Below, piece after piece: positions 1 through 64,000 of a DNA stretch of 64,000 nt (position 1 is the first letter of the stretch; every line of letters starts with the position of its first letter). This stretch comes from an uncultured Clostridia bacterium. GTDB taxonomy: Bacteria > Bacillota > Clostridia > HGM11514. The translations under genes were made by a program, and so were the position numbers. Below the pieces are notes generated by a model, which saw only the letters and a list, made by a program, of their open reading frames with translations, was not told where the DNA came from and ran no database searches. The stretch spans positions 1,591 through 65,590 of the forward strand of contig CAKSKB010000008.1 of NCBI GenBank assembly GCA_934464705.1. The letters are read 5' to 3'.

Positions 1-585
1 ACTTCTGCGTCCGAACCTTCGGTTTTGATTGAAGCTGTGTAAAGATAATCCGTGCCGTTGGGATACTGAGCATAATCAAGATACTCATCATTGTATGTAA
101 GAGTTGTGGAATAACCGAATTTGTCCGCAAATTCGTCAGTCCCTGCGACACCGAAGCCGATTGCCCTCATGCTGCCGAGGTCGGTAATGCCAAGGTCGGA
201 AAGTTTCGCCGAAACAACCGCGTCTTTGCCTTTTTTCTCAACAATTCTGTCAAGAACGGCCTCATCGGTTACCTTTGAAAATGCGCTGAACGGAATGTCA
301 CGGCTGCCGCGGATTGCCGCTTTGCCGTTGCCTCTGATTACAATACCGTCTGCATCTTCAATTTTGATTGTGTCCGTCAGGTTGTAGTCACCCTCGTCGA
401 GGTCAATAACAACCGTTCCGTCGATTGCCTTTGCGGCATCGATTGCGGACTGAATGTCCTTGTAATCACGGGTTTCGCCGACTTTAATGAAAGTCGCTTC
501 GATTTTCTGTGTGTCTGCAGAAATAACGGTGAACATAGAAAGAACCATAATTGCCGCAAGCACAAATGCTGTCAATTTTTTCATG
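1..585 (-). CDS. Secreted right-handed beta-helix (pectin-lyase-fold) protein, N-terminal part only; the C-terminus runs off the window start. It is a paralog of the CDS at 25964..27805
   Basis: Translating the minus strand from the ATG at 585 gives MKKLTAFVLAAIMVLSMFTVISA, a Sec signal peptide. This is followed by IKVGETRDYKDIQSAIDAAKAIDGTVVIDLDEGDYNLTDTIKIEDADGIVIRGNGKAAIRGSRDIP, which aligns by eye to the N-terminus of the 25964..27805 protein (GTYEINESIVFTRDNVTVKANGDVNFKGSRKIP). There is no stop codon before position 1. The ORF track missed it because the frame is open-ended. Confidence 0.6.
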
Positions 586-942
586 TGTTTACTCCTTTAT
601 TTTAGTTTTGTACATATATTATAAATGATAACAACGGTTTTGTCAATATCAAATTCTGCAGTTTAATGTCATTTATTTATACAAAGTTCCAGAAGGTCAT
701 CAAGCTTTGCCGTTGCAAGGCATTCTACAGTGTCCGAATGCATCATACGGAACATCATCTTTTGTCAGAATCGGATTACCTTCAAATTTTTTTATAACTT
801 TGCTTGATTTAAGCTCAGGATACATTTTTGGCATAAAAAGCCCCTCCGTAATTTTTTCTTCTATTATAGTATATAATTAAAATAATGTCAATAAATATAA
901 TAACAAATATCAATAGTTTTATAATAAAAGTCAAGCAAACAC

Positions 943-972
943 AAAAATTGCACCCGAACTCAAATTCGGGTG
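943..972 (-). terminator. Rho-independent terminator downstream of the cohesin/CAO-domain surface protein gene
   Basis: Hairpin cacccgaa-ctcaaa-ttcgggtg. On the minus strand it is followed by TTTTTGTGTTTG. It lies just 3' of the stop codon of the 989..2221 gene. Confidence 0.6.
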
Positions 973-988
973 CAATAAAAAGCACATA

Positions 989-2221
989 TTAACCTATAAC
1001 TTTAACGGTTTTTGTTGCGTCGTCCCAGTCAACATCTGCGCCGAGAGCCTCTGCCACAAACCTAGAGGGGGTAAGGGTTCTGCCGTCAATGATTGTTGCG
1101 GGAACATCAATTTCAACTTCCTCGCCGTCGATTGTTGCGATATTGCTGTCGATAACGAGTTTGATTGTCTTGGTGCCGTTTGTAACGGTGACTGTCTTGG
1201 TTGCATCGTCCCAGTCAACATCTGCGCCGAGTGATTCGGCTACAAATCTCGAGGGTGTCATTGTTCTGCCGTCAAGAATCTGAGCAGGAACATCGATTTT
1301 AACCTCTTTGCCGTTAACGGTGGGGGCATCGGAACCGATAACCATTATGATTTCGGTTTTGTCCGATGATGCACTTCCGTCACCAACAACAACTGTTGCC
1401 ATCGAAAACAGCTTATTGTAATTTTCATATTCACCGGCATCGGTGATGTTACCTGTAAAAAAGTATTCGCCGGGGGTGTTTCCGTCAAAACCCGAAACAA
1501 GCGAACCTGCGGTCCATGTCATTTTAACGGTACCGGTTGTGCCGTCATCAAGCTTAACTTCAACATCGGAAGGAAGCTTTGCAATAACTTCGTCAGCGGA
1601 AGTACCAACAGGAACGGTAATTTTATCAACACCAACGATTTCGGTAATCAGCTTGGATGATTTACCTTCGCCGACCATAACATTTGCATTTTCCATTGTT
1701 ATCGGAGCTTCGGTTGTAAGATTGTCGGTGAACACCATTGCACCGTCAGTAAACGAAGAATCGAATTTTGCAGTTTTGTCTTTAACCGCAAAGCTCAGCT
1801 TTGCATCACCTTCTGCAATCGCCTTGAATTTCAAAGTGCAAAGCGTAACATTTTCTTCCACTTTTGCAGGGGAATCTTCCATTGTATCAGGTGTGAAGCC
1901 TGCTGCATAAGTAACAACACTATCAGCTGCCTTGGAATAAATTGTACCCATGCCGGCATCCTTGAGTGACGAATCAAGCTTTATCGGGTCAGCTGCGTCA
2001 TATTCAAGAACAGAAGCATTATAAAAAACAGCAATCTGATAAGACCTGAGTTCTTTAACCGTGTTGCCATTAAGCGTTACATTAACCGTAACCGTATCCC
2101 CGACCGCAACTTTTTCAGCCGAAGCTTCAAGCTTAACCGTCATGCCCTCGCCTTCTGCAAAAACAGCAAAGCAGGAAAGGCAGAGCGCCATTGCCAAAAC
2201 AAATGCAAGTATTTTTTTCAT
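989..2221 (-). CDS. Cell-surface protein with a signal peptide, an N-terminal cohesin-like domain, an Ig-like domain, and two C-terminal copper-amine-oxidase N-terminal-like (Cu_amine_oxidN1) repeats
   Basis: Signal peptide MKKILAFVLAMALCLSCFAVFA. Cohesin-like beta-sandwich segment VGDTVTVNVTLNGNTVKELRSYQIAVFYNASVLEY...GFTPD...VTLCTLKFKAIAEGDAKLSF. Two tandem repeats GKEVKIDVPAQILDGRTMTPSRFVAESLGADVDWDDATKTVTV and GEEVEIDVPATIIDGRTLTPSRFVAEALGADVDWDDATKTVKV, typical of the Clostridia 'copper amine oxidase-like' stalk/anchor domain. Confidence 0.7.
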   Translation of the reverse strand: MKKILAFVLAMALCLSCFAVFAEGEGMTVKLEASAEKVAVGDTVTVNVTLNGNTVKELRSYQIAVFYNASVLEYDAADPIKLDSSLKDAGMGTIYSKAADSVVTYAAGFTPDTMEDSPAKVEENVTLCTLKFKAIAEGDAKLSFAVKDKTAKFDSSFTDGAMVFTDNLTTEAPITMENANVMVGEGKSSKLITEIVGVDKITVPVGTSADEVIAKLPSDVEVKLDDGTTGTVKMTWTAGSLVSGFDGNTPGEYFFTGNITDAGEYENYNKLFSMATVVVGDGSASSDKTEIIMVIGSDAPTVNGKEVKIDVPAQILDGRTMTPSRFVAESLGADVDWDDATKTVTVTNGTKTIKLVIDSNIATIDGEEVEIDVPATIIDGRTLTPSRFVAEALGADVDWDDATKTVKVIG

Positions 2222-2300
2222 GATTGTTTTATCCTTTCTCTATGGGTTTCTGATAAATATAGGGCTGTCTTGCGACAGCCCCATATATTACAGAGTCTAA

Positions 2301-4937
2301 TTATTTCTTAATGTAAAGGTTGTAAACAACAACTGCTGCCTGTGCTCTGTTAGCTGTTGCAAGAGGTGCGAATGTTCCGTCGCCCATACCGTTGATTACG
2401 CCGATACCGGACATGTAAAGAACTGCGTCATGAGCATAATCGGAAATTTCACCGTCATCTTCGAATACGCTTGTGAGACCTTCGTCAGGCTTGATACCTG
2501 CAACATCAAGTGCTCTCTTAGCGAATACAGCCATATCTTCACGAGTGATTACTGCGTTAGGATCAAATGCGCCGTTTTCGTAACCGTAAGCGATTCCGAG
2601 GGAACTTGCAATCTTAACTGTTTCATAGAACCAGTCGCCTGTTGAAACATCGGTAAATTCCTTAATTTCGGAACCAGCCTGGAAGTTATAAAGTCTTACG
2701 AGCATTGCAAGGAATTCAGCTCTTGTTACATTGTCTGCGGGAGCAAATGCAGAAGAAGTCTTACCGCTTACAATACCGAGAAGTCTCATTGTTTCAATCT
2801 GAGTTGCTGCCCAGTTGTAACCTTCAAGATCGGTGAACGGGCTGGACTTGATTACTTCTTCTCCGGCAATATCGTCGTCTGTTGAAGGAAGAAGCGAGTT
2901 GCTGCCCTTGTTTCCGCCCTTATAGGGTCCAACAGGTGTATTATTGCCGCCGCCGTTACCGTTTACATAAAGTGTAAAGGAAGCCGATACACCGCTGCCT
3001 GTTCTTGCAGAAATAGTAACCTTACCGGATGAGTTCTTTGTCTTAATTGTTGCAGACTTGTCACCGGTTGAGGTAACTGTTGCATATGCTGTGTTAGAAG
3101 AAGACCATGTAATTGTGTCTACTGCATCAGCGGGAGTAAGAACTGCATATACTGTCTTAGCGGAAAGTGTGTTCATTGTAAGAGAAGTAATTGCAGCAAC
3201 AGCTGTTGCGCTGTTCTTAATCTCAATCTTTGTTGCGCCTGAGTTTGTGATTGTAACCTTAAGTACAATTGCCTGAGTGTGAGCATAGATATCCGACCAT
3301 GTACCGTTGATTGTGTATACAGCAGCTGTCTTGCCGTCAAATTTTGCAACGTCTGCCGCATTCCATGCAATATCCTTGCCTTCAACAGTAACCTTTGTGT
3401 TATCGGTATATGTTGCTGTAAGCTTAACTGCACCTGTAGCCTTCTCAGCAGTCATACCTGCATCGTTCTTATAAGAAACTTCAACAGTTGTCTTATCAAA
3501 TGTAACATCTTTCTTTCCTGCAGGAACGGAAACTGTTACGGAAACTTCAAAGTCACCAAAGTCAAAACCTTCAACTTCAGGCTTGAACTTAATTATATCT
3601 CCGACTTTGTATCCGCCTTCGGGAGCGGTTGTTGTCTTTGTCCAAGTTGTTACATCCTTGAATATCGGAGCATTGGAATTATTTGTACCGTAGATTGTTG
3701 CCGGAAGAACTGCCTTAGCTGCGTCTTCAATATTTTCAGCATCAACATCTACCTTAGCGGTAGCCGGTGTTGTAATTGTCTTAAAGCTTGTTTCTGTTGC
3801 AGCTGCTGCAAATGTTACATGTGCAACTGCTTTTTTGCCGTCAACATCAATGTTGCTTGTTCCGGCAAGTGTACCTTCAACATCTCTGGTACCTGCGGTC
3901 TTATCTGTAACTGCTGCCCATGTAACAGCAAGTTCAGCTGTGCTGTCATCATTAAGAGTTACAGTGATTGTTGCAGGAAGAACCGGGTCAGCGTCAGCCT
4001 TAGCGTTAACGGAGATTTCTGCATCTTCCTTAACCTTAAGCTTATCAACGGTTACATTAGCCTTAACCGTGATTGCAGTGCCTGTGTAATTTACACCTTC
4101 GGGAGCAGTAACGGCACCTGTAAATTCATAAGTGCCTGCTGCATCGGAATTGTAGTTTGCGGGAGCTGCCCATGTGATTGACGCTGTTTTGTCAGCCGTG
4201 CCGCCCTCATCGTCTGTGTATGTAACCTTAACTGTTGCAAACTTTGCTGCAAGGTCAGCTACTACTTCATCAGCTGTCTTAGCGCCGATTGCGTAGTTTG
4301 CTGTGAATGTTGCTGTTTCGGGAGTACCGGAAACATAAGAAACATCACCAACTCTGAAAGCAACGGGTTCAACTGTAACTACAGCTTCGGAAGGAGTTGT
4401 TACGAGAGTTTCGCCTTTCGGGTCAAGCGCAAGACCGGTTTGACCGTTTTTAATTGCCTTTACTCTGAACTTAACAACTTCGATTTCTGAAACATTATCA
4501 ACCTGCTTAACACCTGCATCGGGAGACATAGCAAGAGTATATGTCCACTTACCGTTCGCAGCATCTACGCTCGGTTTAATTTTAACATAATAGCCTGTTT
4601 CTTCATCGGCATTGTAAAGATCGCTTCTGTCAATAAAAACATCTTTTGCTTTAGTAGCATCATTTCCGTCTTTATCCACGAACTTAAGAACATCTTTGTC
4701 AAAGCATACAGCTAACTGTGCGCCTTTGAAAGCATTTTCTGAAATATCGGAAAGCCGAACGCCGATCTGATATGTATTGCCGGCTGCCAGATTTCCTGTT
4801 ACAGGAGTGCCGTCATTATTATAAGCAACGAAGCTCAGCGTAGCGGTAGCCGCAGCAGCGGAAACGGAAATCGCCGAGAAAACCGTCACCATCATAGCAA
4901 AGACAAGCACTAATGAGATAATTTTCTTGAGTTTCAT
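2301..4937 (-). CDS. S-layer-homology (SLH) anchored surface protein with an N-terminal cohesin-like domain and multiple Ig-like (Big_2-type) domains
   Basis: Signal peptide MKLKKIISLVLVFAMMVTVFSAISVSA. Cohesin-like segment ATLSFVAYNNDGTPVTGNLAAGNTYQIGVRLSD...AQLAVCFDKDVLKF...KFRVKAIKNGQTGLALD. Big_2-like segment LSAKTVYAVLTPADAVDTITWSSSNTAYATVTS...KVTISARTGSGVSASFTLYV. Three C-terminal SLH repeats (FTDLEGYNWAATQIETMRLLGIVSG; FTDVSTGDWFYETVKIASSLGIAYGYENGAFDPNAVITREDMAVFAKRAL; ISDYAHDAVLYMSGIGVINGMGDGTFAPLATANRAQAAVVVYNL). Confidence 0.75.
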   Translation of the reverse strand: MKLKKIISLVLVFAMMVTVFSAISVSAAAATATLSFVAYNNDGTPVTGNLAAGNTYQIGVRLSDISENAFKGAQLAVCFDKDVLKFVDKDGNDATKAKDVFIDRSDLYNADEETGYYVKIKPSVDAANGKWTYTLAMSPDAGVKQVDNVSEIEVVKFRVKAIKNGQTGLALDPKGETLVTTPSEAVVTVEPVAFRVGDVSYVSGTPETATFTANYAIGAKTADEVVADLAAKFATVKVTYTDDEGGTADKTASITWAAPANYNSDAAGTYEFTGAVTAPEGVNYTGTAITVKANVTVDKLKVKEDAEISVNAKADADPVLPATITVTLNDDSTAELAVTWAAVTDKTAGTRDVEGTLAGTSNIDVDGKKAVAHVTFAAAATETSFKTITTPATAKVDVDAENIEDAAKAVLPATIYGTNNSNAPIFKDVTTWTKTTTAPEGGYKVGDIIKFKPEVEGFDFGDFEVSVTVSVPAGKKDVTFDKTTVEVSYKNDAGMTAEKATGAVKLTATYTDNTKVTVEGKDIAWNAADVAKFDGKTAAVYTINGTWSDIYAHTQAIVLKVTITNSGATKIEIKNSATAVAAITSLTMNTLSAKTVYAVLTPADAVDTITWSSSNTAYATVTSTGDKSATIKTKNSSGKVTISARTGSGVSASFTLYVNGNGGGNNTPVGPYKGGNKGSNSLLPSTDDDIAGEEVIKSSPFTDLEGYNWAATQIETMRLLGIVSGKTSSAFAPADNVTRAEFLAMLVRLYNFQAGSEIKEFTDVSTGDWFYETVKIASSLGIAYGYENGAFDPNAVITREDMAVFAKRALDVAGIKPDEGLTSVFEDDGEISDYAHDAVLYMSGIGVINGMGDGTFAPLATANRAQAAVVVYNLYIKK

Positions 4938-4999
4938 AATTTGTCCTCTTCTTTCTTAAAATTTTTATACTTTAATTCTTTTCAAAAATTAAACAAAAA

Positions 5000-5557
5000 T
5001 CAATAAGCCTTACCAAAGTTATCGATAACAATGTTGTAGTCAAGCAAGTTAACTTTACCGTCACCGTTAAGATCAGCTTTCTCGTTAAATCCTGCTGCAC
5101 CGGAAGCTGTACCAAATGCATCTATAATAATGTTATAGTCAAGCAAGTTAACTTTTCCGTCCCCATTAGCATCGCCGGCACCGCCTGCTGCAAACGAAAG
5201 AGCTGCGGACTTGGGAGCTGCAACGCCCGTACCGCCTACATACACGGTGAACTTTTCGCCGAACTTTGCTGTGTCAACACCGAGCTTGAATGTTGCCTTA
5301 CCGCCTGTTGCCTTAGCCTGGTCAACATATGCAATATCGTTTTCGCTTACGCTTGCAAGGTTAACACCGTTTTTAACAACAAGGATAGTAACATACTGCT
5401 CTGCTGCAGGGTCTGTAACAGTAACTTCTACATCAGCTGTTTTTGCTTCTTTATCAGCTGTAACCGCAGGTGCCGCAATCTCAGCCGCAAAAGCGGACAC
5501 GGACAGAAGCATTACCAAAACCAGCCCGAAGCAAATTCCCCTAACCAAATTTTTCAT
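5000..5557 (-). CDS. Small secreted type-I dockerin protein: signal peptide, a roughly 110-aa domain of unknown function, and a dockerin. No catalytic module
   Basis: Signal peptide MKNLVRGICFGLVLVMLLSVSAFA. Two calcium-binding F-hand dockerin repeats DANGDGKVNLLDYNIIIDAFG and DLNGDGKVNLLDYNIVIDNFG at the C-terminus. Confidence 0.8.
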   Translation of the reverse strand: MKNLVRGICFGLVLVMLLSVSAFAAEIAAPAVTADKEAKTADVEVTVTDPAAEQYVTILVVKNGVNLASVSENDIAYVDQAKATGGKATFKLGVDTAKFGEKFTVYVGGTGVAAPKSAALSFAAGGAGDANGDGKVNLLDYNIIIDAFGTASGAAGFNEKADLNGDGKVNLLDYNIVIDNFGKAY

Positions 5558-5628
5558 AACATTTTCCTCCTTCTAACTTAAAAGCTTAAACGCACGACAT
5601 ACCTCGCACATTAATACAATATATAACT

Positions 5629-5656
5629 ATTGTAACACAAAAATCAAATTTTGCAA
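5629..5656 (-). promoter_or_regulatory. Putative sigma-A promoter for the dockerin gene
   Basis: On the minus strand TTGCAA (-35), a 16-nt spacer, then TACAAT (-10). This is followed by RBS GAAGGAGGA and the ATG at 5557. Confidence 0.4.
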
Positions 5657-5748
5657 GTGTTTTTTTAAAATTTTTTATTAATATTTTTTTACAAAAAAGG
5701 AAAATCAAATATTTTGTGTCTGCTTTTCCGCATAAACACTATATATAG

Positions 5749-6405
5749 TCAAGATTTTTCCGACAATAATTTCAAAAATTTTTTTGTGCTTTCTTCGATA
5801 TTATTTTTACCGAAAACCGCCGAACCGGCGACGATAACATTTGCGCCGGCGTAGAGGACTTCCGAAACATTATCCTCGGTTATGCCGCCGTCAACCTCGA
5901 TATCGACGGGTCTGTCGATGATTTTTCCTTTAAGTGCACGGATTTTATCGGTTATCTGCGGAATGTACTTCTGACCGCCAAAACCCGGGTTTACCGACAT
6001 CAGCAGCACCATATCCACATCATCGAGAACATAATCGAGCACCGACAGCGGTGTTGAAGGGTTGAGAGCGATTCCGGCTTTTTTGCCAAGCTCCTTAATC
6101 TGCTGAATGACCCTGTGGCTGTGAGGGGTTGCCTCCGCATGGAAGGTGATTATATCCGCCCCGGCGGCAGCGAAATCCGCAATATACCGTTCGGGAGAAT
6201 CAATCATCAAATGGACATCGAACACAGCAGAGCTGTGCTTTCTCAGCGACTTTATAACCGGAATACCGAACGAGATATTCGGTACAAAGCTGCCGTCCAT
6301 AACATCAAGGTGCAGATAAGGCGCACCGGCATTTTCGGCAGTTTTAACCTGCTCGGCAAGGATTCCGAAATCGCACGAAAGCGCCGACGGCGATAAATAA
6401 TTCAT
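5749..6405 (-). CDS. rpe: Ribulose-phosphate 3-epimerase
   Basis: Rpe family sequence HLDVMDGSFVPNISFG, HLMI, ADIITFHAEA, MSVNPGFGGQ, VDGGI. The start is probably the internal MNYLSPSALSCDF (6405) rather than the ORF-track start at 6423. Confidence 0.9.
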   Translation of the reverse strand: MNYLSPSALSCDFGILAEQVKTAENAGAPYLHLDVMDGSFVPNISFGIPVIKSLRKHSSAVFDVHLMIDSPERYIADFAAAGADIITFHAEATPHSHRVIQQIKELGKKAGIALNPSTPLSVLDYVLDDVDMVLLMSVNPGFGGQKYIPQITDKIRALKGKIIDRPVDIEVDGGITEDNVSEVLYAGANVIVAGSAVFGKNNIEESTKKFLKLLSEKS

Positions 6406-6416
6406 ATGTATTCCTC

Positions 6417-7283
6417 CTACCATTTTTTTACCGATTTAAGTTCCTCAAAAAGTTTTTTATAACTGTTATGCCTTGACTTGCTCACAATTTTTTGCTTAAC
6501 CGCATTCATAACCGCACAGTCCGGCTCGGCGATATGATTGCAGCCGGAAAACCGGCACATACCGTCAAATGCCCTGAACTCCGGAAAATAGTTTTTAAGT
6601 TCCTCCGCCTCCATGGAATCAACTTCAAAAGAACCGAAGCCGGGCGTATCTATAACCAGTGCGCCGTTTGAAAGCTCCATGAGTTCGGCGTGCCTTGTTG
6701 TATGCCTGCCTCTTTCGATTTTGCTCACCTCGCCCGTTTCAAGCACGAAATGCGGCGCAAGGCGATTGAGAAGGCTTGACTTCCCGACGCCGGAATTACC
6801 GGTAAAAGCTGAAATTTTGCCCTTAAGCAGTTCTTTCAGTTCCTCCGTACCGCTGCCGTCATCGGCACTTGTCACAACAACGCTGTAACCCGTTTTGCCG
6901 TAAATCTTTTTAAGTCTTGCGGTATCTGCAAGGTCGCTTTTATTGATACAGATTATCGGCTCTATCCCCCGGAGTTCCGCCGCAACCGTCATTTTATCGA
7001 GAAGCACGGTATCGGGCGCCGGGGAGGTAACCGCAGCAACGATTACAACGCAGTCAACATTGGCGACGGCGGGTCTGACAAGGCTGTTTTTCCTCGGGAA
7101 AATTTCCGCCAGAAACAGTCCTCCGCCGCCGTCGTCGGAAACCGACGCTCTGTCGCCCACGAGAGGGGTTATCCCGTTTTTTCGGAACACTCCCCTCGCG
7201 CGGCATTCTATAACCATTCCGTCTGCGGTTTTGACATAGTAAAAACCGCCTATTCCTTTTACAATAACACCATTATTCATCAA
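6417..7283 (-). CDS. rsgA: Ribosome small-subunit-dependent GTPase A (YloQ/EngC)
   Basis: Circularly permuted GTPase: NKSDL (G4) lies before GNSGVGKSSLLNRL (G1), and DTPGF (G3). C-terminal zinc-finger cysteines CRFSGCNHIAEPDC. Position between prkC and rpe is conserved. Confidence 0.9.
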   Translation of the reverse strand: MMNNGVIVKGIGGFYYVKTADGMVIECRARGVFRKNGITPLVGDRASVSDDGGGGLFLAEIFPRKNSLVRPAVANVDCVVIVAAVTSPAPDTVLLDKMTVAAELRGIEPIICINKSDLADTARLKKIYGKTGYSVVVTSADDGSGTEELKELLKGKISAFTGNSGVGKSSLLNRLAPHFVLETGEVSKIERGRHTTRHAELMELSNGALVIDTPGFGSFEVDSMEAEELKNYFPEFRAFDGMCRFSGCNHIAEPDCAVMNAVKQKIVSKSRHNSYKKLFEELKSVKKW

Positions 7284-9270
7284 AATTTACATTCTCGCTT
7301 CTTGCAAGTTCTCCGTCAAAATATACCTCAACATTTTTCGTGCCGCTGCCGGTTATTCTCACATCAGCGGTGCCGTTGCTTGTGCTGTAGTTCTGATTAA
7401 ACACCTCTTTGCCGTCGATTTTGATAGTTACATCAACCTTTTCGCGGTCTGTCGGAAGATCAACGGTGAGATAAACCGTTTTAAGTTCCGGCTGGTCCTG
7501 GGTTGAGCCGATTGACTCCGAAGTGGTATTTTTCTTGGGTGCTTCGCCGCTGCTTATCACAACATTTATTCTATATCCCTTTTTGATTTCGGTCCCGGCG
7601 TCGGGCGACTGCGAAATAACCGTACCCTTAGGCTCGCTGCTCTCCTGCTCCGTTACCGACCCCCATGTAAAGCCGCTCGACTCAACCTCCGACTTTGCGT
7701 CCGCAGAATCAAGCCCGACGATTCTCGGAACTCTTTCAAGCTTTTCGTCATCCTTTGTCATATTGACATAAAGTTTAACCTTCGTACTGCCCGTAAGCTT
7801 TTTGCCGGCTTTTGGCGTCTGGCTTATAACATAGCCTTCGGGCTGATCGGAGCTCTCATCGGGTATTATTTCATACTCTATATTGTACTTATCAAGCGTC
7901 TTGACCGCATTTTCGTAGTGCTTGCCGGTGAAATCCGGAACCTCCGCAAGACCGTCCTTATTGCCCTTGCTGACGGTAACGGTTATCGTTATATGCTTAT
8001 CGGTAACCTTTTTTCCGGCTTTCGGGGTTTGTTTCACGATATAGCCCTCTTCTTCATAATCAACGGACTCGACTCTTTCTGCAGCCTCTTTGATTGTAAC
8101 GGTCTTATCGTTTTTATACTCTTTTTTTACATCTTCGATTTTGCGCCCGACAAGATTCGGATACTTATCGATTACAAGCTGTGTTGAATCGCTGCTGAAA
8201 ATATCCGGCTTTATCGCACGGACGAAAACAAACACGAATATCGCAACAATAAGCACAGAGCCGATTATCACGAAAAGCTTTGCTTTTTTTTCGTTTTTGG
8301 TTTCCTTTTTGGTCTTTTTGGGTTTCTGAGGCATCCTGTTTTCCTCCTTATATCTATGCGTTACGGGAACATCCCGTCTGTCGCCCGGGTTCAGCACAGA
8401 GGATATGTAATCCTCATAATCCTCTACGGTTTTCGCCGGTTTATCATTTGAATATTCCGCCGCTATTGCACGAAGTTCGGAAAGCATTTCGCCGGCATCG
8501 GCAAAGCGTTCAGCCGGGTTTTTCGCCATTGCCCTGAGGCAGACCGCCTGCAGTTCATAAGGTATCGATATAACAAGGTCACACGGCGGAACGGGGTCCT
8601 TTCTCATATGCATAAGCGCTACCGAAACATGAGAATCGCCGTCAAACGGAACCCGTCCGGTAAGCATCTCATACATCACTACGCCCATGGAATATATATC
8701 CGAGCTTGCGTCCACATAACCGCCTCTCGCCTGCTCCGGCGATATATAATGCACCGAGCCGATTGCGGTTGTACCGTCGGTTGTAACATCTTTATTTGCG
8801 GTTCTGGCGATACCGAAGTCCATGACCTTGAGTACATTGTCGTCGGTCACCATAATATTCTGCGGCTTTATGTCCCTGTGAACTATACCCTTCCTGTGAG
8901 CATGATCCATTGCATCGCAAATCTGAATAGAAAAGTCCAGCGCCTGCGTCCATGGCAGCATACCGTGAATTTTGATATACTCCTTCAATGTAATTCCGTC
9001 GAGAAGTTCCATTACTATATAATGAATACCGTCCTCATACCCGACATCGTAAACCGACACGATATTGTTATGCGAAAGGCTCGCCGCTGCCTGGGATTCA
9101 AGTTCAAAACGGCTGACAAATTCACGGTCCACATTGTACTGATCCTTAAGAACCTTGACCGCCACAAAACGGTTAAGCTTTATGCAGTACGCCTTATACA
9201 CATCCGCCATGCCGCCGCTTCCGATTTTTTCGCGGATTTCATATCTTCCGCCCAAAATTCTTCCTATCAT
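7273..9270 (-). CDS. prkC: Ser/Thr protein kinase with extracellular PASTA repeats (PrkC/StkP type)
   Basis: Hanks kinase motifs GSGGMADVYKA, VAVK, HRDIKPQNIM, DFGIA, SPEQA. A TM segment LFVIIGSVLIVAIFVFVFV. Three PASTA-like repeats (VPDFTGKHYENAVKTL..., VPRIVGLDSADAKSEV...) and a C-terminal beta domain. Confidence 0.92.
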   Translation of the reverse strand: MIGRILGGRYEIREKIGSGGMADVYKAYCIKLNRFVAVKVLKDQYNVDREFVSRFELESQAAASLSHNNIVSVYDVGYEDGIHYIVMELLDGITLKEYIKIHGMLPWTQALDFSIQICDAMDHAHRKGIVHRDIKPQNIMVTDDNVLKVMDFGIARTANKDVTTDGTTAIGSVHYISPEQARGGYVDASSDIYSMGVVMYEMLTGRVPFDGDSHVSVALMHMRKDPVPPCDLVISIPYELQAVCLRAMAKNPAERFADAGEMLSELRAIAAEYSNDKPAKTVEDYEDYISSVLNPGDRRDVPVTHRYKEENRMPQKPKKTKKETKNEKKAKLFVIIGSVLIVAIFVFVFVRAIKPDIFSSDSTQLVIDKYPNLVGRKIEDVKKEYKNDKTVTIKEAAERVESVDYEEEGYIVKQTPKAGKKVTDKHITITVTVSKGNKDGLAEVPDFTGKHYENAVKTLDKYNIEYEIIPDESSDQPEGYVISQTPKAGKKLTGSTKVKLYVNMTKDDEKLERVPRIVGLDSADAKSEVESSGFTWGSVTEQESSEPKGTVISQSPDAGTEIKKGYRINVVISSGEAPKKNTTSESIGSTQDQPELKTVYLTVDLPTDREKVDVTIKIDGKEVFNQNYSTSNGTADVRITGSGTKNVEVYFDGELARSENVNFDE

Positions 9271-9998
9271 GCGTCGTCCCCTCCGTTAAATTCCGCTGCG
9301 GTAAGCGTTATATTGTCCGCTCCGCCGCGGTCGTTTGCAAACTCAATGAGCTTCTGCGCACCGCTCTCTGCTCCGTATCTTTTTACGGTTTCAAAAATTT
9401 CATCGTCCCCGAGCATATTCGTAAGCCCGTCGGAACAAAGGAGAACGGTATCCCCCGCCTTGCACACATGGCGGTAAACCCTCGGTTCGACTCCGCCCTT
9501 TGTACCGACCGCCTGGGTGATTATATTCCTCTGCGGATGTGTTTTCGCCTCATCCGGAGTTATTTCGCCGCGCCTTACAAGTTCGGCAACAACCGAATCA
9601 TCGGCGGTTATCTGCTTTATGCCGAATTTGTCCATAACATATCCTCTGCTGTCGCCGACATTCGCAAAAAACACCGTAAATCCCTTAATCAGCGCCATAA
9701 CCACCGTTGTGCCCATCTCTGTATATCCGGCATTTTCGCCCGCTTTTTTAAGTATTTCGGAATCCGCCTTTGCAATTGCACCCTTAAGAAGCACCGCCGC
9801 TTCGGCTTTGCCTGCGTTTTCTGTAATATATTCCTTTATGGCTTTTACCGCACATGCCGACGCAACCTCTCCGGCATTGTGCCCTCCCATTCCGTCCGCC
9901 ACAAGCATGACTTCAAAATCCGCAGCCCTGAACACCTCAAAGCTGTCCTCATTGATTTTTCTCACTTTTCCTATATCCGTTGCGGATACAATATTCAT
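9267..9998 (-). CDS. stp: PP2C-family Ser/Thr phosphatase (Stp/PrpC)
   Basis: ATDIGKVRKINED, LVADGMGGHNAGEVAS, CSDGLTN, ADNITL. Translationally coupled to prkC. Confidence 0.9.
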   Translation of the reverse strand: MNIVSATDIGKVRKINEDSFEVFRAADFEVMLVADGMGGHNAGEVASACAVKAIKEYITENAGKAEAAVLLKGAIAKADSEILKKAGENAGYTEMGTTVVMALIKGFTVFFANVGDSRGYVMDKFGIKQITADDSVVAELVRRGEITPDEAKTHPQRNIITQAVGTKGGVEPRVYRHVCKAGDTVLLCSDGLTNMLGDDEIFETVKRYGAESGAQKLIEFANDRGGADNITLTAAEFNGGDDA

Positions 9999-11059
9999 TC
10001 CGAATCACATCCTTTCAGTTTGCTTCTCCTGAGCTGACCGCACGAAGCGCTTATATCTCTTCCGAGTTCACGGCGAACCGTTGCGCTCACGCCCCGCCGC
10101 TCAAGTTTTTCGCAGAACTCCCTGACGCGTCTGCTCGATTTGAAATCCCGTTCCTTTATCGGGTTGACGGGAATCAGATTTATATGGCATATCAGCCCGT
10201 GCGTCAGCTTGACAAGATTGTCTATATCCTCATCGGTATCGTTAACGCCGCCGATAAGGGAATATTCAAAAATCATTCTTCTGCCGGTTTTTTTCACATA
10301 GGCACGGCAGGATTTCATTAACCGTTCTATATTATATGTACGGTTTACCGGCATAATTTCGCTTCTTTTTCTATCGTCCGCCCCGTGTAGCGAAACGCAC
10401 AGTGTTATACCCAGGTTTTCCTCCGCCAGAGCGTCGATTTTATCCGCAAGGCCGCAGGTGGAAAGGGATATGTGCCTCTGCCCGATATTTACGCCGTCCG
10501 GATGATTGACAAGATGTATAAATTTCAGCACATTATCGTAATTATCCAGAGGCTCACCGATACCCATCAGCACAATATTGCTTATTTTCTCGCCGCTGTC
10601 TGCGCCGATAAGGGTAATCTGCGATAAAATCTCACCGGGGCTAAGCCGCCTTACAAGCCCGCCTAATGTCGAAGCGCAGAACCTGCACCCCATGGGGCAG
10701 CCGACCTCCGTTGACGCACACACCGTAAAGCCGTGTTTATATGACATAAGCACCGATTCTATTATATTTCCGTCATCAAGTTCGATAAGATATTTGACCG
10801 TTTCATCAAGCTTTGACGGATATTTTTCAAGAATTTTCGCACCGCAGACGGAGGCACCCTCCGCAAGCTTTTCGCGAAGGCTTTTTGAAAGATTTGTCAT
10901 TTCGTCAAAGCTGCACACGCCCTTATGTATCCATGAAAAAATCTGTTTTGCACGGAATTTCGGTTCTCCGAGCCCGGCAAGATATTTTTCAAGTTCTTCG
11001 GGCGTGAAATCCGCCAGATTTACCAAATTCCCGTCACCTCCTGCTGAATTTTGCGGCAA
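9995..11059 (-). CDS. rlmN: 23S rRNA (adenine2503-C2)-methyltransferase, radical SAM
   Basis: FRAKQIFSWIH, radical-SAM motif CPMGCRFCAS, GIGEPLDN, CGQL. Confidence 0.9.
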   Translation of the reverse strand: MPQNSAGGDGNLVNLADFTPEELEKYLAGLGEPKFRAKQIFSWIHKGVCSFDEMTNLSKSLREKLAEGASVCGAKILEKYPSKLDETVKYLIELDDGNIIESVLMSYKHGFTVCASTEVGCPMGCRFCASTLGGLVRRLSPGEILSQITLIGADSGEKISNIVLMGIGEPLDNYDNVLKFIHLVNHPDGVNIGQRHISLSTCGLADKIDALAEENLGITLCVSLHGADDRKRSEIMPVNRTYNIERLMKSCRAYVKKTGRRMIFEYSLIGGVNDTDEDIDNLVKLTHGLICHINLIPVNPIKERDFKSSRRVREFCEKLERRGVSATVRRELGRDISASCGQLRRSKLKGCDSE

Positions 11060-12260
11060 AAAAGCCGTTTGTTCCGTCCCTTGACGGAAGGTATGTTTTC
11101 ATAAATTCAAGATTCATGCCGAGAGATTTTATGTATTCGGCAACCTCCTCGTTTTCTTCATTATTAATGGTACAGGTGGAATAAATCATGCTGCCGCCGT
11201 GTTTCAGGTATCTCACCGCATTTTCGGCAAGCTTTTTCTGAAGCGCGGGCAGACCGCCCTCTCGTTTTCTCCATTTTATATCGGGTTTTTGCTGAATCAC
11301 GCCGTAACCCGAGCACGGTGCGTCAAGCAGAACAAAATCAAAGGCGCCTTCAAAATCCCCGTTGAACTCCGATGAGTCGCACGCAGCGCACTTTACAATC
11401 CCGATACCCATTCTCTCTGCATTTTTTTCGATAAGCGCCGTTCTGTGCGGATAAAGGTCGCAGGCGGTGATTTCGCCCATGTTTTTCATAAGTTCCGCAA
11501 GGTAAAGCGTTTTTCCGCCGGGGGCTGCGCACATATCCAGAACTTTCATTCCCGGAGCAACACCCGATTCGTTACACACAAGAACAGAAGATTTCTGCAT
11601 AACTGTAAAACTCCCGTTTTTGTAAAGTTCCGAATTTTCAACATCCAGTCCGCCGCTTATCTCTATAAGGTTCGGCAGAACCGCTTTTCCGCCTACAGCT
11701 GCGGCAACTTCGCCGGCGTCTGCTTTAAGGCGGTTGACCCTTATATACATGGGTGACGGTTCATTCATTGCCGCCAAAAGCTTTTCGGTTTCCTCCTCAC
11801 CGAACATCGAAATCCACTTTTTTATTATCCCCTTCGGGAACGAATACTTTATTTTCAGGTACTTTACAAGGTTGTCTTTGCCCGGCAGTTCTACGGTTTC
11901 CGAAGAAACTTTCCTTAAAACTCCGTTTACAAAGCCGGAGCTGTGCGGCGAAAGCCGTTTTGCGAGCGAAACGCTTTCGTTGACCGCAGCCGAGGGCGGA
12001 ATCCTGTCCAAAAACAAAAGCTGAAATGCCCCCGTTCTCAGAATGTTCTTAACCGTTTCGGAGGGTCTGTCAAAATCGCAGAAGTGAGAGATTGTATAGT
12101 CAAGCCTCGTTCTGTTTGAAAGCACTCCGTAAACAAGCGCCGCCGTCAGCGAACGGTCTTTGGAATCAACCTTTTTCAAAATATCCTTAAGCAGAAGATT
12201 TGCATAATTCCTGTCAGTTTTGTCAAGCGTTAAAACCGCAGCTTCTCTCGCTTTCATCAT
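11034..12260 (-). CDS. rsmB: 16S rRNA (cytosine967-C5)-methyltransferase with an N-terminal NusB-like domain
   Basis: SAM-dependent MTase motifs VLDMCAAPGGKT, DAPCSGYGV, and a PCTI-like STCT. NusB-like N-terminal region. Confidence 0.88.
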   Translation of the reverse strand: MMKAREAAVLTLDKTDRNYANLLLKDILKKVDSKDRSLTAALVYGVLSNRTRLDYTISHFCDFDRPSETVKNILRTGAFQLLFLDRIPPSAAVNESVSLAKRLSPHSSGFVNGVLRKVSSETVELPGKDNLVKYLKIKYSFPKGIIKKWISMFGEEETEKLLAAMNEPSPMYIRVNRLKADAGEVAAAVGGKAVLPNLIEISGGLDVENSELYKNGSFTVMQKSSVLVCNESGVAPGMKVLDMCAAPGGKTLYLAELMKNMGEITACDLYPHRTALIEKNAERMGIGIVKCAACDSSEFNGDFEGAFDFVLLDAPCSGYGVIQQKPDIKWRKREGGLPALQKKLAENAVRYLKHGGSMIYSTCTINNEENEEVAEYIKSLGMNLEFMKTYLPSRDGTNGFFAAKFSRR

Positions 12261-12943
12261 CTTCTCCTGTCACGTATGGCGATGAGCCTCAAAAGCTGCA
12301 GGAGCGCCATTGCCGCAGACGCAACATAAGTCATTGCGGCAGCCGAAAGAACTTTTTTTGCACCGCCTATTTCCTCGCCCTCGAGCATGTATGATGATTC
12401 GAGAGTTGAAAGGGCACGCCTCGACGCATTTATCTCAACGGGCAGTGTTACAATATGAAAAAGAACAGCTGCCGAGAAGAGAATTATACCGACATCGGTA
12501 AGCATAAAAAGACTTGACGAAAAAATCAGTCCGAGTATAAAGAGCGGCATCGCAAGCTGTGAGCAGAGATTAACAACCGGAACAATGGCATTTCTCACCT
12601 TTATGGGCGTGTATCCGACAGCATGCTGAACCGCATGACCGACTTCGTGCGCCGCAACGCCGATTGCTGCAACCGATGATGAACCGTAAACACTGTCCGA
12701 CAGCCTTACGGTATTCGACCTCGGGTCGTAATGGTCGGTAAGATTTCCGGCGATATGCTCAATCGCAACATTTTGCAGACCGTTCATATCAAGTATGCGC
12801 CTTGCGGCGTCATATCCGGTCATACCTCGCCTGTTTGAAACTCGCGAAAACCTCGCAAATGTTGAATTTACATTCGCCTGCGCCCAAAGCGAAAGAATAA
12901 GCGCCGGGAGAATTATAATCCATGTAGGGTCAAAAAACGGCAT
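12257..12943 (-). CDS. Putative neutral zinc metallopeptidase (Zn_peptidase_2 / YpfJ-like), membrane-associated
   Basis: N-terminal TM helix, HEVGHAVQH zinc-binding motif, and C-terminal TM helices. Sits between fmt and rsmB. Confidence 0.7.
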   Translation of the reverse strand: MPFFDPTWIIILPALILSLWAQANVNSTFARFSRVSNRRGMTGYDAARRILDMNGLQNVAIEHIAGNLTDHYDPRSNTVRLSDSVYGSSSVAAIGVAAHEVGHAVQHAVGYTPIKVRNAIVPVVNLCSQLAMPLFILGLIFSSSLFMLTDVGIILFSAAVLFHIVTLPVEINASRRALSTLESSYMLEGEEIGGAKKVLSAAAMTYVASAAMALLQLLRLIAIRDRRR

Positions 12944-12956
12944 AAAATCAGCTCCT

Positions 12957-13880
12957 TTATTCGCAAATTGTGTTTTCGGGGATTGTGTGCCCCCTTAAAT
13001 AATCGTCAACGGACATTTCGCCCTTCCCCTGAGGTTTGAACTTTCTTATATATACCGAGCCGTCGCCGCAGCCTACAGGCAGACCGAGATTTTTCTCATA
13101 CTTACCGACAGCGCCGGGCGGCAGCTGCTTTTCGGAATACGAACACTCCGTAATTTTAAAAATCTTACCGTCCATAACCGTAAACGCAAGCGGAACAGGG
13201 TTTAACGCACGGACAAGATTATAAATATTCTTGCCCGAATCCTCCCATTTTATATGCGCCGTTTCTTTGTCGAGCATGGGCGCATATGTAAATTCGTCAT
13301 GATTCTGCGGAATCCTCTGCAGGCTTCCGTCAGCCAGCCTGTCAAGGGTTTCGGAAAGAGCCTCCGCCCCTATTTCGGACAGCTTATCAAAAAGCTCTCC
13401 GCCGGTCATGGTATCCGTAATCTCAATTTCCGACTTAATAAGCATATCGCCCGTATCAAGCCCTTTGTCCATCATCATTGTCGTAACGCCCGTCATCGTA
13501 TCGCCGTTCATGATGCTACGTTGAATCGGCGCCGCGCCCCTGAGTTTCGGAAGAAGCGACGCATGGACATTTATGCAGCCGTACTTCGGATAATCAAGAA
13601 TATATTCCGGCAGAATCTTCCCGTAGGCAACAACCACGATAAGCTCGGGATTGAGTTTTTTAAGAGTTTCGAGAAACTCTCCGCCCTTTATTCTTTCCGG
13701 CTGAAAAACAGGAATCCCGAGTGCCTCCGCGCGCGCCTTGACAGGCGTCGGCATAAGCTTGTGTCCTCTGCCCTTCTGACGGTCTGGCTGCGAAACAACG
13801 CCGGCAACATCAGTTTTTTCATATAAAACATCAAAACATCCCAAACCAAAATCCGGAGTGCCCATAAACATTGTTCTCAT
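12957..13880 (-). CDS. fmt: Methionyl-tRNA formyltransferase
   Basis: MRTMFMGTPDFG, VVSQPDRQKGRG, INVHASLLPKLRGAAPIQ. Confidence 0.92.
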   Translation of the reverse strand: MRTMFMGTPDFGLGCFDVLYEKTDVAGVVSQPDRQKGRGHKLMPTPVKARAEALGIPVFQPERIKGGEFLETLKKLNPELIVVVAYGKILPEYILDYPKYGCINVHASLLPKLRGAAPIQRSIMNGDTMTGVTTMMMDKGLDTGDMLIKSEIEITDTMTGGELFDKLSEIGAEALSETLDRLADGSLQRIPQNHDEFTYAPMLDKETAHIKWEDSGKNIYNLVRALNPVPLAFTVMDGKIFKITECSYSEKQLPPGAVGKYEKNLGLPVGCGDGSVYIRKFKPQGKGEMSVDDYLRGHTIPENTICE

Positions 13881-13892
13881 AAATCAATCACC

Positions 13893-14336
13893 CTATTCTT
13901 CCGCCTTCATGGTATATAAAATTCCGTCAAGGTGGTCAATTTCGTGGCAAAGCGCACGGGCAAAAAGACCGTTTCCGCTAATCTGCACCTTTTCTCCGGT
14001 TCGGGTCTGGGTTTCCACGGTGACGGACTTCGGTCTTCTGACCTCCGCCGACTCACCCGGAAGACTCAGGCACCCTTCCGGTTCGCATATTGTTTCCTTT
14101 GACCATGCGATGATTTTCGGGTTTATAAGTTCGTATCTTCCTTCGCCCGTATCGACAACCGCAACCCTTCTCAAAACCCCGACCTGAGGACCTGCAAGCC
14201 CTACGCCGTTTGCGCTCTGCATGGTTTCGTACATATCGTCAAGCAGGGTAAACAGCCTGTCGTTAAAATCCGTAACCTCACGGCATTTTTTATAAAGAAT
14301 TTCATCCGGAACTTTTCTTATTTCTCTTATAGCCAA
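13893..14336 (-). CDS. def: Peptide deformylase
   Basis: GVGLAGPQVG, EGCLSLPG, HEIDHLDG motifs. Confidence 0.93.
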   Translation of the reverse strand: MAIREIRKVPDEILYKKCREVTDFNDRLFTLLDDMYETMQSANGVGLAGPQVGVLRRVAVVDTGEGRYELINPKIIAWSKETICEPEGCLSLPGESAEVRRPKSVTVETQTRTGEKVQISGNGLFARALCHEIDHLDGILYTMKAEE

Positions 14337-14348
14337 AAAAATGACCTC

Positions 14349-16721
14349 CTAAAAAATTGAAATATGCGTATCTCTTTTTTTAGAGTTATGCTTATCGCAG
14401 ACCCTCCAAAGGGCGGGTCTTATATCAGCGGACGCTTTTATCAGCATCTGCCATCTGTACACATTGTTAACCTTTGAAACCACGCACGGAACAGGCCGCA
14501 TAATCTCCAGAATACCCTTCGTTCCCTTAAGTTCGTCTTTAATTTCGTTTATTCTTATCCCGGCGGCGGAATTGTCGCTTCCGGTTACAAGCACGGTGAA
14601 AATCCCGCAAAACGGAGGGTAGAGGGAAAGCTTTCTGAGCGCAATCTCCTGTCTGTAAAAATCATTGTAATCCTGCTCTTTTGCATAATTAATGCAGTCG
14701 TTTTCGGGAGAATATGTCTGAATTACCGCTCTGCCGCGTGTTTCGCCCCTTCCGGCACGGCCCAGAACCTGGGTAAGCAGCGAAAATGCCTTTTCCTCGG
14801 AGTCAAATTCCCCGGAATTCAGCATCATATCCGCCGCCAGAACGCCGACAAGCGTGACATTGGGGAAATCAAGCCCCTTGGTCACCATCTGTGTTCCGAG
14901 AAGGATATCGGCATTTTCGTCCGAAAATTTCTGCAAAAGCCGCCTGTGAGCCGACTTTTTCGCAGTTGTATCTATATCCATACGGATAACGGAGGCGGAC
15001 GGAAAAAGATTTTTAATTTCCTCCTCGACCTTCTGCGTGCCCGTTCCGAAATACTTAACATAGGTGCTTCCGCATTTCGGGCAGATTTTGGAGGGCACGG
15101 TCTGATATCCGCAGTAATGGCATATAAGCTTATTTATATTTGAATGGTATTTAAGCGAAACCGAACAGTTTGGGCAGTCAAACACATATCCGCATTTTCT
15201 GCATGATATGAATGACGAATGTCCTCTCCTGTTTATAAACAGCACTGTTTGCTCGCCGTTTTCTATATTTTTTGAAATCTCGTATGCAAGTTTTCTTGAA
15301 AAGACGGAGGAGTTGCCCTCCTCAAGTTCTTTTCGCATATCGGCGATCTCGACCTTCGGGAGCGGCGTACTGTTATAGCGTTTTGACATCGAAAGCCTGT
15401 TCTTGCAGTGATACACATCAGAAACACGGGGTGTCGCGGACGCTTCAAGCAGCAGCGCACCGTGCTGTTTTGCACGCATAAATGCGACCTCTCTTGCGTC
15501 GTACCTGGGCGAGATTTCGGAAACATAGCTGTCGTCATGCTGTTCATCGACAATGATTGTACCGATATTATCAAGCGGAGCAAAAATCGCCGACCGTGCA
15601 CCGACAACCACTCTCACCTCGCCTTTGCGGATTTTCTGCCAGTTATCGAACCTCTCCCCGACGGAAAGACCGCTGTGAAGAACCGAAACCATATCTCCGA
15701 ACCGTGCGCCGAAGCGCCTTATGGTCTGAGGGGTCAGCGAAATCTCGGGAACAAGCATAATCGCATTTCTTCCCGATTCTATTGTATCGCCGATAATTCT
15801 GAGATATACCTCGGTTTTACCGCTTCCCGTAACGCCCCTGAGCAAAAATCTTCCGGTTTTACCCTTGATTTTTTCGAGAACTGCTTTTTGTTCGTCTGTT
15901 GGCTCGGGAGGTGTATCGGGTTCAAAAAACTCGTTTTCCGCTCTGCTTACGGGCCTTTTGTAAATCTCGATTATCCCTTTTTTGCAAAGAATTTCGAGAG
16001 AACCCCTGCCTGCGTCCGCACTGTCAAGGAGTTCGGGAACCGCCATTTCGCCCTCTGCGCCGAGAATACCGAGAATCCTCATCTGAACCGGAGCCTTTGA
16101 CGCAAACTCCGCCATATACACCTCAAGGACATCGGCTTCCGCCGCAATATACGCAATATTGACGGTTTTTTCCCTTATAGGGAGAAAACGCTGTTTTGAA
16201 ACCGCAACAATCCCCTTTTTTATCATGGAATTAACCGCCTGCCGAACGCTCTTGCCCGTTTCGCGGTTAAGTTCGGAAACGCTCGAAATGCCTCCGTTTT
16301 GCTTCAAAAATTCCAGAACCGCCGTCTGGACGGTCGAATGTTCGGTAAGCTTTTCTGCATTTTCGGGATTTATGAGCGTAACGGTTTCCTTGAATTTCAT
16401 GCCGCTCCCCGGAGGCATAAAAAGCCTCAGTGCGGCATAATGGCTCGAAAAATACCTGTTCCGTATCCATGCCGCAAGTTCCATATCGAGCTTTGAGCAA
16501 ACCGGTGTTTCGTCCAAAACCGCCGTAATTCTTTTGATATTTTCTGTTTCGATATCCGTTTCTTTCGAAATATCGGTTACAAAGCCGTCCGTTTTTCTCC
16601 CGCCGAACGGAACCTCAACACGCATACCCGGAAGAAGCTTCATTCCTTCGGGCACCTCGTAATCAAAGCTTCTGTCAAGCGCATAAGCCGATGAGTTTAT
16701 ATAAACTTTAGCATAGCTCAT
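14349..16721 (-). CDS. priA: Primosomal protein N' (replication restart helicase)
   Basis: Walker A GVTGSGKTEVY, DEQHD, zinc-binding cysteines CRKCGYVFDCPNCSVSLKYH...CHYCG...CPKCG, helicase C-terminal motifs. Confidence 0.92.
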   Translation of the reverse strand: MSYAKVYINSSAYALDRSFDYEVPEGMKLLPGMRVEVPFGGRKTDGFVTDISKETDIETENIKRITAVLDETPVCSKLDMELAAWIRNRYFSSHYAALRLFMPPGSGMKFKETVTLINPENAEKLTEHSTVQTAVLEFLKQNGGISSVSELNRETGKSVRQAVNSMIKKGIVAVSKQRFLPIREKTVNIAYIAAEADVLEVYMAEFASKAPVQMRILGILGAEGEMAVPELLDSADAGRGSLEILCKKGIIEIYKRPVSRAENEFFEPDTPPEPTDEQKAVLEKIKGKTGRFLLRGVTGSGKTEVYLRIIGDTIESGRNAIMLVPEISLTPQTIRRFGARFGDMVSVLHSGLSVGERFDNWQKIRKGEVRVVVGARSAIFAPLDNIGTIIVDEQHDDSYVSEISPRYDAREVAFMRAKQHGALLLEASATPRVSDVYHCKNRLSMSKRYNSTPLPKVEIADMRKELEEGNSSVFSRKLAYEISKNIENGEQTVLFINRRGHSSFISCRKCGYVFDCPNCSVSLKYHSNINKLICHYCGYQTVPSKICPKCGSTYVKYFGTGTQKVEEEIKNLFPSASVIRMDIDTTAKKSAHRRLLQKFSDENADILLGTQMVTKGLDFPNVTLVGVLAADMMLNSGEFDSEEKAFSLLTQVLGRAGRGETRGRAVIQTYSPENDCINYAKEQDYNDFYRQEIALRKLSLYPPFCGIFTVLVTGSDNSAAGIRINEIKDELKGTKGILEIMRPVPCVVSKVNNVYRWQMLIKASADIRPALWRVCDKHNSKKRDTHISIF

Positions 16722-17898
16722 TGTTCGTCACCATATCGAGAAGCCTCCCCGCAAGAGAAAGCTTGCTCATTTTGGGAAGCGACACGGATTTCCCGGATTT
16801 GGAGAACACCGTTACCACATTTGTATCGCCGGCAAACCCGGCGCCCTCTGTTTTCAGGTTGTTTGCTACAATATAATCGGCATTTTTCCGTTTAAGTTTG
16901 TCAACCGAATTTTTCTCCATATCCTTTGTTTCCATGGAAAAACCGACGATTTTCGCTTTAAGTCCCATTGAACCGAGTTCGGCAAGAATATCGGGATTTT
17001 TCGTAAGGGTAATACTGCCCATTTTGTCCTTTTTGATTTTGTCGCCGGAAACGGCTTCGGGTCTGAAATCTCCCACAGCTGCAGCCTTCACGATAATATC
17101 TGCCGCCGCTGCCCTTTCCATGACCTCACGGTGCATATCAAGAGCCGACTCAACATTTATTCTCTCAACGCCGACCGGGCAGGCAAGCGCCGAAGGTCCC
17201 GAAACAAGCGTAACGGAAGCGCCCCGAAGGTATGCAGCACGCGCAATTGCATATCCCATTTTACCGGTGGAACGGTTTGAAATAAACCTTACGGGGTCGA
17301 TTTTTTCCCTTGTCGGTCCTGCGGTAACCAGAACATTTTTCCCGGAAAGCGTCTGAGGAGTAAGCGATTTTACGATTTCCTCAAATATATCCTCAACCGG
17401 GGCAAGGTGACCCTTACCCTCATCTCCGCAGGCAAGCCTTCCGGAGGACGGCTCAACAAAGCGGAAACCTCTCTTTTTCAGTCTTTGAATATTCTCGCCC
17501 ACCACCGGATTTTCATACATACCCGTATTCATCGCTGGTGCAACAATAACCGGCGCTTTGGTTGCCATCACGGTTGTGGAAACAAAATCATCGGCAATTC
17601 CGCAGGCAATTTTACCTATTATATTTGCGGTTGCCGGGATAATCGCAACCGCATCGGCACGCTTCGCAAGCGAAATATGCTCCACCTCGTAATTTTCCGG
17701 AACGGCAAACATATCGCACGCAACATTTCTGTTCGTGAGCGTTCCGAGAGTCAGCGGAGTTATAAATTCACATGCCGAGCGCGTCATCATCGTATAAATT
17801 TCGGCTCCGGCGGTTTTTAAAAGACTTATCAGTTCGCAGGCCTTGTATGCCGCAATACCGCCGCACACACCGACCAGAACCGTTTTTCCCTTAAGCAT
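16708..17898 (-). CDS. coaBC: Bifunctional phosphopantothenoylcysteine decarboxylase / phosphopantothenate-cysteine ligase
   Basis: Flavoprotein N-domain GKTVLVGVCGGIAAYK and CoaB domain (TAGPTREKIDPVRFISNRSTGKMG). The start is probably the internal MLKGKT (17898). The ORF-track ATG at 17964 lies inside rpoZ. Confidence 0.9.
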   Translation of the reverse strand: MLKGKTVLVGVCGGIAAYKACELISLLKTAGAEIYTMMTRSACEFITPLTLGTLTNRNVACDMFAVPENYEVEHISLAKRADAVAIIPATANIIGKIACGIADDFVSTTVMATKAPVIVAPAMNTGMYENPVVGENIQRLKKRGFRFVEPSSGRLACGDEGKGHLAPVEDIFEEIVKSLTPQTLSGKNVLVTAGPTREKIDPVRFISNRSTGKMGYAIARAAYLRGASVTLVSGPSALACPVGVERINVESALDMHREVMERAAAADIIVKAAAVGDFRPEAVSGDKIKKDKMGSITLTKNPDILAELGSMGLKAKIVGFSMETKDMEKNSVDKLKRKNADYIVANNLKTEGAGFAGDTNVVTVFSKSGKSVSLPKMSKLSLAGRLLDMVTNNELC

Positions 17899-18154
17899 CT
17901 TCTTCTCCGTTTTCGGCTTCTGCGGACGGCTCTTCCGTTTTCGCATTTTCCTCCGGTTCCTCACCGTCTACAATTCTTATTTTGCCCTGATAAAGCTCGT
18001 TTGCGGCGATTGTAACTTCCTTGTCGCTGTCGCATACAACAAGCTGCTCATCCCCGAGGGCAAGTTCTCTTGCACGCTTTGCAACCGCACAGACAAGAGA
18101 ATATCTGTTATCCACAATTTTGTCAAGCTCGTTGATTGAAGGTTTAATCATCAT
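17891..18154 (-). CDS. rpoZ: DNA-directed RNA polymerase omega subunit
   Basis: IKPSINELDKIVDNRYSLVCAVAKRAREL. 87 aa with an acidic tail. Sits between gmk and coaBC. Confidence 0.9.
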   Translation of the reverse strand: MMIKPSINELDKIVDNRYSLVCAVAKRARELALGDEQLVVCDSDKEVTIAANELYQGKIRIVDGEEPEENAKTEEPSAEAENGEEDA

Positions 18155-18161
18155 AATAGCA

Positions 18162-18773
18162 TTACTCCTTTAAATTCCAAACATTTTTTAAGTATTCTTT
18201 ATTTCTGCAAACTCTGATTTTTTCGGCGTCGGCGATAGTTTCAAGCTTATCCGCCGCCAAACCGAGCTTGTCGTTTACAATAATATAATCATAGTTTGCG
18301 CCGCGCATGATTTCCCTATGCGCTTCGCCTATTCTTTTTTCGATAACCTCCGGGCTTTCCGTGCCCCTTCCCGTAAGGCGTTCCCTTAAAATTTCGGGAG
18401 ACGGCGGCAAAACGAAAACCAAAACCGCATCCGGGCACTTTTCCTTGACTTTATATGCGCCCTGAACCTCAATTTCGAGAATTACATCCCGCCCCTCCTC
18501 CATCGCGCGAAGCGCCGGAGCCTTGGGAGTTCCGTAATAATTGCCGCAGAACTCGGCATATTCAAGCAGCCCGTCATCAGAAATCAGTTTTTCAAACTCA
18601 TCTCTTGTTTTGAAAAAATAAGTTACGCCGTCCTCATCTCCGGGTCTCGGGCTGCGGCTTGTTGCCGAAACCGACAGAAATGTTTCCGGTCTGCGCTTTA
18701 TGTATTCGCTGCAAACGGTGCCCTTACCGGCGCCGGACGGCCCCGAAACAATAAGCAGAACGCCCTTACTCAT
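18162..18773 (-). CDS. gmk: Guanylate kinase
   Basis: [16 protein letters not shown]-loop; the start is probably MSKGVLLIV (18773). Overlaps remA by 8 nt. Confidence 0.9.
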
Positions 18774-19014
18774 AATCCTCGCCCTCCTGCATACGCGCCG
18801 CAACCGTTTCCGGCTGAACCGCAGACAGAATAACATGGTCGCTGTCCATAATTATAACCGCTCTGGTGCGCCTTCCGTAGGTTGCGTCGATAAGCATGCC
18901 GTTATCCCTTGCCTCCTGAATTATGCGCTTAATCGGCGCAGATTCGGGACTTACAATGGTGATAAGGCGGCTTGCCGAAATCATGTTGCCGAATCCGATA
19001 TTAATCAGTTTCAT
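18766..19014 (-). CDS. remA: RemA/YlzA (DUF370) biofilm-matrix regulator family protein
   Basis: 82 aa [75 protein letters not shown]. Position between yicC and gmk is conserved. Confidence 0.85.
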
Positions 19015-19035
19015 AAATGTTCCCCCCTAAAATGA

Positions 19036-19911
19036 CTATTCGATATTCTGAATCTGTTCCCTTATCTTTTCAAGTTCGCTCTTTACATCGATAACGATTT
19101 TTGAAATCTCGATGTTGTTAGCCTTTGAACCGGTTGTGTTGATTTCCCTGTTCATTTCCTGCAATATAAAGTCCAGCTTTTTGCCGACCGGAGCGCTTGC
19201 TTCAAGCGTTTTTGAAAATTCCTTTATGTGACTTTTAAGCCTTACGGTTTCCTCATCAATCGCCGCTTTGTCCGCAAAAACGGCAACCTCGGTGAGAACC
19301 CTCGAGCGGTCAAAATCGGCGTTCCCGAGAAGGTCCGTGATTTTCTGTTCGAGATTTTCACGGTATTCACGCACAACATCGGGTTCAATTCTCTCGATAA
19401 TCTCAACCTTTGCCGAAATCACATCCAGCTTGGCTTCGATGTCACGCTTAAGGCGCTCGCCCTCACGCTTTCTCATCCCGACATAAGCCTCCATAACCTC
19501 ATCAAGAACCTCTTTAACCGAATTTTTAAGGAGTTCCTCATCCTCCTCGGCTCTCTCAAAGCTGAATACATCGGCGTTTCTGGCTACGGTCATGGCAGAA
19601 ATATCGTCGCTGAGTTCAAAACTGTCACGCAGCTCGCGAAGCGCCGCAATGTAGCTTTCGGCATAAGCACGGTTTAAGGTTACAAGCGACTCGCCGCCGT
19701 CAATTTTTTCAATTCTGATAAAAACATCGACCTTGCCGCGGCTTATATAACCTTTGAGGTATTCGCGCACGAAGTCCTCCAGAAAATTATAATATCTCGG
19801 AAGCTTAATCGAGAAATCCGTAAAACGGTTGTTCACGCTTTTAAGCTCTATGTTGATACGGTATCCGTTGATTTCTTTTTCGCATCTGCCGTATCCGGTC
19901 ATACTCTGAAG
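19036..19911 (-). CDS. yicC: YicC/YloC family stress-induced protein
   Basis: N-terminal MLQSMTGYGRCE...RINIELKSVNNRF and a C-terminal DUF1732 region (LKSHIKEF...EMNREINTTGSKANN). The start is probably the internal Met at 19911. Confidence 0.85.
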   Translation of the reverse strand, partial: LQSMTGYGRCEKEINGYRINIELKSVNNRFTDFSIKLPRYYNFLEDFVREYLKGYISRGKVDVFIRIEKIDGGESLVTLNRAYAESYIAALRELRDSFELSDDISAMTVARNADVFSFERAEEDEELLKNSVKEVLDEVMEAYVGMRKREGERLKRDIEAKLDVISAKVEIIERIEPDVVREYRENLEQKITDLLGNADFDRSRVLTEVAVFADKAAIDEETVRLKSHIKEFSKTLEASAPVGKKLDFILQEMNREINTTGSKANNIEISKIVIDVKSELEKIREQIQNIE

Positions 19912-19996
19912 CATATTTTCAATCTCCAATCTGAAATTCAATACAATTACTCTATTATATATTTTAACATTTTTTTTGATAATGTCAATTAAAAAA

Positions 19997-20025
19997 TTGA
20001 TTTTTTATTAAATATAAGGTATAAT
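19997..20025 (+). promoter_or_regulatory. Putative sigma-A promoter for rqcH
   Basis: TTGATT (19997-20002), exactly a 17-nt spacer, then TATAAT (20020-20025), in an AT-rich divergent intergenic region. The ATG is at 20071. Confidence 0.5.
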
Positions 20026-20070
20026 ATTTTTAAATCGATTGATTTTTTGGTGGAAAGGACAATAAAAACT

Positions 20071-21780
20071 ATGGCACTTGACGGAATTGTGATAAAAAAT
20101 ATCGTGTCCGAGCTGAAAAAAACTTTAACCGGCTCCCGAGTTGACAGAATATACCAGCCCGAGCGAGATGAGCTGACAATAGTTTTCCCCGAAGGCAGAC
20201 TGACGGTTTCGGTAAACCCTTCCTCTGCAAGGGTGTGTATGAGCACGGCAAAAAAGGAAAATCCGCAGCAGGCTCCGATGTTCTGTATGCTTCTTCGCAA
20301 ACACCTGACCCCGGCGCGCCTTGAAAGGGTTTACCAGGACGGGTTTGAAAGAATAATAATTATGGAATTTGACGCACGCAACGATATGGGCGACAGCGTT
20401 AAAAAGAAGCTTATATGCGAACTTATGGGCAGGCACAGCAATATAATCCTGACCGATGAGGGCGGCAGAATCATAGACAGCATAAAACATATCGATGTGT
20501 CGGTCAGCAGCGTAAGGCAGATACTCCCCGGGCTTATGTACGAAGGCGCACCGACGCAGCATAAGCAAAATCCGCTGACCGCAGATAAAGAAGATATAGA
20601 AAATGCCCTTCTCGGCTTTGATAAATATACCCCTTCGGACAAAGCGCTGCTTGATGCTTTTACCGGGCTTTCGCCCATGGCTTGCCGTGAGATTGTTTAC
20701 CGTTCGTGCGGCAGCTGCGACACACCGGTTTCGGAGGCGAAAAATCTTTCAAAAACGGCAAAGGAATTTTTTGATGAAATAAAAGCCTGCAATTTCATGC
20801 CGTGCACGGTATATACAAACGGCAAAAAAACGGAATTTTCATCGTTTATACCGAAGCAGTACGGTAATTCCGCACAGATTGAGCCGGCGCACTCCGTAAG
20901 CGAAGTTCTCGAAGGATTTTACGAAGGCAGGGACGCAGAAGCACGGCAAAAGCAGAAAACGGCTGCCGTTTCAAAGCTGGTTTCAAACCTAATCGCCCAT
21001 GCCTCAAAGAAAATAAATATTTACAAAAGCACAATCAAAGACGCCGAAAGCCGTGATAAATTCAAGCTTAAAGGCGATCTTCTCATGGCGAATATTTATA
21101 AGCTCAAAGGAGGGGAAAGCGGCATAACCGTCGAAAACTTTTACGATGAGGCTTTACCCGAAGTAAAAATTACCCTTGACCCGCAAAAAACACCTTCGCA
21201 GAACGCACAAAGGCTGTACGCCAAGTATACAAAGCTTAAAACAGCAGGCGAAGTGGCGGCTGAAATGCTTGAAAAAACCGAGGAGGAACTTACATACCTT
21301 CTTTCGGTGCAGCAGTTTATATCGGAAATCAAAACCTCATCCGACCTTTCGCAGATAAAGGAAGAACTGAGAGAGGGTGGTTATATTAAAAAAAGCAAGG
21401 GCAGACAGAAGCCTCAAAAGGCAAAGCCGATGGAGCTCGAAAGCAGCGACGGATTTAAGATACTCGTAGGCAAAAACAACATACAAAACGACTATGTGAC
21501 CTTCAAGCTTTCAAGAAGCCGTGACATATGGCTGCACACAAAAAACATACCGGGTTCCCACACTCTTATCGTAAGGGGAAACGCCGAGGAAATACCGGAT
21601 TCCACAATAATCGAGGCGGCAAATATCTGCGCAGCACACTCAAAGGCTAAGGACGGCGTTAAGGTGCCGGTTGACTACACGGAAATCAAAAATGTCAAAA
21701 AAATTGCCGGCGCAAAGCCGGGAATGGTTATATACGATAATTACAACACGGTGTATGTTACGCCGTCGGATAAAAAATAA
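20071..21780 (+). CDS. rqcH: Rqc2/NFACT-family ribosome quality control protein (FbpA-type fibronectin-binding protein)
   Basis: NFACT-N MALDGIVIKNIVSEL...VDRIYQPERDELTIVF, a central coiled coil, and an NFACT-R/DUF814 C-terminal region (WLHTKNIPGSHTLI). The ORF-track start at 20047 is probably too early. Confidence 0.8.
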   Translation: MALDGIVIKNIVSELKKTLTGSRVDRIYQPERDELTIVFPEGRLTVSVNPSSARVCMSTAKKENPQQAPMFCMLLRKHLTPARLERVYQDGFERIIIMEFDARNDMGDSVKKKLICELMGRHSNIILTDEGGRIIDSIKHIDVSVSSVRQILPGLMYEGAPTQHKQNPLTADKEDIENALLGFDKYTPSDKALLDAFTGLSPMACREIVYRSCGSCDTPVSEAKNLSKTAKEFFDEIKACNFMPCTVYTNGKKTEFSSFIPKQYGNSAQIEPAHSVSEVLEGFYEGRDAEARQKQKTAAVSKLVSNLIAHASKKINIYKSTIKDAESRDKFKLKGDLLMANIYKLKGGESGITVENFYDEALPEVKITLDPQKTPSQNAQRLYAKYTKLKTAGEVAAEMLEKTEEELTYLLSVQQFISEIKTSSDLSQIKEELREGGYIKKSKGRQKPQKAKPMELESSDGFKILVGKNNIQNDYVTFKLSRSRDIWLHTKNIPGSHTLIVRGNAEEIPDSTIIEAANICAAHSKAKDGVKVPVDYTEIKNVKKIAGAKPGMVIYDNYNTVYVTPSDKK

Positions 21781-21792
21781 AGGAGAAAAAAT

Positions 21793-23415
21793 ATGATTAT
21801 CAAGCAAATCTCATCACTTGAAAAAATACTCCCGTCGGAAAACCTCACAGCGCCCGAAATAAACGAATTTACCGTGCTTCTCGGCGAAAGATTTTCGTAT
21901 CAGATTGCATACAGGTGCGACGAAAAATACGAAAGGTACGGAATCAGGGTCGAATCCGACCTCACCGTTTCGGTTCGGGACGAAAAGCTTGTTCCGGTTA
22001 TGACCCCCTATAACCGCGAAACAGCCGACCCCGGCTTTATAACCCGCATGCCCTTTCTCTGCCCCGACCCTCTTGTTGAAAATCCGGGCGCCGTTCTTGC
22101 ATATGAATGGTACAGAGGGCTTTGGATTACGGCTGAGGGTACGGACGCCCCCGGCAAACATGAAATCAAGGTCATATTTGAAGGCGAAAAAACATATGAA
22201 AAAGTATTCACGCTCGAAGTCATTAATGCACGCCTTCCCGAGCAGGAGCTTATTTACACAAACTGGTTTCACACAGACTGCATAGCCTCATACTACAACC
22301 TTCCCATGCTCGGCGAGGCGCACTGGGCAATGATAGGAAAATTCGTTGAAACCGCCGTAAGAAACGGCATGAACATGATACTTACGCCGATTTTCACACC
22401 TCCTCTCGATACGGAGGTCGGCTCGGAAAGGCCCACCGTTCAGCTTGTTGAAATCAGCGAAGCGGACGGAAAATATTCATTTGATTTTTCACTGCTTAAA
22501 AGGTGGATTGCGCTTTGCCTCAAAAAAGGCATAAAATACTTTGAGATGGCACATCTTTTCACGCAGTGGGGCGCGGAATTCACACCGAAAATCATTGTGA
22601 ACGGTTCAAAGAAATTCGGGTGGCACAAATCGGCAACGGGCGGGGAATACAAGGAATTTCTGTCGCAGTTTTTACCGGCTCTTACGGATTTTCTGAAATC
22701 GGAAGGCGTTGCCGGTGTTACATATTTTCACATTTCGGACGAACCGAACTCCGCTCATCTCGAAAAATATCTCGCCGCAAAAGAAGCCGCTGCAAAATAT
22801 CTTGACGGCTTTAAGATTATGGATGCGCTTTCAAATGTGGATTATTTTGACAAAGGGGTTGTTGCCCTTCCGGTTCCGGCTTCAAACCACATTAAGCCCT
22901 TTCTTGAAAGGGACATCAAGGAACGCTGGACATACTACTGCGTTTCGCAGCAGGACCTTGTAAGCAACCGCTTTATGGCAATGCCGGCGTGCAGAAACAG
23001 GAGCATAAGCTATCAGTTGTTTAAGCACAATATAAAAGGGTTTTTGCACTGGGGCTTTAATTTTTACTACTCGCAGTTTTCAAAGCGGAAAATCAACCCG
23101 TTTTTTGAAACCGACGCCGGCGGCGCAAACCCGATAAGCAAAACCGACAGCGGATTTCCGTCGGGCGATTCGTTTTCGGTTTACCCCGGGGACGACGGTG
23201 CGCTCGAATCGACAAGGCTTATTGTATTTCACGAGGCGCTCCAGGATTTATCGGCAATGCGCCTTCTGGAATCAAAACTGGGGCACAAAAAAAGCGTTGA
23301 ATTTATCGAATCAACGCTTGCCCGCAAAGCGGATTTCGACATATGCTCAAAATCCGCAGATGAAATACTCAATCTCCGTCTTGCCGTAAACCGCAGAATT
23401 GCGGAGCTTCTTTAG
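21793..23415 (+). CDS. Putative glycoside hydrolase, DUF4091/GH123-like. Family assignment is tentative
   Basis: 540 aa, no signal peptide. TIM-barrel-like pattern with conserved aromatic and acidic residues (YFHISDEP, FLHWGFNFY). My recollection is that this resembles DUF4091 proteins. I could not check it by search. Confidence 0.4.
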   Translation: MIIKQISSLEKILPSENLTAPEINEFTVLLGERFSYQIAYRCDEKYERYGIRVESDLTVSVRDEKLVPVMTPYNRETADPGFITRMPFLCPDPLVENPGAVLAYEWYRGLWITAEGTDAPGKHEIKVIFEGEKTYEKVFTLEVINARLPEQELIYTNWFHTDCIASYYNLPMLGEAHWAMIGKFVETAVRNGMNMILTPIFTPPLDTEVGSERPTVQLVEISEADGKYSFDFSLLKRWIALCLKKGIKYFEMAHLFTQWGAEFTPKIIVNGSKKFGWHKSATGGEYKEFLSQFLPALTDFLKSEGVAGVTYFHISDEPNSAHLEKYLAAKEAAAKYLDGFKIMDALSNVDYFDKGVVALPVPASNHIKPFLERDIKERWTYYCVSQQDLVSNRFMAMPACRNRSISYQLFKHNIKGFLHWGFNFYYSQFSKRKINPFFETDAGGANPISKTDSGFPSGDSFSVYPGDDGALESTRLIVFHEALQDLSAMRLLESKLGHKKSVEFIESTLARKADFDICSKSADEILNLRLAVNRRIAELL

Positions 23416-23884
23416 AACAAACGGATATTAAACAATCCTCATAAAAAAATCGGTAAATATCGGTCATACCGATAACCGAAAAGGAATCAAGCGGAACCGT
23501 CAAACCGGTTCCGCATTTTTTTAAGTACGCTTCCTTTGCGGTCCATATTTCAAAAAACGCCTTTTGAGGATTTTCGGCGGACTGAATATATTCACGCTCT
23601 CCGCCGCTGAACTTTTCCGCAATCCCGAGATTCACATTCCTTATTCGCTCAATATCGACTCCGACCTCGCAGTCCGAAACGGCAACCGCCGCAAAAGAAC
23701 CGCTGTGGGAAATGTTGAAAAAAGCTGTACCGCCGGCATACGGCTTGCCGTTTTCCGTGCGTTCAAACTCACCCGAAAAGCCAAGCTTTTCCCTGACAAG
23801 CCCGTAAGCTTTTTTTCTCAGAGCCGCCGTATCTTCGGTTTTTTTCCCGCACGGATTTATTTTCACAATATACACTTTAGTCAT
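23369..23884 (-). CDS. 4'-phosphopantetheinyl transferase, Sfp/EntD superfamily
   Basis: GVDIERI and WTAKEAYLK motifs. 171 aa. Its 3' end overlaps the preceding plus-strand gene by about 47 nt. Confidence 0.7.
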   Translation of the reverse strand: MTKVYIVKINPCGKKTEDTAALRKKAYGLVREKLGFSGEFERTENGKPYAGGTAFFNISHSGSFAAVAVSDCEVGVDIERIRNVNLGIAEKFSGGEREYIQSAENPQKAFFEIWTAKEAYLKKCGTGLTVPLDSFSVIGMTDIYRFFYEDCLISVCSKEAPQFCGLRQDGD

Positions 23885-23885
23885 A

Positions 23886-25778
23886 TTAAATATAAATGCT
23901 GAAAAACCTCATATCTCCGCTTTCGTAATCATCGGCGGTTGCATAAGCGCACATTGCAATTTTCCTGCATTCTCCGTTTCCTGTAATTTCAACATCGTAT
24001 TCTGCCATCATGTTGTCCGCCGTTCCCCTGTAAACCGCTTCGGCACGCACATTTTCTCCGCATACGGTATCCGGGCAGAATATTTCCGCCTCCGCCATGC
24101 CTGTTTTTTTGCTCTTTGCAAGAAGCACCGGGCCGAAGGTGATATACGAGCACTGCCGTTTTTCCATATATTCCGGCGGCAGCTTTACCCCGGGCTTTCC
24201 GTAAGGAATCCAGCGCTGAACCTTAAAATCATCCTCCGAAATCTTGCCCGGCGCAACCGGAAAATCATGTATTTCCGCTTTGAAGTCAAAATCTGCGGTT
24301 ATTTCGGAAACACCCCTGCCGACTGTTAATTTATAATAATCCCCGCTGATTTTCTCACCGTTTACGGCTGCATTTTTTCCGGCAGTGTCGGGCACTCTCA
24401 GGAATATGTCAATCGGTTTTTCCGTGGTTATTTCTATGCTGGCCCTTCCGCTTTCGATATACCCTCCGGAAATCTCGATTACGGCATTTTCAAGTTTGGT
24501 TTTAAGCGGAGAATACATATTTATATACACGCCTCTCTCCGAAACCGAAACCGCAAGTTCTGTTATGTTTATATATCCTCTCGGAATGTTGTCAAGACAG
24601 CACTGATTATATTTAAGCCCCGACTGACCGCTCGCAATCATATGGCTGCAGCTTGCACGAACCGCTCTTGCGCCCCATTTGCCGTCATCGGAAACCGATG
24701 CCAGAAACGCATTATAGTATGCCTTTTCAATCGAATTGATATACTTTGCGTCACCCGTCAGCCTGTAAAGTTCGCTGCACACCCTTATCCAGTGTATAAC
24801 ATCGCATGGCTCGGAAAGGGCATTTTCGATTTTTGCGGCATTTGCAAAAATATCATTAAATCCCACGGACGACATCGGATTAAGCTCATGCTCTTTGAGA
24901 AGTTCGTACATATTGCATACCGCCGTGAAATATTTTTCGGTACCCGTTATTCTGTAAAGTTCCAGAAGCCCGTCAAGACAGGACATCATTTCATAAGCCT
25001 TCGCCCACAGATTGCTTTTCGGATACCACTCGTGAACCGGTTTTTTCATAAGAGCGTTTCTTATGATGTTCGGCTTTTTGCCGTCGTCTCTGTCCCAGTT
25101 TTCCGCAATATCCACACAGAAATCAAGCAGCTTTTCATCGCCCGTCAGGCGGTAAAGAATAAGCATCGGCTTGATTATCGAACCGCTCGGCAGACCGCAA
25201 AAGTTTTTTGTACCCGTTTCGGATATATGTACACCAAGCTCCGAAAGCTCCGAAATAAGCTGATTTGCCAGGCAATGAGCGCCGCCGAGAATTTTTTTGC
25301 TGCCGGTCAGTTCCGCCGCTTCAACCAGACCCCAAAGCGTATATTTCCTGCACCAGATGTTCCAGTTCCAGTCGCAGTCCCACCCCATAATCTCAAACGC
25401 CGCCTTCGGATCGGGCGGAAAGACATTTCGGCTGTCCTTATACGAATTTATGTACCCGTCCTCTCTCGCAAAGGAAATGACCTTAAGCGCCGCATTTTCA
25501 ATAAACGCCTTCAAATCCTCCCTGCCGGTGTATTTATACACTCTGCATGCGCTTATGACGAGCTTTCCCCAGAACTCTCCGCTCCAGTGCCCTACAGCCG
25601 TATCGTCGTCATGCGGAAACCGCAAAGCGTCCTCCGCCTCTTTATATATCTCATTTTTGGCAAAATCCGAAAAAATACGGTTTTCAAAAAAGCGTTCCAT
25701 ATACTTTTCCTCAAAGCCCATAAATTTCGTTTTACCGATTTCCCGGAATTCCACCCGGTTTTTAATTCTGTACACCAT
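23886..25778 (-). CDS. Putative (alpha/alpha)6-barrel glycoside hydrolase, DUF1680 / GH127-GH146-like (beta-L-arabinofuranosidase-like)
   Basis: 630 aa, cytoplasmic. Repeated LYRLTGD / LYRITGTEKY helical-hairpin motifs typical of six-hairpin glycosidases, and a C-terminal beta-sandwich. The specific family is inferred from size and architecture only. Confidence 0.45.
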   Translation of the reverse strand: MVYRIKNRVEFREIGKTKFMGFEEKYMERFFENRIFSDFAKNEIYKEAEDALRFPHDDDTAVGHWSGEFWGKLVISACRVYKYTGREDLKAFIENAALKVISFAREDGYINSYKDSRNVFPPDPKAAFEIMGWDCDWNWNIWCRKYTLWGLVEAAELTGSKKILGGAHCLANQLISELSELGVHISETGTKNFCGLPSGSIIKPMLILYRLTGDEKLLDFCVDIAENWDRDDGKKPNIIRNALMKKPVHEWYPKSNLWAKAYEMMSCLDGLLELYRITGTEKYFTAVCNMYELLKEHELNPMSSVGFNDIFANAAKIENALSEPCDVIHWIRVCSELYRLTGDAKYINSIEKAYYNAFLASVSDDGKWGARAVRASCSHMIASGQSGLKYNQCCLDNIPRGYINITELAVSVSERGVYINMYSPLKTKLENAVIEISGGYIESGRASIEITTEKPIDIFLRVPDTAGKNAAVNGEKISGDYYKLTVGRGVSEITADFDFKAEIHDFPVAPGKISEDDFKVQRWIPYGKPGVKLPPEYMEKRQCSYITFGPVLLAKSKKTGMAEAEIFCPDTVCGENVRAEAVYRGTADNMMAEYDVEITGNGECRKIAMCAYATADDYESGDMRFFSIYI

Positions 25779-25963
25779 ATCAATCTCTCCAAATTAAATA
25801 TATTATAAAATATTATATATAATCGGTGCTGTATTGTCAATATAAAATACCCACTTTTTTGTACGGAGTAAATATTTTGCCGCCTAAAAGTCAATTGTGT
25901 ATATTGACCCGGAAATATTTTTGTAGTATAGTATATATAATACATTATAATGAGGTAAAATAT

Positions 25964-27805
25964 ATGAACTATATTGTCAAGAACGAAAAAGAACTGTTTG
26001 AAGCGGTAAAAGCCGTCAATTCCGAAACGGAAGCGGCTGTTATAACGGTAGAAGCCGGAACATACGAAATAAACGAAAGCATTGTTTTCACCCGTGATAA
26101 TGTCACGGTAAAGGCAAACGGCGATGTAAACTTCAAGGGCAGCCGAAAAATACCGGTCAGCGGCAGCGGCACGGTTGAAATCGACCTTAAATCCGAAGGT
26201 ATAACCGATTTCGGGAAATTCGGCGAAGGACCTTTCGAGGATTTCTGGAATGAATGCGATATACCGAAACCCCATATGCTCAATGAAGGTCCGGGCGCCG
26301 AGCTTTTTTATGAAGATAAAGCAATGCCTCTTTCAAGATACCCCGAAACCGGCGAACTGAGAATAACCAAAGCTCTCGGCGAAACACCCCTTATCGAGCA
26401 CAAGCGCACGGACAGAATCGGCTCCATGGAAGGCATATTTTTATGCGATGACGATTCGGTAAAAGAGTGGGCAAATGAGGATGACCCCCTTCTTATAGGC
26501 TACTGGGGCAATGACTGGGCAACCCAGCGCCACACGGTTAAATCGGTAGACCCGAAAACAGGAGCTATCGAGGTCAATCCGCCGTATCATACATTCGGAT
26601 ACCGTGACGGAAGTATGTTCAACAACAGCGACGGCGGCGCGCCGTTTTTCGCCCTCAACTTAAGATGCGCCCTCAAAAAGCCCGGAAACTGGTGTATAGA
26701 CCGCAAAAACGGAAAAATTTTCATGATTCCCTATGAAAACCAGAAAGAGGTCAGCATATCCGTATGCGAAGATATTTTTTTGCTCTGCGGCAGGGAAAAC
26801 ATACATATAATAGGTATAAATATGTCCGAGTGCCGCAAGTCGGGCATTATGATGGACGGCTGCAAGGCATGCTCGGTCGAGGACTGCCGTATTTACAATA
26901 CGGGCGCATGGGCGGTAATTGCCGATAACTGCACCGATACAAAGGTGCTGCGCTGCACGGTTTACGACACTGCCGGCGGCGGAATAGCCCTCAGCGGAGG
27001 CGACCGTCCGACCCTCACCCCGGCAAACAATATTGCCGAAGGCTGCGAGATTCACGATATTGCACGGTGGCACAAAACATATCTTGCCGCAATAGAGCTT
27101 AACGGCGTCGGCTGTACGGCTTCCGAAAACAAGCTTTATGACCTTCCGCATTTTGCAATAGTTTTCCAGGGCAACAACCATATAATCGAGAAAAACGATA
27201 TCAAAAACGCCTGCTATTCATCAAATGACGCCGGCGCAATTTACGCCGGCCGTGACTGGACCTGCCGCGGAAATATAATAAGATACAATTATATCCACGA
27301 TTTCCCGGGGCGTGCAAATGTCGGCTGCATAGGAATATACTTTGATGACGCAATGTCCTCCGCCGAAGTTTACGGAAACACAATCGTCGGCTCGATTCAG
27401 GCGGGAATTGAACTCGGCGGCGGAAGGGACTTCAAAATTCACCATAACACATTCATAAACTGCCATGTTTCGATGATGATGGACGCGCGCCTCAAAAACT
27501 GGGGAACCACCGAAAAGCTTATGCGCCACCTCGGCGAAGTTCCGTACAGAAACAAGGTGTGGGAAAATGCATATCCCGAGCTTTTCAGGCTTCTTGACGA
27601 GGATTTCTGCGCTCCGAAAAACAACGAGTTCTGCGATAACCTCACAATCGGCGGTCACGGTGTCGCCGTATCGAGAGACGGCGCAGACGAATATATAATA
27701 ATGAAAAACAACAAATTTATAAAATCGGATTTCCCGACCGCCGTTCATGAACGATACAGGTCCGACTGGTGGGCTTTCCCGGAGGAAGAACAGATATTAA
27801 AATAA
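25964..27805 (+). CDS. Right-handed parallel beta-helix (pectin-lyase-fold) protein with no signal peptide. Putative polysaccharide lyase or hydrolase
   Basis: RBS GAGG 8 nt upstream of the ATG at 25964 (MNYIVKNEKELF). PbH1-like repeats (NIHIIGINMSEC, CRIYNTGAWAVI, NNHIIEKNDIKN, GNTIVGSIQAGIEL, HHNTFINC). Paralogous to the secreted partial gene at 1..585. Confidence 0.6.
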   Translation: MNYIVKNEKELFEAVKAVNSETEAAVITVEAGTYEINESIVFTRDNVTVKANGDVNFKGSRKIPVSGSGTVEIDLKSEGITDFGKFGEGPFEDFWNECDIPKPHMLNEGPGAELFYEDKAMPLSRYPETGELRITKALGETPLIEHKRTDRIGSMEGIFLCDDDSVKEWANEDDPLLIGYWGNDWATQRHTVKSVDPKTGAIEVNPPYHTFGYRDGSMFNNSDGGAPFFALNLRCALKKPGNWCIDRKNGKIFMIPYENQKEVSISVCEDIFLLCGRENIHIIGINMSECRKSGIMMDGCKACSVEDCRIYNTGAWAVIADNCTDTKVLRCTVYDTAGGGIALSGGDRPTLTPANNIAEGCEIHDIARWHKTYLAAIELNGVGCTASENKLYDLPHFAIVFQGNNHIIEKNDIKNACYSSNDAGAIYAGRDWTCRGNIIRYNYIHDFPGRANVGCIGIYFDDAMSSAEVYGNTIVGSIQAGIELGGGRDFKIHHNTFINCHVSMMMDARLKNWGTTEKLMRHLGEVPYRNKVWENAYPELFRLLDEDFCAPKNNEFCDNLTIGGHGVAVSRDGADEYIIMKNNKFIKSDFPTAVHERYRSDWWAFPEEEQILK

Positions 27806-28028
27806 TCGAAATTCCGCACTTCATGCCGACCGATTTGTTGATAATAAATATCACTTTTAACAATCCTTAAAGGTGTGATTTGTGCATTTGTTCAAATGTG
27901 TAAATATTTTACCCCATTTGTCAAAATATTTACCTTTTTAAGTTGCGCCAAATATGTTATACTTAATGTGTTATCTTAGATTGGCGGTTAGTGTGTAATC
28001 GCCAAGCCTGTTTTTAATTACTTAGGAG

Positions 28029-28994
28029 GTGGCAAAATTGGCAAAAGAGGTAACAAATGAACTTACATACATACCTAAAAAGCAGAGTGCGGCACTTATT
28101 TTCAAAAAGAACTGGATGCTCCTTGCACTGTGCGCACCAATGCTTGTTTATCTTGCAATTTTCCGTTACGGACCGATGTTCGGTATCATACTGGCTTTTA
28201 AGTCGTATGACTACCAGGGAGGTATCATCGGCAGTGACTGGACGGGTCTTTACAACTTTGAGTTCTTCTTTCAGTCGGACAGTTTTACGATAGTTGTAAG
28301 AAACGCCCTTCTTTACAACATAGTAATGATATTCCTGGGTCTTATTGCGTCAATCATGCTCGCACTGCTGCTCTTTGAGCTTTCGGGCAAGATTGCTATC
28401 AGGGTTTATCAGACGCTTATGTTCATACCGCATCTTCTCTCGTGGGTTGTTGTTGCGTACATGGTATACGCATTCTTAAGCCCTACACACGGTATGCTGG
28501 TAAGCATCTATAATTACTTCGGCCTTACATATACCGACTGGTATTCAGAGCCTATGAGATGGATATTCATTCTGCCTATCGCCTCCATATGGAAAGGCTG
28601 CGGTATGAGTGCGCTTATCTATTATTCGTCACTCCTCGGTATTGACGCAGAATACTTTGAAGCCGCATCGCTCGAAGGTGCAACAAGGCTTCAGATTGCA
28701 AAATATATAACACTTCCGTTCCTGTATCCTACCGTTACAATCCTTACGATTATGGCTATCGGTAAGATATTCAATGCAGATTTCGGTCTGTTCTATCAGC
28801 TGCCGAAAGGCTCTCCGCTGATCAGAAGCACTACGGATGTTATCGAAACCTACACATACCGTGCATTCTATGAAGAAAGCAATATCGGTCAGTCATCTGC
28901 AGTAGGTCTGGTACAGTCCATCGTGGGCTTGGTGCTCGTTACGCTTACAAATGCCGTTGTTAAGTGGATCGACCCCGAAAGAGCATTGTATTAA
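28029..28994 (+). CDS. Carbohydrate ABC transporter permease, LplB/YtcP-like (MalF-type)
   Basis: Six TM segments and the EAA loop region (EAASLEGATRLQIAKYITLP). The N-terminus (IFKKNWMLLALCAPMLVYLAIFRYGPMFGIILAFKSY) is typical of LplB-family polysaccharide-uptake permeases. Confidence 0.85.
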   Translation: MAKLAKEVTNELTYIPKKQSAALIFKKNWMLLALCAPMLVYLAIFRYGPMFGIILAFKSYDYQGGIIGSDWTGLYNFEFFFQSDSFTIVVRNALLYNIVMIFLGLIASIMLALLLFELSGKIAIRVYQTLMFIPHLLSWVVVAYMVYAFLSPTHGMLVSIYNYFGLTYTDWYSEPMRWIFILPIASIWKGCGMSALIYYSSLLGIDAEYFEAASLEGATRLQIAKYITLPFLYPTVTILTIMAIGKIFNADFGLFYQLPKGSPLIRSTTDVIETYTYRAFYEESNIGQSSAVGLVQSIVGLVLVTLTNAVVKWIDPERALY

Positions 28995-29013
28995 GAAAGG
29001 ACGGTGTTTGTAA

Positions 29014-29913
29014 ATGGCAGTCGTTAAAAGAAAAAGCGAAACTATCGCAAAGTTTTTTATACATATTTTCTTCTGTTTGCTTTCGGTAACATTTATTATA
29101 CCGATCTGGTCTATTGTATCCATCTCGTTCATGAGCGAGGAGGAAATCATTCAGACAGGTTACGCAATGATTCCGAAAGAGCTGTGCCTTACTGCTTATA
29201 AGTATATTTTCAGCAGTACCGGTGCTATTATCAATGCTTACAAGGCAACAATAATTACATCGATTATGCAGTGCGTACTCTTCCTCATCGTAGGTTCAAT
29301 GTGCGCATACGCTATATCCCGTTCGGACTTCAAGTTCAGAGGACCTATCACATTCTTCATGTTCTTCACAATGCTGTTCGGCGGCGGTATGATTCCTTCT
29401 TACATACTTATCGCAAAGGTTATGAACCTTACCGATACTTATGCAGCGCTGGTTTTCCCGTCTATCGGTAATGTATGGTCGATATTTATTATCCGAACAT
29501 TCTTCCAGCAGCTGCCGGGCGCTATTATTGAGTCCGCAACTATTGACGGCGCAAGCGAATGGACGATTTTTACAAAGATTATTCTTCCTCTTTCAACACC
29601 TGCGCTGGCAACAATGGGTCTTCTTGAATTCCTCGGTGCGTGGAATGCATGGATGCCCTCAATGCTTTACCTTACCAGTAACGGTAAAGACAAAAGAACT
29701 CTGCAGTACCTGCTTCAGACAATGCTTCGTAACATCGATGAATTGAAGAAGAATCAGGAACAGACGGGTATGATTCTCGAAACAGCGAACACGCCTACAG
29801 AGAGTGCCCGTATGGCTATGGCGGTTGTTGCCGTAGGTCCTATCCTCCTTATATTCCCGTTCTTCCAGAAGTATTTCGTACAGGGTCTTACGGTTGGTTC
29901 CGTAAAGGGTTGA
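29014..29913 (+). CDS. Carbohydrate ABC transporter permease, LplC-like (MalG-type)
   Basis: TM topology and EAA motif ESATIDGASEWTIFTKIILPLSTPALATMG. Confidence 0.85.
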   Translation: MAVVKRKSETIAKFFIHIFFCLLSVTFIIPIWSIVSISFMSEEEIIQTGYAMIPKELCLTAYKYIFSSTGAIINAYKATIITSIMQCVLFLIVGSMCAYAISRSDFKFRGPITFFMFFTMLFGGGMIPSYILIAKVMNLTDTYAALVFPSIGNVWSIFIIRTFFQQLPGAIIESATIDGASEWTIFTKIILPLSTPALATMGLLEFLGAWNAWMPSMLYLTSNGKDKRTLQYLLQTMLRNIDELKKNQEQTGMILETANTPTESARMAMAVVAVGPILLIFPFFQKYFVQGLTVGSVKG

Positions 29914-29984
29914 TTTAAAGACAATTTAAGGACACATAGCTTTTATGCCGTGTGTCCTTTTATTAAAAATAAGGTGGTTTATGC

Positions 29985-30254
29985 ATGGGCAAAGATATAA
30001 GAAGGTACAACATGCGGCGGAACAGAGCAATTAAAATCACTGCTGCGATTGTGTTTTGGTTTGCGGTATTTTTTGCAATTAACCTCATAACAAAAAGAAA
30101 TCAGGCAAACGGAGCGGCTGCAGATATGACGGAAACTTACATAGTTCTTGCAGTGTCAGCAATTATAGCACTGCTCGGGTTTGTTGCCACTTTATATGCA
30201 ATATTTTATCTTGAAAGATTTTCTATACAAAACAAAAAGAAAAAACGAAGATAA
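29985..30254 (+). CDS. Small membrane protein, hypothetical (2 TM)
   Basis: 89 aa, two hydrophobic helices, lysine-rich C-terminus. No recognisable family. Confidence 0.4.
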   Translation: MGKDIRRYNMRRNRAIKITAAIVFWFAVFFAINLITKRNQANGAAADMTETYIVLAVSAIIALLGFVATLYAIFYLERFSIQNKKKKRR

Positions 30255-30271
30255 CCGAAAGGACTCAAATT

Positions 30272-31318
30272 ATGAACAGCTTCAAAGCATTTTTGAAACG
30301 CAAAAATATAGAATTTTCGTTAAAACGCTACGGAATTGACGCTCTCGGGGCAATGGCGCAGGGGCTTTTCGCATCCCTTCTCATAGGAACGATACTCTCA
30401 ACCTTAGGCGAACAGATTGGATGGAACGCACTTGTTGAGGTCGGGAATGTTGCAAAAACAGTTCAGGGGCCGGCAATGGCAATAGCGATAGGATATGCGC
30501 TTAAATGTCCTCCGCTGGTGCTCTTCTCGCTTGCCGCAGTAGGTGAAACCGCAAACTATATGGGCGGTGCAGGCGGTGCTTTTGCGGTTTTGGTTATTAC
30601 GATTGTTGCGGCTGAGCTTGGAAAAGCAGTCAGCAAAGAAACAAAGCTTGACATACTTGTTACTCCTATTGTTACAATCGGCTCGGGCGCACTGCTTTCA
30701 ATGACTATTGCATCGTATATCGGCGCAGGTGCGTCGCTTGTAGGAACATTCATCATGTGGGCAACGGAGCTTCAGCCCTTCTGGATGGGCATAATCGTTT
30801 CGGTTGTTGTCGGGATTGCTCTGACGCTTCCGATTTCAAGCGCAGCCATATGCGCAGCACTCTCGCTTACCGGACTCGCCGGCGGCGCGGCACTGGCAGG
30901 CTGCTGCGCACAGATGATAGGCTTTGCCGTAATGAGCTTCAGGGAAAACAAATGGGGCGGACTCCTTGCGCAGGGTCTCGGCACAAGTATGCTGCAGATG
31001 GGCAATATTGTTAAGAATCCGAGAATATGGATTCCGCCGACACTCGCATCCGCAATATGCGGGCCGATAGCAACCTGTATATTCCGCCTTCGTATGGACG
31101 GCGCTCCGGTATCATCAGGCATGGGCACATGCGGTCTTGTAGGGCAAATCGGCGTTTATACCGGCTGGATTGAAAAGGGAATAGACATCACAGCATTTAA
31201 CTGGATAGGTTTAATTGCAATTTCATTTGTTCTTCCGGCGGTTCTCACATGGATTTTCGGGCTTTTCTTCCGAAAAATCGGCTGGATTAAAGAAAACGAC
31301 TTAAAACTGGATATATAA
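30272..31318 (+). CDS. Polytopic membrane protein, PTS-EIIC-like (PTS_EIIC_2-type). Family assignment is tentative
   Basis: 348 aa, about 10 TM segments. The N-terminal FLKRKNIEFSLKRYGIDALGAMAQGLFASLLIGTIL resembles stand-alone EIIC-like permeases. No EIIA/EIIB partner in the window. Confidence 0.45.
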   Translation: MNSFKAFLKRKNIEFSLKRYGIDALGAMAQGLFASLLIGTILSTLGEQIGWNALVEVGNVAKTVQGPAMAIAIGYALKCPPLVLFSLAAVGETANYMGGAGGAFAVLVITIVAAELGKAVSKETKLDILVTPIVTIGSGALLSMTIASYIGAGASLVGTFIMWATELQPFWMGIIVSVVVGIALTLPISSAAICAALSLTGLAGGAALAGCCAQMIGFAVMSFRENKWGGLLAQGLGTSMLQMGNIVKNPRIWIPPTLASAICGPIATCIFRLRMDGAPVSSGMGTCGLVGQIGVYTGWIEKGIDITAFNWIGLIAISFVLPAVLTWIFGLFFRKIGWIKENDLKLDI

Positions 31319-31354
31319 AAATCTGCAGCCGGGCAGAGCATTATTAAAATAAAG

Positions 31355-31410
31355 CATTTGCGTGTATCGTCAGGTTTCATGAGATACGGAGCAAATGCTT
31401 TTAATTTTTA
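31355..31410 (+). terminator. Compound hairpin terminator after the EIIC-like gene
   Basis: aagcatttgc ... gcaaatgctt outer stem with an inner stem gtatc...gatac, followed by TTTAATTTTT. Confidence 0.45.
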
Positions 31411-31474
31411 ACTTGTATGTTTAGCGGCGTTCCTTGCAAATGATATTTACGGCTTTATAAAATGGCGAAGAATA

Positions 31475-31502
31475 GAAAAAAAGGCAGGCGTTTGCGCCTG
31501 CC
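31475..31502 (-). terminator. Rho-independent terminator after the mreB-like gene
   Basis: GGCAGGCG-tttg-CGCCTGCC hairpin with a 7-8 nt U-tract on the minus strand (plus-strand aaaaaaa at 31475-31482). Confidence 0.65.
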
Positions 31503-31522
31503 CGGACTGCCTGAAAAACACA

Positions 31523-32509
31523 TCATACACTCTTTTCCGCTGCCAATCCCGCTCCGATTGCCACGCAGGAAGCTGCATCCTTTGCGACATATGCGGAAAT
31601 GCCGGTTGATTTCCCGATAAGCTCTGAGATACCGCTCAAAAGACTCCCCCCTCCGGTCATAAGAATACCGTGTGCATTAATATCCGAAATAAGTTCGGGA
31701 GGAGTGCTTTCAAGCACACACTTAACCGAATCGACAATTCTTTCCGCACAGGGCATCAGCGCCTGCCTTACATCTTTAGAAGTTATAACAAAATTTTCGG
31801 GCAAACCGCTAAGCAGCCCAAGACCCGAAACCCTCATTTCGCCTTCTGCGTTTTCATCGACACTGCCGATTTTGATTTTTATATCCTCAGCGGTTCTGCT
31901 TCCGATTGTGATATTGTAGTTTTTGCGCACATAGCGCCTGATTGCTTCGTCAAAACTGTCACCGGCACAGAAAACCGTGCTGTTCACAACAATTCCGCCG
32001 AGAGAAATAACAGCAATATCACTGCTTCCGCCGCCTATATCGATAACCATTCTTCCGCACGGCTTGTTTATGTCAATTCCTGCGCCGATTGCCGCCGCAA
32101 CGGGTTCCTTAATCAGCTTTACACGCCTCGCCCCGGCAGCTGACGCAGCGTCTGACGCCGCTCTTTTTTCAACCTCGGACGCAAGGCACGGAACGCATAT
32201 AACCACCGACGGTTTCATGATATGTCCGCCCTCGGCTTTTCTTATATAATGCTTCAGCATACGCTCTGTCATTGAAAAATCGGAAATAACGCCGCTTCTG
32301 AGCGGCCTTACGGCAGTGATATTCTCGGGCGTTCTCCCGAGCATGCCCCTTGCCTCTCCGCCGAACGCAACGGTCTTTCCCGAAGCGTCGACCGCTATAA
32401 CAGACGGCTCCCTGATAACAATGCCTTTCCCCGAAACATACACCAAAACAGAAGCCGTTCCAAGGTCAATCCCGATATTTTTGGAAATAATATTAGCCAA
32501 CACGCTCAC
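31523..32509 (-). CDS. MreB/Mbl-family actin-like protein (orphan paralog, not in an mreBCD context)
   Basis: Actin-fold phosphate and adenosine motifs IGIDLGTASVLVYV, DIGGGSSDIAVIS, ILMTGGGSLL. 328 aa. Confidence 0.85.
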   Translation of the reverse strand: MSVLANIISKNIGIDLGTASVLVYVSGKGIVIREPSVIAVDASGKTVAFGGEARGMLGRTPENITAVRPLRSGVISDFSMTERMLKHYIRKAEGGHIMKPSVVICVPCLASEVEKRAASDAASAAGARRVKLIKEPVAAAIGAGIDINKPCGRMVIDIGGGSSDIAVISLGGIVVNSTVFCAGDSFDEAIRRYVRKNYNITIGSRTAEDIKIKIGSVDENAEGEMRVSGLGLLSGLPENFVITSKDVRQALMPCAERIVDSVKCVLESTPPELISDINAHGILMTGGGSLLSGISELIGKSTGISAYVAKDAASCVAIGAGLAAEKSV

Positions 32510-32544
32510 CTCTCGACTGACATTATTTCCCGAAAACTCCTGTT

Positions 32545-32763
32545 TTATTCTATCGAAAAATCATCCGGCGTAAAATTTTTCTCCTTGGGTTTTCTCATGC
32601 GTTTGGGCTGTATTCTAAGATAATTAAGGTCGAATTTCGGGCATGCGTGCTCCGGCTGAACAATCCCCTCAAATTCACACAGAATATCATCGGTCACCCG
32701 TATAAGCGTTGCATGATTGCAAAGCGCACAAATGCTGCGGTATTCATCACTCACCGCAATCAC
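32545..32763 (-). CDS. Small four-cysteine protein, hypothetical, immediately upstream of and co-oriented with the mreB-like gene
   Basis: 72 aa with Cys-X2-Cys ... Cys ... Cys (ICALCNH...ILCEF...HACPKF), suggesting a zinc-ribbon-like fold. The gap to the mreB-like start is 35 nt. Confidence 0.35.
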   Translation of the reverse strand: MIAVSDEYRSICALCNHATLIRVTDDILCEFEGIVQPEHACPKFDLNYLRIQPKRMRKPKEKNFTPDDFSIE

Positions 32764-32857
32764 TCCTTATAAATTTCATGTACATATATTTTATCACATT
32801 TCGGGCACAATTTCAAGTGCTTTGCATATATTGATAGTAACAGAAAGGCAGTGAGTT

Positions 32858-33166
32858 ATGATGAACAGCATTTTTCAGATATTGCTTCTGCTGTTTGCGC
32901 TGTACGGAATCGCAAACATTCTGTGGGAGCTGAACGAAAGCTTTTTCAAACAGAAAAATCAGAATACCGTTTCATATTTTGCGTTTATGCCGCTTGGGGA
33001 CGAGGACAGCATAGAGCACGAAATCCGCAGCTGCATAGACTACGCCGAGGAAATGAACTGTGAACCGATAATTATCGAAGGAGATAACTGGAGCAGCGAA
33101 AAAAAGCGCATAGCGGAAATCATAGCAAACGAAAGCGATATTAAAATCGTACATAAGAAAACATAA
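32858..33166 (+). CDS. Hypothetical protein with an N-terminal TM helix
   Basis: 102 aa ORF bounded by an RBS-like GGCAGTGAG upstream and a bidirectional terminator downstream. No recognisable motifs. Confidence 0.35.
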   Translation: MMNSIFQILLLLFALYGIANILWELNESFFKQKNQNTVSYFAFMPLGDEDSIEHEIRSCIDYAEEMNCEPIIIEGDNWSSEKKRIAEIIANESDIKIVHKKT

Positions 33167-33167
33167 T

Positions 33168-33200
33168 AAAATCGGTGCGAAAATAATTCGCACCGATTTT
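33168..33200. terminator. Bidirectional rho-independent terminator between convergent genes
   Basis: aatcggtgcgaa-aataa-ttcgcaccgatt perfect 12-bp stem flanked by A/T runs on both sides. Confidence 0.7.
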
Positions 33201-33204
33201 AAAA

Positions 33205-35412
33205 TTAATCTAATTGAAGAGGCACATCTCTAAAAAAACATTTCACTTCTTCACACTCACTGATATGCCTTTCAAAATTCTCTACATTGTAATCATTAAT
33301 CAAATCTGAGGTTTCAACTATACTCTTTTGCCATTCTGTTTCCATGTTGTCAAAAGCAGATTCAAATGCAGCTTTGGTATCATCCCAATATTTGTTTATA
33401 GCATTATGATACTTATCCAAGGCATTTTGGTCATTAAAGGCAGCTCTCAATTTTTTCGGAACCTTGTTTTTCCAATTTCCTGTAAGTACACCAAAAACAC
33501 CAAGTGCAGCAATAACTGCAGCTGCTATTCCCAAAGTTATAGGTCCTCCTATTGCGGAAACCGCAGAAATTGCAGTAGCTGTACCTCCGCCTATAGATAC
33601 GCCTAATGCCGAAAGAAGGCTGACTCCTTTAGCAACAATTATATATCCTCCCAAATTGCCGAGCGACGACGCCCATAAAGCAAGTCCGCCAAGGGTTGCT
33701 GCACCGGTAAGCCCGGATGCAAATGCTCTTTTGGCATCAAAAGTATTGGCATAACACTTGCCGGAAACTTTAGCAGCCTTACATTCATTTTCAAAATCGG
33801 CTATAACCTCTTCTATTTTTTTGTTTAAACCGACGGTACGGGTATTCAAAACAGCTTCCATTGAATTGCTTAATTCAGAACTTATATATGAACCTAAAAG
33901 CTGCATATCATCTTTTTTGTTCTTATACTTTTTTTGCTCTATGGTTTTTAAAATGAAATCGTCGGATAAAACCCTATCGTATTTATCATCAAAATGTTTT
34001 AGTGATTTTTGCCTTGCATCTTCAATATATGAAATAATACCGCTTTTCTTTTCATCTAATTTAGCTTTTCTCAACGGTTCATTTTTCAATGCTTCGGCAA
34101 CATATTCTTTGCAGTTTTCGCGTTCATTAATAAGCTTGTTGTATCTTTCAATCACCTCATCAATTGAAATAATATTTTCGTTGCAAAAATCCAACACGGA
34201 TTTTACTGCATTATCAGCTATTAATCCGGGAATCCGTTCTATAGTTTTAACAAATTCATTTTCGAAATCACTTCGTATACTTTCAATATCAATAGTATAT
34301 GAAAAGAATCTTTTTCTCATATCGGATTCATCGTAATCAAGACCGGTTACATTTCCCCTGTTTTTCCAAAAATCGTTGGGCAAAGTACTGCAGAACCGTT
34401 CGCAGCCATCATCAAGAATTTCCTCAACAGTATCTTTATTTCCTCTGTTTACGGCATGAGCGTGAGTTGCAACTACAAACAAGTTCGCAAACTTATCAAC
34501 ATTATTTTCCGGATTTTCAATTGCGGCAAGCATATTTAAAGCACTTTTCAGATTTATGCAATCTTCAGAATTAAAAAATCCCATAGCTTGAGACAAATAT
34601 ATAAGAACATCAGCCTTATTTTTTGCCTTTTCCGCAGTAATATTATCGCTTTCCACACCACCTGTGAAGCCGGGCACATCGACTAAATCACAATTTTTAA
34701 GTACGGCGCTGTCAACATAGATAAGGGCTGCACCGATATCGTCAGAACTTGCTTTATAACCTTCACCTTTCCTTGTTCCGTAAGACGAAAGCATTTCGGC
34801 ATTTCCGCCTGCAAGCCGCCATTTTTTGTAGTACTCCTCACATGTCAGTTTTGAATCATCAAAACATTCATCTTCGGTATCTCTTTTCATAATGGTAAGC
34901 TCATCCGAAATAAATTCCGGTCTGTCATCAATATGCTTAACATATACGGTTACCGATGTTGTAGGAGTCCAGTCGGTCGGCATTTTTTCTTTTCCTATTA
35001 GTGCGTTTATCATAGTACTTTTACCGGCATCGGATCTTCCCAAAAATACAACCTTTGGTTTTTTAGCCGCAAACTGCATTATTTCTTTGAGCTTTAACGC
35101 ATAGGTTTGATCAAATCCAACATGATTTTTTAAATAAGAATCAATGTAATTATCCAATATATTTTTTTTGTACCTTACCTCGCTCCAGGCATCTTCAACC
35201 TGCAACACCTTCGGCATAGGTTTTTCAAAAGAAACCAGCTGATCAAGCGTCATTCCTGTGCGAATTGCAATTTTTTGCAATACATCCAATGAAATTTGCT
35301 CCGGATTCTTTTCCAATCTTGAGATTGCATCCTGACGCATTTCCAAAAGAGCGGCAAATTCAGCCTGAGTCATTTTCAAACTATTTTCCCGAAAATTTTT
35401 CAAATCAAACAT
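33205..35412 (-). CDS. Fusion protein: N-terminal XRE-family HTH + dynamin-like / TRAFAC-class GTPase + helical stalk + C-terminal glycine-rich membrane paddle
   Basis: HTH_XRE: MTQAEFAALLEMRQDAISRLEKNPEQISLDVLQKIAIRTGMTLDQLV. GTPase: G1 GRSDAGKST, G2 threonine region TDWTPTTS, G3 DVPGFTGG, G4 NKAD. Long predicted coiled-coil middle region. An 80-aa Gly/Ala-rich hydrophobic segment (GLTGAATLGGLALWASSLGNLGGYIIVAKGVSLLSALGVSIGGGTATAISAVSAIGGPITLGIAAAVIAALGVFGVLTG), then a roughly 95-aa helical tail. RBS GGAGG 8 nt upstream of the ATG. Confidence 0.7.
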   Translation of the reverse strand: MFDLKNFRENSLKMTQAEFAALLEMRQDAISRLEKNPEQISLDVLQKIAIRTGMTLDQLVSFEKPMPKVLQVEDAWSEVRYKKNILDNYIDSYLKNHVGFDQTYALKLKEIMQFAAKKPKVVFLGRSDAGKSTMINALIGKEKMPTDWTPTTSVTVYVKHIDDRPEFISDELTIMKRDTEDECFDDSKLTCEEYYKKWRLAGGNAEMLSSYGTRKGEGYKASSDDIGAALIYVDSAVLKNCDLVDVPGFTGGVESDNITAEKAKNKADVLIYLSQAMGFFNSEDCINLKSALNMLAAIENPENNVDKFANLFVVATHAHAVNRGNKDTVEEILDDGCERFCSTLPNDFWKNRGNVTGLDYDESDMRKRFFSYTIDIESIRSDFENEFVKTIERIPGLIADNAVKSVLDFCNENIISIDEVIERYNKLINERENCKEYVAEALKNEPLRKAKLDEKKSGIISYIEDARQKSLKHFDDKYDRVLSDDFILKTIEQKKYKNKKDDMQLLGSYISSELSNSMEAVLNTRTVGLNKKIEEVIADFENECKAAKVSGKCYANTFDAKRAFASGLTGAATLGGLALWASSLGNLGGYIIVAKGVSLLSALGVSIGGGTATAISAVSAIGGPITLGIAAAVIAALGVFGVLTGNWKNKVPKKLRAAFNDQNALDKYHNAINKYWDDTKAAFESAFDNMETEWQKSIVETSDLINDYNVENFERHISECEEVKCFFRDVPLQLD

Positions 35413-35500
35413 ATTTTTTCCTCCGTGCTTTTTATTTTAACAATATATTATCACATAATTTTCATTTTGTCAAGTGGTGTTTTGCATTTTTTTATATTAT

Positions 35501-35518
35501 TTATGCATAATTGCATAA
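35501..35518. promoter_or_regulatory. Inverted repeat TTATGCA-N4-TGCATAA in the promoter region of the HTH-GTPase gene; candidate operator
   Basis: ttatgcat aat tgcataa at 35501-35518, about 90 nt upstream of the HTH-GTPase start codon, between the upstream terminator and the RBS. Confidence 0.3.
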
Positions 35519-35531
35519 ATAATATAAAAAA

Positions 35532-35557
35532 ATGGGTTCGCCGCATTGCGAACCCAT
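35532..35557 (-). terminator. Rho-independent terminator after the giant SLH protein gene
   Basis: atgggttcgc-cgcatt-gcgaacccat hairpin followed on the minus strand by TTTTTTTATATTATTT. It separates the giant gene from the HTH-GTPase gene. Confidence 0.65.
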
Positions 35558-35565
35558 TATATTTT

Positions 35566-38500
35566 TTACCTTTCCAAAAGCCTTTGAAGTATAGCTGCTG
35601 CTTCCGCGCGGGTTGCGGTTGCTTTGGGGTCAAGAGTGGTTTCGGTTCTGCCGACCATTATTTTTGAAGCCGCAGTCCACTTAAGCGCCGGGACAGCATA
35701 CTCCGAAATGTCGGCAAAATCCGCATACGAGGATATATCAAAGCTCTCGCCTGCGCTCACGCCAATGCCCTTAAAGCCTGCATATCTGTACATTATTGCC
35801 GCAATCTGCTCTCTTGTTATCAAATCATCGGGAGCAAACTCGGTTTCCGAATAGCCGCTTACTATGCCGTTTTCTGCTGCCCATGCAACAGCGTCTTTAT
35901 AGTATGCACCATCCAAAACATCCTCAAAACCGGAAGACCGCGAGGCTTTCGGCTCGCCTTCTGCCCTATGAAGAACCGTTACAAGCATAGCGCGTGTAAG
36001 ATTCTGATTTGGTCCGAAAAGCGTATCGGTTATACCCTTAAAGAGGTTGTTGTCATAAACATACGCTACATTATCGTAGAACCAGTCAGACTCAATGACA
36101 TCCGTAAACGGAAGTCTTGATTTTTCGGCAAATACCGCCTTAACCTCAATATCCCTGTCAATAGATTTTATAGTGTAAGGCGAGGTTCTGCCGACCGACA
36201 TACCGTTTATCAGTATATCGGCAATAACGAAGCCTTCGTCGGGGGTTGCGGTAACAGTGACGGAAGTTCCGCTTGCGGCTCTTTCGCTCGAAACTGTCAC
36301 TTTACCGTGTTCACTCTCAAGAACCGTAACCTTATAGTATCTCACGCTGCCGCTGCCCGAGGACGAGCCGCCGCTCGGTCTGTCGCCCTTTTTGAAGAGC
36401 GCAATTGCTTCGGTCAGATCCGAAACGGAATCGGTGTAATCCTTATCGGTGGATGAAGAATTGTTAAGCACCGCTTTTGCCTTTTCGATTGCATCCGAAA
36501 GCGCATTCTTTCTTCTTTCGGAAGCGTTCGGCTCAGACGCCAGCACACCTTCCGCCTCTGCTATTTTTGCTTCAAGGTCATCCCTTGTATTGGTTCCGAC
36601 CTCAATTACCACATTATCCGAAACACCTGCGGAAATTATCTGACCGTCCTCGGTTTCAACATCCGCCGTTGAAATTTTTGCTTTAACCGCCGTTTCGCCC
36701 GGGATAAGCGCAGTCAGTTTACCGCCTTCAAACGATACGATGTTTTTTGCGTACATGATGTTCCACTCAACATCGTCTTCATCTGCGATATAGGTTGAAC
36801 CGTTTGCCGACAAAAGCGCAGTAAGGTCAATGCTCTGACCGTTTCTTATGCTTATTTTCTTGATTCCGTTTGAATCGGCAGCAACGGATTTTCCGCCGTT
36901 TTGTATTTCAATTCCGGAAATTGCGGCACTGCCGCCCCTTATAACGGTTACGACAAGTTCGGTTTCGTTTCCGGCACGGTCGGCTGCCTTCAGCCTGTGA
37001 ACAACGCTCATTTTGCCCTCGGGAAGGGTTTTTGAGATTGTAAATCCGCCGTTATTTGAAATATTTATTCCGTCGGAGGAGCCGTCAACCGTGAGAACTG
37101 CCGAATTTTCGGTCATACCCTCAATTGTATATGCACCGGATTCATCAGCCGTTATTACATTTGCACCTATCGCAACGGCTGCTGACGGGTCTTCGATGCT
37201 TGCGGCGGTGTTTCTTGTAAGCGACAAAACAGGAAGCGATGTGTCAACCGTAAAGCCAAGCTGTGAATTTTCAATATCGGATGCATCAGCGCCTGTTATG
37301 TGGTCTTTGTTGTCGGCATATGCGGTGAAGTCGATTATGTAATCTCCGTCCTCGAGATTGTCAAGCACAAACTTCCAGTCGGTTTTGAACTTATTGTCGC
37401 TGTACGCTTTAAGCCCGTTTACGGAAAGTTCCACAAATGCAGGCTCGCTGAATGTGTATTCAACTGTCACGCTGTCCTGATTGATAAATTCCTTCGTTGT
37501 ATCAAAGTTGGTTTTAACCGACAACAGCTTAGGTGTTTTCGGATTCGGGAGCGTAAGAATATTCGAATCGGCATAGCCGTCACCGTAATAATAAAGCGTT
37601 TTGCTTTCATCATTCGGGTCAGCCGTTTCTCTAAGCGTTTTTATACGCACAAAATAGTTTTTGCCGACCTCAAGATTTGCTTCCTTGCCAAACACAAAAT
37701 TGCTGCCCATCGCAAACTGACCGTACGCATTATCAAGAATTTTGCCGTCCTCGGAGATGATTTCGGCAAGATAATGTGTGTAATCCGCATTTTCGGCATC
37801 GGTTGCCGATACGAATATTCCGCCGTTTCCGCCGTAAGCGATATGAACTGACGAAACGCTCTTTGGAAGCTTCGGATTTTTGAATGTTATCGGCGTTTTA
37901 TCTATCGCAAGGCTTATGCCGTCGGTTGCGGAAACGGTTGCAACCATATAATATGTGCCCGACGGGAACGAATCCGGAAGGGTAATATTCTCCGTGCCCG
38001 ATTTTATATCCGCACCGTCTTTATGAAGAATGTTTATGCCGAGTGCGTCACCGCTGTTTTTGGACGCTTTGATTTTATCAAGAACATCCGAGTCCTCAGT
38101 AAGATAAACATCAACGCAGCCCTTTTCGTGAGACTTACCGGTCACGGTAAGGTTTGCTGCCATGTCAAACGATTCGCTTGAATCATGCGATGCGGAAACG
38201 CCCGTAAGCTCCGCAATATCGTCAACCGCATTCATAGAGAATGTCTTTATCTCAATATTTTCGGTTGTGTATTTAACCTTCCATTCTCCGTTCGCGATTG
38301 CGTTTTTGTCGGTAACGGTTACATAGATGAAGTTTCCGTCATCACGGTTCTGAACCACCATGTTTCCGCCGCCGTTTCCGTCATCGGGAGTTGTTTCGAT
38401 TACAATTCCGTTTTTAGGACTTGTAACGGTTATCTCTCCCGCCTTGGGAGTTCCTGCGCCGGTGTACGGAATCTCAAGCAGGAGTGCGTCCTGATCGCCT

Positions 38501-41500
38501 GCACCGTTGGTTTTTACAATAGCCTCTTTTGCGTTTTCGGGCGCTGCAAGACTCACAACGCTGAGCGCACGGATATTTGTTCCGTAAAGCGCGGTTCCTT
38601 CGTCGGCGCTGCCAAGGCTGTCGCCGCCGCGGCTCGGTGCGCTGAGGTCGATATTCTTACCGAACGAAACCTTTTCGCCCCAGTAATAAATAACACCGAA
38701 TTTAATTCCTATTATTTTAATATTTGCGCCTATAAACTCATGGGACGCCGCCGCTTCAACCCCGGCAAGCTCCTTGCCGCCGACAAACGGTATGCTGTCG
38801 GGTATGCACAGCGAAGCATAGATATAGCCGTAGAAATAGTCGTCCGCTATGTTTACGGTTATGCCGCCCTTTATCAGCCCGTCAATAATATTTATGCTGC
38901 CGTAAAGGTTCAGTTCCCACGGTTCAATCCACCGCGCCTGTATGCCCGCCTGCAGATTTAGGATTCCCTTTGCATATTTTATATTCATATCACCCGTAAG
39001 CGACAGCCCTTCAAGGCTGATTCTGGCGTTGAAATCTCCCGTAAGCACCCCGATTGCCTCCAGCCTTGTGAAAAGAAGAAGCGTTACCGGAGGAAGTTTA
39101 TCAAAACTGCCGCCTATGGAATCCGCCAAATCGTTGATTCCGCCGCCGAGACCCGTCATGAAAAGAACAGGCGGCGCAAGAGGAATTCTCAGACCGTCAC
39201 GGATATAAAACTCAATCTTATCGGGAAGAATCTTATCCTTGCCCTTAAGTTTAACCTGCTTGAATGCAAGAACACCTTCGCACTCGATTACCTTAATGTT
39301 AAGACCCGCATTTATTTCATACACATTCTCAATTGTGTTGATTGTAACCGATGCATATATTCCCGGGGCGTTTGAAACGAGAGAACCGAGAAGGTCTTTC
39401 GGAAGACCGAGAGAGAACTTTGCGTCAATGCCTATATATCCCTTATCGTCTTCAACCTCAACCTTGCCGTCCTTAACTTCTCCCCGTTCGCCAAAGAGGA
39501 TATTATTGATTTCCGCCGAAAGCTCGCCTTCGGAAAGCTTGGTATCCTTAGAAATCTTGGTCTTTTCGTCAGATGTCGGCTGCGGAGTTTCGTCAAACAT
39601 CTGATTGAAGGTATCGGAATAATCGTCCGGGTCGCTGTCATCAAAGAGGTTGTTCATCTCCATAGAGATGTCCTCCTGGTCGGCAGTCAGATCCCTCTGC
39701 GGTTCATCTTTCTTCTTGGGCGCCTTTATCGGAAGGCTTATCGAGCCGCCGAAGCCTATGCCGTATGTAACAACACCGTCACCGTCCTCATACCAGCTTG
39801 AACTCATCTCGCCGAATTTCAGGTCGATAAGAAAACCGCCTATCATCTGAATCATTGTTGCCGCACCGTCGAGAGAAAGCGTAAGAGTCGCCGGTTCAAG
39901 CGCGGACGCATCCTGGAATCTCTCGGTATCAAGAGTTGTCGCAACGCCCTTGTTTACGGTAAAGCTCCACTTGCTGCGCCACACATTTATGGAGTTTACA
40001 ACCTTCAAAAGACCGTCGCCCTTAACTGTGTAAGCGCCGTTTTTCTCGTAAATTTCAAGCGGTTTATCGCCCTCGTATGAGAGCATATTGTTTATAATTA
40101 TATCGCCGTCGCCAAATTCCGCCTGCCAGTATCTTTCGCCGCTGTCACGCTTCATTTCGCGGATACCGCCCCGGATATTGAGTATAACTTCGGCGTCTGC
40201 AATTGCGTTTTCATCTTTACCGAAATCAAATTTGAGCTTTTCGCTGCGTATTTCGCCTGTTTTTTCAATTTCGCCATTATAGAATTTTTTATATTCACCC
40301 TCGTTTGCAAAAGTGAAAAACTCATAATCGGTAGCATTGTTCTTTGTTATTCTGACAAGCGCAATCGTTCCGTATGATTTCAGCTTATACTTTTCATCCG
40401 CCGAAACGGTAAGCGCTGCCTTGGCGGTTATGGATTTACCGAACTCCGCAATAAGGTCCTTATCGGAAAATGTGAACACAAGGCTGTACTCTCCGACCTC
40501 AAGTTCTTCTTTGGTGGTAAAGCTAAGATTCTGATATTCCTCATCCATGAACGCAATGTTCTTTTTCTCGATAAGCACGCTGTGGCCGCTCGTTTTGTGT
40601 TTAAGCCTTAAATCCCAGCCCTGATTGCCGGAAAGCGCCTTAAAAGGCTTCATTGAACCCGAAACCGTAATCGCCTTTTCGCCGCCGGTCCATACAATTT
40701 CGGGGCTGATCTTGCTCATCTGAACTTCTGCGGTCTTTCCGCTGACGGAGCGGAGAATAACGCTGTCCTCACCTGCGGTTTCGACCGTTTTCTGCGTTCC
40801 GTCGGAAAGATTTGCCGTTGCGGTGAGCGACGCATAAACCGTACCGGCGGTGAGGTCCGTCTGCGGTTTTGCGCGAAGCCTGAATTGCCTTGTTACAACC
40901 TCTTTGCCGATTTCATTTATAGTTACAATTGAGCCGATGCCGCCGACAATCTCGAAAAACTTTTCGTCAACGGTCAGATTAAGCTGTGCAGAGGTGAGCG
41001 GAACGGCAGCATCCCCCGAATTATCAATTTCAACAGTAACATCAAATTCGCCGCCGTTCTTGTAAGCTTTTCCGCTTTCGTCAAGTTCCACCCTGCCGCA
41101 AACGATGTTGAGCCCTATATCGCTTTCATCATCGTTTGTGAAATTTCCGACGCCGTAAAGCGATTCCGCAGAAAAGCTTCCGCCGTTCGGAACGGCCTTT
41201 TTCTCCCAGTATACCGCAACTGCGCTGTCGGGAGTTTTATACGCATTGGAATAATTGGTAAAATCACAGTATTCGTCGGGCTTATAGTCAAACCTTGTAT
41301 TTGCAAGATTCGCCCAGTGACCGACTATTACGGAGGACGGTTCAATTCCGCCGCTCCAGCCCTTGGTTATAACATACGCCAGTTTTGAAGGGTTGGACAG
41401 AGAATCCACACACCGAAGCTGCTGCGGAACCTCATCTCCGGAAAACTTTTTCTCCGTCATGGTCGGAACAATATCCGTATCTGCCACCACATACGGTGCG

Positions 41501-42045
41501 TCGGTATCGTTTCCGAGCGCGGTATCGAGCATAAGACGGACGCTTATATCGGAAGTCTTGCCGCTTGCGTTTGAAACCTCAAACGAAAAGCCGGCATTTC
41601 CGAGAGTATCGGTGTTTTCGTCCGTGCCGAGCGCAACCTTCATTTTTACGGTTACGCCGTTAATAGTCCACGGAACGGTTAAAAGTCTGCCCTCCTCGGA
41701 AACAACGGGTGTTCCGAGGGTTGAACTCAGACCGAAAAATCCGTAATCCTGCCCGAAAACATAATCCTTATCGTCTATACGGACGGAAACGAAAGAAGTT
41801 CCGTTGCTGCGCGCCTTATCCTCGCTGTAAAGCAAAGGAATATTATTGTCAAGCGACTTTTTGGGGTTACCCTCGGCGGTTTCGATTGCAAAACCGCCGG
41901 TATCCGCATGGAAGGTATATGTAAGATACCCGTTTGAAATACTGTAAATATTCTGTTCCTCAGCACCGGCAATACACGGCGTTAAAACACCGATAAGCAT
42001 CGAAAGCACAAGCGCATAAGAAATCAGTTTCTTAAAAATATTCAT
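35566..42045 (-). CDS. Giant (2159 aa) S-layer-homology-anchored cell-surface protein with Ig-like domains
   Basis: Signal peptide MNIFKKLISYALVLSMLIGVLTPCIAGA. An acidic linker (DDSDPDDYSDTFNQMFDETPQPTSDEK). Big_2-like domain (ISIRNGQSIDLTALLSANGSTYIADEDDVEWNI...). Coiled-coil (LEAKIAEAEGVLASEPNASERRKNALSDAIEKAKAVL). Three C-terminal SLH repeats (FTDVIESDWFYDNVAYVYDNNLFKG...; FEDVLDGAYYKDAVAWAAENGIVSG...; FADISEYAVPALKWTAASKIMVG...). Confidence 0.8.
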   Translation of the reverse strand: MNIFKKLISYALVLSMLIGVLTPCIAGAEEQNIYSISNGYLTYTFHADTGGFAIETAEGNPKKSLDNNIPLLYSEDKARSNGTSFVSVRIDDKDYVFGQDYGFFGLSSTLGTPVVSEEGRLLTVPWTINGVTVKMKVALGTDENTDTLGNAGFSFEVSNASGKTSDISVRLMLDTALGNDTDAPYVVADTDIVPTMTEKKFSGDEVPQQLRCVDSLSNPSKLAYVITKGWSGGIEPSSVIVGHWANLANTRFDYKPDEYCDFTNYSNAYKTPDSAVAVYWEKKAVPNGGSFSAESLYGVGNFTNDDESDIGLNIVCGRVELDESGKAYKNGGEFDVTVEIDNSGDAAVPLTSAQLNLTVDEKFFEIVGGIGSIVTINEIGKEVVTRQFRLRAKPQTDLTAGTVYASLTATANLSDGTQKTVETAGEDSVILRSVSGKTAEVQMSKISPEIVWTGGEKAITVSGSMKPFKALSGNQGWDLRLKHKTSGHSVLIEKKNIAFMDEEYQNLSFTTKEELEVGEYSLVFTFSDKDLIAEFGKSITAKAALTVSADEKYKLKSYGTIALVRITKNNATDYEFFTFANEGEYKKFYNGEIEKTGEIRSEKLKFDFGKDENAIADAEVILNIRGGIREMKRDSGERYWQAEFGDGDIIINNMLSYEGDKPLEIYEKNGAYTVKGDGLLKVVNSINVWRSKWSFTVNKGVATTLDTERFQDASALEPATLTLSLDGAATMIQMIGGFLIDLKFGEMSSSWYEDGDGVVTYGIGFGGSISLPIKAPKKKDEPQRDLTADQEDISMEMNNLFDDSDPDDYSDTFNQMFDETPQPTSDEKTKISKDTKLSEGELSAEINNILFGERGEVKDGKVEVEDDKGYIGIDAKFSLGLPKDLLGSLVSNAPGIYASVTINTIENVYEINAGLNIKVIECEGVLAFKQVKLKGKDKILPDKIEFYIRDGLRIPLAPPVLFMTGLGGGINDLADSIGGSFDKLPPVTLLLFTRLEAIGVLTGDFNARISLEGLSLTGDMNIKYAKGILNLQAGIQARWIEPWELNLYGSINIIDGLIKGGITVNIADDYFYGYIYASLCIPDSIPFVGGKELAGVEAAASHEFIGANIKIIGIKFGVIYYWGEKVSFGKNIDLSAPSRGGDSLGSADEGTALYGTNIRALSVVSLAAPENAKEAIVKTNGAGDQDALLLEIPYTGAGTPKAGEITVTSPKNGIVIETTPDDGNGGGNMVVQNRDDGNFIYVTVTDKNAIANGEWKVKYTTENIEIKTFSMNAVDDIAELTGVSASHDSSESFDMAANLTVTGKSHEKGCVDVYLTEDSDVLDKIKASKNSGDALGINILHKDGADIKSGTENITLPDSFPSGTYYMVATVSATDGISLAIDKTPITFKNPKLPKSVSSVHIAYGGNGGIFVSATDAENADYTHYLAEIISEDGKILDNAYGQFAMGSNFVFGKEANLEVGKNYFVRIKTLRETADPNDESKTLYYYGDGYADSNILTLPNPKTPKLLSVKTNFDTTKEFINQDSVTVEYTFSEPAFVELSVNGLKAYSDNKFKTDWKFVLDNLEDGDYIIDFTAYADNKDHITGADASDIENSQLGFTVDTSLPVLSLTRNTAASIEDPSAAVAIGANVITADESGAYTIEGMTENSAVLTVDGSSDGINISNNGGFTISKTLPEGKMSVVHRLKAADRAGNETELVVTVIRGGSAAISGIEIQNGGKSVAADSNGIKKISIRNGQSIDLTALLSANGSTYIADEDDVEWNIMYAKNIVSFEGGKLTALIPGETAVKAKISTADVETEDGQIISAGVSDNVVIEVGTNTRDDLEAKIAEAEGVLASEPNASERRKNALSDAIEKAKAVLNNSSSTDKDYTDSVSDLTEAIALFKKGDRPSGGSSSGSGSVRYYKVTVLESEHGKVTVSSERAASGTSVTVTATPDEGFVIADILINGMSVGRTSPYTIKSIDRDIEVKAVFAEKSRLPFTDVIESDWFYDNVAYVYDNNLFKGITDTLFGPNQNLTRAMLVTVLHRAEGEPKASRSSGFEDVLDGAYYKDAVAWAAENGIVSGYSETEFAPDDLITREQIAAIMYRYAGFKGIGVSAGESFDISSYADFADISEYAVPALKWTAASKIMVGRTETTLDPKATATRAEAAAILQRLLER

Positions 42046-42059
42046 ATCCGTCCTCCCCG

Positions 42060-45000
42060 TTAGTTAAGTACATAAACCTGAAGCGTAATATAATCACGCT
42101 TGTCAGTCTGGATAAAGAAGGTGTACCAGCCTGTTTCAAGACCGTCTATTTCAAATTCACCGTTTTGATTTTTTGAAATCATAGTACCCGAACGCTTCAT
42201 CTGCCCCATTGTTTTTACGCCCTTCTGATAGCGGACATAAGCTGTTGATGTCGGTGAGAAGTTCTTAAGCGCAATATTTATGCTGTCGCCGTCAACCTCG
42301 CTTCTGCCGGCAGCGTCCGGAAGTTTGCCGTTAACCGTTGCCGCAACATCGTAGAGCCCCACAAGGCGAACCGTTCTTTTAACCCTTGTCACATTATGTG
42401 CGTTATCCGCCACCTCGTAAGTTATAACATACGAAATGCTTCTGTCAAACTTGTTGTTTTCTATGTTATCGGGGTCAAATCCTCCCCAATCCGTTACCGC
42501 AACGGCGTTTGTAAGGTCATATCCTCCGCCGAACTTATCGTATGCGCGGAATGCCTCGCCCGGCTTTGTGAGCATATCCTTGCTGTAAGGCTCGCCCATT
42601 CCGGGGTTTTCATAGAACACGAGTTCTTCTTTGCCGAGAAGGTCAATCACCGGAGGCTCCTTGTCGATAACCTCAATATCCACCGCATACGAATCGGAAA
42701 GCTGATTGTTTTTCTTCATATCAAATATATACATTCCGTTGTCGGTGTAGGTTTTCTCGTTGGTTTTTGAGTAATCTCCGCTGCCGCCTGCGGGGCGTGT
42801 GTCGGAGTCGGTTGTAACGGTAACCGTAACATCATTGCCGGTTACGGGATTTGCTCCGTAGACATCTCCTGCCTTTGTAGAAACCCTGAAACCTGCCTCG
42901 TCCCCGGGCTTGTGGCTTCCGCTGTGGGGTTTGGTTACCCATGCGCCGTTTTCAAGCACATCATAGTCATAACTCCATCTTACCTCGGTAATTTTCGGAG
43001 CAACCGTATCGATTTCGCTGATCTTAACCGTGAGATAGGAACATATGCCCTCATCGTCAAAAACCTTGAAAGTGTAAACTCCGTTTTTGTAGAATGTGAA
43101 TTCCGCAATGTCGGCCTTATACTGAATGCCGCCGTAAAGCACATTTACATCGGCAAGGCTGCGTCTTTTATCGATTTCGTTCCCTGAAGCGTCAAGCGCC
43201 TTTTTGAACTTGATTTTCACTTCGGTTTTGTTCTCGTTCGGGAAAAGTTCCGCCGAGAGCGCCGGGGGAGTTTTATCGATATTCGACACCGTAACAACAT
43301 CGGTAACCTCATTTCCGCCCTCATCCGCGAATTTAATTCCGAGGGAGCCGCTTTCCGTAAAGGTTATTGTTGATGTTCCGTAATCAACCGAATACTGAGA
43401 GCGGTCGGTTATTCCGCTCACCGGTTCAACCTCGGTTATTTTCACATTCGGTTTTGAGAATTTAAGCGTTACGCTAACGCTCTTGGATGTAATCGTGTCG
43501 GGGTCAACACTGTAAACCGCGTCGATAATTTCGGGAGCCTCCGTATCTATATTGGAAATATGAAAGTTTTTCGTGGTTTTGTTTCCGACCTTATCGTAAA
43601 GCGTTATGCCATACGAACCGTTTTCCGGAAGTTCGCCGGTAAATTCGGTACCGTTTTCGGTAAGCGGAATATCCTTTCCGCCTGCCGCTTTCAGCGTAAC
43701 CGAACCCACGCCGCTGCCCTCATCGGTTGCGGTGATTGTTATTCCGACAGGCTTATTTGTTGTAAGCGTTGTTGAAAGCTGATATGAAATTTCGCCCGGA
43801 ATTATATCGAAGTTTACCGCCGAAATTTCTTTTGAAGCAGTATATCCGTACATATCCTTCATAGTAAATGTAAATGAAGGCTCATAGCTGTCCAAAATCT
43901 TTTCGGTGTTTCCGCCGTTATTGGTTATGCGCAGACCTCGCTCCTCTGCCCTGTCGGTAAGATTCACAATCGCCTTTACGCGTTTATAATAGGTGTTTTC
44001 CGCATTAATATCGGAAACCTCCTGCCAGTCTCCCTTTTCATCCTCGTAAAGGTAAGAAACTGTGTAGTCCTTGTCGGCGCCTTCCTCAATCGGAGTTTTG
44101 TTTATGCATTTGACCATCTTGTAGTCATCTCCGTCAAAAAGCTCGCACTCCGTTCCGAAGCCTTCAAGTCTCTGAACCGCTCCCCAAGAAACCGCACCTG
44201 TCTGCGAACTGCACCTAAGAGCGGTTATCCTTGAATTATCGGTAAAGGTGTATATAACCTTTTTAACACCGTACTCGTCACCGTCACTGATGAAATCGAT
44301 CTTAACCGGGTAACCGCCGGAGCTCATATCATAGCTCCACGGATTTTCGTCATAATCGATTAAGTTGCCGTCATCGTCGTGCATCGGGATATTAAGTTCA
44401 ACGGAGGTATCGGTCGCCTCGTCATAATATCCTCCGGCGTTAATCGTTTCTATACCGGATTCCGGATCCTGAATGGTAACCACGAAAGTTACATCGCCGA
44501 TTGTCGGATTTACGCCGATTATATCCTCATATTCATCGAAAACAAATATTTCGGGGTTGATTTCAACCTTTACAATCGGCGGAGTGTTGTCGATATTGTC
44601 CGCAATAAGGTCGCATATGCTCCATGTGTCTTTATCCGCATTTCCTGCCTCGAAACTGTAAACGCTGACGGCTCTTTCCATAATATTAAGGTATTTACCG
44701 ATGTCAAGAATGAGCGGATGTACGGAATAAACAAGCTTTGTATATCCGCCGCCGGCTTCATCATACTCTGATTGTTCCTCATTAAGGAACAACCCCTGAT
44801 TGTTTGCCGCCTGATCGTCATAAGGCATAACTCTCAAAGCGCTTTCCGAAGGCGTGATAACCAGCGTTACCTCGCCGCCCTCGGGTGACAGCATTTTATC
44901 ATCCGGAACATCAGAACCGTTAAACTGCCTTACGATATTTGCTTTTCCCGTAATGCCGAACTCAACATCGTTTATATCGATATTAACCGCCTTCGCTCTG

Positions 45001-48000
45001 CCTATGCTGTCAACGGTGTAAAGAGTGTAGCTGCCGTTTTTGTTTATTGCAAAGCTGTAATCCTGCGAATATGCGCCGGCATAACCTGCCGCAATCGAAA
45101 GATTTGTTTCCTCGAGTGTAAGCTCGTTTTCGGTATCGGGCGTATCCGTCACCTTATCCTCCGGCAACACATATACCGGAACATTGAAATTCACCCTGAC
45201 AATCGACTTTTTATCAGCCTTCTTCGGAAAAGCTTCCGCCGATTTTACGGTAATTTCCGCATCGGTTGTGTTTAATGTTTCCCCAAGAATAACATCACGG
45301 GTGTTGCCGAGGGAATCGGCAAGCCTTAACCCTATACGGAAACTTCCGGTTGTTCCGAAAATCTTCACGCTATATGTGTAGTTGTTGTCGCCGTCGAAAC
45401 TTCCGGCGCTGCTTGCCGTTTCGTATGCCGAAACGCTATCACTGCTGTATTCAAAATAAGTATCCTTGATTTTTCCGCCGGAGAGCGCCGATGCCGCCTC
45501 CGCTTCGGGAATAATCGCAAACGAAATACCGTCAGGTGCTGCTTCGTTAATCTTTATGCTTGCTTCGCAGTCTACCCTTTCGCCGCTCGGCTTTTGCGTA
45601 ACCGAAACGGTTTCCGCCGTAGGAGCCTCGCGGTCGATTCCGTTTATAATAAGCGGAACCTCGGTAACATTCCCGGCGGCGTCTGTGATTTTCAGGACGG
45701 TATTTGTATTCTGCGTTGCAGTAACGCTGTAGCCGTCCTCGCTTTTTTCGATTTTAACCGAAGAATCCTCGCATGTAACTGTCATACCAACGGGGTTATC
45801 GTCTGCCGTATAAAGCTTGCCCGAAATATTTGCGGTTGTGTGTTCGTCGCCCATTACAAGCCTTGCGCTCGGCGGCGTATCGTCATATATGAATCTGTAA
45901 ACCGTCGTCGAAATAAGGTTGGGATTGAATTTTGACATATCCTCGGCATTCGTGCCGATTGCAGCCTGAATATACAGCGTATTTTCGCCGTCCGCCGGGG
46001 CGGCAAGCGGAGATTTAATCTCCGTTTCGGCTTCAAAACCCGATTCTGTAACCGTCATTTTGTTGGTCTGCTTGTCGGGGTCTTTGTCGGTTCTGTTCCA
46101 GCTGCTCATCGACTGCAGACTTGTGCCGTACCTTATATAAAGATACTGACCGTCTGCCGCCGACGGGTTTTTAAACTCCTCCGAAACTTTAAGCGAAATG
46201 CTGTAATCCTCGGACGAAACAAGCGGCAGCCCTCCGTATGTAAGCTCGGTATCTGGTACAGCGGTAACAAGCGGTGCCGAATTTCTAATATAGAACACAT
46301 TCAGGGTGTCGCTTTCGGATCTGTGCCCGTAAACATCCTCGGCCGCTGCCTTGACAGCATATGCGCCGGACGACAGATTGCTGCCGAGCGTCAGCGTGGT
46401 ATTTATAATACCGCTTACCGGCGAAAGCGCTGTTTTTTCGATTCCGGAAATCTCACTGCCGTCAGGATTTACAACAACGGCATAGTTTTTGATTTCGGTT
46501 TCGGTGTTTTCCGCAACCCCCGTAACATCGTTTGCACGAACCGTCACATTCTGGGTTTCGGCATATGTTCCCTTGTTTTTAACAATTGTGTAAACCTCCG
46601 GAGCGGCGTTGTCAAACGCAAGCGGCCTTTTGTAAACCCTCGCATTTGCCTCCCCCGACGGCGGAACAACCTTGCACAGAAGCGTATAAGCTCCGTTCAT
46701 CAGAACATCCTTGCCGTCATTGTCCTTCTGAACCGCCGCACCTATATCCGCACCTGCACTGTAAGGCTTATAATCCGCAACAAAACCGCCTTTTTGGTCC
46801 TTCCACCTGTAATAAACCTTGTTGCTTGCATTTGTGGTTATCGAAATCTTATGGCTCGACTGCGCAACCGTACTGTCGGTCAGTATGTCAATGCTGCAGT
46901 CGGAGTCCTCATTAATAATATTAATATCCTTTGCGATAACTTCAGTTTCGTTTCCGAAAGCGTCCTTGCCCTTATAGAAAAGTCTGCCGGAAAAGTTTTC
47001 GCCCTTGTTGACCTTAAGAAAAGCCGCTGCGGTTTTTCCGCCCGAAACATCGGCCTGGTCAATAAATGCCCATTTGCCGAGCGTGCTTGAAATGGTTCCG
47101 CTCTTCTGCTGCTCTGCCGCAGCCTCGTCAAGCGCAGGGGCGGTAAGTTCATCGGTAAAGCAATAATAGAGCCTTCCCGTACCTGACGCATCTTCAATTG
47201 TCGCCTTATATGTATTGCTCTTGCTGCCGTCGGAGGCAGCAGCGCCGCTGCTTTCCGTCATGCTAACCCTCGGTGCAAGATTATCAAGCTTTATACCAGC
47301 GGTTTTACTTTCAAATGCATTGCCGGCATCGTCGGCGCCGCTAACCGAAAGCGTATATTCACCTTCCGTTTCCTCGCCGAGAGCAAGCGTAACAGAAGTT
47401 GAACTTCCTGCCGCAGAAGGAACGGTCTGCTCGGTATTACCCGTACCGCCGCCTTTGTAGTTCTTTATTTTAACAGCGTTTCCGTTTTTATCGAGAAGCT
47501 GCATTTTATATGTTTGCCGTCCGCCGGAACTGTTGGTATTTTCGCTGGGAGTTGAGGTGATATTCAGCGTTTTATGCCAATCGGTGAGATTTTCACCGGC
47601 GGACGGTTGTAACTTAACGGAAGGTCTTACCGCATCGACCTTATATGCTGACTGATACGATGAAAATTCGGTATTTTTGTCTGTTTCGTTCCAAAGCATA
47701 AAGGTCGTATCGTCATTTCCGAATTTAAGCTTGGGGTTGTCAAAGCTGAGGGTCATTCCGACATTTTCGGAATCCGCACCCTCGTCATACGGGAAAACCA
47801 ATCTGAAGCAGCCGTCCGACACTTTGACCGACTTTGCTTCCGCCGTAAGCTTTTTTCCTGTCCTGCCAAGCTGAAGATAAGCATTGTCACAGATAAATGT
47901 TGCATCGGCATTAAGATTTTCCAAACTGATATGTTTGTTGTTATACGGTTTGTCATCCTTGTTCTTAACATAGCAGTCTACGGCTATTTTCCTGTCTGTG

Positions 48001-64000: not shown

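Follow-up and report, generated by a model that had tools for sequence, protein, structure and literature searches.

The window, by which we mean the whole 64-kb stretch of DNA analysed from an uncultured Clostridia bacterium, contains a self-contained bicistronic operon, in which a sigma-A-type promoter is followed by a 69-aa gene for a protein with four cysteines (Cys4), by a gene for an MreB paralog and by a terminator (Table 1). The terminator hairpin has a 9-bp stem with 7 GC pairs. A preliminary description of this DNA had indeed spoken of a strong terminator belonging to the MreB gene itself and of transporter genes around it; the latter turn out to be ABC permeases (28029..29913) and a PTS_EIIC_2 gene (30272..31318), which lies on the strand opposite to MreB. 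The same description gave a 35-nt gap between the two genes, which is true for the longest open reading frames, and the gap becomes 41 nt when counted to the GTG at 32503. No terminator is predicted within this spacer. Neither mreC or mreD, nor a second MreB, nor a SpoIIID-like gene is present within the 64-kb window, and no RNA family (Rfam) was found anywhere in it.

Table 1. Features of the operon and its surroundings (positions in the window)
Feature	Position	Strand	Remarks
Intrinsic terminator of the operon	31472..31503	-	strong; hairpin 31503..31482, then T-run
Divergent MreB paralog, 326 aa from GTG 32503, without C-terminal tail	31523..32503	-	profiles, structures, tree
Intercistronic spacer	32504..32544	-	carries the MreB Shine-Dalgarno GAGAGG
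Cys4 gene, 69 aa from GTG 32754	32545..32754	-	Shine-Dalgarno, purifying selection, family profile
Sigma-A-type promoter	32788..32816	-	TTGAAA, 17-nt spacer, TAAAAT; TG extension; 10/12 consensus matches
Intergenic element GCATATATTG	32824..32833	+	identical in five lineages compared
Gene of 102-aa single-pass membrane protein	32858..33166	+	divergently transcribed from the operon
Strain-variable 2.4-kb insertion, outside the module	33172..35555	-	holds the single HTH-dynamin gene

The longest reading frame of the MreB gene (31523..32509) would give 328 aa, but the true start is likely the GTG at 32503, as in a database protein that is 99% identical (P0003). The product matches the Pfam model MreB_Mbl (PF06723, residues 10-326) with E=2.6e-121 and 404.9 bits against a cutoff of 27, and it also exceeds the cutoffs of NCBIfam PRK13927 (415.3 bits, cutoff 293) and TIGR00904 (388.5 bits, cutoff 365.75). 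Residues 5-322 align with the Geobacillus MreB structures 7zpt and 8azg (E=2e-94) and with Thermotoga MreB 1jce, and in the alignment to these solved structures the nucleotide-binding motifs DLGT, EPVAAA, DIGGG and TGGG are intact. These comparisons show a full-length actin-fold protein. Certain database proteins of 394-473 aa that are called MreB looked like possible Cys4 fusions, but we rejected them as assembly artefacts with internal duplications.

The preliminary description proposed a phylogeny of this MreB. In our tree it falls into a divergent monophyletic clade, only 53-62% identical to other clostridial MreBs. Identity between the sub-lineages of this clade is 54-76%, while diverse other MreBs average 69%, and by this sequence measure the clade evolves faster than other clostridial MreBs. 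All clade members lack the C-terminal tail that other clostridial MreBs have. A clade-specific deletion in the membrane-binding loop was also considered and rejected, since the loop is equally long in other clostridial MreBs. The gene is an orphan, as the preliminary description stated, and this holds for the four related sub-lineages as well: in none of the five does mreCD adjoin it. What follows the gene on its 3' side is PTS_EIIC_2 in the window, an NMN transporter in L001, unrelated genes in L025 and L026, and in L013 a cwlD-like amidase directly behind it and then radA; none of these genes is flagellar. In tblastn searches, a B. subtilis SpoIIID query picked up spoIIID in 3 control loci, while the window, L013 and L015 gave no SpoIIID-like match.

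Given these data, one has to ask whether this is simply the housekeeping MreB and the only one of the organism, relocated from mreCD, with the small ORF being an unrelated upstream gene. It does pass the two curated MreB cutoffs, its promoter is of sigma-A type, and neither the window nor the related contigs show a further MreB. Against this explanation stand the fast evolution of the clade and its distance from other clostridial MreBs, the lack of the C-terminal tail, and the absence of mreCD next to the gene in all five lineages. In our opinion it is improbable. Orphan MreB paralogs are common in Clostridia. The nearest MreBs from gut metagenomes are also orphans, with flgF/flgG, recD2 or comF downstream; a scan of metagenomes with the MreB query returned no members of our clade and 80 loci of one closely related gut orphan-MreB orthogroup. 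A further orphan MreB, P0055, comes from samples of the human gut.

The small gene upstream has a longest ORF of 72 aa (32545..32763), in which the cysteines stand at positions 12, 15, 29 and 41. A Shine-Dalgarno sequence AAGGAG is located at 32768..32763, 8 nt 5' of the GTG at 32754; because of this position the GTG is likely the start, which agrees with the 69-aa gene calls in relatives. Its dN/dS of 0.04-0.16 indicates purifying selection, which marks this ORF as a genuine gene. The predicted protein consists of a C-x2-C-x13-C-x11-C domain, a basic linker (charge +6) and an acidic DFSIE tail, and its AF2 model has a pLDDT of 79.5. When its sequence was used in a word-indexed protein search, only two close homologs came up, and the wider family surfaced only in an exhaustive profile search, which gave 69 matches at E<=1e-3. 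One of these is a repeat protein, and 68 are credible, counted as representative clusters at 50% identity; nearly all are 62-87 aa long, and a few carry N-terminal extensions. The four cysteines are invariant in 71 of 71 family sequences and their exact spacing is kept in 64 of the 71. A basic linker and an acidic-hydrophobic C-terminal tail are typical of the family, and so are a glycine and a valine after the third cysteine, which correspond to G30 and V32 of the window protein. With the HMM of the family this protein reaches 96.5 bits (E=3.5e-28). A scan of a genome collection with a three-sequence family alignment led to one MAG contig, JAXGBA010000078 (Clostridia bacterium CON6 bin1). No Pfam or NCBIfam model covers the family; the literature that we searched holds no description of it or of its pairing with MreB, and does not place it among described sporulation genes. 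Our searches thus show an apparently undescribed family that is spread through Clostridia. Its genes are frequently missed by gene callers.

The preliminary description took the small protein for a possible zinc ribbon. Four cysteines with a C-x2-C pattern are indeed present. However, classical ribbons, such as the N-terminal ribbon of TFIIB (PDB 1pft), have two CxxC knuckles, while the Cys4 protein has one knuckle and two isolated cysteines. In our searches no significant match in sequence or structure assigned it to the zinc ribbons, or to four-cysteine [4Fe-4S] proteins such as HiPIP.

The preliminary description asked about the conservation of the four-cysteine ORF upstream of MreB homologs. 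It is kept there in all five sub-lineages of the MreB clade (the window, L001, L025, L013/L014 and L026), with an intergenic spacer of 41-48 nt in each of them. Across these lineages identity drops to 63% for MreB and to 62% for the Cys4 protein, and the outer flanks all differ. The promoter layout TTGAAw-17-TAtAAT is also kept 5' of the small ORF in L002, L003 and L015, and in weaker form in L013. Among the loci examined, the MreB clade and the MreB-linked subgroup of Cys4 proteins have the same distribution. Taken together, these comparisons show that the operon has been retained as one unit within a small lineage of uncultured Clostridia. The pairing is limited to this one narrow lineage, and Cys4 proteins whose identity is 52% or lower occupy other contexts. 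A search of 80 further orphan MreB loci gave no Cys4 family member at a distance of up to 4 kb; these loci belong to one close orthogroup (84-92% identical) and are thus a weak control.

Some of these other contexts are informative. In three independent loci, distant Cys4 members lie directly behind ylbJ (TIGR02871) and divergent from yabP-like and yqfD genes (yqfC-yqfD). The genes ylbJ, yqfC and yqfD are spore-cortex genes expressed in the mother cell under sigma-E (PMC3533761). The cwlD-like amidase 3' of MreB in L013 is a further point of contact with this cluster. On the other hand, the Cys4 copy of the window is near none of these genes, and its promoter looks sigma-A-like and not sporulation-specific.

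Two interpretations of the operon have to be weighed. In the one that we prefer, the Cys4 protein would be a dedicated partner or regulator of the MreB paralog, and the two might serve wall synthesis linked to sporulation. This reading draws on the conservation of the operon, it is tentative, and we would give it a probability of roughly 0.4. According to the other interpretation, the two neighbours share no function: the Cys4 protein would work in the spore-cortex/YlbJ pathway, where its relatives presumably act as well, a rearrangement in one lineage would have put its gene before an ordinary accessory MreB, and their co-transcription would be incidental. The more distant Cys4 genes neighbour ylbJ/yqfCD or various other genes and never MreB, which is what one would expect in that case, as is the frequency of orphan MreB paralogs in Clostridia. 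In L022, moreover, a close Cys4 homolog (67% identical) is followed by a terminator, and MreB is absent within 110 nt downstream. But an incidental arrangement would not easily explain why the fixed spacer and the shared promoter persist while the proteins have diverged to about 62% and the outer flanks have changed, nor why the MreB clade and the MreB-linked Cys4 subgroup are co-distributed in the loci examined. We regard the incidental arrangement as unlikely, though it deserves to be taken seriously.

The divergently transcribed gene next to the operon encodes a 102-aa protein with a transmembrane helix (residues 2-36) and a small beta-alpha-beta-alpha-beta domain. It stands beside the Cys4-MreB pair in three of the five sub-lineages and probably belongs to the module as its third component. 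The element GCATATATTG, in the 94-nt intergenic region between the divergent genes, lies 25-30 nt 5' of this gene and may be its -10 box.

A different third member was proposed in the preliminary description, where MreB, the small cysteine protein and a nearby HTH-dynamin were combined into one cytoskeletal or membrane-remodelling module. The HTH-dynamin gene (33205..35412, minus strand; HTH_3 and Dynamin_N) is indeed only about 0.7 kb from the start of MreB, and both families act at membranes. This proximity, however, exists in this window only. The gene sits in an insertion (33172..35555) with a GC content of 36%, against 46% for the window, which is absent from L004, L008 and L010 despite flanks that are 99.2-99.7% identical, and also from the 97% relative L015 and the more distant L013. 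Between the dynamin gene and the operon there are also a hairpin and the 102-aa gene, which has the opposite orientation. Against the Eleos profiles of PADLOC the protein matches LeoBC (6.3e-21) and LeoA (6.9e-17), with the GTPase region alone being matched; MreB, the Cys4 protein and the 102-aa protein have no PADLOC match. The HTH-dynamin gene is probably a defence gene. It shares with Eleos a dynamin-like GTPase matching LeoA/LeoBC, and it is strain-variable and low in GC. It differs in being a single gene rather than a two- or three-gene leoA/leoBC operon, and its product carries an HTH at the N-terminus and a hydrophobic, glycine-rich stretch at the C-terminus. A joint module of MreB and dynamin is contradicted by the presence and absence of the insertion among strains and is, in our view, extremely improbable; the idea is an artefact of a strain-specific insertion.

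How does the operon compare with known MreB systems? With the accessory paralogs Mbl and MreBH our protein shares that it is an MreB-family actin encoded apart from mreCD, with a full actin fold and nucleotide-binding motifs. Unlike mbl in the order spoIIID-mbl-flhOP, it has neither spoIIID upstream nor flagellar rod genes downstream; its score with the MreBH model (PRK13929) is 339.1 bits, below the cutoff of 515; and the clade MreB has no C-terminal tail and in every case follows a Cys4 gene. As for the small partner, several short proteins that are encoded with, or act on, an MreB-family filament offer an analogy for the proposed role as adaptor or modulator. RodZ has an HTH and a transmembrane segment, and YodL and YisK of B. 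subtilis act on MreB proteins. CbtA, a toxin of 124 aa from E. coli, is likewise a small protein acting on MreB (PMC5624674), and inhibition of MreB has been linked to competence (PMC4474612). The Cys4 protein, however, has no similarity in sequence or fold to RodZ, CbtA, YodL or YisK, and none of these is known to have a Cys4 metal site.

If our preferred reading of the Cys4 protein as a dedicated partner of MreB is correct, the following mechanism may be envisaged. The Cys4 protein would be a small metal-dependent adaptor or regulator that binds zinc or an Fe-S cluster, and its charged linker and DFSIE tail would make contact with a partner that takes part in the synthesis of the envelope or of spore peptidoglycan. 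The co-transcribed MreB paralog would have become that partner in the present lineage. The Cys4 protein might then control the assembly or the placement of the MreB paralog, possibly at the membrane via the 102-aa protein, perhaps in a way that resembles the action of RodZ, CbtA or YodL/YisK on MreB proteins elsewhere. A bolder version, which we consider quite improbable, is that the whole family is an unrecognised and widely conserved sporulation or cell-wall factor of clostridia: a metal- or redox-sensing adaptor, possibly with an Fe-S cluster, that docks by DFSIE on organisers of peptidoglycan synthesis. In that version the window would hold the first dedicated, co-transcribed small regulator of an MreB paralog, with the 102-aa protein as the membrane anchor, directing a specialised wall machine of the spore cortex or of engulfment.

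The specialisation of the accessory MreB paralogs that are common in Firmicutes is poorly understood, and a conserved co-transcribed metal-binding partner would give a handle on it. Further, the repeated linkage of distant relatives to ylbJ and yqfC-yqfD makes the Cys4 family a new candidate for a role in the sporulation or the spore cortex of clostridia, which may be tested in tractable species.

A conserved promoter-to-terminator unit encodes a small protein with four cysteines (Cys4) and a divergent MreB paralog without a C-terminal tail; a divergently oriented gene for a 102-aa membrane protein usually accompanies it. The preliminary description is confirmed as an observation and partly supported as an interpretation. 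The sequence features that it reported, namely the MreB ORF with its own terminator and the co-oriented 72-codon ORF upstream, are accurate. Judging by the position of the Shine-Dalgarno sequences, we prefer GTG 32503 as the start of MreB, which gives 326 aa as in the 99%-identical database protein P0003, and GTG 32754 as the start of Cys4, which gives 69 aa as in the gene calls of relatives. No terminator is predicted in the gap between the two genes.

Coordinates of the features discussed (positions in the window unless a relative's locus is named)
Feature	Position	Strand	Remarks
MreB-family ORF	31523..32509	minus	Pfam MreB_Mbl 404.9 bits, E=2.6e-121
72-codon ORF (Cys4)	32545..32763	minus	upstream of MreB, co-oriented
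Sigma-A-type promoter with TG extension, TTGAAA-17-TAAAAT	32816..32788	minus	5' of Cys4 gene
Terminator hairpin, 9-bp, GC-rich, with T-run	31503..31482	minus	3' of MreB
Decamer GCATATATTG	32824..32833	plus	25-30 nt upstream of 102-aa gene
102-aa protein gene	32858..33166	plus	divergent from Cys4-MreB
HTH-dynamin segment	33172..35555		2.4-kb indel
HTH-dynamin gene	33205..35412	minus	wholly within the segment
Giant surface protein gene, 2159 aa	35566..42045	minus	in tandem with the next
Giant surface protein gene, 2308 aa	42060..48986	minus
Also listed with the surface protein genes	989..5557
89-aa two-TM protein gene	29985..30254	plus	precedes PTS_EIIC_2
PTS_EIIC_2 gene	30272..31318	plus	stand-alone
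ylbJ-linked Cys4 gene, L016	6001..6204
ylbJ-linked Cys4 gene, L018	6001..6228
ylbJ-linked Cys4 gene, L020	6001..6231

The MreB protein passes the NCBIfam cutoffs of PRK13927 (415 vs 293 bits) and TIGR00904 (388.5 vs 365.75) and stays below that of the MreBH model (339 vs 515). The Geobacillus and Thermotoga MreB structures align with its residues 5-322, and the DLGT, EPVAAA, DIGGG and TGGG motifs are all kept. The window consists of core chromosome from a Clostridia bacterium; among its genes are priA, def, fmt, rsmB, rlmN, a PP2C phosphatase, a PASTA kinase, rsgA, rpe, gmk, divIVA, sepF, ileS, lspA, miaB, ymcA, mutS, mutL and miaA, along with those of cohesin, dockerin and SLH surface proteins. 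Neither mreC, mreD, a second MreB nor a SpoIIID-like gene was found within these 64 kb, and the claim that this MreB lies outside an mreBCD context is borne out.

Two surface proteins are giant, and the end of the 2159-aa one resembles SLH repeats, as judged by eye rather than by a domain scan; together with the cohesin, Big_4/SLH and dockerin proteins encoded farther upstream, they suggest a cellulosome-like surface apparatus. No other PTS component is near the PTS_EIIC_2 gene, which in the strain contig L008 is replaced by a gene for a 302-aa product without a Pfam match.

Among 112 MreB homologs (the best 120 minus eight anomalous long forms), neighbour-joining places ten, including the window MreB, in one monophyletic clade. 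Identity is 54-76% between its sub-lineages and 53-62% towards other clostridial MreBs, which among themselves average 69%. All clade members have 324-326 aa and lack the 15-25-residue C-terminal tail of other MreBs. Of the paralogy proposed earlier, what stands is this divergent clade, as seen by neighbour-joining among the 112 homologs. That the window MreB is simply the sole housekeeping MreB, relocated, would agree with its being the only one in the window; given a divergent, tailless clade, we hold this improbable. Seven MreBs of 394-473 aa from ENA assemblies (P0005, P0011, P0012, P0013, P0016, P0017, P0022) were rejected as partner-domain fusions; they contain internal duplications and are assembly or gene-call artefacts.

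The nearest metagenome MreBs (L027-L106, 56-58% identical) make up one orphan-MreB orthogroup, followed downstream by recD2 in 40 loci, flgF/flgG in 23 (an Mbl-like arrangement) and a comF-like gene in 10. This pattern indicates that orphan MreB paralogs are routine in gut Clostridia, and the window MreB itself is therefore a well-known sort of gene.

The partner gene is a different matter. Context was inspected in five sub-lineages of the clade (window/P0003, L001/P0010, L025/P0009, L013-L014/P0014 and L026/P0018), and each of them has, 41-48 nt upstream of MreB, a Cys4 gene with 62-94% identity to that of the window. The small ORF is thus conserved upstream of this MreB clade. Each lineage has different outer flanks: downstream stand PTS_EIIC_2, an NMN transporter, a cwlD-like amidase with radA, or other unrelated genes, and on the upstream side there is hydF in L013 and a CN_hydrolase/GDPD gene in L026. 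Where upstream sequence is available, in four lineages, the sigma-A-type promoter is conserved. As a negative control, the 80 gut-metagenome loci of the orphan-MreB orthogroup named above (L027-L106) had no Cys4 member within 4 kb, a narrow sample in that the loci are 84-92% identical to each other.

We regard the Cys4 ORF as a real gene because its dN/dS is 0.04-0.16 against the L015, L001 and L013 orthologs, with synonymous sites near saturation, and because it belongs to an uncurated family. A word-indexed search returned two close homologs only; when 1.84 billion representatives were searched exhaustively with an HMMER profile, 69 matched at E<=1e-3, 68 of them credible and nearly all 62-87 aa long, a few with N-terminal extensions. 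The one left out, P0161 (558 aa), is a repeat protein in which an 'MCGWCNDEAW...' unit occurs nine times; its match to the N-terminal half of the profile (E=9e-16) is probably spurious or repeat-driven. No Pfam or NCBIfam family covers the protein, and we found no paper describing the family. Automatic gene calls omit the gene, which is uncalled in seven of nine same-species contigs (L004-L010), and the family is consequently under-represented in protein databases; at its position in L025 the call is an antisense ORF of 127 aa. L011, L012, L013 and L026 served as the comparison.

In an alignment of 71 sequences the four cysteines are invariant, Gly and Val after the third nearly so, and C-x2-C-x13-C-x11-C spacing occurs in 64. 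The protein is tripartite: its Cys domain is acidic (net charge -5), its linker basic (+6) and its C-terminal tail acidic-hydrophobic. This tail is DFSIE in the window, with a similar motif in 51/71 members. In the AlphaFold2 model (42-sequence alignment, pLDDT 79.5) a short C-terminal helix accompanies three short strands. Foldseek against the PDB gave nothing significant (top, TFIIB zinc ribbon, E=3.4), and a profile search against the PDB reached TFIIB at E=0.034, which gives no classification. A classical zinc ribbon has two knuckles, whereas this family has one CxxC knuckle and two isolated cysteines; the four-cysteine pattern noted before stands, and the domain should not be called a 'zinc ribbon'. 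The spacing presumably resembles that of HiPIP. The candidate metal site could hold Zn or an Fe-S cluster.

The Cys4-MreB pair has the 102-aa gene (61-98% identical) next to it in the window, L002, L003, L015 and L013/L014; L026 lacks this gene, and the contig of L025 stops short of where it would be expected. The product of the 102-aa gene is modelled (pLDDT 84) as an N-terminal transmembrane helix and a small beta-alpha-beta-alpha-beta domain, with generic Rossmann/USP-like structural matches only. The decamer before this gene, GCATATATTG, is unchanged between the window, L002, L003, L013 and L015, lineages whose proteins are only ~62% identical. We take it to resemble the -10 boxes of CATA type that mother-cell sigma factors recognise; speculatively, it may be such a box or a regulator binding site.

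The nearby HTH-dynamin gene, proposed earlier as part of a common module, does not belong to it. Strains L004, L008 and L010, with flanks 99.2-99.7% identical, have ~36 nt in place of the whole segment. The segment is also missing from L013 and from the 97% relative L015, where the 102-aa gene and that of a 2161-aa SLH protein are direct neighbours. The segment has 36% GC, compared with 46% in the window as a whole and 49% in the operon. In the encoded protein an N-terminal Cro/C1 HTH is combined with a dynamin GTPase, which matches Eleos LeoBC (6e-21) and LeoA (7e-17) in PADLOC, and with a C-terminal segment that is hydrophobic and rich in glycine; the protein also matches several defence-associated HTH profiles. 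The best reading is a gene that varies between strains, was acquired horizontally and probably serves defence; it is a candidate single-gene defence dynamin.

Cys4 members at most 52% identical to the window protein do not lie near MreB. At three independent loci (L016/17, L018/19, L020/21) a ylbJ-like gene (TIGR02871, E=1e-73 to 5e-21) precedes the Cys4 gene, which starts 0-68 nt after it or overlaps its end. A yabP-family gene and yqfD are transcribed away from the ylbJ-like gene, and after them come phoH, ybeY, era and recO. In a fourth context (L023/24) the Cys4 gene follows three small unannotated ORFs near spoVT and rpsF-ssb-rpsR. Since ylbJ, yqfC and yqfD belong to the core genes of sporulation (PMC3533761), these neighbourhoods tie the family, a broad clostridial one, to sporulation and cortex genes. 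In L013 a cwlD-like amidase (219.6 bits vs a cutoff of 221.55) lies directly 3' of the MreB paralog.

Our tentative reading, to which we give a probability of about 0.4, is that Cys4 is a metal-dependent adaptor or regulator which in this lineage acts on the co-transcribed MreB paralog. The basic linker and DFSIE tail would perhaps be its means of doing so, possibly at the membrane together with the 102-aa protein. YodL/YisK are, we assume, one analogy for such an action. RodZ and CbtA (PMC5624674) are another. The putative interaction is read from operon conservation. However, the pairing is narrowly distributed, L022 is an exception (a 67%-identical Cys4 protein, then a terminator, the remaining 110 nt being free of MreB), and the promoter is sigma-A-like, not of sporulation type. 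That a sporulation small protein merely came to lie beside an ordinary accessory MreB would suit the L022 exception and the MreB-free loci; with the pair kept in five of five sub-lineages while the flanks change, we think such incidental co-location somewhat less likely.

In our opinion the adaptor reading offers a concrete and testable lead, with a putative function and an MreB pairing confined to a narrow uncultured lineage. What is new is a dedicated, conserved Cys4 partner gene of an MreB paralog and the existence of an uncurated, sporulation-linked family, which may represent a clostridial sporulation gene not recognised before.

Follow-up and report, generated by a model that had tools for sequence, protein, structure and literature searches.

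A predicted dynamin-like protein with an N-terminal XRE-type helix-turn-helix domain and a candidate operator upstream of its own promoter

An uncultured Clostridia bacterium encodes a protein in which an XRE/Cro-type helix-turn-helix (HTH) domain is fused to the N-terminus of a dynamin-like protein (DLP), and this protein belongs to a large, unstudied and horizontally spread family. Its gene occupies positions 33205..35412 (minus strand; 735 amino acids plus stop) of the window, that is the whole 64-kb stretch of DNA analysed here. Because a palindrome upstream of the family's genes co-varies with the recognition helix of the HTH and lies at quantised distances from the -35 hexamer, the HTH is most likely an autoregulatory DNA-binding domain rather than a RodZ-like MreB adaptor, as judged from sequence. 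The reading we favour, to which we give roughly an even chance, is that of a solo, self-regulating membrane-surveillance or anti-phage dynamin whose N-terminal XRE HTH is the protein's own transcription factor.

Domain architecture and nucleotide-binding motifs

The coding sequence was taken from the list of open reading frames (ORFs) and is corroborated by full-length homologs with 44-55% identity; a protein identical to its product is recorded in three other assemblies. A ribosome-binding site, GGAGG (35420..35424, minus strand), is read directly in the sequence 7 nt before the ATG. The domains follow each other in the order HTH, neck helices, NTPase, long helical stalk, Gly/Ala-rich membrane segment and C-terminal helices, and all coordinates given for them below are on the minus strand. 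The fusion of an XRE HTH with a dynamin-like GTPase, as proposed in the original prediction, is borne out by matches to Pfam HTH_3 and Dynamin_N that both exceed their cut-offs.

The HTH covers residues 4-59 (35236..35403), where HTH_3 scores 38 bits against a cut-off of 23 and HTH_26 scores 24 bits against 22, in agreement with the expectation that the N-terminal ~65 residues would match an XRE profile. Its recognition helix spans residues ~27-35 (QDAISRLEK). Five short helices are modelled by AlphaFold2 over residues 4-60, the matches by PDB sequence are CylR2, HipB and PezA, and the domain is retained in 148 of 154 family members. Two further helices in the model (residues 76-96 and 103-115; N-terminal neck helices, residues 76-115, 35068..35187) join the HTH to the GTPase and, by their likeness to the N-terminal helices of BDLP and LeoA, would form a neck resembling a BSE-like bundle.

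The dynamin-type NTPase domain (residues 118-376, 34285..35061) is identified by Pfam Dynamin_N, by PADLOC LeoBC and LeoA and by conserved G1-G3 motifs. The profile check proposed for the GTPase gave a Dynamin_N match over residues 121-291 with 56 bits against a cut-off of 27. G1 reads GRSDAGKS (residues 125-132), the switch-I threonine is T152 and G3 is D245-x-P-G248; across 154 family members, G125, K131, S132, T152, D245, P247 and G248 are conserved at 95-100%. Of the four canonical G motifs originally proposed, G1 to G3 therefore stand and G4 does not, because the true G4 slot, which follows beta5 (residues 311-316), reads A-T-H-A-H (residues 315-319, 34456..34470) in place of N/T-K-x-D. 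The family pattern at this slot is A-[ST]-[QH]-A-[H 50% / D 11% / N 7%], with lysine absent and aspartate in 11% only, and at the edge of the slot (residues 319-321) the model has a pLDDT below 50. The Dynamin_N match breaks off at profile position 153 of 168, both here and in plasmid and phage homologs, and we take the profile's own G4 (tKaD) to lie beyond that point. The NKAD that had been read as G4 (residues 265-268, 34609..34620) sits at the alpha2/beta4 junction with a strand (residues 269-275) directly after it; across the family its asparagine is conserved at 12%, its lysine at 17%, A267 at 64% and D268 at 98%, and we reject it as a chance match. As far as these motifs can tell, the degenerate G4 leaves the nucleotide specificity, and even the GTPase activity, of the predicted motor in doubt, and the motor may not be GTP-specific.

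The helical stalk (neck/trunk; residues 377-555, 33748..34284) is modelled as helices 377-481, 484-494 and 500-543 with a pLDDT of 83-95, and is aligned by Foldseek with the trunks of BDLP, IniA and Cj-DLP. It is followed by the Gly/Ala-rich hydrophobic membrane segment, or 'paddle' (residues 560-647, 33472..33735), which reaches a hydropathy of 2.5, is bordered by K561/R562 and W647-KNK, and has 18 Gly and 18 Ala in a stretch of 95 residues. Mean top-residue frequency is 0.56 in this segment, the highest of the protein, compared with 0.46 in the GTPase and 0.30 in the stalk; in A1 it has many invariant positions. Residues 603-627 are modelled with low confidence. The segment had been described as a glycine-zipper paddle: its hydrophobic, Gly/Ala-rich character holds, whereas a strict GxxxGxxxG is absent from it and only small-xxx-small (G/A/S) repeats are found. 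The C-terminal, GED-like helices (residues 648-735, 33208..33471) are modelled at residues 647-661, 664-706 and 710-728, and W676, D678, T679 and E691 among them are invariant in A1.

Since PDB sequence searches with both the protein and the family profile returned P-loop and HTH matches alone, comparison had to be made at the level of the fold. The AlphaFold2 model (pLDDT 81, pTM 0.79) finds its best Foldseek match in BDLP of Nostoc punctiforme (2j68), over the full length, with 752 alignment columns and E = 1.8e-13, followed by Cj-DLP1/2, IniA, SynDLP and mitofusin/Fzo1. A viral fold library gave giant-virus dynamins and small HTH proteins and nothing else, and a scan of viral contigs with the single protein found no relative. 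Assignment to the BDLP/mitofusin class of DLPs, with GTPase, stalk, membrane segment and C-terminal helices, is thus supported, and the predicted GTPase-stalk-paddle-GED topology is recovered in the helices at 377-543 and 648-728, the hydrophobic residues 560-647 between them and the full-length BDLP match. The stalk is present in the model itself; the position of the membrane segment at its tip is deduced from the Foldseek alignment.

BDLP (2j68/2j69/2w6d) and mitofusin/Fzo1, the best full-length structural matches, have the same layout as the HTH-dynamin protein: neck helices come first, then a large GTPase, a helical trunk with a hydrophobic membrane element close to its tip, and helices at the C-terminus; with BDLP, the P-loop and switch-I region also align in sequence. 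In contrast to BDLP, the HTH-dynamin protein adds an N-terminal XRE HTH with a candidate operator, its membrane element extends over ~85 residues and is the best-conserved part of the protein, and its G4 lacks N/T-K-x-D. Furthermore, the BDLP gene adjoins a second DLP gene (PMC5827413), whereas the HTH-dynamin gene is solo.

Promoter and candidate operator

The gene is isolated as a monocistronic unit, because the giant SLH gene upstream of it has its own terminator (35531..35558; 11-bp stem and T tract, from the terminator scan and the sequence). At the other end, an intrinsic terminator with a 15-bp stem (33167..33201) lies directly past the stop codon and is shared with a convergent ORF of 102 amino acids. 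A strong sigma-70-type promoter, TTGACA-17-TAATAT with a TG extension (35445..35473, minus strand), is the top-scoring promoter-like site of the region (10/12). The candidate operator, a perfect palindrome TATGCA-ATTA-TGCATA (35502..35517), is located 28 nt upstream of the -35 hexamer, and its arms reach 12 nt (ATTATTTATGCA...TGCATAAATAAT). The gene thus has the promoter, inverted repeat and terminator that had been noticed at the outset.

This palindrome has a single match in the 64-kb window, where 0.12 are expected. Upstream of family members from different phyla it recurs with the consensus TAYGCA-N4/5-TGCRTA: 20 of 70 loci have a site scoring at least 11/12 upstream of the homolog, whereas dinucleotide shuffles gave 0.16 such loci on average and never more than 2. 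Altogether, 32 sites are found in 18 kb of upstream sequence and 13 in 893 kb elsewhere. When the loci are split by recognition helix, 25 of the 35 with Q-x-x-[IV]-S-R have the palindrome and none of the 35 with a diverged helix does (Fisher p = 6e-11, a value that overstates independence because the loci are phylogenetically related). The gap between palindrome and -35 hexamer is 7 nt in eight loci and 27-28 nt in four, the window included; other palindromes are separated from the hexamer by 58 nt or overlap it.

Divergent members have palindromes of their own in the corresponding upstream place. The Vibrio member has AGACA-N4-TGTCT twice; the Lactococcus members have a repeat with 17-nt arms, common to both paralogs; and two TATGC-type sites precede the Carboxydocella member. 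The Fusobacterium copies keep the Q..ISR helix and have no clear operator (score 8/12), and a de novo palindrome search of the cyanobacterial and other diverged-helix loci yielded no motif in common.

This arrangement resembles that of autoregulatory XRE/Cro-C1 repressors (CylR2, HipB, PezA, CapH, the C proteins of restriction-modification systems), to which the HTH_3 domain is related by PDB and PADLOC matches, and which likewise have a palindromic operator at their own promoter, with half-sites one helical turn apart and often in two copies. Those proteins, in contrast, are small and dedicated to regulation, or are antitoxins that dimerise through an element of their own. In the HTH-dynamin protein, a 60-residue HTH without visible dimerisation module is fused to a 670-residue membrane NTPase, which presumably supplies the dimerisation.

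Distribution and genomic context of the family

That the fusion would be unusual holds among characterised DLPs, for none of which a description of it was found in the literature searched, but not more widely: at least 544 clusters at 50% identity (E <= 1e-30) from about seven phyla have it. At 90% identity, at least 313 clusters were counted. The genome loci (n = 76) come from Bacillota, Fusobacteriota, Bacteroidota, Cyanobacteria, Acidobacteriota, Spirochaetota and Verrucomicrobiota.

Several members are found in mobile elements. One lies at the end of a prophage beside a holin, an amidase and serine recombinases, one in a methylase/RT/integrase island and another in a phage- or ICE-like region; others are carried on mobilizable plasmids, including dairy plasmids of L. 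lactis on which the gene adjoins DUF262. In a P2-like Vibrio prophage, a member that aligns with the family over 687 columns, HTH region included (hhalign E = 3e-51), is located between gpA and the portal gene, and the gpA-gpQ interval of P2 is a documented defence hotspot (PMC9122126; PMC13586616). These prophage, plasmid, island and hotspot contexts lend support to the defence-related role that the original prediction had considered possible. Downstream of the gene, 13 loci contain a Tox-GHH nuclease operon; at some loci, additional genes encode a membrane-anchored Tox-GHH nuclease or small membrane peptides rich in Gly and Ala. The likeness of the small upstream ORFs to the paddle is one of compositional enrichment in Gly and Ala; homology is not established, because a paddle-only HMM did not detect them. 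Among the 133 immediate neighbours, about 10 match defence HMMs, a count without a baseline for comparison, and two match LeoBC. No Pfam family occurs in more than 3 of the 133 flanking genes, and genes for division, sporulation or the envelope are not conserved as neighbours across loci. In the window, the gene sits in a low-GC island and its neighbours are ordinary chromosomal genes, as they are in Fusobacterium, several species of which conserve the chromosomal position among housekeeping genes.

Proven roles in phage defence have been described for DLPs, namely for DynA (PMC12998192) and Eleos. Eleos, or 'Dynamins' (LeoA and LeoBC), provides the closest profile matches of the HTH-dynamin protein (PADLOC LeoBC 6e-21, 73 bits; LeoA 7e-17, 60 bits), although the best stretches listed for these profiles are confined to residues 83-275, in the N-terminal and GTPase region; both are DLPs in mobile or defence contexts. 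By definition Eleos consists of two consecutive DLP genes, and its defence requires the P-loop. The HTH-dynamin gene, in contrast, is a single DLP gene flanked by terminators, with no second DLP detected by a family-profile search of all ORFs of the 64 kb, and membership in Eleos was rejected on these grounds; nor is an HTH described for Eleos. DynA of Bacillus subtilis, which forms clusters where membranes are damaged and postpones lysis by phage (PMC12998192), is the functional model for the role proposed here. It consists of two DLP units fused together, and its contact with membranes is peripheral, made by a few residues of Lys and Phe (PMC12998192). In contrast to the HTH-dynamin protein, DynA is not described in the literature covered as having a DNA-binding domain, and the sequence similarity between the two is weak (NCBIfam DynA, 19 bits against a cut-off of 1600).

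Proposed function and alternatives

In the mechanism we propose, dimerisation of the dynamin would bring two HTHs together so that the palindrome is bound and the protein sets its own expression. Repression would be the favoured sign of this autoregulation, because second copies of the candidate operator overlap the -35 hexamer in several loci; activation is the alternative where the centre of the operator lies some 50-70 bp upstream of the start site. When the protein is drawn into nucleotide-dependent membrane assemblies, operator occupancy would fall and more protein would be made. In the PspA/PspF and PutA systems, a membrane-active protein governs transcription of its own gene through whatever fraction of it is free of the membrane, and the HTH-dynamin protein would pack this logic into one polypeptide. 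The parallel is one of logic and not of homology: regulator and effector are separate proteins in Psp, PutA is an enzyme, and the coupling is hypothetical in the HTH-dynamin protein. DNA binding and its regulatory sign are predictions, and so are hydrolysis of nucleotide and insertion into the membrane. Should the 85-residue segment be anchored permanently across the membrane, shuttling between membrane and DNA would be impossible, and only a change of assembly state could alter operator occupancy. More weakly, we suggest that the protein, as a self-contained, horizontally mobile single-gene module, would survey the membrane or guard the cell against phage or injury to its envelope.

A more ambitious form of this proposal, which we regard as tentative, makes the protein a one-polypeptide sense-and-respond device and single-gene anti-phage system, in which the assembly or nucleotide state of the dynamin gates DNA binding by the HTH. 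Membrane injury, during phage entry or lysis for example, would then be converted into transcription of the effector itself, and the ultra-conserved Gly/Ala-zipper segment would double as an intramembrane dock for optional effectors, either the membrane-anchored Tox-GHH nuclease or the small Gly/Ala-rich peptides.

The conservation of the hydrophobic segment, the most conserved part of the protein and far beyond what an anchor needs, could alternatively reflect an abortive-infection effector, an explanation we consider unlikely. On a phage trigger, the motor would force Gly/Ala-zipper segments from many subunits together to open a pore or lesion in the membrane, the membrane potential would collapse and the infected cell would die, with the HTH as an autorepressor that keeps a dangerous protein low. 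Positions in the P2 defence hotspot and at prophage ends, the Tox-GHH nuclease or small membrane peptides at some loci, and the tight autoregulation predicted here, which suits a toxic product, would all fit. However, no DLP is known to form pores, most loci lack an immunity or antitoxin partner, and the Fusobacterium gene is stably chromosomal among housekeeping neighbours. Moreover, DynA protects membranes and does not breach them (PMC12998192).

The conserved position in several Fusobacterium species and the ordinary neighbours in the window are also what would be seen if the protein served a housekeeping function in which membranes are remodelled, such as division, sporulation, release of vesicles or repair of the envelope, under simple autoregulation and with no specific link to phages or mobile elements. 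Characterised BDLPs such as LeoA (vesicle release), IniA and Streptomyces DynA/B have roles of this type. Against this stand the patchy distribution over seven phyla in varied contexts, the copies on plasmids and prophages, the low-GC island in which the window copy resides and the lack, across loci, of a conserved division, sporulation or envelope neighbour, and we rate it slightly below the abortive-infection effector.

Sequence-specific DNA-binding potential and a membrane segment in one protein, its carriage on plasmids and prophages and a weak NCBIfam match to CrfC could suggest a DNA-membrane tether, broadly CrfC-like, in which a particular DNA site bound by the HTH is kept at the membrane by way of the dynamin body, as an aid to segregating or positioning the chromosome or a mobile element. 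This is improbable: a palindrome at fixed phase beside the gene's own -35 hexamer resembles the site of a regulator and not a partition site, each locus has one or two copies with no other in the 64-kb window, and partition genes are not linked.

Finally, RodZ binds MreB through its N-terminal HTH and, like the protein described here, is a membrane protein with a cytoplasmic XRE-like HTH at its N-terminus. The original prediction had pointed out an MreB paralog and giant surface-protein genes nearby, and both are there: the paralog (Pfam, 405 bits) ends 696 nt from the HTH-dynamin gene, and two giant ORFs lie upstream of it, one with three SLH repeats. The cytoskeleton-coupled factor built on these neighbours, whose HTH would contact the MreB paralog and possibly serve the giant SLH proteins, is nevertheless very hard to credit, as it is largely refuted by the context survey, in which MreB, the giant SLH protein and the 102-aa convergent ORF are neighbours of the gene at just 1 of 73 loci, that of the window's own lineage, and is further opposed by terminators that isolate the gene transcriptionally, by an HTH with a co-varying candidate DNA operator and no Pfam match to the RodZ-type HTH_25 even at E <= 1, and by a protein without RodZ's single-pass transmembrane helix and periplasmic domain.

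The cell function and regulation of bacterial DLPs are largely unknown, and this family pairs a dynamin with a transcription-factor domain and a predictable operator, which offers a direct experimental handle on the signals that engage a bacterial dynamin. If the protein is protective against phage, it would represent a compact, single-gene dynamin defence, distinct from two-gene Eleos and from DynA. Furthermore, its non-canonical G4 and conserved 85-residue membrane segment could broaden current views on how dynamins bind nucleotides and membranes.

Domain architecture and fold

The open reading frame at 33205..35412 (-) is real and encodes 735 residues. The fusion of an XRE-type helix-turn-helix (HTH) to a dynamin GTPase, originally read from the sequence alone, is borne out by profile search, with HTH_3 matching residues 4-59 (38 bits against a Pfam cut-off of 23) and Dynamin_N residues 121-291 (56 bits against 27). 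The nearest PADLOC models are LeoBC (6e-21) and then LeoA (7e-17). Sequence searches of the PDB gave matches limited to the P-loop/switch-I region (the bacterial dynamin-like protein BDLP, mitofusin, Der) and to small XRE repressors.

With 24 diverse homologs as input, AlphaFold2 gave a confident model (pLDDT 81, pTM 0.79). It comprises five short helices at the N-terminus, a neck of two helices, a Ras-like core that carries insertions, the predicted stalk as a run of very long helices (residues 377-543), a poorly modelled hydrophobic stretch and three C-terminal helices. The first Foldseek match in the PDB is BDLP 2j68 (E = 1.8e-13, 752 aligned columns), followed by Campylobacter DLP1/2, IniA, SynDLP and mitofusin/Fzo1. 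Of the proposed glycine-zipper paddle, the Gly/Ala-rich hydrophobic stretch stands (residues 560-647; hydropathy up to 2.5; 18 Gly and 18 Ala per 95 residues), but strict GxxxGxxxG is absent and only small-xxx-small repeats occur. This segment is the best-conserved region, with a mean top-residue frequency of 0.56 against 0.46 in the GTPase, 0.42 in the HTH and 0.30 in the stalk; many Gly together with W580, N586, Y590, K595, P624 and W647 are invariant in an alignment of 24 homologs. A conserved insertion in the GTPase domain, residues 177-225 (window 34738-34884; W-[DN]-D...YC..WK.AGG.AEML..YG.R.G), has G203, L208, Y211 and G212 among its invariant positions and was matched to no known dynamin element.

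Four canonical G motifs had been claimed. Conservation reaches 95-100% of family members at G1, G3 and the switch-I Thr, but 'NKAD' (265-268) is not G4: its N is kept in 12% and its K in 17% of 154 members, and in the model it joins helix 254-264 to strand 269-275, at the alpha2/beta4 junction. The G4 slot comes after beta5 (strand 311-316), where the window protein reads A-T-H-A-H, and so lacks the canonical G4 of dynamins, and the 154 members read A-[ST]-[QH]-A-[H 50%, D 11%, N 7%]. In agreement with a degenerate G4, the Dynamin_N match ends at profile position 153-155 of 168 in the window protein and in plasmid and phage homologs alike; the unmatched end is presumably the place of the conserved 'tKaD' (G4). 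With G1 to G3 so well conserved, the domain looks like an active NTPase, though not necessarily a GTP-specific one.

The fusion, first taken for an unusual architecture, proved widespread. Searching by word index gave at least 313 clusters at 90% identity, each about 728-755 aa long with HTH_3 and Dynamin_N, and many come from Fusobacterium and bear the NCBI name 'dynamin family protein'; an exhaustive profile search (E <= 1e-30) found 544 clusters at 50% identity. Our set of 76 loci, one genome per species, spans Bacillota, Fusobacteriota, Bacteroidota, many Nostocales cyanobacteria, Acidobacteriota, Treponema and Verrucomicrobiota, and the HTH aligned in 148 of 154 family members.

The gene unit and its candidate operator

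The window gene is a self-contained transcription unit with, as anticipated, its own promoter region, inverted repeat and terminator. The region's best promoter-like site, a predicted TTGACA-17-TAATAT with a TG extension, lies at 35473..35445, the inverted repeat at 35502-35517, and a ribosome-binding site (GGAGG) 7 nt 5' of the ATG. A 15-bp-stem terminator 3' of the stop codon (33201..33167) is common to a convergent 102-aa ORF, and the terminator of the giant upstream gene (35558..35531) closes that gene's own unit. The window gene and the 102-aa ORF form a low-GC island (0.32-0.40 versus 0.45-0.50 in the flanks).

The 102-aa ORF (32858-33166 (+)) has an N-terminal hydrophobic helix and no family match, and is confined to this lineage. 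A 72-aa Cys-rich ORF (C..C ... C ... C; 32545-32763 (-)), with its own promoter-like site at 32816..32788, lies directly 5' of an MreB/Mbl paralog (31523-32509 (-)) that has no mreCD beside it; the two may form a small operon. Two tandem giant ORFs (35566-48986 (-)) are preceded by a TetR-family regulator gene (49005-49673 (-)); one (2159 aa) has three SLH repeats with FIVAR and Flg_new_2 domains, the other (2308 aa) zero Pfam matches.

The inverted repeat, TATGCA-ATTA-TGCATA, has a single match in 64 kb against 0.12 expected, and recurs 5' of homologs at about 50% identity with unrelated neighbours. Within 200 nt upstream, TAYGCA-N4-TGCRTA is present at 11 or more of 12 positions in 20 of 70 loci, whereas dinucleotide shuffles of the 70 regions average 0.16 and never exceed 2. 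With a 4- or 5-nt spacer, the site occurs in 25 of 35 loci with a Q-x-x-[IV]-S-R recognition helix and in none of 35 with a diverged helix (Fisher p = 6e-11). Cyanobacteria, a Treponema and a Terriglobales MAG are among the site-positive loci. The upstream regions contain 32 sites in 18 kb, versus 13 in 893 kb elsewhere, and perfect sites are found upstream only.

The distance from site to predicted -35 is quantised: exactly 7 nt in eight loci of various taxa, 27-28 nt in four (the window among them) and 58 nt in two, although in one of the two (L004) just 10/12 positions match. Two loci have a second copy that runs into the -35 (-2 nt). Members with a different recognition helix carry a different palindrome in the same location: in the Vibrio prophage copy, AGACA-N4-TGTCT stands on either side of the promoter; in both Lactococcus paralogs, a repeat with 17-nt arms follows the -10; and the Carboxydocella copy has two TATGC-type sites. 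Kinship among the loci means that all these statistics overstate independence. Even so, taking cross-phylum recurrence, co-variation and helical phasing together, the most economical reading is that the palindrome is the cognate operator of the HTH, which would make the gene autoregulatory.

An isolated ATGCA half-site (35483-35487), 9 nt 5' of the -35 and between palindrome and promoter, could be a weak proximal operator, comparable to the second sites that overlap the -35 in L006 and L009. Two sister assemblies (L011, L012) depart from the window at one operator base (TGCATA to TACATA, 105 nt upstream of the gene), at one base of the -35 hexamer (TTGACA to TTGGCA, about 58 nt upstream) and at three amino acids of the protein, and thus offer natural variation in precisely the proposed regulatory elements.

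Genomic contexts and optional partners

Clustering of the +/-4 neighbours and a Pfam scan covering the 133 immediate ones both found no general partner, the commonest family having at most 3 occurrences; no second dynamin-like protein (DLP) gene was found within the window. Mobile or conflict contexts are frequent, not universal. Immediate neighbours include Uma2, ParE, AbiJ_NTD4, integrases and resolvases, and about ten neighbours are PADLOC-positive. One copy ends a prophage, after holin, amidase and serine recombinases, another lies in a phage- or ICE-like region, and a third in a methylase/RT-protease/integrase island. In the L004 island, an RVT_1 reverse transcriptase fused to a trypsin-like protease (L004:1741-3414), possibly a retron- or DRT-type defence gene, adjoins two DNA methylases and an HTH gene.

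Mobilizable plasmids carry copies in Carboxydocella, adjoining ArdC, and in L. lactis, where dairy plasmids hold two HTH-DLP paralogs adjoining DUF262. On pSD96_06 these are divergently oriented (L089:1191-3377, L089:6820-8847), bracket two uncharacterised genes beside DUF262 and DUF4230 genes, and have near-identical promoter regions with the 17-nt-arm inverted repeat just 3' of each -10; PADLOC-type tools may call such pairs 'Eleos'. P2-like prophages of Vibrio cyclitrophicus (four records) also encode a family member, placed between the portal gene and replication gene A. An hhalign alignment of 687 columns (E = 3e-51), which takes in the paddle, the G4-less slot and the HTH region, firmly assigns it to the family. 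The gpA-portal interval of P2, home to old and tin, is a documented hotspot of anti-phage cargo (PMC9122126; PMC13586616). The member in Vibrio phage 10N.286.55.A5_PE003 occupies this gpA-gpQ hotspot (L091:5881-8178; record 14047-16344); an insertion hides its HTH from Pfam, and an uncharacterised 179-aa gene lies 3'.

At 13 loci, three co-oriented genes follow the dynamin gene (L037:8234-10586; also L016, L018, L020-L024, L027, L029, L031, L044). They encode an uncharacterised helical protein (~278 aa), a ~380-aa protein that joins an N-terminal nuclease domain of the Tox-GHH HNH/EndoVII type (53-58 bits against a cut-off of 25) to a Gly-rich, multi-pass C-terminal membrane region, and a weakly SUKH/SMI1-like protein (~125 aa). 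A PADLOC search found none of the three represented; together with the dynamin they look like an uncharacterised multi-gene conflict system. Five loci of different clades encode a small Gly/Ala-rich membrane protein (68-115 aa) directly 5' of the dynamin gene (L008:7659-7880, L013:5527-5805, L038:5778-5984, L042:5593-5940, L073:5676-5984), such ORFs being 5 of 106 adjacent versus 2 of 3044 elsewhere; in L008, two operators and a promoter precede the small gene. The paddle HMM did not match these ORFs. Both kinds of partner hint at contacts between the conserved membrane segment and further Gly-rich membrane helices; neither kind accompanies the window copy.

Proposed mechanism and role

Computation establishes the protein's fold class and domain architecture, its solo transcription unit, and the candidate operator together with the co-variation and phasing of that site. 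The half-sites of the palindrome lie one turn apart, yet the 60-residue HTH itself contains no dimerisation module; we infer that the dynamin body must supply dimerisation, through its stalk or through nucleotide-dependent pairing of G domains. Binding to DNA would then report the assembly state: unassembled dimers would occupy the operator, and recruitment into membrane assemblies would lower occupancy, so that the protein is replenished. Repression is the favoured sign of autoregulation because second sites overlap the -35; operators centred about 50-70 bp upstream could instead activate. The logic of PspA/PspF and of PutA is the model for this one-chain scheme.

More weakly, the analogy to DynA (PMC12998192) and Eleos and the hotspot, prophage and plasmid contexts suggest a role in membrane surveillance or anti-phage protection. 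One rival is an abortive-infection pore former. A housekeeping remodeller is a further rival, to be set beside the Fusobacterium copies, which occupy a conserved chromosomal site among housekeeping genes, and the window copy, flanked by surface-protein and cell-shape genes. The protein might also serve as a DNA-membrane tether. A RodZ-like protein coupled to MreB, as first suggested, is rejected: RodZ's HTH family, HTH_25, has no match in the window protein, and in tblastn against 73 loci, L011, which belongs to the window's own lineage, was the only one with matches to the giant SLH protein, the MreB and the 102-aa ORF of the window.

The usual tandem DLP is missing beside the window gene, and identity with Eleos, which requires two consecutive DLP genes, is rejected. 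A classification of cyanobacterial DLPs contains no HTH clade (PMC5827413). We found no description of an HTH-dynamin fusion in the searchable literature, and 'dynamin family protein' and 'helix-turn-helix containing protein' are the only names that databases give to its members. These are numerous and already annotated, and the window copy sits in an ordinary context. What makes the family noteworthy is a fused HTH that is very probably functional and autoregulatory, an unusually conserved membrane segment, a degenerate G4 and its occurrences in defence hotspots.
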